DNA of 64,000 nucleotides from Auanema rhodensis. Lineage: Eukaryota; Animalia; Nematoda. The stretch spans positions 7,254,001-7,318,000 of the forward strand of contig OZ059896.1 in NCBI GenBank assembly GCA_964057225.1. Reading direction: 5' to 3'. A model generated the notes under the pieces. It was not told the DNA's origin and did no database searches. It saw only the letters and a program-made list of their open reading frames with translations. Position 1 is the stretch's first letter; each line of letters begins with the position of its first letter. Both the position numbers and the translations under genes were made by a program. Below, one piece after another: positions 1-64,000 of the stretch.

Positions 1-1400
1 AAATATAAAAAACAAATAAATTGTTTTGGCAAATAGTTTAACCTAAATAAATAAAATAAATTCATAATTCATTATAATGATCTTTACTTGATTTCAGTTG
101 GATTCAGAAAATTCTTTTTCAATTTCATCGTTTCTTCTTGATCTATACAGTTTTTCCATGGTAATTCACCTTCTCCTAATTCAATTAAACTATAATACAA
201 ACTCCATAAATCATCAATGGGTCCCTGAAATAATTTATAATTATAGTTATAACATATAGTTATTACCTGTTCTTGTCTTTCATGAACTGATACTGAAACA
301 TAACGAGCTGTTCCTCGAAATGCTGCATATCTACGTTCACGTCTCCATTCCCCAGAATCTGTACGAAATTGCCTCACCAATCCTAAATATTTATCAATAT
401 CATTTTATAAATATTAATTCATAATACCATAATCAACAAGAAATATAATTCGACGATGTTCTCCTATTCCAATACACATATTCGGAGGTTTAACATCTCT
501 AAATTAAAAAATATTTAATTATATGTTATAAGAGCTATACCTATGTAAAAATCCTAATGTATGAACTGTACGTAAAGCTTGAATCATTTGAATTCCAACA
601 CGAACTGTCTATATTTCTTATAAGAAATAATTTTAAATTCAATTAAAATACTTACAGTTAATGTTGATAAACGTTTGTTTATTGTTGATTTACGTAAATC
701 AGATAAATTATTGCCAAGCATTTGCATTACAATGAAATTCGTACCATTTTGTGATCCACTATGATACTAAAGTTATTTTATAAGATATATTAATATAAAA
801 TAATATTTATTATTATTATTTTTTTAATAAAAATATTATATTAACTTACTATTCGAGGAATATGCTTAGATCCCATTAACTTTGCTAATACCATTTGTTC
901 TAATATGATTCTTTGAGCTTCAGCTTCTCGTAATTCAACTTTTACAGCAACTACTACTCCCGATCTCTAGGATTCAAAAATCTATTTTTTCAATTTATTA
1001 TTATACTATTAAGATCTGTTTTAACTATATTTAACAATTATTTCTCAAATCTAACCATGTCAACCGCTCTGTAGATTTGGCCAAAACCACCTCCACCAAT
1101 AAAGCTTTCAGTTTTATATTTTGAAGATAGAATTGTACCTTTTGCAAGATGTCTAGGAGCTGATTTTCCTCTAATCTATAAATTATAATATATGAATATT
1201 GATGTAATAAAATTTTATATTATTAATAAGAAATAAATATATAATTAATATAATTTACTTTTGATTGTTTAGCTGCTTCAATTATTTGCTTATTCCTATA
1301 TTCTCTTGCAGATTCAGTAGAATTATCAATTTTCTAAAGTTGATGTTATGATTATGTTTTATTCAGAAATATTTTAATAAAATTATACTTTTCGATTCAT
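1..1400 (-). CDS. Casein kinase 1 / tau-tubulin-kinase-like Ser/Thr kinase (nematode-expanded CK1 group); 3' end lies outside the window
   Basis: Hand-spliced exons 1400-1389, 1333-1259, 1175-1056, 966-850, 766-656, 608-541, 498-428, 382-267, 224-88, 42-<1, all GT-AG and frame-consistent. Motifs: IGGGGFGQIY (Gly loop), VAVKVE, FIVMQMLGNNLSDLR, GFLHRDVKPPN, LVDYG, FRGTARYVS (CK1-type, no APE), DDLWSLYY, LPW. Confidence 0.9.
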
Positions 1401-4400
1401 ATTTAATATTGACCGACTGGTCAAATGTCAGTTAGTTAATATAAATGATAAATTTTGACGTAAATCTCACGTATTACATGTTATTATATTTTTTTTAAAT
1501 TTTATTATATTTTATATTATTTAAAATAATTTATTATATTCCCTCTTTCTTTCTTTCTTTCTTTCTTTATTTTGAATTTAATATCTAATTCATTTATTTG
1601 AATTTTCATTTCTAATGGATTCTGAATGCTTTGGATTGCAGCTGACACTACAATGATTCATATGTTGCCGTTTACGGTCAGCCATCTGCTGAAATAGAAT
1701 TCATTCAGCTAATTCGTTGGCACGTGGTCTCTCCGAATCAGCATGGTGATGACATCACACGTAGTCACGTGCTCTTTAGATTTACACGATATCTTATTTC
1801 GTTGAACAGAAGCGATGTTGCAAGCACGTGCACTAAAGTTCCGCTTTCATCGTTTTCTTTGCTTTATTCTGGAAAAAAAATATTTTGAAAAGCATAAATT
1901 ATAAGTTTATAATTATTTCTTTAAATTTAAATTTAATTTAAATTTTTTTTATAAATAAAAAACTTCAACGTCATTCTCATAAACCTATTGTTTCAATATT
2001 TAATGACATACCTATGATGTCAGATGAATGTATATAGAATGACGTGAACAAGCTGCACTACAGAATGTCATGATATCATTGGAATTTTGAAAAAAACACT
2101 TGAAGAATCAACGAACATCGCAATGATTTCCGTTTTTGAAACAGAACATAAGAAAAGCTGCAATGAAGATGAAAGAAGGAGTGTAAGAGAAAAGAAGAAG
2201 ATTTGGAAAAAAACGTAGTGTAGGAGGACAAGAATTTCTTTGATGTCTGCGAAAGAAAACGAAGTGATTACATAGTGCTTCCGGCAAAATGTATGTAATG
2301 ATCACATGATTCTTGTTTGAAATTAAAAAAACTTTCAAAAATCTTCTATTCTTAGGTTTATTAATCTATTTGCCATTTAGCAAAATGAAATATAAGTATA
2401 TAATATATAATTAATATAATAAAATATTGCTTTGTTGGCCCCTGATTCATTGCAAACTCTGTGAATTAAGAAATATTTTTAAAAATGATTCTGAATGACA
2501 GACAGAATTAAGCTGTTTAAGACGAATAAATTCAAGTACATGGATGAAATGTTACGCACACTCTCTTACTTCTTTTAATCCTCTTTCTCTCTATTTCTCT
2601 CTCTATTTCTCTCTCTCTCTCTCTCTCTATACATGTATCTCCATTTCCTTTTCATTTTTTTGTGCTTTTCTACCTATACTACAACCATAATCCTATCAAA
2701 GAAAGAAAGAATTTGCATTATTATTGAGTAGATTGAAAGAAAAATCATTTGCTAAGTGTCAATACGAATGATCTTTCACATAAAGATCATAAGATCATAC
2801 AATGATTCCCATATACATATGTATCTTTCGGTTACAAATCCGATTACCTATATGACTTTTTCAATCTTTAAAAATTGAGATACCGTAAACCTATTGTAAG
2901 TATTATAAGTATATATTATTATTATTATATGTAATAGAAAAGAAAGAATTCAATTGTTACATATCAAATAGATTTCAATATGACTATACAATACACACAC
3001 GAACGATCTGTTGTACTTTACAAACAAAAAATAATTTTTTCAACGTTCCTTCATTTCACATTTGAAACATGTGATATTTGAAATATACACAAGAGTCTTC
3101 TGATTTTGTTGTACTTCGAACTTATTCATTTTTGATCGTCATCGTTAGATAGAGTTATAGTTAGAATGTCCTTTTCAATAATAATATATATTATATACAT
3201 ATAGATAGACATTATATGTCAACATTATTCCATTTATAAACGTTTCATTTGATTGAATTCAATGAAAACTGTTGTATCTTCCATTAGGAATGACAACAAT
3301 TGAAGAAATTGGGTGGAGTTAACAATATCATATTAAAGTTGTAATTTTAAATTATTTAAATATTTATATGATATGATAAGAAAGAGAGACTACACTTTAA
3401 TTCTTCTTTTTTATCCGAATATGAATATGTAATTAAAGAAGCATAATGATAATGAAAATGAGAAAGAAATAAAGATATTTAAGTATTTTGATAACGTATA
3501 TCATATCATCATTTAACAAACAAGAGTAGCTCATGACCTTACTGTAGCTTTTGTTCTCAGACTAAGCTGTAACGTTTAAATATGCTGATAAGACAATAAT
3601 TGCAACACATGGTTTCGAAATTTGAAAATGTTGCAAAAGAATTTGAAATTGCTCATGTCTTATCAACATTATGTTTCCTTTTTCGTAATCTTTTAAGAAT
3701 GCTTTTCTTAAAGTGCTCATCAAATGATAAAGCCTAATTAGCATAGTGCAGCATAGTGCAACCTGGATATGAAATTAAAATCAGAGAATAAACTATAATG
3801 TATATGTGCTGAAATGTTCCAATAAAATAATCAAACTTTAATAACTGATAAGAGATTACACATATATTTAATCATATAATTCAATATAATAATTAAATTA
3901 ACCTTATAATAGATTTTAAAAAACTGTCTGTCTCTGACAATGTATGAAATTTCATGAATATGACATGCCAAACTACAGAATGCATTCTAAAAAGTTAAAA
4001 AAAAACTTTTCTAATAAGTTAGAATACATATAGTAAAGGAAATAAACATAAACATATAGAATATTATATTATTCAGTTTTCTCATTGTTAAATTAAAATA
4101 GTTTAACAAGAATATATTATTTTTCAAATTTATATTTCAAATTCAAAAACTTTTTTCGTGTTGGTCCCTTGATACATGAGAATTATCTGATTAACTATTG
4201 TATTAGTTATGTTTCTCTCTGTTTTAAGAACTCTTGAACCTTTTCAATACTCTTATTAGCTCTCTTGATTTTATTATTCTTCTTTTTCTCTTTTACTTTT
4301 TCTCTCTCCCTCTCTCTCTCCCTTTATCCCCTCTCTCTCTCTCTCTTTTTTTCTCTTAAATTCTTCTACTATTTCTTTACATTTTCTCACTAATGTATTA

Positions 4401-7079
4401 TAGCTCTTAAACGAAGTGTCTTTATTTATATATTTCTTATTGGCTTGTTCAAACTCTTCAAGCTAGAGCACAAAGGTCAAATATTGGAGCACCTACATTT
4501 GTATTTTCATTATCGCATTCATCAAAAACGTTTTAGTTCATTAATCATGATTTAAACAAATAAATATACTATATGTATAGTTAGTCAATACAAAATATAA
4601 ATGTAGTATGATACGTACAAGTATTAAATAATAAAAAATAACTTTTATAGATATTATAGAGATTTCGAATCTCAGATTCAAAATTGTTTTTTAGTGTTTT
4701 TTTATGGAATCTTGGGAAAATCATCAAATTTAGTTTTATATTATACGAAGCTAGATATATAAAATTAACTTACGTCATGAAAAAGATCAAAACGTTTGTT
4801 TAAAACTTGACAATCAACATGTTTTTATATCAACATAAAGCATTATTTTCCCATTTATTTTATTTTATTTAAATTTTTTTATTAAAATAAAAAGAATTTC
4901 ATTCTCATTTTCATTTTTTTGCTTTTAATTTCTTCATATTTAATTTTTATATACCAAGTTTTAATATATTTATTCTGAATGCCGATCCCTCACTCAGAAT
5001 TAATGTTATTTCTTGTGTTTCTGAGCCAAATTGTGCGTGTCCGCCTTCCGGTATTAGATAGCAAAGTCGAAACTGTCTCTTTTCGTCCTTTCACATCGTT
5101 TCTTCATTTCTTATATGGCAACATCAGCTTTTTATGGTCAATGAAAAAACAGAGAATAATAGAAGAATAGAGGTATATAGAGAGAGTATAAGACATTGAA
5201 TTTGGATGATAAAAAAGTTATGACAAATGTTTAAGAAATGAAGGTCAAAGGTGAAAAAATATAAAAAATGAACTTTTCTTTTTAAAATATTTAACTAATT
5301 CTTAATTATATTGTATTCTTTTTATTAATAAATATAATAACATACTAAATATTTAATCATAATGAAGAATGTTTCATAGAAAAGTAAATTTATAAGTCTC
5401 AGATTTCAAAATGTTATTTTCCTATATATTTAAGAAATAAAACCAATCTATACGTATATAGTTAACGATGAAAATATGTGAATTTTTATTTATTTTTCAC
5501 TATTTTCAAATTAAAATATTTAATGTAAGTTTGAACGCTTTCCTATACCATCATTGTTCAATCCATTTTCTTCTTTTTTTTTTAACTTTTGGTCTTATTT
5601 TTAGTTAAATATTATATAAATTATATTTTAAAATAGATTTATATAAATATATTTCTTTAATTTACTTTAATTTCTTATTCTTTTTTTTTCATTTTATATA
5701 GTTTTATTAATTATCTTTCTATTAATTCTATTAATTTATTATTTTATTTTATTAGTTTTATAAATAAAAACGGTAAAATATTTTATTGTATCAATCTGAT
5801 CTTTATTTATCCCATTTCCAATAATATTCTTAATTTTTCTTTTTTCTTTTATCATTTTGAGATTATTAGAATCAAACTCTGAACAAAATTCTTTTTTTTT
5901 TACAATATCTTTTTGATATAAAATATGAAAAGAAATAATCAGTATCATCAAATATTATATTTTATTATAAATATATATTTATATGTTTATGTGTTCATGT
6001 GAAAATTTGAAAATGACATTCGATGTACTTCAAATTGATAGTTTTTTTTTTGTTTTTAGTTTGATCATCAATGAGAACGGTTGTATCGAATATTTCAGAT
6101 ATGACTTTAAGCCAACCTGTCGTCCCTCAGTGATCATCGATCTTTAAAGTAAAAAGTTCATCTTTTAGAGAAATAACTTCTTCTATTTGATGTACTTCAT
6201 CTTTGATTATGTGAGTAAGAACAGCAACAAAAAAAAAGTAAAAATGATTGATAGAAGAAGATGAAAAAAACTGAAAAATGAAGAATAATTATATATATAC
6301 TATATACTATATACTATACATATGTATATAAAGGTCGTTAGTCCCTTATGAACATGATTTTTAGTTCTTACTCTTTGCTGACACCAACCTGTCGTTATTG
6401 TGTTCGCTGACAACTGCTGCTGAGCAGTTGGCAAGACAGACGACAATCTTAAAAGGAGTTACTACGTCATAGTAATAGAATATACCTAAATGCATAAAGC
6501 ATAGAGATCTAGAGAGAGTTTAGTGATCTAGAAACAGATTCCCTTTGTCAGATAAAAGATGAGAGAGAGAGAGAGAGAGTGAGAGAGGGAGGGGGGAGAT
6601 AGAGAGAGAAAGATAGGTAGAAGACTGTAAAAAGTTGAGCTGGAAGATGTGATGAGCTTAATGATAGTCTGTGAACCTGATCTATGATCAGCAGACGTTC
6701 TCAGAATGTTTCAACAAACTACCTTAGTGTCCCGACAAACGGTATACGAACAGCTGGTGATATACATATACTACACCTCAAAAGCTGTATGCTCTCTGTA
6801 AAAGTTGTATAACAACAGCATTACGTTTGTGATTAATCATAGTATATATGTAATATATTATAAATTTTTAAAAACAAATGTATATGATGTATAAAGCCAT
6901 ATATGGATTATAATATAAAGATTATATATAATGCTTTATACATATTTTTGAATATAAAATAATTTTTAATTATATAAAGATTACTGTAATTATATATTAT
7001 TATTATTATTATTAATTCTTTCATGATTAAAGTCATTTTCAATGAAAAGAAAGAAAGAAAAGGATGAATATAATGTTGT

Positions 7080-7080
<1 letters not shown>

Positions 7081-7110
<30 letters not shown>
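7081..7110. repeat. (GAT)10 microsatellite
   Basis: Read directly from the sequence. Confidence 0.95.
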
Positions 7111-7111
<1 letters not shown>

Positions 7112-9788
7112 TATAGTATTGTTAAGCGTACGTTACAAACTTTAAAGCATTAAGAGATATCGGTTTATGACGTCACAATAACAATCATTAACTGATCTTT
7201 GATGATCAAAAGTGATCCAATAAAGTCTTTCAATCGCAAAAATCCTACCAATGAATGATCTTATCATTGTGATTTATCATCGTAATACTTCCGATAAATG
7301 AAACAACGATGAATTTCTATTGGATTACAGATCAAAAAGCTTTTAATAATTAATATAATATATTTAAATTAATTATATAATATATACAATATACAATATA
7401 TATATATATACATATATTCTTATATTATTTTATTAATTTTCAGTTAAAATTAAACAAAAATTACATTTTTCTTCATCCTCTACTATCCTTTATCAACCTT
7501 TTTTTTTCTTATTTCAAGCAATTAGATGTGGAAATGATCAGAAAGCATGAAATAGAGAACCTGTCTTAATTTTGTACAAAAAATCAAAAAAACAGTGTAT
7601 TAGTAGAAGAATGTAGAAAAGGACTAACCAGACCAATACTTTTTTTTCTCAGATTACTATGAATTTTGAATAAAAAAAAGTTTTCTTTGAAATTTGTATT
7701 ACAAAAATCAAAAAAATAAATACAATATGTGAAAGATATATGTAAATATATCTTATAATATACAAACTATTACATATTTTGACTTGTTAAATATATTTTA
7801 TCTATGTATATAGTTAAATAATTAAAAGATTGTATAAGATTAACTATAAAACTGATTACTTATTTAGTATATTGCATTCATAGAGCTCAAACAATATTCG
7901 GAAAACATGATTATTTTCAAGTTTCATCTTTTTGTAAAATACAATTACAATCTCTTTTCTATTCTCATTTTCTCATAAATGCTTTTTGAATTATCACATG
8001 AGACGAAGGTTATTGATACAAAGTTTTAACATTATAGTTATAAACTTTAGTTGATCCCGCATTCTATGGCTGTTGTCTTCAACAATGCCGTGTGGACTTC
8101 TAATATGTTTTGTCAGTCATCAAGCACTTGATACAAACCAGTATATAGTATAGAATAAGAAGCAATAGCCGATAAAAAGAGAAAGCCAAAACACTTAAAA
8201 AGAAACGACAAAATCCCGTTTTCCTGATTGTATACCGTGGTAGATTCATGAATATGAAATCATGTCGACTTTTACGTATCCGGAGGCTATGCATTCCGAC
8301 TTCATCAATTTCAATCTGTTAACTGAGGACGGAGATAATGAAGGTCATCAGATACATAATGAAGTTGAAGAATGTGATTATCATGATGTTGTTCAGCATC
8401 AAGCATCTAAAGTCATAATAGTTCATTCTGGCGATATGTCAGCTTTTAACATCTCAGTCTTAAACACCATTCAGTGATAGTCAAGCTTTAAGTTTTCTTA
8501 ACATCCGGTTAAGAATATATATATATCAAGACATTGGGGATCTTCTCATTTTCATCGTTTTCGACGTCATATCATTAACGATTCCATAAATACATCAGAG
8601 ATTGATACATCATAGTCATAAACTATGACAGAGACTAAATATGAGATAAGAAGATCATTCAAATGATCTGAATGAATCCAAACTATTCATTCTCTTCTTT
8701 CAAATAATTAAATTTGTATGAAAAGATTTAAATAAGAAACGAAGGATATGTTAAATTCAAATATTTTCGTTTTTCATATGTTGAAATCTTGTCTCCCTAT
8801 TCCATATTCCTCATCCTCCAAATATTTTTCAGATTACAACCTGACGTGAGACAATACTATAGTTGTCAACATCGAATGATTGTGCAGAATTGCATCATAG
8901 TTGCTTAAGATGTTGCAAACCTTTTGTTGCTAAGCTATTTTATGTTTAAGTGCTATCGGCATAATTTTGTGAGCTGAAACAGCTGATTAAGGACACACAG
9001 AGAATTCCAAATAATTCGTTCACTCATTTTCATATCATGTTTCTCAATTCTCCAATTGAACTGAAGAAATTGGAGCCTAGTGTAGTCAGCTGACTAACGT
9101 GTGGATCGCAACACACAGAGAAGTTTTCGAACTTATTCTGTTGACCTCTTTCCAGTCTCTAATATTCTTGATTTTGTTTTCAATCTACGTCTTGGCTACT
9201 TCGATGAAAACGCATACCATAGCGATGAGGACTCGTCAGTGAAGGGTGGTGTCAGCTAATAGAAAAGACAAGATATGTTTTACACGTGATGTGTAGTTGA
9301 GATTCTGAAAGAGGATGTAGTGTGTTGCATGATTCTCTCACTCGCAACCCCCTCTCCAACACTTCAGTCTTGTAGCATCATATGACTACCTAATACAATA
9401 CGAAGACTGAACTGTTCACATTCAGAATAAATGACAACAATCTATCTTGTCAAACGAAAATATCTATTCGGACCTTGTTGACTGGTTAGAGTATCGTATC
9501 GTTTGAATCTTGGTATCAGATGTAGAACTTAATTAGGAAAAACTGATGAGGAACGCTTAGTGACATTAGTAGTATATAACAAGTCGGGTCTGGACCACCT
9601 TCATTGAAACAAAATGAACAATATGAAACAAACCTTATTAAACCAATCAAAAGTCATAGTTGGTACAAAAGAATATTTACGGGTTTATGAACTTGAACTT
9701 GAACTTTAACTGCCAGTCCTCAATAAACGTTAAATTCAAATATTAAATCGAATACGCTCCGAGCATGATGATATGCTCAAAATGGGCT

Positions 9789-10202
9789 TTAGAAATTCGA
9801 CACTTGAATGGCCAATTTGTAGATGCTATAAGTAGCGTTGTCTTTGCCAAAAAGACTTTCCAGGGACTTCACAGTAAGACATGTAAAAGAAACCTGAGTC
9901 ACGATACCAAAACAGCCTTCGATTTTGGCTTTCCTGTAAGAAGAACTAAAAGATCATAACTTTCGAATTTTGCTTACCTGTGGCAAATCAGCGGAACCAT
10001 GTATTGGAGGTTTAATCCGTGAATAGATCCTATTACCGGAAAAGCAAAAGATGAAAAAGTTCCGGAGCTGAGGTGTTCGATTTCATTGGCAAGTCGAATA
10101 AGTTCAAAATCACAACTATTTGAAAAAATCATAAAAACATTTATCCTACTTAGACTAGTTTTTTCTCATCGATGTCACTTACATACACATCAAACTCATC
10201 AT
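9789..10202 (-). CDS. Candidate 3-exon, 100-aa orphan gene with no recognisable domain
   Basis: Exons 10202-10183, 10115-9978, 9933-9789. Donors GTAAGT and CAG|GTAAGC; acceptors TTTTTCAAATAG and CTTCTTACAG. The second intron is 44 nt, the modal size in this window. Phases join into MMSLMCICDFELIRLANEIEHLSSG...LAIQVSNF*. Confidence 0.3.
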
Positions 10203-13200
10203 ATTAAAACTCTTGTCGTGAAAAAAAAGATAAATTAATTTAGAAAAATATATAAATCAATGCTTATCTTTTTATTTTCTTGAATAACTAATCTTGTTGA
10301 AATTGAAGAAAAAAGAATACAAAAACCGTATTGTGACTAAGGTGCAAAGAGGTTAATTATATGGCGGGAACATAAGAATATCAAAAAGTAACAAAAATAT
10401 ATTTATATTGTTATGTTTTTTTTTGTTTTCTCATGTCAGATCCACTCCACTCATCACTCTTCCTCTCTTCCTCTCTTGTCCAAAGCTCAAAGTACATACT
10501 GTATTAGATCTGTGAAACACATCGCGGCTACAACATTGTCGTGCCTTACACCATCACACGATGTATAACGATGACAAGAAGCAAGAAGCAGCAGAATCGT
10601 CGTCGTCGTATGTCCTCTGTTCGTCATGTGACGATGCTGATCATTACCTTTTTTGAAAATAATTTAAAAATCATATACATATCCTTTGAAAAATGTTTTT
10701 TTTTTCTGAATTCTGAGTGAATTGAATGATAAATTTTCTTTAAAATAAGATATTAAAAATCTTTTATTCATAAGCATTACAATCAGTTGATCTTGCTTCT
10801 TTTTTCCACATATTTTATCGTTTATGCCATTTAGAAGACATGACATTCATCATTCTGAAGCAAATGATTTACTATCTGATTATTATAACTTCCTTATAGA
10901 TTCTTCTCTTTCTCTCACATTATCTTATATTGAAACGGCTTTGAATATTCGAAATGAAAAGAAAGAAATCTACCGATATTTCAAATATCTTCGCACAGAT
11001 TGCATTGACCAATCAACCAACTGATCGACCAAACAGCCAATGTCATGTCCTCGGAAGTTTGAAGAACGGTCAGCATCAAAAGGTTGTTTCCGAAGTTTAA
11101 ATAATCAGTTCCTTGTTCTTTTAAAGGGCATTTCCACCTATTCTTTACTCCCTCTAATCCTTATTGCGATTAACGTCGTTCCTTCTTATTCTCTCTATTT
11201 CTTTGTTTCTCTCATACCCTCCCTAAATCAAATTTCTCTCTCTCTCTCTCTGTTTCAATTTTTTTCTCTTTTTTACAATAATCGATTTTCTATGTTTCTT
11301 TCTTAAGTTTGTTCTGTTCTTCTTTATTATTCATAACAATAATTAGCTTCTATAAATGGTATAGATATTCTTCACGAAAACAAATATTAAACAATCATTT
11401 GTAAAAGAAATAAGATTGTAATCAAGCAAGAGTATAGAATTAGCATGATTCTAAGACATGTTTATTCAGCAGGAAGGTAAAACAGGTTTCTCATATGAAT
11501 TTTCAGATTTTATGAGGACATGAAGAGTTCAAGTTGATAGAGCAACCACTTTCTGATCGAAAAAAAAAGTTTTGTTTTACTGAATAAATAGTGTTAGAAA
11601 TAACATATCATTTTGATTTATATCTTCAAATCAAATAAGATATTTCACTAATAATAAAAGACAAGAATAGAATGTTTATAAGGAAATTAGCTAATCTTAG
11701 AAACAACTTCTTAAAACTCTATTATGATGTCATTAGCAAAATCTGTTAGACCTGTATTGAACGTCGGTCCCTCGTCTTCCTGAGAGACATATTATTGTCT
11801 AAAATAATTTGATCTGATTCATGCTTTTATCATAAAATGTTTTCCCTTTCTCTTTAGTTATTCAGTACACTAGTTGTTCACGTGAACAATCATGTGAAAG
11901 GTTGGAAGATTAGTTATACATATAGTAAAATACTTAATTAAGATACAAATCATATGATATACCATATAAAATATATTTATTATATTATGATAAAGTCCCT
12001 CATTTACAACTAATAACATAAGATCAAATTTCCCTCAGTTTTTTTTGTTGTTAAAAATTTTAAAAGAACAGCTGTCACTTTTTTTTTTTTTGGAATTTCT
12101 CACTTTGCCATCAGTCCTTCAAATCTCTGACAACTGAACTCTTGTTTCGAATAGTAATATTAATCTTCTTATACATAAGAAAGTTTTATAATTAATATCA
12201 TATGACATGATAAGCTTGGTTATATCAATGATATTGCTATATGTAGATACAAATAGTTAATCAAACCTATTTACGAACATGATTATATAAATTTTAAAAT
12301 GTAAAAAAAAAAGTAAAAGTAAACAAATTAGTTTTAATTTTTAAAAAAATAAATGTAATTAACTAATAATTATATTTTAATTTATTACTATCTATAACAT
12401 TATTTGTATAATATATAATAATTATTTATTTTGTTTCTTTTTTTTTTATAAGATTGAAAAAAACAAATTATTAAGTTAAGGATAAGAGACGACAATAAAG
12501 TTTCAAAAATGCCATAGTAAAAGATTATTTTTTTATTTCAATTTTTAAACATTTCTTTGTTTGAAAATATAAATTTAATATTTTTCAAAAAACAATATAA
12601 GTAGCTTCATATAAAGTATAATATTTACTTTTATAAGCATACATGTATAGTTATAGACACATATATACATACATACCTATACAAACTATTATTAATCTAT
12701 AAGAATATATTATTTTTTTCTTTAATACTATAACAAATTCATTATGTTTTATAAAATATTTATTAAAAATAATTTATTTTAAGTGTATTTTCTATTTTTA
12801 TTTAAATTATTTTCTTAAGCTTATTCCCTTTTCTAATTATAAAAAATAAACAAGTAATATTATTTATATATTTGTTTCAACTTCTATATATATATATAAA
12901 TTATTTATTATAAATAATATTATTTATATTTTATTCTATAGTCCCTCTCTATTCCCTTTTTTTTTCTTTTTCTTTTTCTAATTTTTATGACATCATTTGC
13001 TAGTTCAGTATAGTGCTTGGCAATTGACCTTTATAATCTGTCTGGGTCAATCAGTCTATGATTGTTAATCAAATTAATAATAAAATTATATGCATAATAT
13101 AAGAATAAAATTGTATTTTTGATCTTTTCACCTACATCCTCATCTCAAACTCATACTTCTTCCTCTTAATTACAATAAATTCATATAGTATATTCATCAT

Positions 13201-13626
13201 ATTAAACGTATTGTACAGTCATAGATCAAACACAAAAATGATCAAAATGAGAAAAAATTATTTGCATTTTCGCCTAAATAGATGATTTAATCAGATTTTT
13301 GAAAATTCGGGCAAAAATGATACAAACAGAATAGCATCTTAATATTTTTAAATTGTTGATAATTTTAGTAAATTAATTGCACTTTTGTCATTAAAAAAAT
13401 GTGTTTCCCCAGGTATGCAGTGAACAATTTCTTTTAAACTTTCCTAATTCTTCGGGAACATGACCGAATTATCTGATAACGATAATTGTGTAGTCAATTT
13501 CGGCATGTTTAATGATGTTTAAACTATGTGTCACTATCTCGAGGTTTACTTAGCTACTGTCATCATTACTTTCTTTCTCTCATTCACTCTCTCTTTCTTT
13601 TAATTTCTCTCCATATCATTCTTTGG

Positions 13627-13652
13627 TCTCTCTCATTATCTCTCTCTCTCTT

Positions 13653-13698
<46 letters not shown>

Positions 13699-13710
13699 TG
13701 TCTATCTTTC
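13627..13710. repeat. Imperfect (CT)n microsatellite, one of many; others near 2580, 4300, 20940, 22175, 25035, 33000, 34010
   Basis: Read directly from the sequence. Confidence 0.9.
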
Positions 13711-16700
13711 TCCCTGAAGCATTACTTATATTCAATTCCATACATATACTCCACATAATGCACGTATGATAAAAGGAATATTTACAGAAATTTTAATAGA
13801 AGAACTTGAACAAGCATTGAACTGATGATCTTTTGACTTTTCTCTAGTTCTTTTATATACACGATAAACCTGTATGAAGTCACCAATCTCCTCAATACAA
13901 ATCATCATAATCATCCGCCATCACTGAAAATTATGTTATGACGTCAGTTTATGATAATTACATATGGTTTTGACATTTGAAAAACTAATCCATGTTACGA
14001 ATGAGCTTGATCACAACTGCAATGATCAACTACAATGTCATTGTGACCGATCAAACGAACTTTAAACAACTGCAAAATTTAAAATTCTCTCAATCAGTAT
14101 ATTCTCTAGACAGTTTGATATGTTTGATTATAGTATATACAATAAATTAGTTATTTATTTTTTGATTCGAATTCAATGTCAGAAGATTGTTGCCACGTGC
14201 CGTATGTCGTTGGTCATCTTCAACATGTCCATCGTTTGTCGCAAGACACCCCGTGCCTCCAGATGACAATCTCATCTGTCAAAATGATTTGCTGAAAAAT
14301 GACGATAATCATCAGCAATTTTTTATTTTCCCATTCGTCTATTTTTTGCTTTTTTTTTAAATAGAATATCTATATTTCATTCAATTATTTGACACAATTC
14401 ATAAAGGTTTGACAGTTCGTGTATCACGACGTCATTTTGATTCATAAAAATGGAATTCTCTTCTTCTTCTTCTTCTTTTTTTTTGAATAATTAGGATTAA
14501 TCCTAAGATACTTCATCTATATTAGGAGTTAAAAACAAGACACATGAAGCATTATATGAACCACGTCATAAGTGCTGATGGTGATTATGATGTTCCAAAC
14601 AACAAGAACATACGTTCCACTACTACTAGTCTTATAGTTTTCATCATTTTCTTAACATCTTTACACAAACATATATGAATTAAACCTGTCAATCTTTTCC
14701 TCTAATTCTCTATTCATAACCGTATGTATGTTCAACCTTTTTAGCACTTTAACTCTTTATTTCTTATTATCATTTGCAACAGAATATAATTTGAACCATA
14801 TTGCAAATTCCTCATTGAAAAGTTATCAGCTGATACAATACTTTGCACAAAACTAACGATAATGAATCTGCTGATTATTCTTCTTGTTGATATTTCAAAT
14901 ATAATACAAGTATATGATTGAATGATTTTCATTTTATAAATCATCTACTTCAAGTACAAATGCCATTGCAAACAATAATTTACTTTCTTGAATATAATAA
15001 CATTAATATGCCCAAGATTATCTTATTTTCAATGTATTTATCATTGAAATATAGATAAGAAATGAGGATGAAAGATGAAGAAACGTATAAGAAAAAATTA
15101 TTAATTTACTTCCAATCCATACTGTACATATTTGCTTGTTTATATTTTATTTTTTTTAAAGAATTCCTCTGATCTGTCATTACTTAGCAATTCAAAAATA
15201 GAAGGAATTTTCATTATAGTTGTTATCATGACCACATTTTCAACTTATATTCCGAAGAACAATAGACAATAATATCTTTGTTACTTCCTTACTACTGTTT
15301 TTTCATCTGTATCATGAACTTCGAACTTAAAACGAATTTTGCGTTATGAAATTTAGTAAATGTGACGAAAAGAATCAAAAATGTAGAAAATATGACGTTT
15401 GATCCGTTTATGCTAAGCAGATCAAACAGCCCCCCTCCGACACATACAGTTTCTCTCTCTTCTTCTCTTCTTCTCTCCAATCTCTTTCTCTCATTTTCCC
15501 TTTTCTCTTCTTCTATGTAGTCACTCTATCGTCGCACCTGATTCCTTTTTCACTTTTTCCATGTTAATATCTTCCTTACCGAATTATTCTCTTCATCCTC
15601 TGTCCGCCCTCGTCTGCTATTCCACCCCCCCCCACCTCAAGCATCATATCGTCGCTACGATCACCATCGTCACTTCATCAACCTCTCTTCTCTAGTTCTC
15701 ACAGCTATTTCCACTATATTTCCCCTTTCCTTTTATTTCAATCTTTTCTCTCTCCCTGTCCTTTCCTTTGCTTTCGATGTCTTTTAATGTCTTTTCATTT
15801 TTGACATCATCTTCATCTAGAGCACATGATACATATCCTATTTCTCTCCTTATATATTATATGTATTTCATATTTTTCTGAAGACATAACCACCAACCGC
15901 CACCCAGCCATCATCACTATCACCTTCTTTCAACAATCCTCTTCATCTTCTTCAGTATCATGCATATGATTCGCTGAACTTTCTGTATTTATCAGCTGAC
16001 CAGACATTTCGTCTGTTTCTGCCTTGGCTGACTGAATACTGCTTCTGATGCAACATATCTGATTGCCTATCTTGGCAATTGTTCAAAACAGGCTTATTTA
16101 CGATAATCTTTTACCGACTAAATGTATTCATTTCTACTGATATTCTATCACTATATCGTATTTTACTTAAAGTTTGTTCAAGCAATTAAAGCTTGATGAA
16201 TTTCATTCATTATTTCTATTTCTTTGTTTCATATTATTTCTGAAATTAATCATATAATTATTGGTTTTCATAACTTATATCATATAATATTCATTATTCA
16301 TTGTGTTATATTCATTAATAATTCAAATTTTTTGTATTATTATCATACAATTTGTTTTTTATCTTTTTTTTTATCAAAAAAAAAAACTGTGAAATGCTTT
16401 TATCTATTTTATATCCCTCGAGGCATTCTTTCTTGGAATTATAGTGTGAAAATTCTGTGTTTTTATAATTAAAATTTACCATAAAATTCGTAGTTCTATC
16501 TCTCTACTCCTTTCAATCTGTTATTCTCTTATCTTCTCTCTTTCTTATTCTCACCATATTATGACTGCAAAACTTTACGACAGTACGCGAGATCACGTGT
16601 ATGTATGCGTCTTCCCCTCAGGGGCTTATACTCTTTCCTGTCCCACTTCTCACATGAATACAGAGACATGTGACGGTGACGTTGACTTGTCAAACGACTT

Positions 16701-19700
16701 TCTCTTGTCTTGTTTCAACTTTTCACAACAAACTAATTCATCGCTGCTAGTCCTGGAAATAAGCTTTATAAGGAGCATGATAAACTAGTTTTTCTGCAGA
16801 CGGTGTGGTTTGAATAACAAAATAAAAACTTTGTTCAGTTATGATTTTTTGATATTTGCAACATCAAATACAGTACATAGAGCTTAATAGCAATCATTCC
16901 AATACAAATCTTATTTTTTAGCCTTTAAAAAAAGCCATTTGGACAGTTTTCGAAAATAGCTCTTGAACTAATCCTGTACTCTGGTTGTAACTTTTCGAGT
17001 TGAATCAAACAAATTCTAATCTTTGAACACTATTGAATCATTTTTAAAAGTTGCAAAAATTGAACTAAAATAAAAACAATAGATTCTATTATTTAACATT
17101 TTATAAAAGAACTAAAATATTCATAAAAAGTTAACCATCAAAGAAAAAAAATAAAGTAATGAAGCTTACAAGGCTAAATAATTATAAGCCGTATATTAAC
17201 TTTTGATTATTTCTTAAATCTTAATATAATTTTTATTCTTTTTCTAACCAACTAGTAGACTTTAGTTTTCAAAATTTCCCTCTAAGAATATATAATAATT
17301 CAAATATATTTCTTGTTTATATGATCATAGTGGATATATTCATGTTATTAAGTTCGTGATGACAGCAATAAGTCAAAATACATACACACGTGTTATAGTC
17401 ATATTATTTTGCAACAATTTGACATAAAAGTAAGTTGTTTCTCTGAATTTCTCAATCAGTTCATACAACCTTCGATACACTTGTTTGAATCCCTATACCC
17501 TTAGCTTAGTTACTTACAGTAACTGTACACGTGAATTACAGTAAGTGTAATGTCTACTTTTTTTTTATATTTTGATTTTAAATTTGAACGATAGTTTAGG
17601 TTTTCGATTAATTACTAAAAACGATAGAGAGACAGAATTCTTCCATGTTATATCAGTGACGTATTCATATTTGGATTATGTCTACAGGTGAAGAAGATAT
17701 TCGAGATCACCAAGCAACCTTCCCCCCCCCCTCTCTCTCTCTCTTCCTTCTCTCACTTTCTCATGGCTTGGCTTGGAAATTAGAAAGAGCAGTTGTCAAC
17801 TAGTGATCTGAATCTTTATCGATACATCTTAGTAAAAGACAAAACAGCTGATGTTTCAATGATTTTGAAAATTTCGAGAAGGACCATATGCTGTCACCTT
17901 TTCACTTAAGAACATTAATCTTTTAACTTTTATCTTTTTTCAGTATAAGTAAGATAACATAAGATATTATCTTTTAAATTTTTTTGTAAAATGAAAGACG
18001 AGGGGTTGTTTCTTCTGTTCCTATTTCAAATCATTATGATTCAAATTCATCTATTAACTAAATTCCTTACGTATAGCATTTGCGACATTGCAACAGTCTA
18101 CCGTCGATCCAGACATTCATCGGAAATGTGATGATTTAGAGCTGAACTGATGACATTTAGATATATGAGACATCATCAGAAGACAATGTGAATATAAGAT
18201 TTGGCAGCTTCACGACATGACGACGTGATTGATGGCCGAACTGATCGTTGATCTATCAAGATTCAGCATAAGAAGTATTCTTTTCATTTTGGCCGCCAGA
18301 TTCATTAGTTGACATCTTCTTCGTATATATACGATTTTACATATGTATACCTTACTATTGTTTTACTGTTTTTAACCAATTCACACGTGAAACTTGGGTT
18401 CATTTTACACCAAATCACATTCTTTAACTATTTTTTACTATGGGTATATCATATTTTATATCCGAGTGTGACTTTCATCGCTTCACTCTGAGCTTTGTTC
18501 TAAAACATTGCTTTTTCTCGGTTTCGTATGACTACTATCCATTCATGCGCCTGATAGATTTCGTTGACAATTCATTTGATCACGTTCGATTCGATAAATT
18601 TCCGAATCAAACATCAACTCCCGTAGAGATTCAGACGAAATTGACACAGTCGTCTACAGATTTTTGAGATAATCAAAAGGAAGTCACACCTTTTGTCATA
18701 AAGTTTTTCCTTCTCTCTGCTTCATTTTTGGGATCAAAAGAAAAAAAGCCAAGTATGTTATCATCCACGATCCATCTATCATGTCTGAACGCAAGAATAG
18801 TAGCATATGATCAAACTTCTCTGTTTGACTAGACTAATCTGTCTGAAAAAGGAAATGTTAGACTGTCCTCTTCAATCTTTTCATCATGCGTATGCTTGTC
18901 TTTTCGCATTATTTCTCATATTATCTTTGTCTTTTCTAACAATCCATATATTGCAATTATTTTCTCACCTTTATCTCTCTACACATCTATGTTCACTCAC
19001 TTTCTCTTTTCTCTCTTCATAATCGCTTTTTGAACAGCTTTTCGTCTTGTTTTGGCTTTTTTCCAATTGAACATATCTAAATCTTCAATGAAGCTACAAT
19101 TTCAATAATTCTATCAAACATCAAACGAAACGAGACTTCTATTGTTTCCATATTGAAAAGTTCAAATAAACATAAGACAGCTGTTTCATCACCAGACAAC
19201 ACCACCTCTCTTGTATATTCGGAACTTTGTCTCAAACAGTTTATTTGAAATTATCAATTGCTTTTCACTCTTTTATCTTTTCATTCTTTTCTCTAGAAAT
19301 ATTTTGAAAATAAAATTTGTAATTTAACTTTCAAAATTATTTCGAAGTTCATTCGATTTTGATTTATATTTGATTCAAATTGTACATATACATATATATT
19401 TATATGTATCTATATCTAAATATATTCTTATTTGCAAATAATTGAACAAAATTAAAGATGATCGATCTCCTTCTCACACTTTTTTTGCAAAAAAATAGAA
19501 AAAAAAACAAATTCAGATCTGAATTGCTTGTATTTTCATCAAAACAAAATATAAGCCGTTAGAACATATGAATGTACAAATGCTCATTTCCCTTAAGTCC
19601 ATTGAATTCTATTTAGAAATTTTAGAAAGTCTTATTCGAAAAAGAGAACGCAGAGACTCATTTTAGTGTCGGATTGTGGATAGCCATAATTCAATTATCG

Positions 19701-19793
19701 AAACCCTACATGTGAGGAATTCGTAGTTGAATCTCGTTTACTTCAAAATATTCTGAAACTCTTTTTGAGTATATAGATATAAGTTAACAGCGT

Positions 19794-19820
19794 TATATAT
19801 ATATATATATATATATATAT
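19794..19820. repeat. (TA)n microsatellite; similar tracts near 24721, 25733, 28460
   Basis: Read directly from the sequence. Confidence 0.9.
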
Positions 19821-22800
19821 TCATTTTATTATATAATTGATTCAATATTTAGCTGATAAAGAAGAGATGAGATAAGATCGAAAAATAGCTTTTCGTCTTC
19901 TGTTAATTCCATGTAAATTATGATTTTTGGATAAGAAAGATTAGATTGTGACGTAAAATCCCCAAAAAAAACTTCAAAATCAACAATTTTGAATGTCTGT
20001 ATTATCCAAAATGAATTTTTATATTATTTTCTAAATTTAATATAAATCGAAGACGGAAGGTGTTATGTTAATGAAAATTTGAAAAGCCCTTCAATTTTAA
20101 TTGGTGACTAGGTGATTATATTTAGGCAAAGAAAACATAGATAAAGAGAGAAACTGAAGATTCGAGAGAGGACGAGAGATGAAGAACCACAAGGAGGTTG
20201 TAGAGTGTAAGAAAGAAGCATGAAGAGTATCATAAGATTGCTGACAAGGACTCAAAAACTTAAAAAAGATGAAATTATGAGGTCGACTGAATGCTTGTCT
20301 TTTTGTTCATGCAATCGACCTCTCTCCCTCCCCCTTCTTTCTTTCGGCAAAAATCTTTTTTCAAGCTTGTCATCACTGCTTTTCTCTCCATCTCATATTA
20401 GCTCTTCCATCATTTTCTGTCACATTTCTTCGTTTATTTTCATATTCTCATTTATTTAAACAAAAATTACAAAAAAGTTTATAAAAAATAGAAAACTGTC
20501 ATAAATTTTAAGCTTTTTGTTGTATAATAATAGAGATATAGACTGAAGAAAGTTTATAAGAAGAAGCATTAAAAATCATCTGCTGACGATACTCTAAAGA
20601 AAAAATAAAGAAGCAATGATTAGTACATTATACTTATATTAACTATAACTTATAATTATTATATATTTTTATATATTCATTGATGACAAAAGCTTCATCA
20701 TATATCTATATTATCTTGCAAATCTTTTGACAGAATATAGCTTTTATAGACATAATAAAAAGCTTGATGACAATCCATTTCTTGATCATCCAGCTGGCAC
20801 CAGCTGAGACATATTTGGAATTTTGCCAAGAAGCATGATAGACATTTGGCTTCAAGCACATACCATTCGATGTCATTCATTGAAAATCGTTATGGTATTT
20901 GTCTGTTTCATCGTCTTCCTTATAGCCTTTTCTCCTTTTTCTTTCATTGCATCTCTCTCTTTCATCTCTCTTTCTCTATCTCTCTCTTTATCTCTTTCTT
21001 CCACTCTCTTTTAGTAGATTGTTGAATGCCCTTATGGTATACGAAGGAATGAGAGAGATATATAAGAGAGTGAGACATAAAGAGTAAAAAAGAAAGTAAG
21101 AGAGAGAATATTCAAATTAAATTCTAACTCTTTGAACAAATGTAATTTTCTTTGAAATTACTTTCAAAATGGCAACATAATTCAGAAGACTTGAAAGTAT
21201 TTTTCCAATTAACTAAAGGTTACTTATGGTCATTATCCTCAAAAATGGATATATATTCTTTTTTTTTTTTCGAAAAAAAGTTCTTTTTGTTTTATTGGAA
21301 CTTCCTATCCTAATTAATCATTTAGCTTTTCCCAAAAGAATTGTTGACAACGATAAGGGTTCGAATGAGAGCATACAATACAAGATATAAGAATAATTGC
21401 AGTTCATTCTAAAAATATTTTTTTCTTATTATTATTTAAATCGTTATTTTTATTATTAATTATTGAATTATTTATAGATAATTTGATTCATTCAAATTGT
21501 TTTTATTCTCTTTTTGTTCGATTGATACCTTCCTATCGTTACATTTGCATGTAATCTTGTTTCTTTCTGTCTTTTTTCTTTTTTTTTTAATTTTCCAAAG
21601 TTATTCTTTGACTGATTGTAATATGATCTACTAAATGAACTGCTAGTGAAAACATTTATCTGAATGTTGCAAATACAAAGCATGAACATGAAGTAGATAA
21701 AGTGAGAGAGAAAAGAGAGAAAAGGAGGAGCACAATATGAGATGATGAATGTTGAACTCTATGAATGAAGCTTTTGATGTTTCCAAAAAAGATTCACTTA
21801 ATTCACATAAAAATAAAATGATGTGAACTTTATTATTCGTTCTTTAAAGCCTATTCTCTCCCTATCAATAACTTGTACCCTCTCTCTCTGTCAAGTTCAT
21901 TATTTCTCGAAGCGTTCAGAATCATTTCATTTCCTTTTCATTCTGTTTTTACTGTTTGTACTCTTAACAGCATGGTCACGTGGGATGTGTGACATGAACT
22001 TTGAAGAAACTTATAAACAGCTTCATCTTCGAGCTATATAAGGAAAACATGTATTTCATTGTTTTGTACCACCAACTTAAACTGATCTGTATGTACTCTT
22101 TAAATGAGTTGTACAATTAGAAATATAAACTTGAGAGAAGCATATAGGCATGATATGAATGTTTTTTTTTAAAACTCTCTCTCTCTCTCTCTCTTTCTCT
22201 GCTCTACATTTCTCTCTGCTCTACATTTCTCTCTTTCTTCCCCAATCTCTCTCGCTTTCTTTCTTACTCTCTCTCATAATATAGTATTTCATTTGTTTCT
22301 TTTTCTATTTTCTAAGAAATATAATTGTTTCAAACTCAGTTAGGAACTAAAATCATATCGAATGTCTATTGTCTGTCATGTCTTTTTTCTCTTGTAATTT
22401 CACAGGGTTCATAGACCGATTAACAAAGAGCTTCAGACACTCTTATGTCGGCAAAAACGAGAAGAATGTATCTTAGTTCAGCATTGTGTGTGTGTGATTG
22501 AAGAGTGATACCTTTCTCTCAATGTCTTTAGCGCCTTTCGCTTTTCATCTCTCCGGCTCTATCTATCGCTTTCTTTCTTCTTTTTCTCGTTCTCTCCTCC
22601 TTCTCCCTCTCTTTTTCTTCCTCTCTCTCTCTCAAGTTTGCAAAAGTTGCAAATGACATATTGAACCTCTTGTTCTCTTTGTCTATGCTGATAGCCATTT
22701 ACATCGTTCACACTGTTCTGATAATATGAACAAATTGCCAGATGCTTTTTTTTGCTTCTCAATTCAGTCTATTAGACGTTTAGCTTTTCTCGACTAATGT

Positions 22801-24716
22801 ACATCTTGGTCTGACTTGTCCTCCTCTGAAACATGCAAAGCTCATGCATATCAAAGCTGCCTAGAGTAAGCTTAAGAACAGAAGGTCACCAAGTAATTTA
22901 TGGCTTTCGTGATAGCAGGTGACTCGTACCTGCTAATTTGTGTATATGTGTCCCTCCCTCTCTCCCTATTTCTATGTTTACTGGTTAACAGGATATGACC
23001 AGACTCTCTCTCTCTCTTCATATATGTATCTATTCTTTGTCTTAAGCTCATTCAGTTTCTTTTCTGTTTTCAGCCTTGCAATTCATTATTTCCGGCTATT
23101 TAGTAGAAAATAGCTACTGAGATTCTCTTGAATGCGCGATTAAATAGTCTGAAACAAGAAAGCAAAATCGAAATATTCTAGTATGCAGACAGTTAAAACC
23201 TCATAAAACAATAGAAAGGTTAAGAATGTTGTCAGAATTTGGCTGTAGGGGGTACAACTTTTAGTTTTACTAGTTTATCGCAATGCTTTAATGAATAGGA
23301 AGAGAGAAAAAAGACAATACGTTCTATGAGAATGAGTAGCCGTTCACATGTTCTTCACAATAACTACTTCCTTCAAGCTTTGACTCCTTTATTCCTATTT
23401 TGCGAATTGTTAACTTATTCGACCCCCCCTTCTTTCGTTTCTATATTTTTACCTCTGTTTTCAGTATCTGTTTTTTTGAGTTGCTTTTCTCCTCTTTTCT
23501 TATTTCCCTTATGTCTCTTTGTCTTTCAGTCATGTCGTTCATTCGAACCAACGGTCACTCCTGTTGAATTTACTTCAAAAATGTTCTAAGCCGTGTGTAT
23601 GTCTGTGTCGGTCTTGCTTCTCTGGGCGGTCTTTGCCCTCCGATCATTTCGCAACACACATATACACAAAGACTCAGTTAGAAAGAAAGAAGCTAAGAGA
23701 ACCAAGAAAAATACGATGACAGAAAGAAATAGAAACGAGAAGATAGATAGAAAGAGAAAAGGGTAGAGCAAGAAAAATTAAAAGATGAAGATGGCTGGCC
23801 GAACCTCAAGCCCAACAGAAAAAAAGAAGCTGTCGTCGTTGTCGTCGTTTGTGGGCAGATTGCCAGCTGGCCTTGCCCACTTTGAACAACCACCAGCCCT
23901 CTTTTCTCTCTCAATTCTATCCTCTCTGTTTCTCTCTAACACTCTTCGACAATCTTCCATCTCTTCCTCTTCTCTTTCATTACGACGACAGCTTGTGCCT
24001 CATCTTCCTATCCTGATGTCCGCACTCTCTGAAAGTTTCATGTTCTCTTAACAATATTCTATCTTCAATTCTCAGTCTATTGCTTCATCTTTCTTTTTCT
24101 TCGTCGATTCTTTAACCCCCCTCTTCCTTTTTTTGCTAACTCTTTTCTACCATTTCGTTTTTCTTCTTTTCTCATCTTTATTTTCTATTACTCTTTTACT
24201 CTTTTTTTTCAATTATTCTTAATCATAACGGTTTCTCTTCCACTCTTCCTCATTCTTTTTCAGTTCAAGTCTATCTCTCACTCTTTCTTTTCAGATATGC
24301 TTGTGTTCTACCATCTATGAATCGGTATCCCATGTGAAACAAAGTTAATTCAAAGTTCACATAATTTCAAAAAGCACAGAACTATATAGACAGAGTCAGA
24401 AATGAATGAAAAGAGCGGGACAGACATAATGTGGGCCATCTTGGGCATTTTTTACCGAACACCGGAAGGGTAGGCATCTGTTGCTTCCGGGTTTTCGATT
24501 TCGTATTAGCTAGCTTTGCTAGCATGTCTCTTCAAATTAAAACTTAGAAGCATATCAGACTGATCTTATATTTGTCTTATCTTTTGTATACATGTAGAAA
24601 TAACTATAATATGAATTACAGTTTTTTTCATACAACAAACAAAGTTAATGAAAGCATTCAACATCAAACATATTCTTCATAGAAATCATTTAATTTTTCA
24701 TTATATATCATATCAT

Positions 24717-24753
<37 letters not shown>

Positions 24754-25080
24754 CATATATAATAGAGACAAATGACTTTGAATAGTTTCTTTTGTTTTTG
24801 TTTCATTGAATATTTATGTTTCTCTTTTTGTTTTCTCTCAATATCCGTGCTTTGTCTATACATTTATATCATTCTAATAGACATTCTAGATGAGATGACG
24901 TCATTCAGTATAATTTTTTCTATTATATTTTGTACTTTTTTTCCTTTTTTTTTGTTTACGTGAGGTCTACATCAATAGCATATTCCATTTCATTATTACG
25001 CAGGCAGACAAAACCGTTTTGTCTATTTTATTCTTCTCTCTCTCTCTCTCTATCTATCTCTCTCACTCACTCCCTCTCTC

Positions 25081-25116
<36 letters not shown>

Positions 25117-25304
25117 TCCTTTTTTTTCTCTTTCTCTCTCCATCTTTCTCTCTCTAACTCTCTCTCTGTCTATCTATCTATCTATATATCTCTAGTTCTC
25201 TTTATATTATTTTTTTACTTTCAAATTCCTATTATCTACTTACATGTTGAGGTTCTAATTGTCACAAGTTTGATTTTACTTCTTCGGTAAAAACCAACAG
25301 ATAT

Positions 25305-25319
25305 TTGGCAAGTTGCCAA
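25305..25319. promoter_or_regulatory. Perfect Nuclear Factor I palindrome TTGGCA-N3-TGCCAA
   Basis: TTGGCAAGTTGCCAA matches the established NFI/NFI-1 consensus. A one-mismatch site (TTGGCAACTTGCCGA) lies at 35256-35270. Confidence 0.4.
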
Positions 25320-25730
25320 TAGCTTATCCAAATGAGCTCTTGCAAGAACATTTCTGTTCAAAGATCAAGCTGGCGATGTTGCCATATAGGGCTTTCTGTT
25401 TTTCTCGTTGACCGCAATCCGATTTATGCCAAACGACCCGAAAAGTTGTCTATTTCCGTCAATCATCAAACTTAATCATTTCATTTCACTTAGTCTCCGG
25501 TAAAGAAAAAGTTACGTATTCTTAAAGAAAAGAAAATGGCCCTTATGCATTATTTCCTCTCTTCACCCTTCCCCATCCCTGGCACCGCAGCTACAATATT
25601 TTGCTGAAAAAAAAAACAACTAAACAACAACAACAATAATAACAATAACAACTGAAAACGATTGAACATGCCGTCCTTTATCTTTTTCATTTGCCCATAT
25701 CACATGCTCATCCTGTAAATATGTATATTT

Positions 25731-25766
<36 letters not shown>

Positions 25767-26690
25767 CAACCTTTTTCTTACTATATGCTTTTAATATATT
25801 TAGTTCTTTATACAGTTTACTATATATACATAGTTAAGAGTCTTTTCTTCAGAATTTTTTATCTAATTATTGGCACTATTTTTCATTTATCTTATTGCAA
25901 CATACATATACATATATATAATTGCTATCTATACAATTATTTAATTAGTATCTCAAAAAATCAGAAAAAAACTAATTTTAATATAATTTTATAGATATTT
26001 AAACTAATTATACCTTATTCATATAAACTATTCATTTATCCCTTTAATTATGTGCATAGTTGTTCGAAAAAAAGAAAGAAAACTCTTGAACTCCTTATGT
26101 TCAAATTAATGATAAATGACCAAAAGTTGTAGCTACAATATTTACTGGAAAGAAATATCTTTATCTCGCTAATATCATTTATCCAACACAATATTCTTAA
26201 TTCTTATTTAAATTTTGCTTATAAACATATTTGGAGGCAATGTCTCTTTTCTGTGCCATCGGTGCCATGCTGCTCCGCAAATGATCATTTGATATTTGTC
26301 TCTTGCTTGAGAAAGATGAGGCTTGGTTCCTGATGATAAACATAAAGACTCAAAGATATGGGTCAACTACTATATTACTTTTTTCATTCTCACAGTTATA
26401 TATATATATATTATTTTCATTTAAATAATGAATAATATTTATTAAAAAGCTTTGATATTTGCACTACCGATTAGTTGTTGTTTTCTAAAAATTTTCTAAT
26501 AATCGTTTCATATAATGTATATCTTTAAAATTTTCATATGAATATTTTTATTTTATTTTCCTCATATAATTATCTATCCGCATGTCTCCGATTCAGATTG
26601 TTCAGCTGCTACTCTAATATCTATTCCTCTTTTTCTATTTCATTAGATCTCTTCATTTATTACTCTCTCTAATATATTTTTCTTTTTTCC

Positions 26691-26693
<3 letters not shown>

Positions 26694-26731
<38 letters not shown>
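26694..26731. repeat. Perfect (TC)19 microsatellite
   Basis: Read directly from the sequence. Confidence 0.95.
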
Positions 26732-26738
<7 letters not shown>

Positions 26739-29700
26739 AAGTTTTATTATTCCCATTATATATATATAAGGTTCATCTAATCGTCATTTTGAAAGAGCAT
26801 CTTTCACAAAATCCAAGCTGTTCGCTATTTCGAATATTTTCTGCTCTCACTCTTTTGCAAATAATGAAAAAGAGAAATTGAAAACGGTGGTCAATAATGG
26901 CCTGACCACACATGGCTACATTTCAATAATCAAGATAACTATATAATCTTATTGAAAGACATAAAATAATTATAAATATTTATACATATATTCATCAAAA
27001 AGTTTAGATTTCATTGCCAAAAACAGTAAATCCTGAATCAGATATTGATGACACTATATGTGTATTTCATATATCTTTAGTATCAAATGTTTCAATCAAA
27101 TATTATATTATCTTTTTCTTTCTTTTTTTTTCATTTTTATACATTTCTGTTTATATTATATTAATATTAATAGAGAGGGAGATTCATATATTTATAGAGA
27201 GAGAGGGAGAGAAGAGAGAGAAGAGGGAACAAATTGAAGAATAGATAAAGAAAAGATTTATTCAGTTTTGTCATTATTTATTTTCATTCTAGTCCAGCTG
27301 CGTTTTTCTTTTTGAAAAAAAAAGAAAAAAATAGAAACGAATATGTGTTCGTTCGCGATCTCTGGTAGTACTGGAGTTCATTGACCGGTTCATCTGCCAA
27401 TGAATTGCTGTATAACTTCCTTTTATTCTGAAAATAAGAAAGTCTCATACTTCTATTACTCCTCTTCATCACAGCTGTTCAAAAATATTCAGTTTACGAC
27501 TTGGCTTGGAGCCAAGCATCTTTGCTCTTCAGCCTGCTGAAAGCTTTGGTGACACTGACGTAACTTATCATCTTATTTGTTGCATTCCTATCTCTTTAAC
27601 CAGTTCAGTTTATAATATATATTTTTATCCGAATGTTATATCTATATGAATATTAAATCTTATAGTTCAAATAGATTTAATCAAAATTTTAAAAAGATAT
27701 AGTTAAGTATGATTTGTATAAATTGTACATATTTTTGAGTATAATTATTCGATTCCTTTAACTTGTTGCATATACTGCTAAACATAAAAACTGTTTGCAA
27801 ACTCGTCAATTCCTTCCTCTTTCTCTGCTCAACTATCGTCTATGAGGCAGATGCTTTATGTACCAAGCTGTATATGGAAAAGCAGTAAGATTGACAAAGA
27901 GACAGACAGACATCAATTGTGGTCACATGACAACCGGTGCTTTTCACCAAAATGCTTTCTTGCCTGCAGACAAGAAAGGACGTCTATCTCTTCTCTACTC
28001 AGACAGGCTAGTTAGGCAGAAGCCTGGTTACTTCAAATTTCGTAACTATGAGAATAACATTAATATGTTTTTATGAAAAAAAAACTAACATAATATAGTT
28101 GAAATACATATTCTAAAATCATTCTATATATTGAATGATCAATATATACATGTATATGCTTTCAATGTTTCATTTCAATACTTATTAATCTTTCTCTCTC
28201 TCTCTCTTTCTATATATATATATATAATTGGTATACTGTATAAAGGAAAACAATAGATATAAGTCAGGAATAGATCTATGGATGTGTGTAAGAAGTGCTG
28301 AAGGTAGGGATAGATGAAGACGAAAAAAGCAATTCTGGTGCAGACAAAAAGCTCAAAAGTCGGTATTATATTATGGTAGATCCTATAATTATATTGACCT
28401 TATATTAAACTTTTCAATATGAAATAGCTTAAGTTGTATATATCTATCTATCTATATCTATCTATATATATATATATATATGATTTCTCATTTTGAATAC
28501 TATGAAATTATATTTGCTCATACATCTACATATATATGTATGTACATGTCTTCTTGGCACATGTATATACAGATATATTAGGTATTTAACTATATTATAA
28601 ATAGATAAATGATCTTTTTCTTTTCTTAGCTAGTCCCTTAGAACCTATATGAATATGGCCACTAGTGTGATTGTATCACTGAACGTTTTTTGCAGATTAT
28701 ACAGTATAAATGATATCATATGTGCATATTAGTGAATAAAAACGACGCCGTATGTCTGGCGCCAGTCTGCTAGGAAGTCAGTTGAGAAGACGCTTTCCTT
28801 TCTAGCATCATCTCTGTTGATCTTACTAATTCTATAAATAGCAGTTTAACAATAATTTTCATATGTACCACTGTAGGTTATTGTCAAGGAAAGTAATTAA
28901 AAGAATGGAAAAGCTAAGAAGCCTATCTGATTGAGTACTGTATCCTATACAATTGATGAAGTTGAAATGGTTCAAACTAGAAAAGCAAAAAGCATATTTC
29001 TCTCTCTCTCTTTCATCAAGCATTCAAACCCATTTTTTTTATCTTTTCCCTCGTTTACTCTCTTGCACTCTTACTCATTCTGTTACTTTCACTCATCCGT
29101 CAATTATTTTTTTTTCTATCCTCATTCTCCCTATTTTCTTTCCCTCAATATCGTTCTCTCTTATACCCATGAAGAGAAAATGATCACGAGAATAGAAAAA
29201 CGACAAAACATCACAGAATTTGCTTTACAATTCGTCCTAAATATGCTCTTTTCCATTAACTTCTCGCAATTCTCTCAGTCTCGCTCTCTCTTGCTTTTCC
29301 TCGCTTCCTCATTTTTCTCTCTCTTGTTTTTCACTATATCTTACTTGTTGTCTTTCGGTTTCGTGTCCGTCTTATTAGACTTTGCCTCTATATAGATTTC
29401 TTCAGAATATCATATGATCGAGGACTGATGTGAAGCTGCTGATGAGGATCAATGAGTTTCCTGAATAGGAGACAGGTGCAACATTATATTAAAGCATTCT
29501 TTAATCTGCGGATAACAGAAGATTGTGTAAAAGGCAGAACACACGCAATCTGTAGAATTGGGTGGCTTCATTTTGCTAAATCCAATTTCAATTCAATATT
29601 TTTCTTTAGCCACAGAGCTTTTATCTACATAATCTTATCAAAATTTCATTCTTCTTCAATTTATAAATATCTATTAATGGTGTATAAACAGAAAAAACTT

Positions 29701-32700
29701 TCTGTGTTTGGATGATGATGAGAACCCTTCTTGGAGAGATTTTCTTCCATCCTTTCTATTTTTATTCAAACTTCCACACAAATATATATATATATATATT
29801 CTTTAAAGCAATATGATATTTTCAAAATACATATGTGTTAAGTGAACCACGAGTTAAAGCTCAGCTGAGTTATGTCCCCGGTCACAGCTCTCCATAACAT
29901 CTGCCATTCAATTAATGAATCTTTTAAGCTTTTAACTCATCAATTGATTAATTTACTAAGTTATGATAGGCATATGAAAAGAATTATATAATAATTCATA
30001 TAGTTATGTATTCTCCCTTTGCCCCTCCTCCTCTCCCTATATCTCTCTTTCCTTCTAACATTACGTTACACGAATATTTACATATATATATATAGTATAA
30101 TATATAATACTTTGAGTATTTTCATCATAGTTCTAAGCTTTTTTCTAAAAAAAAACAGAGTAAGGTAATGCGTTCGAATACGGATACTTACAAGCACTGT
30201 TGATCTAATATCTGCATATCTTGCAAACTTATTGAAATCTATCATGATGACGTCATTTAAAACAAGCACATATTATGTAAGCTGTGTTGTTATTCCAACT
30301 ATTTCTGAATATGAAAAAAGACAGCCAACAACTATTAAGCGTGGGCTGGAGAAAAAAAAAGAATGAGAGAAGACACATAATGACTAGGGATAGATGAAGT
30401 CATGGTGAGAGGACATAAACTGTTAGATGGCATTAACCACCTTCTCATTCAAGCAGCCTCAACATAGATCATTCTGACCATTATGACATAGTTGAAATGA
30501 ATATTATTGTCCAGAAAAAACATATTAATTTAATGATCAAATGCAAATATATTTACATATGTACATGTATATATGTGGGTGTAGATGTATATATGCAGAT
30601 GTGCTTCCAATAAAACAGTGAAAAAATGACGACGACAACTATGATGATGATGCTTTGATCAAGATGTTCATGTAAGTTGAAATGACATGATTGTTTTTGT
30701 CAATGACGTGAAATCACATGTAGCAATGTTAGAAAGAAACATACATACATTTCTTACATTTATGTCAACTATAGCAACGATAACGTTGATGTGTGTGAAA
30801 AAAAAAGTTGATGAAATCATTAGCGATGTTTCATCTTTGATATGCGCGGAAGAAAGAAATTAGAGAAATGCAGGAATTTGAAGTAATTTCTTGATGTGAT
30901 AGAACATCACTAGTTCAATTGATGCGCTAAAAATGGTCACCTCAATTCAGACTTGTGCTGAATAGTGACGAAAACGATACAGACCCGGACTTTCTGGCAA
31001 ACACTGACTTGAAATGAGATGGATAGATGCGAACGTGACGTCGTTCGCTGAAGACTAGTTCGAGGGCGGCAACACTAAATCGTTTCAAATGTAGCATTCT
31101 GCGTCATCAACGTCATGATGCTGAAGAAAATAAGTATTAAACGGTGATTAGCATCCCCCACCACCCACACTGTGTTCTTCTAAACATGCTTTTAAGAGCA
31201 TTATTTTCTTTGTAGTGATAGCTGTCCTCGACATATCAGTTTTGCATGTTATTAATGCAATTGATGCATTCATCTGAAAATGACATCGCTATAGATGATC
31301 TTGGTACCAGTGTGCTACTGCTGATGTCAACGAAGTCGATATGGGTGGTTTCCTAATTTGAAAACCAGACATCATCATCATATCTCTGCAAATTCCTTTT
31401 CAAGCATTCGACAGTTTCGAACTGACGCTCATCTCTGAAAAAGATTGGCGTCTCGTTGATTCGAAGCCGCTAATGCAATGACAATATTAATTGTTGTCAT
31501 CCGTTTGACGATCAGTTATCTGGCCAAGACATACTGACTTCACAACGACTAACCCAACAAAACAGTTATTTTCACTTTTTCTTCAAAAACGAAAAACGGA
31601 AGAAGACTGAACAACTGATATGGCCTTTATGTCCTCGTCCACATCGCCGTCATCTAACGGCCTTCCATCAAAAAGATCATCGTTCCAGTAAATTCCATGC
31701 ATTCCAGCTCTCATTTCGTCGTGATTCGTGTGCTTGTGTCAATTTGCCGCAACTAGGTCTGTCGCAGCTCAAGGGTCAGTCAGAGCGATCGGACATACAG
31801 TTCGAATGACACCAAGGAGCATAACATCTTTCCACTTTTTCATCTCTCGCACGTCAATACGTTGTCAGAAATCGTCTATAATCGTTTTCCAGTTTCGATA
31901 GGCGGAAATGAAGGTGCTCCCCCGTTCATTGGAACAGACAACGTCTTAGCCCAGCACAACAAATTTATTATCTGCGCTCGAACGCGCATACTTCTCATAC
32001 CAGCAAATCCAAGGTCGACAACCCTTATATTCAGAAACCGTCTCTTCATTGTACGCTCTCTACACCAAATTTTCTTCTTGAAAAACCCCACCCTTTCTAC
32101 TTCTACAACCCCCCCCCGTACATCGTCCTAACGAACCGTTTCTAATAACTTCCGCTGTCTTTGTTGTACAGCTTATTGATCAGCTTTGTCATTTTCATCG
32201 TCACCCGAATAGTTAGACTCGACTGATTTGAACAGCAGCAGCACAGCCAAATCACGCCAAGACAATCAACAAAAAAAGAACAGTGCTCTCGAATAGAACA
32301 CGTGCCTACCGTACACATCCAGTTTCTGCTGCTGTTGCAGCACCCCCAATCGTCAAATTCTACACTTGGTTGACAGGCTAAGAAAACATTTAATCACTAT
32401 TTTATTCTATTTTTTAAAGATTTTTTTGAATCTTTCGTTATTGAATTCGTTGAATATCTTTATGTTCATTGCTCTTTCTATATACATACAGCTTGAATTG
32501 ATGCAAACCGTTCCCTAATACATAGTTTACCGGACACACACTGACACGCAAAACATGAATCGCTGAACTAGACAAAACTCTAAACTAATTTTTTTCTAAT
32601 TTTCTTAATTTCTTAGTCCCTATATATCATATTCAGTCTTATAACACAGAGTGGCGTATTATACATATAGGTATATGTGCAGCTAAGCAGTCCCTTCATC

Positions 32701-35700
32701 GATATCAGTTTCGGAAAAACGGTGACATGATGTCATCGGAAGTGTCTGTAACATATGCTCGTTTGAGTACAGCTGATAGCTATTTCACTTTTCGTCATTT
32801 CTTGTATCATTGCTGACTTTCGCGTATTCTACTCTTCCTTCCCACCTATCTTCTCTTCTTTTCTCTCCCGTCATGAATCACTTTTCTGGATACTCTGCAA
32901 CTTTTCATCCGCATATCTATTTACGTATGTTCCACGTGATACATACAGATATTCCTGTGTTATATAATTTCAAACAGCGTAGCTAAGGATGTATTTCTCT
33001 CTCTCCCTCTCTCCCTCTCTCCCCCTCTCTCTCTCTATTCCATACCGTTTCTTTGCTATCTCAACTTCTCGAGGTGTTTATCACTACTCTCTTCATATCT
33101 ACCGCTTTCTCTTTCCATTAGAAACTCGTCGTATCGCGCCTTGTTCACGTGTTATTTGAATGCCTTATCAGTATCAAAACGAATGTACATGTGTATAAAC
33201 CATGTACATACATATGCGTTCTCTCACATATGTAACATGCCGAGGAACACCTCTGATTAAAAAAACTGAAAGAGCTTAAACTTGAAACGGACTCTGTGCT
33301 TTAGGCATTTGGCGTATACTAAGGTTGTCCTCAAAATAACTTTTCTCTTTTTTTTTATCATAAACAACACAGAAAGAACAAAGAACATAGAATTCTGAAT
33401 TCCCTAACGTCCCCTGAAGCCACTAGCAGTTTGCCAATTAAATGACAGATTCTTATGGAAACAGTTATTTCTATCAATCTTTCATTTTACTCTCCGAACA
33501 CAACCCCCCACCACGTTGGTCGTCACAGTTCTCTCTCTCTTTTTCTCACGTCTTCCTGTACTCTCTACTTTACCTAGTATTTTGCCTAGTTTTCTTGATT
33601 TCCTGTGTTTCATTTCTTTTTCATTTCAATCTTATGGTCATTCGTTTTTGATATCAATTTTTATTTTCATTTCCCAGCGTTTGTTAACACTCTCTCAACC
33701 TTTCAACAACCAGTCAATTGTCCTTCTTCTTTCTTAGTCTTTTCAAAATTTTTTTCCAATAAGTAATATATATATACATAAAATGTGTATTCTCTTCTTT
33801 ATTTCTACTATCTGGTATATTTGGGTCCATATAGATTGATAAGAATTGATAGCATGTGCAGCATATCACACACACACATACACACACATACACAAAGCAC
33901 ACACATACATACTCACATATATCAGTAAGATCGTTGAAGCGCTAGGACTCTCGGGGAATGCCCATAGCACTCTTTTTGCTCTCTTTCTCTTCTTATCTTT
34001 TCCTCTCTTCATCTCTCTCTCTCTCTTTATCTCCGCTTTATTCTCTCATGTTCTTTCAGTTACATTTGAGATATGAATCGGATGATTCGTTAGATAGGTA
34101 GGAGAGTCGCTGTGCTCTTTGAGCCCTTCAATACACCTTTTGACACTTTTTCATCTTTAATGTTTTCTTCTTCTCATTCCTCGTATCAATCACCAGAAAT
34201 CCTAGCATTCAATGAAGACATCACATTGTTTCTTTATAGTATTCTCAGTTAATTTGATCAAGAAACAACCCAGTAACTAATATTTATTTTCAAACGTTTT
34301 TCTTGCTTTCATAATCACCCTTCGAACTTAAACATGTTTTCACTCCTTTTTTTTCGCTTATAAACTAGCCGTCTCACCTATCAAACCAGCGTCAAATCAA
34401 AATTTCAGAAACGCTGCTTTGACTTTTTGCCAAAAATTGTTCAGAAAACTAGAAAACTTCTGCTGTTTACATACTTAAATATGTTTTACACTTTTAGAAC
34501 TATATAATTAATTCATAAAATAAAATTAATCAATAATTAGTTTTATTATTCTTACATTATACTACTAACTATATGTATAGTTGAAGTTGAAAGCTATTAA
34601 TTCACTTACTATCATCATTAAGAAACTGCAGTTTTAATATTGTTTTTCTAATTGTTTCACTTTTTTTAAACTTTATCTATTCTTTTCGTTTTTTCTTAAT
34701 TTTCTATGTCTCCCTCAGTCCTATTATTTCAATTGTATATTATTGAGTACACATATGTTGTTCTCAACAATATTCCAACTTGTTATCAAACTAAGAAAAA
34801 CTCTAAGCTCATAACACTTAGAGCATAAGCAGGCCATGTGCTAATGGCTAATAGTGCATTTGAACTTATTTTATTCTTTGACCTAGAGCTACATATATTT
34901 GCTTATTTATGTGACGTAATCTATATATATACAACACGAGGTGTTATAATATCACTAAAAAACCATTATAAATATAGTTAATAAGGATTAATATTGTTAT
35001 TCCAATAAATATATGAAAGAGAATTCCAGTCATCAGAGCAACCCTTATCCTCATCATCATAACATCATCATCATCATCATCATCATTATACTCTTCTACC
35101 CGAAATCAGAATGAAATAGCATTATTATGATTGCAATAGAATTTTGATGAGAAAAGCAAGCTGTGATTTAACCACGTGGCCAGCTTAGCTAACAGACATA
35201 TACATACACATCCCACATACCTTATACATACATTGTTGCCCTTTTGAGGATTGCTTTGGCAACTTGCCGATTGGTTTTGAATTTCATCTGTTCCCATTCA
35301 ATTCAACATGCAAACGTTACTCTATATCTGATTATTTTTGTTTGCAATTATACAACTATATACATATAATTTATCTGAGAAAGGTGTTTATTGTATGAAC
35401 AGGAAGTGCTTGGCACGTGGATGTGATTGTTACATGCAAAAAGCTGCGTGAGTAATACACTTCACAATGAGTTCATTTGTAAATAATTGTAAGCTTAGTG
35501 CGGTTGCATCTTATTTCATCGTCTTTCTTATTCACTCCGTTTTACTATATCTATGTATATGCTTATATACGATACTAATTTATGTTTTCTCTCTTCTCAT
35601 CAACCTATTTCTCATTCATTCTAAATCATTCTTAGCTTGTGCTTTGTTTTTCTGATAATCTCTTGCTGACTATATTCATTTTATATTTCTTTCATAGCAT

Positions 35701-37356
35701 CCGCAACAGTACATTCAGGATGAAAATGAGAGAAAACGTAACAACAAGCAAAGTAAAAAAAGAATGAGATCAATCTAATGTTGCTCACGAGATCTCCCTT
35801 GAATTGATGACGATGACTCGTCAACTAACAAAGAAAGATTTTGTGAGACAAGAGGAGAGAGATAAAGGATGAAAGCTTTAATATGAGAGAGAAAAAGAAC
35901 AGAATGAGAGAGATATGTAGTGAACACAGTAGCAAAGTAAGAAGAAAAAGAGGGAACAGTGGAACGGCAAAAAAAAAACGAAACAGCAACGTTACATATA
36001 GACACAGATCCAACGCGACCATTATGACGATGACAACGACATCATCGTTTATTTCGCCAATGCTCTTCGTGTGTATGAGCACAACTAGTATGTGTATCAC
36101 ATGGACAACACATGATGTTCCATGAATATACTCATAGCTTGATCTGCGTTGTTATGACTGACGAGTGTCGTCTAGTAGTGCGGATAGAAGTACTGCATGC
36201 AGCTGATCCACATGAACATCGAACCTCAATGTCTCTTCGCATTTTTTAATTAGTTAGAATATAAATTGTTTTTTTTTCTAATTATATCCTATTAACATTT
36301 CATCATTTGTCAGATATTGACCCTTGTTAGATCTTTAACTTCTCTTTACGTTTTTCATTTGACGAAAAATTTCGTGTTCCTCCATCACACCGCTTTCTAT
36401 TTTTCTCTGCTCTCTAAATGACTTTAGTAGTTTGAAGACGGAGATGGATCAAGTCCATGTGGAAAACAACTCGGCTAAGACAATGACAATGCAAAACGCC
36501 AAATCCATGAGTCTGAATCATCCACAGACGTCATCTTCATTTTCCTTTTAAATCATATCCAGCTTTTTCCTTCATCATCTCTTGTTGTCTTTCTGTCTTG
36601 TCCACCATAACGACCACTACCATTATCATTTTCTTCACCAAGACCACACAATGTACAATTTGTCCTCCTTCTCCTCCTTCTTTCTTTCTTTTCTTCCTAC
36701 ATTCTTTCACATTTCCTTTTCTTACTATAAACAGAGTATGCAACAACTATTCGCTAGCTTTTGCATTTCATAATATCACTTGATTAATATCTGAAACATG
36801 CGAGGAATTCATGGAATCCAGCTACTGTTTCCCATATACTTAAGTTTTTTTTTGTTGCTACACCCACTAGCACTATTGCTCTCCGATTATTTCTCTCTCA
36901 TAACCCCTTCCCCCATCTCTCTGTCGCTCACTCACGTTCTCATGTTTTCTTTTATATCTTTACGCTTCATTTTTAACTTTTGTCCTTTGTCCCCCCCCCC
37001 ATCAAACTACTTGACAGAATAGTCAACGTTTATCATATGATGTTGAAAAATCATATAAATATATAAATAAAAGTATATTCTTTTCTATAAATTAAACCTG
37101 ATATATCCAACGAAGACCCCTCCCCCCCTTTCTTTCTTTTTCTTTCTTGCCTTACCTCACCATTTCTCATTCGTTGTACTCCCTTCCTCTGATGTTTTTT
37201 ACTTTCCTTCTGTCTTTTTTCTTTAAATACTTGCAAAATTCTCTCTTTCTCTCTACCGCTCTCTCGCAGACATACACGTCGACTTTCCGTCATTCTTGCA
37301 ATCATACACATCCGGCTATATATGGGGGGTGCTAGTTAGCTGTTTTTCTCTTCATC

Positions 37357-37758
37357 GTGTCAGCTAGCTATCCCACTCGCGCTTCTCATCCCTCCTTTAC
37401 TCTCTTCGTAATCTGCCTGTTTTGCCATGTCGTCATCATCCCGTTTTGGCTCTTGATAAACACCCCAAAAATTTTTCCTTCGAAGATAAAGAAACGAAAA
37501 AATCCATCGTCCGCAAACTCTATCGCCTCTAATCTAACACGTACCTTTATTAACTTACCTATATTAAGCTTATTTGTTTTGTTGATTGGTACAACATTTT
37601 GGTTTTTGAGACGTAAAAGGAGAAACAAAAATTGGATCAACAAAAGATTAAATGAGCAAGTAAAAAAGCGTAGTCTGAGATTCGATAGTATTGTTAAGGA
37701 AGACACTTCAGTTTATGTTCAAATTGCTGACAAACCATTCATTCCCTTCTGGCTATAG
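37357..37758 (+). CDS. Candidate single-pass membrane protein ORF or terminal exon (no in-frame ATG)
   Basis: 133-codon open frame. The hydrophobic stretch FINLPILSLFVLLIGTTFWFL is followed at once by RRKRR and a hydrophilic tail. Possible acceptor TTTTCCTTCGAAG ends at 37485; TATATA near 37317. Confidence 0.3.
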   Translation: MSASYPTRASHPSFTLFVICLFCHVVIIPFWLLINTPKIFPSKIKKRKNPSSANSIASNLTRTFINLPILSLFVLLIGTTFWFLRRKRRNKNWINKRLNEQVKKRSLRFDSIVKEDTSVYVQIADKPFIPFWL

Positions 37759-40700
37759 CGGCTGTTGCTTTTGCCAAAGGCAACTGAACAACTGTGAATC
37801 TGTGAAGGACCAGAATAATATCTAAAGAAAAAAAAGAAGAGATTTAGAGATATAAAGAAGTACATAGATATATAGTTTTTTCGTATTCAACAAGGGGACA
37901 AGAGAAAAAAACTTGAAAGAAATTGAGACAGTCAACTGGAAAAAAGAGAAAAAGCTACAAAATGCTTGAATCTGTCGAGCTATGTTGTTGTCGAGTGACC
38001 ACAACAAGCATGACCACAAGTTGAAAAGAAAGCTTGTAATAGCTTAAGTATTTTGGTCAGCAGCAGCGACAACAGCAGCAGCAGAAGCAGCAGTAGTTGT
38101 AGTTACTGCAGCTTTTTGAACACAACAACTGATTGGAATTATATTCATAGATAAATCGAAAAAAATATTCAAGCTTTCTTTTCTAGCTTTATTATAATCT
38201 TACCTTCAAATATGCTTTATATCGTTCATTATTATTAGCTATCCTACAGCTTATAAATGTTATATTTCATATTCAATCACCAAGTATTATGAATGTAGTA
38301 AACAAGATTCAAAGAGATACTTGATTTTCGTACTAATTTTTTAAGATGTCCACTTCTATTTGAAGCAAAAAGTGACCATCTAACATAGCAACAACAGTAG
38401 CCAAAACGTATCGAAAGCAATACTGAAAATTCCCTCTTCTCTTGAACTGAAACTCTCTGATCCTTTTTTCCTTTTCTCTCATATTTCGACAATTCATTTC
38501 AATATCTGGCTTCCCACCCATTGATAAGTACATACACCAAGAGAGACTTGCTTTGTAAACGATTTTGGAGCAGTAGAAGCCATATGTGAGAATTTTCTCC
38601 TGATTTCTTTAAACGAACAAAGAATTGATTGACAAACATGTTCATACAGAATATTACTGACTATATGTACATATATTTATATGAGCTTGATGAATTGCAT
38701 GAGATTAAAACGATTTAAAAAGAGCAAATTTAATATTTTGAACGTTCAAATAGCAGAGCAGCACATTGGAAACAATAGGCTTATTGACCTTTCATAGCAT
38801 TTTGTGCGTTCGTTCAAATTCTTGTGTTGCCGATTTCGAAATAATTTCACTAGATGAGGTTTTTTGATGCAATTTAGACTAACCTGACGGTTCCTCTCGT
38901 CATCATGTAGTATAAAAGGTGAGAACAGTAGTCATATCTGTTTATATATATACATGTGTATACGAAAATCTTAATTGAGGTCTACTTTTTGCTGGTTCTG
39001 CTATTTTTCTTAGAAAATTGAAAGAGAAAAGGGGTGAGACTTTAATTAGTATTTACATCAACCAGTTTCCATTGTTTTTTTTAGAAAAAAATATTGCCTT
39101 TGTCTTCTATATATTATTTCATATTTCCTTAGTTATTCATTTCACTATCCTATTCAAAATAATTAAATAGTTATGCAGAAAAATTTTGAAAAAAAATATA
39201 TTATAAGATATAAATCATTATTTGATATAGTCATTCATCAACCCTTTAAATAATTTTTTTCTACTATTCTTTTCTTATAAAGTGATTTCTAACTGTTGTT
39301 TATCCCATGGCCAACAAAGAAAGTGCACGCAACACGTGATGCCACGTACTCTTCACGTGCCCTTGCATCGTTCATTTTTGAAAACTCTTTACCGGAAATC
39401 GGTCGTGCGTTGTCATTTAATCCACTTCTCTATTCCTCAAACGGTTGTTTTCCTGAAAATATTCTCAATTTCTTTATGAAATCTTACAATTCAATATAAA
39501 TCAGCAAATAGGCTTTTTTTCTCGAAACGAATGAAAGGTTTGGACTTGCTTATGTTAGGTACGTACTCTAACTTTTTTTTGTTTATATTTATAATTTTCT
39601 TATTTGTTGCTTATATTTACTATATTTTTTTTCATAGCTAAAGGTCAATATATTTCTATTTTGATCTTTCCTTATAAGCACTACCTAACGAAAAGATTTT
39701 TTTTGTCTGTCGTCGAAGCTGTTCAGCTTCTTTCGAATTCGGTAGTGCTTTTTAAAATTTCTACTATCCTATAGCTTATGTTTTGCTATTTTTTTTTGGT
39801 CTTTGCCTTTTCTTCTCTTTTTGCTCTTGATAATTTTCGAACTACATCTCTAAAGCCTCATGCAATGCCCACTATCTTCATGTCCTATCTGTCGTGTTCA
39901 TATACTAAGGAAAAACATAAGAGAAAATATCCACTTGCAACATTTCAGAGGATACTCTTGCTTGTTCTTTTTGTGAGAACACGCTCTCTTTCTTCTGTTC
40001 GTCAACCTCTCAGATTATCCAACTAATACATGACGGTTAACAAACATAGCTTTTACGTCATTAGCGCTAGTTTCACGACAAATTCCGATGACCTCTCGAG
40101 CAGTTCTTTGCACTTCAAGCTCAATTTTCTTGTATCGTTTTGCAATAGTTCATTCCTTTGTGCTCTTCTCCATCTCTTTCACCCTTTCTCAATTGTTCCT
40201 TTTTTATGTTTTGCTTACAGCATATGATGGTTGGTTTGTTGCGTTTTCCATAACCAGATTTATTTTCGATCGTTCCGATTCATTCAATCAGTACTCCCTG
40301 TCTCGTTTCATGATGTCTTATTTAACTTGCCCTACCATCCATCTCTAGACGCTCATTATTTACTGTTTTTCATCAGTTAACAATTTAAAATAGCTTTTCT
40401 CAGCATGGTTCAATATCATGCTTATTAACTTTTTTATCTCGTGTTTCTTCTGGTTCAAACCATCTACGTATATGTTGATTCCATAAATGTTGCACAATTC
40501 AGACTGTATCACAGCATTCTTTCGCAATGACGGAGATCACGCCTAATCAAGTAGATCAGTGCATCACTATTTCGCAGCATTACCGTTCAAAACATTGGAA
40601 GCCCTTGATAGTAATGAGAATTTTATAATGTTCATAATTCTCTTTTCATCTATATCATTATTCTTACTTCCTCACACATATGTAAAAGTCATCGAATGAA

Positions 40701-43700
40701 CCACAGTATAAAAGAGTTATGAGTCTTTTACTACTAGCTGCATCTGTTTCTTCCGTTAAAATCTCAATCCACGACATGTGGCTGACTTTTCATTCAGCTA
40801 CTTTCTCGTAATATTGCCTCACTCAATGACCAACAAAATGCTTTGCTCTCTTCTCATATCTGATGCTGCTATTCATTATTATTATATAATAATACAATGG
40901 TGTATCTGTACCAACTAATTCGTATTTTTACAAAATAGTAGTGTCATGTAATTTTTCTAATCATGTATATACACGTATTGCTATCATGTCCTCTTTACTG
41001 CATTGTATTTACAGCTTTCCCTGACTCTGGGGCCAACAGTCAACTGAGCTTATCAGTAACTTTTATAATATCAAATAATATACTGTAAGGCACTTCTAGC
41101 TTCTAATACAACTGGTCTAGATCATCTTGAAATGTTTCTAACACTTACCGTTCTGTTATTTGTCAAATAGGCCAAAAAGGACAGAAAAAAATGTGTCATC
41201 ATCTTGACCGCTAAGAACCGGCTGGCTCAGCTGTTCGAAATGCTCTTTCTCACGTTTTTCGTTGCTGTAATGACTTGCAACATTCGGCAGAAAAAAGCAA
41301 AATTTCGTAGTTTCCTGTGGAGACCACGAGGATGGCGTAAATGTACAGGTGATGACGACGATTTGTATATAGTCTAATCTACCTTGGTAACTGAGATTTT
41401 TTTTGTTTGAAAAAATGATTTAAAAACGTCATATGTTAGGGGAGGGGGAGAAATGAAGAAAAAGAGTTGCATTGTTTATTTAGTCTAAAAAAAATATGTC
41501 CTTTTCTTCGTTGTCATCGTCTCAAATCAGAGAGTGCATCGAATACCAAATACTTCAAGACGGCGACGATTATGAAAACGAGAAAGACAACACGCACTTT
41601 TTACTAGATCCAGTTCATTTTATCTAATGAAAATTGGTATAGTCAGCTGCTCTATTGTCACCCTCATTTTCTGCTCCTCCCCTTTATCAGTGCTTGCTCC
41701 TTAATCATTATAGCCTTAGCTTTGTTTCATTTGTAATATAGTTCCGTTCTATTCCTAGGATACTATCATTCCATCTTTGTGTCTCTCTCTCCCTTTCTTT
41801 TTATCTTTTTGGTTTTGTAACTCAGCCACGCCTTATACTATAACTCCTCCCCCTATTTTGACCTCATACGGCCTATAATCAGATGTGCGAGCCCAGCTGC
41901 CGAATTGCAACACTGTTTGCAACAGCAGCTTCCGCTCTTTTTATGCAACCCGTTTCTCTTCAATTTCACACTATCTTTTAAATATTTTTTGCTTCCGCTC
42001 ATTTAGTTTGTTCCTGTTCGCACTATGATATATGTTAAGAAGGTGAGCATCTTCTGTTGATGTATGTGGCCGAGCTCATACGCTTAGAGTATCTTATTCC
42101 ACTCTCATCTTCCTGCTGTTCTCATTTCACATTAGTTTGCCTATCGTTTCCCGCTTCTCCAATACAGATTGGCGGTTTTCTTCTAATCTCTCGTTCCCTA
42201 TCTCGTTTTGACTCCTTGCTATCTTTATATCACTTTTCTCGTCGTTCTATCTCTCTTTAGCTACTGCTGGTAGTAGTGGCTTTTGCTTCATAGTATCTTC
42301 TCTGGGTCCAAGGTAAATGCCAACTGTTTACCGATCAATGTTCATTTTGTATGTTCTTTACAACCAGAGGTTTTTGCCCAAGCCATTTCATTGGGGATAG
42401 CCCAGGTCAACTGCCCAGGAACTGTTCGCAGTCATCAGCTTGCTTCGGATCTTTCTTTGCGGTCAAGGTTCATATCATTTATGCATACTTATCTTTCTGA
42501 TCGGCGTTCAGTTTTACAAATTAATCTATATTTGATTTTTTTATATTCTCTAATCATTTTATGTATTTATTCCAACAAAGGTTATGTGTGTAATTTGAGA
42601 ATAATAGACTCGAGAACATCCCGATCATCATCACCCGCCTTGCACAAATCATGATCTAATCAGCTGAAGAAATGCCCTTCGTTGCCCTGGAGTTCTAGGA
42701 AATGCCATTTATCTCTTATAAATGCCTCATCCGGTTACCCATGGTTGTCTACCGCATAAAGTGCATTCCCCTTATTGTCACTAGCGTCGAATTCCCACGA
42801 TGGATAGCCTGACCATTTAGCCACTGGTTACGTTGTGACGCGCCGACAGTGATGACAGGCGTTTTGCCCCCGGTACTGCCTGTGCGCCATTCAAGTGAGC
42901 TCATAGCCTATTGGCCTATTCGTTTTTCTATCCCCAATGACTCCTTCGACTCAATGAGTTTAGCTATGTTCTCAAGCTCTATCTAGCAGCTGTTCCTTGT
43001 TCGTTTCCATCACTTATACAGTATTTTCTGGACAGCACCAGTATTTGCCGCCCTCTCCCTCCTTTACGAAAGCGAAGGTCGTTTCTGCACCCTCTACTCT
43101 CTTGTTTGTCTGCCTGTCCTCCTTTCTCTGGCGCTCTCTTCAACGCGTGATCCCTCGTTGTCTCACATGGGTTGGCGCAGTGCCAGGCCACGCCTCTCCG
43201 CTCTCTTAGTGCTACTATGTGCTTTCCCCCATCGTCTTTTATACTCTTCATGGGGGGTCCTGTCGTCGTTGTCTTCTATTTTTTTTATTATAAAATTATT
43301 TTCTAATATCTATTCAACAGTTTTACAGTTTATTCTTATTTTACAACTTTCTTAAACCTTTTTTTTAATTTTTCTCATTGGAGATATGCCAGGATGGGCG
43401 TGGTTGCAAGGGGCGTGACTGATTTTGTGGTTACCCCATGACGTGTGTATGTATGTCCCACCCGCCTCCCGCCCATTCTTTTCTAACTCTGTTCCGTTGT
43501 CAGTGCGGACAATATTTAACATTTTAAATTTTCTTTAATAATTTAATTGCATTGTTTATATATTCCGTTATTTCTTCCCGTGTTTGATTTTGTTCTAGCT
43601 TTTATATGCGATATTATCTTGAATATTTTTCAGTTACTGAAAGTCAAGTTTGCGTTTAAGGAATTTTAAGAAATTCTTGTTCGCAACTCGCTTAATAGTT

Positions 43701-43712
43701 TGGTTTCGGTGT

Positions 43713-46700
43713 ATGTTACCTACCAAACGGAAGATGGCCGTTATACCAAATTCCAGTGAACATGCCTCAACGGGTTAGTTTTTTTTATATTTTCGGGTAT
43801 TCTATTCCTATTTTATTCTGCTGCTAATATTCAAATCTAGTATTCTTAGTGGAGATTCTGAATGCTTCAAATCCGGTAGAAGTATTTCAGAATATTCCTG
43901 ATCTAGGTCTTCTGAGTCATGCGTTTTTTCCGTGGAAAATGCCAGTCGACCTATTTGTGTTCTAGTCTAGCAAGCCAATTTCTTGTTCTACAACTTGAAT
44001 CATTTATGACTCTTGCTTAACACATTAATGATACGCTTGTATACTATTTGCTAAATATTCTGGAATACCCGATATTTCTTATATCATTTATATTATGAAT
44101 TTGTTTTGTTTTAGCTCGTGATTATTCACTTTTTAAACGCCTGTTTCACATGGGATCAGAGCTAGGGCGAGGTGGATTTGGAACTGTTTTTTCTGCCTTC
44201 AGAACTTCTGATAAATTATCTTGCGCAGTTAAATTTGTTAGCCGAAGTAATGTAACCGAATGGAGATGTGTAAGTACTTTTATTTTTTAATGTTTTTTTT
44301 CTTGGTCATGTGCACGTATTTTTTTGCCAGCATTAGTTGCACGTGAGCACTAATGCCGTCATTCGCATCAGCTGAGCATTCTAATATACATTGTTGCTCA
44401 GATTGAGTTATATGGCATTAGAGAAATGAAAAATAAAGCATTTCAACAAGACTGTTTTCAGCATGAAGGCAGAATGTTACCCCTTGAAATTGTTTTATTG
44501 GATCATTGCAATGGAATCCAAGGTGTTATAAATACTGTTGGATGGTATGAGAAGTCTGACGGATATATGATTGTCATGGAACGACCTTGCGCATCAGTTG
44601 ATCTTTTTGACTTCATTTCTGATCGTGGAAAAATTTCTGAAGATATGTCTAGAGATTTTTTCATCCAGGTACGTTGTATTTTTCACACCCTCAATGTCGA
44701 TTTGTTTTTTCATGTTTTTTTTGCAGATAGTTAACACAGTCATTGAATGTGAGAAAGTTGGTGTAATTCACAGAGACATTAAAGACGAAAATCTCGTCGT
44801 AGATATGAAGGAAGGGAAAGTTAAGCTCGTAGATTTTGGTTCAGGAGCTTTCAAGAAGTCTGGACCATACACTGATTTTGAAGGTTGGTAATTTTTTTTA
44901 TTTATGTTTACTATTTTAAATTTCTTCAATCATACTTTCTTATCTGCACATGAACAGCATTGTAGTCATGTGTTAATATTAGGCGTCCTAATGGCGCCGT
45001 GACGTTCGCTAGTTACATACTATCTGTTTCCGGCTATTTGTGCTTAATGGTTTTTGTTAATTTTGATTTTCTGTATTTTCATTGTGAAGGGGGGGGACTA
45101 AGTTCTAGGAAAGCCCTGATCATTATGTATTCTATTTAAAACGACGCCCATATTTTGGACTCGCTTTAGATGTCGAGGTCAATTCCGCTGAAGGAATGTT
45201 CTTTTGAACTAATCAATTACAATGGTCTTCTATGCAAAGGCTGGCGCCAAGGTCTTGTTCATGTGGTAGTGATACCACATCTTAGACTCTTTAGCGATGT
45301 CTTGTTAATTTATGTTTACTTGAACAATGTATCATGCTATCGCAAAATTATATTTATTCTATATTTCAATTGTGAATCCTTCTCTTTTTTCCTATTATTT
45401 TGGCTCTGGTTTTTACTTTTTCTTCGCTATGCTATTCACCTTCTTTTGGTTGCTGTTGTGGTTTGCTATTTGTCGTGCTAAGGCGGGGATAGCGAGGAGA
45501 AAGCGTTGGGTGTGATGGAGGAGCTTGCTCTCTGTTGGCGAGCAGCCAAAAGGGGCACTCTGCGCTAAAGCTGACCTCGTATGCGGGAGAAGAGCGCGCA
45601 CGTGACACACGCTGCTTTGACCCGAGGCCTTGCTATCTGAATGACCAACCCACAGACAGACGTCCCGATTGGCTATAGTGGTGGTTAATCCTGTAAACAA
45701 GTGACTAGGACGTTAGATTCCTGTCTTCTCTACCATCCTGCGACTAGCTGTTTTCCGACCTTAATTGATGCAGAAGATCGCCTAGGAGGCACAGATGGAA
45801 GTTAGTTCAAACCACCGGGAGACTAAGCATTCTAAGTACTTAATCATATACCCAAGAAGTGTTGAGCATATATGACAGCATTTGTAGTAGATTTTTTCTA
45901 CAAATGACTCTGTTTTTAGTAAAGCATGTGAATTAATTTCCCTGTAGTAGGCCCGTGCTTTGTTTATCCCTCCCTTAGATGAATTCTCCCGAACTTTGTT
46001 TATCGCTGAGATGAAAAGTGGATTGTTATCTGGTGGACATGGCATTAGCAATAGGCAGTCTAGTTGTTTTGTGCTTTGGGTCCATACTGCTCTGCTTCAT
46101 TGCCAACACTAGTTGTGGTTGCGCTAGGGTGGCCGTTGACCTCAGAGTTGTTTACCACTATCGACAAGACGACTTATTAAAGTGAGGACGCCGAACAGAG
46201 CGTCGGGTCATCTGCCACAACGTGCTCAACAGTACTAACAGGGCATACAGGATGCCAAAATTTCTCTTTGCTGATGGACGTTTAAGTTAAAGCAAAGACG
46301 TGCTATAGAATGATTCAAATAGCTCTGTCTACGGTTAATTTAACAATGCAGTAGCTCACTTAGTCACTACTTCTCTTCATGAATAGAAGAAGTTTGTAAT
46401 GAAATGAATAGCGCTGAAAAAGCTGATTTGCCAGATGGGATTTCGAGTAGATTGAGTCACAATTATATAATAGCTATGTTGGACTATTCGAGTAAGCTAC
46501 GCAATGAATTATCTAGTGCTACTTAAGTTTACTTAGGGTCAGCTGATATGAAATTTTCTTCCGAGGGTCAGCTCTGAATCACATTGTCAAACCCGACTAC
46601 GAAATATTTCACCACCCTCCGTTTTCGTCGTCTAGGCGGTCTCTGGTTGAGCGGTTGACTGTTGAAAGCACAGGACCGGTCCCTGTCTCTTCTGATTCTC

Positions 46701-48851
46701 TTCTTTCCACTAGTTGCCTGCTGCTGGAAGTTCTTCACATGCGAGGACGAAGAGGAATGAAAAAATGAAATGCGAACGATATTTATCGATTGTACTTTTG
46801 TAATAAATGGTTGTGTTCATTTACATTAAAGAATGAGCAACGTGTGAGTCTACAATAATATCAGTTACCAACAATGTTCTCATTTATTCTGATTGTTGTT
46901 TGTCAAATTGGTCAAGCATTTTCGTAGTTTTGCGACATGATTTTTATTCTGTCTTTGTTTGTCTGGCCTTTAGTTGAGCCCTACTACCTGTATTGCTTCG
47001 TTTTGATGAAAGGATAAGCTGGACATTAGTTCATTGGCCAATGTGGTCTACAGTTAAGAGAAGATCGACGATTAAGACAAAGAATGTGTGCTTTAGTGAG
47101 TGTCCGTGTGAACACACAAAGCAAATTGATCAGTTCTGCAATTACAATTGCTTCAAGCAATAGAAGCCGATGAAGGGTAAAACGTATAAGAACTAATTTT
47201 TTCGAGTTTCATGTTAGCACCTTACACACAATTGACCGTTCAGATGTCTTAAGCAATAATAACTATGAAATTAATCAATTGATATGTGTTTCAATAACGA
47301 TGATGTGATGTCTTTATAGTCTCAAATTTCTTCGAGGGCAGCCAGATTGAGCTAGTACATATGGTGCGAATCATCTGATTTTTGTTGAGACAGACAAGAA
47401 TCGTTGATGGCAAAGGTGTAGATACCAAGAGACTAATGCTCTATAAAGTGCAATTTTGAACACTCGCCACTCGCGCATGAGTCTGATCATTGTGTCTCAG
47501 TTATTCCTCTCACTATTTCTACTAATGTTGCCCTCTTGCGTTTCTCTCCCCCACTGCGCAGTACTGAATTCCTTTACTTTTGAAAAAGTGCAAATAAGTT
47601 GGCCTGGGCGGACATTTTTTCCAGCTGTCCTCGGTCGTTCACTTGTCTACAGTCCGTACCAGGCTCTTTTGTCGTGAGTGCGCATTTTCGCGCCTCGCTA
47701 CACGTGACCTGTTCGGTCACTCAGCTGATTTTAAAGTTAGAAGGAATGTAGAGGGGAAAAGTGGGAATTTAAAATAATGATCATATGTTATTAATCTTTA
47801 TATCATTCACATCCTTTTTTTCAGGAACTCGCGTATACAGTCCTCCAGAATGGATTCAACGTGGAAGTTATGATGGAATTCAAGCTACAGTTTGGTCATT
47901 GGGTATTCTTCTTTACGACATGGTCTGTGGGGATATCCCATTCAGACACGATGGTGAAATCATTGCTGGAAATCTTTTGTGGAGAGGCGATGTCTCAGAA
48001 AGTAAACAATCTCATACTTTATAATTTCTTACTTATTATTATTTAGGCTGCAAGGATTTGATCCGATGGTGTTTGAGATTCAATTCGGAAGAACGCCCAT
48101 CTCTTCAGGATATTCTTCAGCATCCCTGGATGACTGTTAAGGCTGGAAAAGAAAACTTTGCGCGACAAGAATTGAACGCTGAACGACAAAAGAAAGCTTC
48201 AGTTCCCGCTCGTCTGTGCGAGTTCCTTGCCGAGAAACCTCAGCAAATGAACCGTACAGATAATAGTTCTCGTTATCCACAACATGGAAACTATCATAAT
48301 GGAGTGCGTGGGATGAATCAACAGAATGAATCACATCTGCCCAATCATATGATGCCATCCTCCTCTGGTTTCTATGACTCCGTGCCTACTGAGCGTGTAA
48401 ATCATCCAGAATTAGTAAGTATCTTCGTTGATCTGATGTTTCTTAAAGAACGTATTTATAGGTTGAACCCAGCTGTTCTAACTCTCCCATCTCTTCCGCT
48501 ATTCCAATTGGCTCTCCCTCAAGACGTGTTCCCATCAGGGGGTTGACGAACCGAATGGAAACTAAACCCTCAACACCTAAGTTGGATGAACCCTCTACAT
48601 CAAACTCAGAAGGGGATAATTCATCTGAGACATTGACAATAATTTCAACACAAACTACGTCCGAGAATGAAGTGGCTCCTTTAACTAATAGTATTCCGCA
48701 TTTGACATTGCGCCCTAACCATCGGCGCACAGGGTCTTTGGGTTCATGCAATCTGTTATCTGCTCATTCCAGTGGAAACTCATCTGGGTACAGTACTTCA
48801 TCGGCTAGCCCACCTATGTCATCAGGCAATATAGTTTTGGGCTCTTATTAA
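43713..48851 (+). CDS. Pim-family Ser/Thr kinase, about 504 aa, with a long Ser-rich C-terminal tail
   Basis: Exons 43713-43773, 44115-44269, 44462-44668, 44727-44883, 47825-48001, 48047-48414, 48462-48851 (1515 nt, frame-consistent, GT-AG). Motifs: [13 protein letters not shown], Pim hinge [61 protein letters not shown]. The first exon and start codon are less certain. Confidence 0.93.
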
Positions 48852-49433
48852 TGTATACGATATATCGGAAAACTCGCTCCAAATGTCTTTTCCTTTTCTT
48901 TCTGTCCCAACCTCTCAGTTTCTTTGTCTCACTCTCGGCACTTCTATATTCCAAATCTTCAAAGAGCTTTCGGAGGTATTGCCGTGGTTGTGTTTTATCC
49001 CGGTTTTTTCTGCCTTGCTCATTACGGAGAGTTACGATAAACATTTCGTTTAGAAGTATTATTACCTCCGTTTCATTTTCGGGCTTTTGTACATAAGTTT
49101 TTCTCTTTCTATCTGCATTGAGCAGAATTGTATATAATCAATTGTACATTTTACATTTTGTTAGTTTTACACTGTTTATTCTATAGATGCTTTTGTATTA
49201 TAATGTATATTACATATATCTTACATATATATTATGTATATATATCTATATAGATATATAACGCACCTACCTTGTTTTCAAACTGACTCCTTATTTATTA
49301 CTTATTTGTGCTATACATTTTTAATGGATTAGAAACAAATATAAAAGTCAGTTCTTCCCTTGCTCAGTAATCACATGAATGTAGTTTATTAATTTAAATT
49401 TAAATGTATGTGAATACAAAATATATAAATAAA
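48852..49433 (+). promoter_or_regulatory. Probable AU-rich 3' UTR of the Pim-like gene, with PUF-type elements and a poly(A) signal
   Basis: TGTACATA at 49088, TGTATATA at 49129 and 49235, ATTTA motifs near 49293-49402, AATAAA at about 49428. Confidence 0.45.
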
Positions 49434-51630
49434 ATATATCTATATAATTAATTATACATGTATCTTTACTGTTTTACAACAAGAGGTATGGAAATGGAAA
49501 AATTTATTTGCGCAAAGTACCCAGAGCCATATCCTTGATGTACGTGAATATGTTGTATAACCGGATCTGTTTAATAAATGTCAGTTTTATACCGTGTTTT
49601 CTTTGTTGTATGGGTTGTCGTTTATCGATGTGGGGGGTCTTAGAAAGTCCAAAAAGATATTCCTCTGCGATCGTAATGGATTTAGTCCGGTCGTCGTTAT
49701 TCTTTTCTTCATGGGGGTATCAGACCTCCTTTTTATTGCTTTTAAACTTACACGGTCATGCCTAAGTGCTAAAAGCAAGACAAGCAAAAGAGGTACAAGA
49801 AGACAGTTAAAATGGATCACCTCGCAATTGTTGAGAATGGTTTACGATCTCATGTTATTTTGTCTGACTTAATGGGCTTAGAGAATTCTGAGAACATTTG
49901 TTGGCTTATGTAATCTGCTGTCCGTATGAAAGAGAACTAGTTTCCGGCCAGAGCAATGCTTGATCTCTTTCTCAGTACATACATCAGAAACAGTTTTTCG
50001 AATAGCACCCTACTGTCTATCAGTAACATACATATGTATGTCTCTTTGCTACGTATGGTAGAGTCGTCAACTAAATCTCTGTTGAGTAAAGAACACCACT
50101 ACAACAAGTGCCTTAAGGGCAAGGCTAGGTTGTTTTCAAGCTCTAAAGGAGAAGCTGGGAGCAGGCGGTCAGGCGCTCAACTGTCCTTATTTGGTGTGCA
50201 CGGGAAGAGCAGTATTAGTACTTGAAAAGCTATTGAAAGACTACTTCTAAAAGAGCTTCGGCACATTTAGCCGGATGTGAAACTGGATTTTATTTGATAT
50301 TTGAGAAGCCATTTCGAAAAGCAGGCATATATAATGGGCACATCGTGTTCATCATTAGATAAGAACGATGGGTTTTCCGGACAAAAGAATAGAATAAGGA
50401 AAAAACGTTTTTGAAAAAAAATTTTAAGAACACGTGGGAGAAGCTTGATTCAGAGATGTCCTCTATGACCTTCTTCTCGTTTGCCTTGAATTCGTTTGTC
50501 AGCAACGTCATCCGAGCAGGTTTTTGAGTGGTTACATCAGCTGTGTCGACGGAACTTTTAGCTTAGAGGTCGAGCATGAGCATAAATGATTTAGCATTCC
50601 GAGAAACTCACGCATTCCTCCTTTAGCTAGTATTCGTTCATCTTTCTTTTCTCCGCTTTTTCCTCTTGCCAAAGCTTTAACAGAAGCCTAATGAACATAT
50701 TCGCAACATGGGTACTTACTCAAAGCCCGCCTAGAGAAAAAAGGAAAACGAAAAGAAAGAAAAAGGGAAGAGCTGGCTAGACGACAAATTGAAAATATCA
50801 ATGAGTGCGTCTATAGTTTGACTATCTCAGTTTTGAATGCGTAATATAAAAGATCACAGATGCGTATCTTTAAGAAAATATTAAATGTTTTTATGTAGTT
50901 TACCCAATTCTTCTTTAGAAATATATCAAAGCATACTATATTATATGTATCTATCTATATATATATAGTATATACTTCTAACAATAGGTATTACTCACCC
51001 CAATAAAAGAACGTCGAGATTGGTTGGTTACATGTACATGAGTATATGAAAATAGGGAAGAATGTCACATTTCAATCTGATATGCATGCATTCATATACA
51101 GAAACTGAATATGCTATCGTAGATTAACCAGAGTTCATGACCTAGGTTTCTATTGATTCACTTAGTCATCCTAATAAATCATCAAAACATGTTCTTGAAA
51201 TATAGTTTATATTACTTAAACCTTTATTCTGTTTCAGAAAAAGAATGACGTGGCACAGAGATGAGCCTACACATCATTAAATAAGTCAGAAAACATATGG
51301 TGTTAGCGGGGGTGCGGAAGAAAAATCAACAGTAGCATGATGATGAGGGCACAATCCAGGGAATGTTTCATTAATACTGGTCACAAAACTAGCTCATAGT
51401 ACCTGTCAGCTGATTATATTAGTCATAATAACTGCTATGTATGATTTTTTTTAGTTTATATTTCATGTTCTTAATATTGTTTTTACTATTTTTCATCAAG
51501 TGTTTCACCATTTAGATCGACGAATGTTTTAAACTAGAGCGATCATCAAGTGTCATGGAAAAAGAACAGTTCGCTAAACAAGAGCTGTGAGCAGTAGAAT
51601 GCTGGCTAACCAAAAAAAACCGGTTTACAG

Positions 51631-52021
51631 ATGCAAAATGAGGAGAAAGTTGTGCAATATTGCCGCGGTTCCGTAGTTTTGTCGGAGCTTAAGCTGGCGG
51701 CGCGTCATTAACATCACATATCGTGCTACTAAGCCTTACGGTTTTGAATACCAAATTGGAAAATATTCCATTGTTTTTACTTCAGAAAATCTATTTCTTC
51801 TCATGTAAAGCTTAGATCATGATGAAATATTTTGCCAGTTGGAGAAAAGAAAACAACGTTCTAAATTCCGGAAGATCACATGTAATTCGGAGCTTCGTCG
51901 GCACTCTCTCTCTCTCTCTCTCAGATTTTGTATATATAACTGAAAACAAAAGAAATTATATACTACATTACAAATTTTCTTATTAATCATCTCTTTCATT
52001 ATGTTTTTTTGCTAATTGATG
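51631..52021 (+). repeat. 391-bp direct repeat, copy 1
   Basis: Identical by eye to 53717-54107 (offset 2086), including the (TC)9 tract. The ORF track shows the same 60-aa ORF in both copies. Confidence 0.97.
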
Positions 52022-53716
52022 ATAGCCAATCTTCAAACAAGACGGCTAATACTGAGCTAAAGCTAAAAAGACTTCGTGCGCACGTGAACAGAACACAAAT
52101 AGTAGAAGCTGCTATGTTGCGAAGGCGGCTTTGCAAAAAAAAGCTTCAGAAGTAAAGCATATGTTGAATCATTCGCCTCATTTTCCAAACAATGACTGAC
52201 TCACCACTCTAAAAGTGCGCTGCAATTCAGAAAATGAAAAGCAGATGATCATTCAGTGTCGAACATGCGGGTTGTTGAAAACGCATGACATCATTTCCAA
52301 ATAAGGCGTTAAGATGACTCATTCTCGATTGGTCTATCTCATCGTCTCTTTCAAATAACTAAGAGGGTGATGATCGAATAGAATGAAACACGTATCTGAT
52401 AATGCATAGAGTTCCAATCTTAACTGAGGGTCTATGATTTTAGAAATCTATGCCTCGTCCAATGTGATCATAAAAACTCATAAAACGTGACGGTAAGACC
52501 TAGCAATAGCGTTGATCTCCTGTGGCTAATTTATGATCGAGAACACTACACTCATTGCAGGCATATCAGTGTTACTATCTCTCTTGTCCCTTTTCTCTCC
52601 CTCGATGTCTATTATGGTGTTATGGATTTTCTTTCTTTCAGCACACAAAAGATAATCGGTCCTAAATACGGTGTATGCAAAAGGATTGATGAAAGGATAA
52701 AGTTAAAGGGATCACTACCTATCTATATCTAAAGCCTTCTGTATAGCATACTTTTCAATACAATTCGTTAGTATACTTCCCAAACAAAATATTTAATTTG
52801 AAGAAACACAAAAATTTAAGAATTTAAAATGTTTTTATAGTTGAATTCTACATGAAATTTCAAACAAAAAGAAAACTATACATCTACATATATGAATGTC
52901 CTAACAATGATACTTGTAATTTGAGTTCTATTTTTATTTCTTCAAAATATTTCGATTATACATTCTAGACGTGTAGTGTAGGTATAAGTCTGACGAGAAT
53001 TTTTTCTTCCCGGAAGCTTCACCATTATCGCATCCCTCTGGCATACAAAGAACGACACTTACGGAAGCGGGGTTCTTTGCCACAATAAGGGGTTAGCTAG
53101 CACGCAAGTAGCTTCCGTCCTATGACTCTCTTTCGTTTAGCTAACTATACAGGGATTTCTAATGACTGTAATGAGGCTAAGAGCCGGCAATCATATACTG
53201 TAATCCTAAACTAAACAAGTAGTGGTCTATAGAACTGTGTACTTAGAAATACTAAGGGCAACATAACAGTACTGCGATATTGCCTGTGCTTCCGATGTGC
53301 TTTCTCTCAATTTATCTCAACATCTAGAGGAAATGTCAAGCAAATAGTGGAAGCGAGTGGGATTAGCAACTAAGCACACCGAAGCTAGTTCGTTTTCTCT
53401 GTGATTACGCAGGTTAATATTGCGACAAAAGTGAAGTAGCCTTTATATAATGCAAAAAAACAAGCACATAATAATTAAGGATTGGAAAATGAATATATCA
53501 ATAATTTTTAGCTTCAAACAAGTTTTCTTCTTTGTCCGTATACAGCAATAGATATTGGAATGTTGCAATACCTTTTAATAGTATATATGCATATATGCTT
53601 ATACATAACATATGCATATACATTTACAATATAAAAACATTAAAAGATATGTACATTTTACTGTTAAATATACACACTTTTTCTGTTTTATCAAGTGATA
53701 TTTTGAAGATAAATAT

Positions 53717-54107
53717 ATGCAAAATGAGGAGAAAGTTGTGCAATATTGCCGCGGTTCCGTAGTTTTGTCGGAGCTTAAGCTGGCGGCGCGTCATTAACAT
53801 CACATATCGTGCTACTAAGCCTTACGGTTTTGAATACCAAATTGGAAAATATTCCATTGTTTTTACTTCAGAAAATCTATTTCTTCTCATGTAAAGCTTA
53901 GATCATGATGAAATATTTTGCCAGTTGGAGAAAAGAAAACAACGTTCTAAATTCCGGAAGATCACATGTAATTCGGAGCTTCGTCGGCACTCTCTCTCTC
54001 TCTCTCTCAGATTTTGTATATATAACTGAAAACAAAAGAAATTATATACTACATTACAAATTTTCTTATTAATCATCTCTTTCATTATGTTTTTTTGCTA
54101 ATTGATG
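53717..54107 (+). repeat. 391-bp direct repeat, copy 2
   Basis: Identical by eye to 51631-52021. Confidence 0.97.
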
Positions 54108-56533
54108 GCAAAACAATGATAAGACTTTTAGGTTGTTGCTCTTCCAGTCAAACATAATTGGAGTTTGGGACTTATCATCTGTCCGACTCGTAATCCGCAT
54201 ATTTATAGGATGTCTTCTGTATCTTTCATGATGCCATCGCTGGATTATCGGAAAAGATATCTAGTCAGGTCATGGCCTTCCATATCACACAACTATTCAA
54301 TTATGAAGAGATCAAAGTGCTAAGAGAGGAATGCGAACAGTGTTCAAACGAACTACCGATTGGAGAAAATATCAAAAATCAATGAATAGCCTTCACAAGG
54401 ATTTATAATATATGGTGTTTGGATCAACACTAAAGTTTATAAATCCTTCAAATTTGAGTGTGTCAGTTACAATATGCGGTTGACAGACGAAGGCTGAAAC
54501 GAGTTAGGTTGGTTAGAGACTAGTCCGTATATCTATCAACCTCAGCCATGGCAGACAACAGTTGTCTAGTGAAGAAAATAAAGTATCATTTTCGTTATTT
54601 ATATGCCAAAAAGATAAAAAAAACTAACTTTTAAACTGTAATTAAGATATTAATACTGGAGATTATTCAGAAGAATGTTCAATGAATAAACGAACGCTAA
54701 AGCATATTCCGGGTGGTTTAAGACACGCATCTAAGTATTCGCATGAAAATATCGTATGAATAAATTTTATTTTGACAGCATTTACTCCAAGACTTAATTT
54801 CCTATACATCTTTCATGAGGAAATCAAATTTCAAATGTGAAAGTTGGATGTTTGAAGAAGGATAAGAGTGATCAGACATTGATATGAAAGGCAATACAAG
54901 GACAACTTTTGAATGTTCAATTGAATATCACTTAATTGTTTTTTCTTTGATTTCTCATTTAAAAATATTATATTGAACAATGAATAGGTCAGATATTCGC
55001 CATTACTAAAAATAAAAATGTTGTTTTGCAAAATAAAGGATAGTACCATGTCTTCTCTCTAAGCGCATTTGCATGATCTACTTCGAATAATCCCTTTTCC
55101 AATTGCCGGGTTTTCATGAATATGTGACAAACATGGACTCCGCTATATTACAAAAAGGGTATATGATAGAAGAAAGTGACAATACACGTTTATTGGGTTC
55201 ATTTTGGCTTGTTTTTTTTTAGTTTTTCTATCAAATGAATGAAGGATTTTGGCCTGTTGTCATCGCGAGAGGAACAGCCTTGACGATCAACTCCTTGACA
55301 TTTCCGCTGGCATGTTAAATCATCAGAGGAATTAGAGAAATTCGTGGATATGCTTAATCGTGCCACTTCCTCCTTAGTAACAGTAAATAGAACTCTATTG
55401 TATTTCATCCTAACGGTTAAAGATTTAATTGGTAAACGCAATCTCTCTCTACCATTGTTCTTGAGCAGATTGCAGTTTTATGATTGCTAAACTATTACTG
55501 AAAACACTCATAAAGCACGAGGAGCTTTCAAATTCAAGAACAACAGTTCTTCATATAAAGTTTCACTGGCTTGAAGCAAGTTTCTCTCCGGGGACCACCC
55601 TAGAGCATCAAACTATGACAAGCAGCATGCAACCTTCAACTTCCGTAGAAAAGAGAATGGCAAATCTTTTTTCAAACGCGCGGGACTGCCTCCTTCTATT
55701 TCTCAGTTGAACCCTAAATATTCTTTAAACCTCATGGCGCTTCTATGAACCATACATCATGAGCTAGTTCACAATTTGCTCCAACTATTCAAGAACACAT
55801 TTGTCTTTTCCTAGACTTGTAGTCTGAGCTAGCCCGGAAACTCATTTTTTCAATACATAATAGCATAGTTGGTTAGCTTACTATGTGAGAAAATGGTCCG
55901 AACCGAACCAATATGCTCTTGAAAAAGCAAACTGCACTTTCCGTAAGTAAACACGTTTTCCTTGAGATTGCTTCCTATACCTATTATTCAACTGTGGCCG
56001 CCACGAGGCAAGAATAAAAAAAGAAAGAAGGGTGTATATGTGAAAAGAAGAGACAGAGAGAGCGAACGAATCGTTTTGACCCATCGGTATTTGGTTGGTA
56101 GAGGTTGTGAAGCTGACGGTCGACTAGAAGTCTGCCGCTTGCCGATGGAGACCGGAAAACGGCTGTCTAGTTTTCTTTCTCTCTCTCTCCTTCTCATTCG
56201 AGTCTCTTCTCTTCGCGAAGAATGAACGAGAGGAGGCTGGCACTGCCTGGAACATGACGCGGCGGCGGACGGCAAAGCCAAATGGCGCGCAATTTTACTC
56301 TTTTCCACACACACACGAACATACAAAAAGCGGGGCCTAGTAGTCGTTATATCAGGTCCTGAGGCAAAGAGAGTGGATAAAAAACATGACACTAGCACTA
56401 CCAGTGCAGTGGTAGAAGCAAATAATTTTACAACGAGCCAAAAAATAATCAAGCATTCATAAGTGCAAGCGTTGGCACACAGGGCTAAAAAGGAAACATG
56501 AGGCTCAGTTACTATGATATGAAAACGAACATG

Positions 56534-56740
56534 AAGCAATGTTGACAAGAAGGAAAAGGAAATCAAAGTGGCTGTGAAATGAAAAAAAACGCTTGATATG
56601 GTTGATAAAGTATAGTTGATAGTATGATATAAGACTAATATCCATATTTCTCTATATAATTTAAAAGAAAATGAATATGTCGTTATCAACATATCAAATT
56701 AATTTGAATTGAATATACTGTACCTACAGTACTTCAGAAA
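56534..56740 (+). repeat. 207-bp inverted repeat, left arm
   Basis: Reverse complement of 61488-61694 with two substitutions seen (56581 and 56654). Confidence 0.97.
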
Positions 56741-58029
56741 ATCCACGCTTTGAAATTATGTTCCGCCATTTGGTTTAAAAAAATAAAAATAAGAAAACAT
56801 ACAAGTGCAAAAAAATACATTCAATTTAATATTTATTATGGATATTATAGGCATGTATCGTTTTTTAATGTTCTTTATTCGTCAGCTTAAAAAAAAGTTA
56901 TACTCGATAATAAAAAGTTTCAACATCAAATATAAGAAGTACTCGGAGGCGTGGGAAAAAAGCTTCATGACTAATTTTTGTACAGACTATAAATAAACGC
57001 ATTAGTTTCAGGAGATTTGAATTTTTTATCTCTTTGGTCAATCGAATTAAAAATGATAAAAAAAATAAAGTTACATATCAATGATTCAAAAAAAAGATGA
57101 AATAAAATATTAATATTGGAATTATAAGGAAGAAAAACAGGTAATTGTTCTGAACTAAAGTGTCATTTTAAAAAATTATATCTTAATTAGTGTTTGCACT
57201 TAATATCTACTATATTGTATTCCCCAATTCAGATTATCTTTAGATTAAATTTTCCCTGTGTTTCGGACAAAATATTAATTTTCATTTCAAATTGGATGGT
57301 ATTTACAGTAATCATTCGTAAAAATATCCTGAAATTTCTAAAAAATAGAAAACTTATCAAACTGTAAGGGATTAGTGAAATTTGATTATTACCTGACTAC
57401 TTGATTATTTTTTTGTTATAGTTGAACGAAAAAATATCATATAGTATTGGAGAAGATTTTTGAAATTTTCTTAGGCGTGACATTTAAACTTTGTGAATAT
57501 TTCCCACGTTTTTTTAACTTTCTATATTATTCTCAAACACATGAACAAATTTTTTTTCAAAAACTACAAATTTTCTCAGGTTATGTCTCACACCTTGATA
57601 TGCCTAAAGGAAAGTGAGACTTTTTAAAAATAATTCTTACGTGTGCGAGTTCCCACCGATAAATAAAGATTATGATATGGATCTTCATTTTTAAAATAGA
57701 AAATAAAATAGAACAATATATTGAAAAATAACTTTATAATGAAACTAATAAAATATATTTTAATAAATTATAAAGCAATGAATTTTAAAATGAATTAAAT
57801 GATCAGAAAGGGCTAAGCTAGAAGTGACCGCTTTGCCTGATGTTTAACAGCGGTGCATGGTGTTTATGTTGAAGATCTATGTCGAGTTGTGCATTTAACG
57901 GTCAATTACAAAAAAACTATCAAGATATTGATAAGTATTTAGTTTTAGTCAATTGCATAACCTTTATCGTTTTTTCATCAGTTTGTTGAATTAACTTTTG
58001 TATCGTTTCTTTTAAGGGTAACATCAAAA

Positions 58030-61000
58030 ATGGCTGATATATCCTTGCTCGGATTGTCAGAACAGAAGACTAAAGAAACTTTAAAAAATACTGCATTAGT
58101 TAAAACTTTAGCTACTATTATTGAAGCTGCTCAAGCTGAGTTGAAAGCTAAGAATATACAGATTAGTAAAACTCAGGTTTTTTTAAATTATAATATTTTT
58201 AACTAGTATTTCTGTTACAGGGAACTCTTCTATATCAGCTTGGAACTAAGATTAAGCCACAAATTCACCAACATGCCGCAGTTGTTGCAAAATATATTGT
58301 CAATGATGGAATAAAATCTGAACTTCAGGTTATTGTTTTCAATGTATCTCTGTTAAAAATAGTGTTTTGCAGATTACGGCAGTCATCGAATACTTGTTAG
58401 CTAATACTGTTAATGAACTAGATATCAAGGGTTTAGAAGCTGCTGGTGGTATTGGAGTTGTTGTTACTCCTGATCAAATTGAAGATGCTGTAAGTCAAAT
58501 GAAATTTACTTTTGGTTAATAACTCATTCTTAGGTCACAGCTGTATTCAAAAAATATCGCGATCAATTGATTGCTGAGCGGTACTCTTTCAACGTCGGAA
58601 AAGTTTTAGGAGAAATTCGTGCTCTTCTTCCATGGGCTGATGGAGCTTATGTGAAGAAAGAAGTTGATCTTCGATTACTTGAACTTCTAGGTGCTAAAAC
58701 TGCCGAAGATTTAGCGCCTAAGAAGAAGGTTGGTCATTTTGGTTTTAAATTGATTACATCAATTTTGTATTTTTAGGTGAAAAAAGAAGAGAAGCCAAAG
58801 GAGAAGAAAAAAACAACGACAACAGAAGCAGCTGAAGAGCCACAAGGAGCAGCTACTATTGAGGAACTTATGCGCACCAGAGCTAATTTCCATAAAGTAA
58901 GCCATCAGCTTAATATATATTCACTGTTTTCTTTATACAGGTTGGAGAGAATTTCACATCTGATGGATATGTCACAACACCTTTGACCAAGGAGCTTATT
59001 CGTAAGCATTTAGAAGCTACTGGTGGCAAAGTAAATTTATTTTTCATGTTTGAATTTTGTTCATAAATGATATTAAGGTAGTCACGCGGTTCCCACCTGA
59101 GCCCAATGGTGTTCTCCATATTGGTCATGCTAAGGCTATTAACATTAACTTTGGATATGCTAAGGTTTCAAATTACTTATATATTTCTGAAAATGTGCAT
59201 AATATAGGCTCACAATGGTATTTGTAATCTTCGTTTCGATGATACCAATCCTGAAAAGGAGGAAGAGAAATTCTTTACTGCTATTGAAGATGTTGTTAGA
59301 TGGCTAGGTTTGTATTTGATTTAGCCAAAAAAAATTGATTGATATATTCAGGATATTCTCCTGCCAAGATCACCCACTCTTCTGATAATTTTGACCAGCT
59401 TTATAAGGTTAAACTATTTTTTGTTTTTATTTTTTATTGCTTGTTGTTTTAGTGGGCTATTGTTTTAATTAAGAAGGGGTTAGCTTATGTATGTCATCAA
59501 AAAGTAGAGGAAATGCGTGGATTTGATGTCCAGCTTTCTCCATGGAGAGAGAGACCAATTGAGGAATCTCTGCAACTCTTCGAGGTATTTGAAATTTAAG
59601 TTTTCTTTTTATTTGTTTCTTTGAGGATATGAAAAATGGTAAATTTGACGAAGGGGAAGCTACTCTTCGTTTGAAGTTAACTTTGGAGGAAGGAAAAGTT
59701 GACCCTGTAGCCTACAGAATTAAATATGTTGCTCACCATAGATCTGGTGATAAATGGTAAACTTTCTTAATATTTCTTTTTATTATTGTTTTAAATATCA
59801 GGTGTATTTACCCTACCTATGATTACACTCATTGTCTTTGTGATTCCATTGAAAACATCACTCATTCTCTTTGCACCAAAGAATTCCAATCCAGGTCTAG
59901 TTCATGTTTTCTTATATTAGGCATAGTTTTAATATTTTCAGAAGAAGTAGTTATTATTGGTTATGTAATGCTTTGGATATTTATTGCCCAGTTCAATGGG
60001 AATATGGTCGCCTCAATGTTAATTACACTGTTGTTTCAAAGAGAAAGATCTTAAAACTTATCACATCGAAGATTGTCAAGTAGTTTACCTTCAGCTATAC
60101 GATTATTATATATATTTTTTAGTGATTGGGATGACCCAAGACTTTTCACTCTTACTGCTCTTCGTAGACGCGGTATCCCTGCTGAAGCTATCAATATCTT
60201 CGTAGCTAAGTTGGGATTAACCATGAGTCAAATGGCCATTGATCCTCAACTACTTGATGCTACTGTACGTGATTATCTCAATACCACTGCTCCAAGGTTC
60301 GAAGTAACTACTGTTCTTATTCTGCAATTTTTGATTTTAGAACAATGGTAGTGTTGGATGGTTTGAAGGTAGTTATTGAAAATTACGACGATTTGAAATT
60401 GCCCAGCACTGTATCTGTTCCTGATTTCCCATCTACTCCAGGAACTTCTGCCAATCATGAAGTTGCATTTGATCGCGTTATATACATTGAAAAATCCGAT
60501 TACCGCCAGGTACTTAAAAGCATTTTATTACCTCATAATTTTTATATTTCAAGAATAACGAAGAAAAGAGCTTCCGACGCCTTACCAAATCTCAGCCTGT
60601 TGGGTTGAAGCATATAGGAATTCTGTTGACTGTTACTAAGGAAGAAATAGTGCGATAATATATTTCATAATGCAATAGTTTATTCTCTACTTGTTCAGGA
60701 TGCTTCCGGAAATATCAAGGAATTAATAGTCAAGGCTGTTCCTTTGTCTGACGATAATAAACCAAAAGCTTTCATTCATTGGGTTGCAAAGCCAAAAACT
60801 GCTGAAGTTAGAATATACGACCAACTGTATGTTTATTATCTTCAATTCAATTTACTAATATATTGTTGTAGATTCAAGCATAAAAATCCTGAAGATGCTA
60901 CTGTGGTTCCTGGTGGATTCCTAACTGATATCAATGAGGTTAAATGTATAAAACATGAGTCAAATTAATACTTTATGTTTTAGAATTCATTGACAGTCAA

Positions 61001-61207
61001 CTACAATGCACTTATTGATAAGTCTGTTGCAAACTCCAAGATTTATGATAGATTCCAGTTCGAGAGAATCGGATACTTCAGTGTTGATACTGATGCCACC
61101 CCTGGAAAGGTTTTTAAAATCTCATATAAGCGTTAAACAATTTACTTTTTTTTCAGCTTGTCTTCAACAGAACCGTTGGGTTAAAGGAAGATTCTGGGAA
61201 AAACTAA
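58030..61207 (+). CDS. qars-1: Glutaminyl-tRNA synthetase (class I, eukaryotic type with N-terminal domain), 774 aa, 20 exons
   Basis: Exons 58030-58176, 58221-58328, 58373-58489, 58534-58728, 58777-58896, 58941-59030, 59078-59164, 59208-59307, 59352-59407, 59453-59584, 59626-59756, 59802-59894, 59942-60079, 60123-60296, 60341-60509, 60554-60649, 60699-60826, 60872-60938, 60984-61109, 61157-61207 (2325 nt). Motifs: [84 protein letters not shown]. Likely trans-splice acceptor TTTTAAG ends at 58016. Confidence 0.97.
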
Positions 61208-61487
61208 GAATTAGGTTACCAGTAATTATTCGGTGATGTCATGATAAACAACTTGTTTTTTTTTTGTTGTTTCATAGCATATCTTTCAGATTGTTATTTT
61301 GGGAAATTGTTTTAATATGGGCTTATATTGCATCTTAATAAATATTGTTTTAAAGAATCAATCGTTATTATTTTTTATCATTATTTATTATTTTTCTTAA
61401 AAATTGCAAAGTTCATTGTATTTATAGAAAAATAATAGAAATTAATAGAAAGTTTTCATACAAATCTTTGCATTAAAAAATTAAAAC

Positions 61488-61694
61488 TTTCTGAAGTACT
61501 GTAGGTACAGTATATTCAATTCAAATTAATTTGATATGTTGATAACGACATATTCATTTTCTTTTAAATTATAAAGAGAAATATGGATATTAGTCTTATA
61601 TCATACTATCAACTATACTTTATCAACCATATCAAGCGTTTTTTTTTATTTCACAGCCACTTTGATTTCCTTTTCCTTCTTGTCAACATTGCTT
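61488..61694 (-). repeat. 207-bp inverted repeat, right arm
   Basis: Reverse complement of 56534-56740; begins about 280 nt after the GlnRS stop codon. Confidence 0.97.
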
Positions 61695-61852
61695 AAAAAC
61701 ATATTAACTAAAGAGAAATACTTTAGTTGCTTAATGGAAGGAACAATGGTTTTAGATTTATTGATAAGACGATGAAAACTTATGAATTAAATAAAGCCGG
61801 TTTATCTCCGGTGTATCCAGAAGGTGTTGTAATGGATGATGGTATTCGCATA
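61695..61852 (+). mobile_element. Maverick/Polinton remnant: C-terminal fragment of protein-primed family B DNA polymerase (frameshifted)
   Basis: KNILTKEKYFSCL, then a frame change near 61733, then NGRNNGFRFIDKTMKTYELNKAGLSPVYPEGVVMDDGIRI. This resembles the N-GFR...TY...K-GLS--Y-K--V-DDGI tail of Polinton pPolB as I recall it. Intronless. Confidence 0.65.
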
Positions 61853-61993
61853 TTCTTGCAGTTCTAATGGAGGATCAAGTCCAAAAGAATCAAAATAATG
61901 TATTTTATCTTTTATATTGGAACAACAAACCCAATGAGTTTTTTTATTATTTGAAGAATCTAAATTTACAATTCCTTCTTCTCTTGCACTTTT
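61850..61993 (-). mobile_element. Maverick/Polinton remnant: adenain-like cysteine protease fragment
   Basis: KSAREEGIVNLDSSNNKKTHWVCCSNIKDKIHYFDSFGLDPPLELQEY matches the GIVNLD-S---GTHW...YFDSFG--PP-E signature, including the catalytic His and Asp. The N-terminus and the Gln/Cys half are missing. Confidence 0.8.
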
Positions 61994-63069
61994 TAGTGCT
62001 TCGAAAATTCACTTATTTTTCACTTTTTTTCAAAAAAGTGTTGTAAATGCGGTAATTCTCTGATTTCAGAGAATGAAAATGTGTCTAAAACGGTTGAAAT
62101 GTCGAAATGGTATTATAAACCCTCGTATATATACTACTAATTATTTTTCAAAAGCAATTACAATATCCATCTGCTATTTCTGAAATTGATTCCCAGGTGA
62201 GAATCAAGAAAACAGCTTTGTGCTTCATTGATAATATCAAACATCTGCCATTTGGGAAAATTATCAAACAGATTTTTTTAAAGTAACAATTATTGTCAAC
62301 TTATATATATTTTGATGGGAAATATATCATTATATATTATTAACATACGGAAGTTTTCAGATATACTTATATTCCATTTCTCCATCAAATAAGAAAAATA
62401 TTTTTGCGAATAACAATAAAGCTCCTGTTTTATAGTTCACTTCCTTTAAAGTATAGTTTTTATAAATATAATTATCTTTTAATTTCATAAACATAAATAA
62501 ATCTTGTTTTAAAATTTAATTAATTTTGTTGCAGATAAGTTTACATACATACTTACATAAATAGATTACAAAATCCTAGGAAACATAAGACATGAAAATT
62601 AAAATACAGCACTACTGTACACATCTTTGGTATTTGCTTTATATTAAGGAAGATTATTGAAAATAAATATAAAGATGATGACTAGCATAACGTTTTAAAT
62701 TAAAACTCGTTTAAAGCTTGAATAATATGAAAGTGCTCATGCGACTGATCTGAGACCATGACAAAAAATAGAAAAAGAAGAAGAATATCACCCGTTTCTT
62801 GTATTCTCCAAAAAAGAGACGGATTTTTGAAATTATTTTCTTCAAATAATTGGTACATAATGAAAATGTAACGAATTGTTGATCTTCATGTACATAAATA
62901 AATAAATATGAACATTGAAGAGATGAGTTTTTAAAAAATATATATATAACTGCTACTTCAATATATGGCAACTGAGTAATATGCTCATGAGGGAGAAAGA
63001 AGTGAGAATGCATTTTTGACTAGAATAACAATGATTTTGATCATAAAAGTGTTAATTATGAGATGTTAA

Positions 63070-63731
63070 TTATTTGAAAGAAGGACGATTTGTTGAAAAA
63101 TGTGGTCGATGAATAATTCTACGACCTGAAACTAATGGTCTTCGACGAATAGTTAGTTGATCTCGTAAACTTCTTGGAATTGGTAATATATTTATATCCA
63201 ATTGTTTATATGAAGCTACCTGAAATTATTTAAAATTTAGAATAAAATCTTTAAACAACTTGATGAATACCTTAGATAAACATGCGTTCAAAAGTGATTT
63301 AGGATGCATCAAGGAAGCTCGAGAAGCAAGTTCATATTGAGACTGTTGAGCAGTGCTAAAAAGAAAATTATAAACATATCTTATTACTTCATTATGAAAA
63401 AATAATATTTGAAGATGAAGCTCACCTAGAAACCATAGGATATAATGTTTGAGATAAATCAATATCTGTAAATGGTGTTCCAACATATATTCCATTGATA
63501 AAATAGCTTAAACTACGAGTTGGTCCATCAAATAACATTCCAATAACAACACTGAAATATAAGAATTTGAAATAAAAATAAAATAAAAAACAAATCTTAC
63601 TTTTTGGAGTTGCTGAGTGATCGACAAAATGGAAAACTGACTCCTCCATGAAAAGCATATCCATGGTGGTTAATAGCATACGAATTCTTGTCTTCTCCCA
63701 AAATATCAGCAAAAGCTGATGGTAAATATGT
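63070..63731 (-). CDS. SPRY-domain SOCS-box protein (SPSB3-like), last four exons; 5' part lies outside the window
   Basis: Exons 63731-63601, 63551-63426, 63355-63271, 63219-63070. SPRY motifs FADILGEDKNSYAINHHG, VIGMLFDG--RSLSYFING, LYPMVSSTA. SOCS box PKSLLNACLSKV...LPIPRSLRDQL. Confidence 0.85.
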
Positions 63732-64000
63732 CTGTAAAAAGAAAAATATAATATAATACAATATAATATATATATTAAGACGTTATTTTGTTCCTAGACA
63801 ATGATTTTTGATCGAAACAAATAGGAAAATATGCTGTTTCGTCGTTTATTTTTTTAAACAAAAAATTCATTATACGAAAAATGGATTGAAATTTGGGAAG
63901 AAAAACATATAGCATGAAATTATATCGGGATATAGAATATAAAATCGGCTTTTACCGGAATTTTCTTGTTTTTTTCCCAGCTATTTTCTAAAAGATTTTT

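What the first reader, a model, noticed from the sequence alone, without database searches (positions are those of the whole stretch)
56534..61694. A complete essential tRNA-synthetase gene enclosed by 207-bp near-perfect inverted repeats
Seen: 56534-56740 and 61488-61694 are reverse complements with two mismatches. They enclose about 4.7 kb holding only the GlnRS upstream region, all 20 exons and the 3' UTR. The outer end of the right arm meets Maverick-derived sequence at 61694/61695. Established: staggered-break inversions leave inverted duplications at both breakpoints, TIR elements can capture genes, and inverted repeats allow the enclosed DNA to flip by recombination. Inference: this is a recently inverted, relocated or mobilised housekeeping-gene cassette, possibly polymorphic in orientation.
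Basis: partly seen in the sequence, partly recalled or inferred. Interest (0 to 1): 0.8.

Follow-up and report, generated by a model that had tools for sequence, protein, structure and literature searches.

The report
Inverted GlnRS gene with breakpoint repeats
In this nematode a 4.7-kb piece of chromosome holding only the essential glutaminyl-tRNA synthetase gene lies flipped relative to a sister species, between two near-identical 207-bp inverted repeats and beside a decayed leftover of the gene's old copy, which is the known footprint of a small inversion rather than a captured or mobile gene.

Summary
The 207-bp inverted repeat is real: 56534-56740 against 61488-61694, 205 of 207 bases, 4747 nt apart. 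Its ends are sharp, it has no target-site duplication, and there are only two copies in the window. It encloses one intact GlnRS gene of 20 exons and 773 aa, and nothing else recognisable.

The closest available relative is Auanema melissensis (strain JU1783). There GlnRS lies tail-to-tail with a kinase gene. In the window the kinase and about 4.5 kb of conserved non-coding blocks are collinear with that species, but GlnRS points the other way.

A minus-strand relic of the ancestral gene's 3' part (54153-56335, probably up to 56533) still sits in the old place and ends at the left arm. The order is relic, arm, upstream region plus exons 1-15, exons 16-20, arm. This is the order the staggered-break inversion model predicts.

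One problem remains. The relic and the gene are about 31% diverged, while the arms are 1% diverged. So either gene conversion keeps the arms alike, or there were two events: an old partial duplication and a recent inversion.

No tool supports the claim that the right flank is Maverick-derived, and nothing supports capture or mobilisation by a transposon. This is a new member of a known kind, of moderate interest.

The parts
56534..56740 (.). Left arm of the 207-bp inverted repeat (GC 0.27). Its outer end abuts the GC-richer relic of the old GlnRS copy.
61488..61694 (.). Right arm of the inverted repeat. It starts 280 nt after the GlnRS stop codon and 146 nt after the AATAAA signal ends.
56741..58029 (+). 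AT-rich upstream region of GlnRS (GC 0.26). It has no recognisable gene, RNA family or homology to the sister species' upstream region.
58030..61207 (+). Intact glutaminyl-tRNA synthetase gene with 20 exons, introns of 41-49 nt and 773 codons. All Pfam domains are present in order, together with HIGH and KMSKS-type motifs.
61208..61487 (+). 3' UTR and downstream flank of GlnRS, with AATAAA at 61337-61342.
54153..56533 (-). Relic of the 3' part of the ancestral GlnRS copy, collinear with the A. melissensis gene. It holds pieces of that gene's long introns 19, 17 and 15 and of exons 16-17. Homology is detectable up to 56335. The stretch 56336-56533 has the same GC content as the relic (0.40) but no detectable homology. 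Exons 1-15 are absent and exons 18-20 are not detectable.
55217..55465 (-). Degenerate copy of exon 16, intron 16 and exon 17 within the relic. It is about 69% identical to 60548-60798, and the reading frame is not kept.
56150..56335 (-). Conserved non-coding block inside the relic, 76% identical over 186 nt to part of intron 15 of the A. melissensis GlnRS gene, with a much better conserved core. It is absent from the 44-nt intron 15 of the live gene.
49000..53388 (.). Non-coding blocks collinear with the region between GlnRS and the kinase gene in A. melissensis, on the opposite strand to GlnRS. They fix the ancestral orientation.
43393..48924 (+). Protein kinase gene, orthologous to the kinase that lies tail-to-tail with GlnRS in A. 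melissensis.
61805..62008 (-). 68-aa stop-free stretch in the right flank, with a cysteine-protease-like pattern by eye only. This is the only candidate for the 'Maverick-derived' claim and it is unconfirmed. No gene of such an element can be delimited, so there are no breaks to count.

Best explanation
The GlnRS cassette has been turned round by a small inversion in this lineage, and the 207-bp arms are the inverted duplication left at its breakpoints.

Shown:
- In the sister species the gene lies tail-to-tail with a kinase gene.
- Here the kinase and the intervening conserved blocks are unchanged.
- A dead 3' fragment of the gene remains in the old orientation.
- The live gene lies just beyond it in the opposite orientation, between the arms.

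Inferred, variant S. One event with two pairs of staggered breaks turned the ancestral order A B C D E F into A B E' D' C' B' E F. B is the 3' part of GlnRS: the old copy decays as the relic, and the new copy B' stays joined to exons 1-15 as the live gene. E is the 207-bp arm. Gene conversion between the arms then has to explain their 99% identity.

Inferred, variant T. An old tandem partial duplication made the relic. A recent inversion of the live gene, with a 207-nt stagger at one breakpoint, made the arms. I cannot decide between S and T.

In both variants the arms are by-products of breakage and repair, not transposon ends. Being inverted repeats, they could allow further flipping of the cassette by recombination.
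For: - The repeat is real, discrete and two-copy.
- The closest relative's locus, L001 from A. melissensis, has GlnRS(+) followed by kinase(-).
- GlnRS matches the window on the same strand. Everything downstream of it (L001 15043-24393) matches window 53393-43393 on the opposite strand, in collinear order.
- Window 54153-56335 matches L001 14282-12604 (introns 19, 17 and 15 and exons 16-17) on the opposite strand, collinear with those blocks. So a relic of the old orientation is present in situ, which polarises the change to the window's lineage.
- GC drops from 0.40 to 0.27 exactly at the outer end of the left arm, as expected if the relic abuts the arm.
- L001 has no such repeat or relic and no assembly gaps.
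- In exons 16-17 the relic shares 30 sites with the live gene and 21 with A. melissensis. This fits a duplication after, or near, the species split.
- There is no target-site duplication.
- The staggered-break model and its predicted product are described in PMC1885836.
Against: - The ages disagree. Relic against live gene is about 69% identical; arm against arm is 99%. One event therefore needs arm-specific gene conversion, for which I have no direct evidence. Two events need a second break close to the first junction.
- The arm has no detectable homologue in the sister locus, so its ancestral single-copy position is unknown.
- The sister species' upstream neighbour, an MFS transporter gene, is not seen in the 2.3 kb to the right of the cassette, so the right breakpoint cannot be checked.
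- The live gene has short introns 15, 17 and 19, where both the relic and the sister gene have long ones. This requires later intron shrinkage.
- Only one relative was available, and a more distant one (Mesorhabditis) shares no synteny.
Confidence: 0.6

Rival explanations
1. The inversion with partial duplication is old, and the arms have nothing to do with it. In this reading they are a recent short templated copy: a break repaired by copying 207 bp from about 5 kb away in inverted orientation. The same kind of process would have made the perfect 391-bp direct repeat nearby.
For: A second young, sharply bounded, two-copy local duplicate lies in the same 10 kb: 51631-52021 and 53717-54107, 100% identical, with no flanking homology. 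The arms are at least 30 times less diverged than the relic.
Against: It does not explain why the two copies fall just where the inversion model puts its junctions. One lies at the end of the relic, marked by a GC step at 56533/56534. The other lies just past the gene's poly(A) signal.
Confidence: 0.15
2. The arms are terminal inverted repeats of a transposon. This could be a gene-capturing TIR element, a composite of two short elements, or the ends of a Maverick-type element, and it would have carried or could carry GlnRS.
For: The geometry fits: inverted repeats bracket a single gene. The arm also has a modest internal hairpin on one strand (z = -3.2).
Against: - No target-site duplication of any length flanks the arms, although they are young.
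- Each arm lacks terminal repeats of its own.
- There are no other copies in 64 kb or in the sister locus.
- No transposase or integrase lies inside.
- The Maverick claim found no support.
- The relic shows the gene is at its ancestral locus, not at a new one.
Confidence: 0.07
3. The repeat is an assembly artefact, for example from mis-joined haplotypes that differ in orientation or from a chimeric read.
For: Two perfect or near-perfect short duplicates lie in one 10-kb stretch. The locus could not be checked in an independent assembly of the same species (one search was blank, and there was no same-species protein).
Against: The arms differ at two internal positions, so they are not one sequence used twice. 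The window has no gaps. The gene between the arms is intact, and the inverted orientation is independently implied by the relic.
Confidence: 0.05
4. An ancient whole-gene inverted duplication predates the species split and was followed by reciprocal loss. A. melissensis kept the old copy, and this species kept the inverted one. The arms would be a later, separate feature.
For: The live gene, the relic and the A. melissensis gene are nearly equidistant in exons 16-17. The live gene lacks the long introns shared by the relic and A. melissensis.
Against: A. melissensis shows no trace of a second copy within 10 kb on either side. The relic shares slightly more sites with the live gene than with A. 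melissensis, 30 against 21.
Confidence: 0.08

Closest known systems
Inversions with inverted duplications at both breakpoints (staggered-break model; Drosophila melanogaster species group, Ranz et al. 2007, PMC1885836)
   Same: The segment is inverted relative to a sister species. The breakpoints carry inverted duplicates of non-repetitive sequence, including a partial gene copy that becomes a pseudogene. The order relic, arm, inverted segment, arm equals the predicted A B E' D' C' B' E F. There are no transposon hallmarks.
   Different: The inverted segment is only about 4.7-5 kb and holds one essential gene. The organism is a rhabditid nematode. The two duplicate pairs differ about 30-fold in divergence, which the simple model does not predict.
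Inversions made by ectopic recombination between inverted transposon copies, or by alternative transposition (e.g. maize p1/p2 inversions, PMC8225341)
   Same: Inverted repeats lie at both breakpoints, and the enclosed DNA can flip.
   Different: The arms show no transposon features: no target-site duplication, no terminal repeats of their own, no coding capacity and no further copies in the window. The relic is a duplicate of host gene sequence, which that mechanism does not produce.
Gene-capturing TIR elements (Pack-MULE type) and cargo-carrying Maverick/Polinton elements
   Same: A host gene lies between inverted repeats.
   Different: The gene sits at its ancestral locus with all introns and next to its own relic. 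No target-site duplication or element genes were found. Membership features were tested and not met.
Inverted-repeat arms kept alike by intrachromosomal gene conversion (e.g. sex-chromosome palindromes; from my own knowledge)
   Same: Arm-to-arm identity is very high beside much older neighbouring sequence. This is what variant S requires.
   Different: The arms here are 207 bp, not kilobases to megabases. Conversion is inferred, not shown.

Membership tests
Staggered-break inversion with breakpoint duplications | The segment is inverted relative to the ancestral gene order | tested here: met
   GlnRS lies on the same strand as in L001, while the kinase and conserved blocks lie on the opposite strand. 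A relic of the old orientation is present in situ.
Staggered-break inversion with breakpoint duplications | Inverted duplicates of otherwise single-copy, non-repetitive sequence at the two ends of the inverted segment | tested here: inconclusive
   The arms are two-copy in the window and absent from L001. Genome-wide copy number and the ancestral single-copy site could not be examined.
Staggered-break inversion with breakpoint duplications | With two staggered breaks, an interleaved order B E' ... B' E, both pairs being of the same age | tested here: inconclusive
   The order is met: relic, arm, exons 1-15, exons 16-20, arm. Equal age is not met: 69% against 99% identity.
Staggered-break inversion with breakpoint duplications | No transposon or target-site duplication at the junctions | tested here: met
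   The flanks were read directly and no matching direct repeat adjoins the arms. No flank homology was found.
TIR transposon or gene-capturing element | Target-site duplication flanking the terminal inverted repeats | tested here: not met
TIR transposon or gene-capturing element | Multiple related copies in the genome | not testable with these tools
   Only the 64-kb window and two loci of other species were available. No extra copy was found there.
Maverick/Polinton-derived sequence (right flank, 61695 onward) | Recognisable element genes: protein-primed polymerase, integrase, packaging ATPase, capsid proteins, cysteine protease | tested here: not met
   Pfam on 20 stop-free stretches gave no such family. 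The PDB search was blank, the word search was blank and the model had low confidence. I had the adenovirus-type protease of Mavericks in mind, and no named hit came back.
Recombination-driven invertible segment (flip by exchange between inverted repeats) | Both orientations present among individuals or reads | not testable with these tools
   No reads or second assembly of this species could be reached.
Glutaminyl-tRNA synthetase (class I) | N-terminal R1 and R2 domains, catalytic domain and two anticodon-binding domains in order, with HIGH and KMSKS-type motifs and an open frame | tested here: met

The most novel reading that the evidence does not exclude
The 207-bp arms may be old breakpoint duplicates kept identical by ongoing exchange, so that an essential single-copy housekeeping gene sits in a naturally invertible cassette that is polymorphic in orientation. 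In this reading the dead 3' relic survives because it holds the gene's former intronic regulatory block, which now lies upstream of the flipped gene.
Probability: 0.12. Interest if true: 0.6.

Novelty: new member of a known kind. Interest (0 to 1): 0.4.

Why it matters
This locus is an unusually legible example of how small inversions arise. The sister-species order, the in-situ relic and both breakpoint repeats all survive within 8 kb, around a gene that cannot be lost. It extends a mechanism documented for large Drosophila inversions to a gene-sized event in a nematode.

It also raises two testable questions. The first is whether short inverted repeats can be kept identical by conversion for long periods. 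The second is whether a partial gene duplicate can persist because it carries a regulatory block. For annotation, the 54-56.5 kb stretch should be called a GlnRS pseudogene fragment, and the cassette should not be called a transposon.

Tried and rejected
- An exact look-up of the 234-aa ORF that spans the left arm's outer junction was blank. It may simply not be a called gene.
- Word searches with full-length nematode GlnRS proteins found no protein of the window's own species or of any Auanema other than A. melissensis. Strain or second-species comparison was therefore impossible.
- The Mesorhabditis GlnRS locus has no kinase neighbour and is useless as an outgroup.
- Rfam (gathering threshold on the whole window, E-value mode on 55400-58050) and the tRNA scan found nothing.
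- The bacterial promoter and terminator scan is not informative for a eukaryote.
- I searched for older homology beyond the arm ends, between the arms and the sister locus, and between the gene's 3' flank and the relic's downstream region. All were at shuffle level.
- I tested for an old tandem duplication around the 391-bp direct repeat and found none.
- For the Maverick test of the right flank, Pfam (twice), the PDB and the word search were blank, and the AlphaFold model was poor. I ran no fold search because the model's confidence was too low.
- One Pfam call failed because of my coordinate slip. I corrected it and re-sent it.
- I rejected the idea that the arms are remnants of a symmetrical palindrome of two whole gene copies. 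The arm mapping (coordinate sum 118228) and the relic mapping (coordinate sum 116013) are offset by 2215 nt, and the order of the pieces is not mirror-symmetric.
Full report
1. THE OBSERVATION

The two arms, 56534-56740 and 61488-61694, are reverse complements over 207 nt with two mismatches (56581/61647 and 56654/61574). They are separated by 4747 nt. A sensitive BLASTN of the arm against the window finds only these two copies, at E about 1e-103, and everything else is AT-rich noise.

Homology ends abruptly at all four ends. Local alignments of the 600-nt outer and inner flanks, in every pairing and orientation, score no better than shuffles. No direct repeat flanks the arms, so there is no target-site duplication. 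The arm has no terminal repeats of its own. One strand folds somewhat better than shuffles (z = -3.2) because of an internal imperfect hairpin. Its 15-mer occurs nowhere else in the window.

2. WHAT IS ENCLOSED

The plus strand carries a complete GlnRS gene. Searched exon by exon by reference, Pfam gives these domains in collinear order:
- tRNA_synt_1c_R1, profile positions 6-162;
- R2;
- the catalytic domain, positions 1-314;
- the two anticodon-binding domains.

A splice model with GT-AG introns gives 20 exons, introns of 41-49 nt, consistent phases, no stop in any split codon and 773 codons. The gene runs from ATG 58030 to the stop at 61205-61207. I checked the phases exon by exon and did not build a joined sequence. 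I sent no joined 20-exon model to any search tool, so that step was left out.

HIGH and KMSKS-type motifs are visible in the exon translations. The 1289 nt upstream and the 280 nt downstream (AATAAA at 61337-61342) hold nothing recognisable.

3. WHOSE GENOME, AND THE SISTER LOCUS

An exon-sized query cannot reach full-length relatives in the word search. I therefore used the single large search on the exon-14 stretch. The best named hits were nematode GlnRS proteins.

A word search with one full-length hit, followed by local tblastn of all retrieved proteins against the window, ranked P0159 first. P0159 is the GlnRS of Auanema sp. JU1783. It matches at 70-97% per exon and is co-linear from residue 1 to 779. 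JU1783 is Auanema melissensis (PMC9984802).

No closer protein exists in the collection. The window therefore comes from a related species that is not represented there. That it is a congener is an inference.

The A. melissensis locus (L001, no gaps) reads MFS transporter(+), GlnRS(+), then a kinase(-) tail-to-tail with GlnRS.

4. THE KEY RESULT

GlnRS in L001 matches the window on the same strand. Everything downstream of it, L001 15043-24393 (conserved non-coding blocks and the kinase), matches window 53393-43393 in collinear order on the opposite strand. Relative to the kinase, GlnRS is therefore inverted between the two species.

The collinear minus-strand series also continues into the gene itself.

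| Window | L001 | What it is in the A. melissensis gene |
|---|---|---|
| 54153-54294 | 14282-14148 | intron 19 |
| 55060-55094 | 13612-13578 | intron 17 (weak match) |
| 55234-55461 | 13441-13220 | exons 17 and 16 |
| 56150-56335 | 12779-12604 | intron 15 |

The spacing of these pieces is similar in the two species. The window thus still holds, in the ancestral place and orientation, a decayed 3' fragment of GlnRS.
- Exons 16-17 of this relic are about 69% identical to the live copy at 60548-60798. Intron 16 is included, so the relic is a DNA-level copy, not a retrocopy.
- Exons 1-15 are absent, and exons 18-20 are not detectable.
- Detectable homology stops at 56335. The next 198 nt have the relic's GC content (0.40), and GC falls to 0.27 exactly at the outer end of the left arm.
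- The A. melissensis locus has neither the relic nor the repeat.

The relic polarises the change. The A. melissensis arrangement is ancestral, and the window's orientation is derived.

5. MECHANISM

The observed order is: blocks, relic (B), left arm, upstream region and exons 1-15, exons 16-20 and 3' flank (B'), right arm, right flank.

This is the product A B E' D' C' B' E F that the model of two pairs of staggered breaks predicts (PMC1885836). B is about 2.4-2.9 kb and E is 207 bp. The model also explains why the live gene is whole: C' and B' stay contiguous. It explains why the relic was truncated from birth.

The difficulty is age. B and B' are about 31% diverged, while E and E' are 1% diverged. 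The three-way comparison of exons 16-17 gives 30 sites shared by relic and live gene and 21 shared by relic and A. melissensis. The relic is therefore old, perhaps about half as old as the species split (a rough inference). Without conversion, the arms are tens of times younger.

Two variants remain.
- Variant S: one old event, with the arms since kept alike by gene conversion. This is natural for the geometry but is not shown.
- Variant T: an old tandem partial duplication made the relic, and a recent inversion of the live gene with a 207-nt stagger made the arms. This explains the ages but needs a second break close to the first junction. Breakpoint reuse is reported in PMC1885836.

I rate 'inversion with breakpoint duplication', S or T together, at 0.6. 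That the cassette is inverted relative to its ancestral orientation I consider nearly certain.

The live gene's introns 15, 17 and 19 are 44-47 nt. In the relic and in A. melissensis they are several hundred nt. The live copy's introns must therefore have shrunk after the duplication.

6. RIVALS

- A separate recent templated copy, unrelated to the inversion. A second young two-copy duplicate nearby makes this plausible, but it does not explain the positions of the arms.
- Transposon ends or gene capture. There is no target-site duplication, no element genes and no further copies, and the gene is at its ancestral locus.
- Assembly artefact. The two internal mismatches and the intact gene argue against it, but no independent assembly was reachable.
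- An ancient whole-gene duplication with reciprocal loss. No trace of a second copy is seen in A. melissensis.

7. THE MAVERICK CLAIM

I could not confirm it.
- Twenty stop-free stretches right of the arm gave no virus or transposon family in Pfam. The only credible hit was a SPRY exon of a host gene at about 63425-63550 on the minus strand.
- The 68-aa stretch 61805-62008 (minus strand) shows by eye a His-Trp ... Asp-Ser-x-Gly pattern. I associate this with adenovirus-type or Ulp1-type cysteine proteases, which is a lead from memory, not a test.
- For that stretch the PDB search and the word search (length-limited) were blank. The structure model was too poor to search with.
- No gene of such an element can be delimited, so there are no breaks to count.
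- The right flank has no similarity to the rest of the window or to L001.

8. STEPS LEFT OUT, AND A SLIP

I did not scan public contig collections with the arm or the right-flank sequence. The finding likens that flank to a virus-like element of animals, and fetching such elements by pattern or look-up is barred. This is listed under referred steps.

9. VERDICT

The inversion reading is supported and sharpened by the sister-species comparison and the relic. The mobilisation and Maverick readings are not supported.

This is a new member of a known kind, a gene-sized inversion with breakpoint duplications. Interest is moderate (0.4) because the footprints are unusually complete and the age mismatch is unexplained.

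Noticed in passing
window 51631-52021 and 53717-54107: A perfect 391-bp direct repeat, 2086 nt apart, with sharp ends and no flanking homology. The second copy lies where exon 20 of the GlnRS relic would be expected. The interval it occupies is as long as in A. melissensis (765 against 766 nt), as if it had replaced rather than added sequence. Its origin is unexplained: a repair copy, a conversion or an assembly issue.
   Followed up: partly
window 56150-56335 (minus strand) and L001 12604-12779: This non-coding block is conserved better than the neighbouring relic exons: 76% over 186 nt, with a core of roughly 100 nt that is far better conserved. In A. melissensis it lies inside GlnRS intron 15. 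Here it lies in the relic, 1.7 kb upstream of the flipped live gene, and it is missing from the live gene's 44-nt intron 15. It may be a regulatory element retained in the dead copy. No Rfam match was found.
   Followed up: partly
window 58030-61207 versus L001 10001-14530: All 19 introns of the window's GlnRS are 41-49 nt. The A. melissensis gene has the same 20-exon structure, but three 3' introns (15, 17 and 19) are about 700, 360 and 390 nt long.
   Followed up: yes
window 56534-56740, minus strand (the same as the plus strand of the right arm): The arm folds into a long imperfect hairpin (z = -3.2, 1 of 200 shuffles as good). Its significance is unknown.
   Followed up: partly
window 49000-53388: Several non-coding blocks between the kinase gene and the GlnRS relic are 70-81% identical to A. 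melissensis, as high as coding exons. This suggests conserved regulatory or non-coding RNA elements.
   Followed up: no
window 63425-63793 (minus strand): An exon with a SPRY-domain match (E = 4.5e-5) indicates a host gene at the right edge of the window. It has no counterpart within 10 kb of GlnRS in A. melissensis.
   Followed up: no
window 2500-34000, many sites: Abundant CT/GA and TA microsatellite-rich stretches dominate the repeat families found in the left half of the window.
   Followed up: no
literature (bioRxiv 10.64898/2026.08.27.747507): A related species, Auanema rhodense, undergoes programmed DNA elimination at sites marked by a 29-base palindromic motif. I did not test whether this window lies in retained or eliminated DNA.
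   Followed up: no
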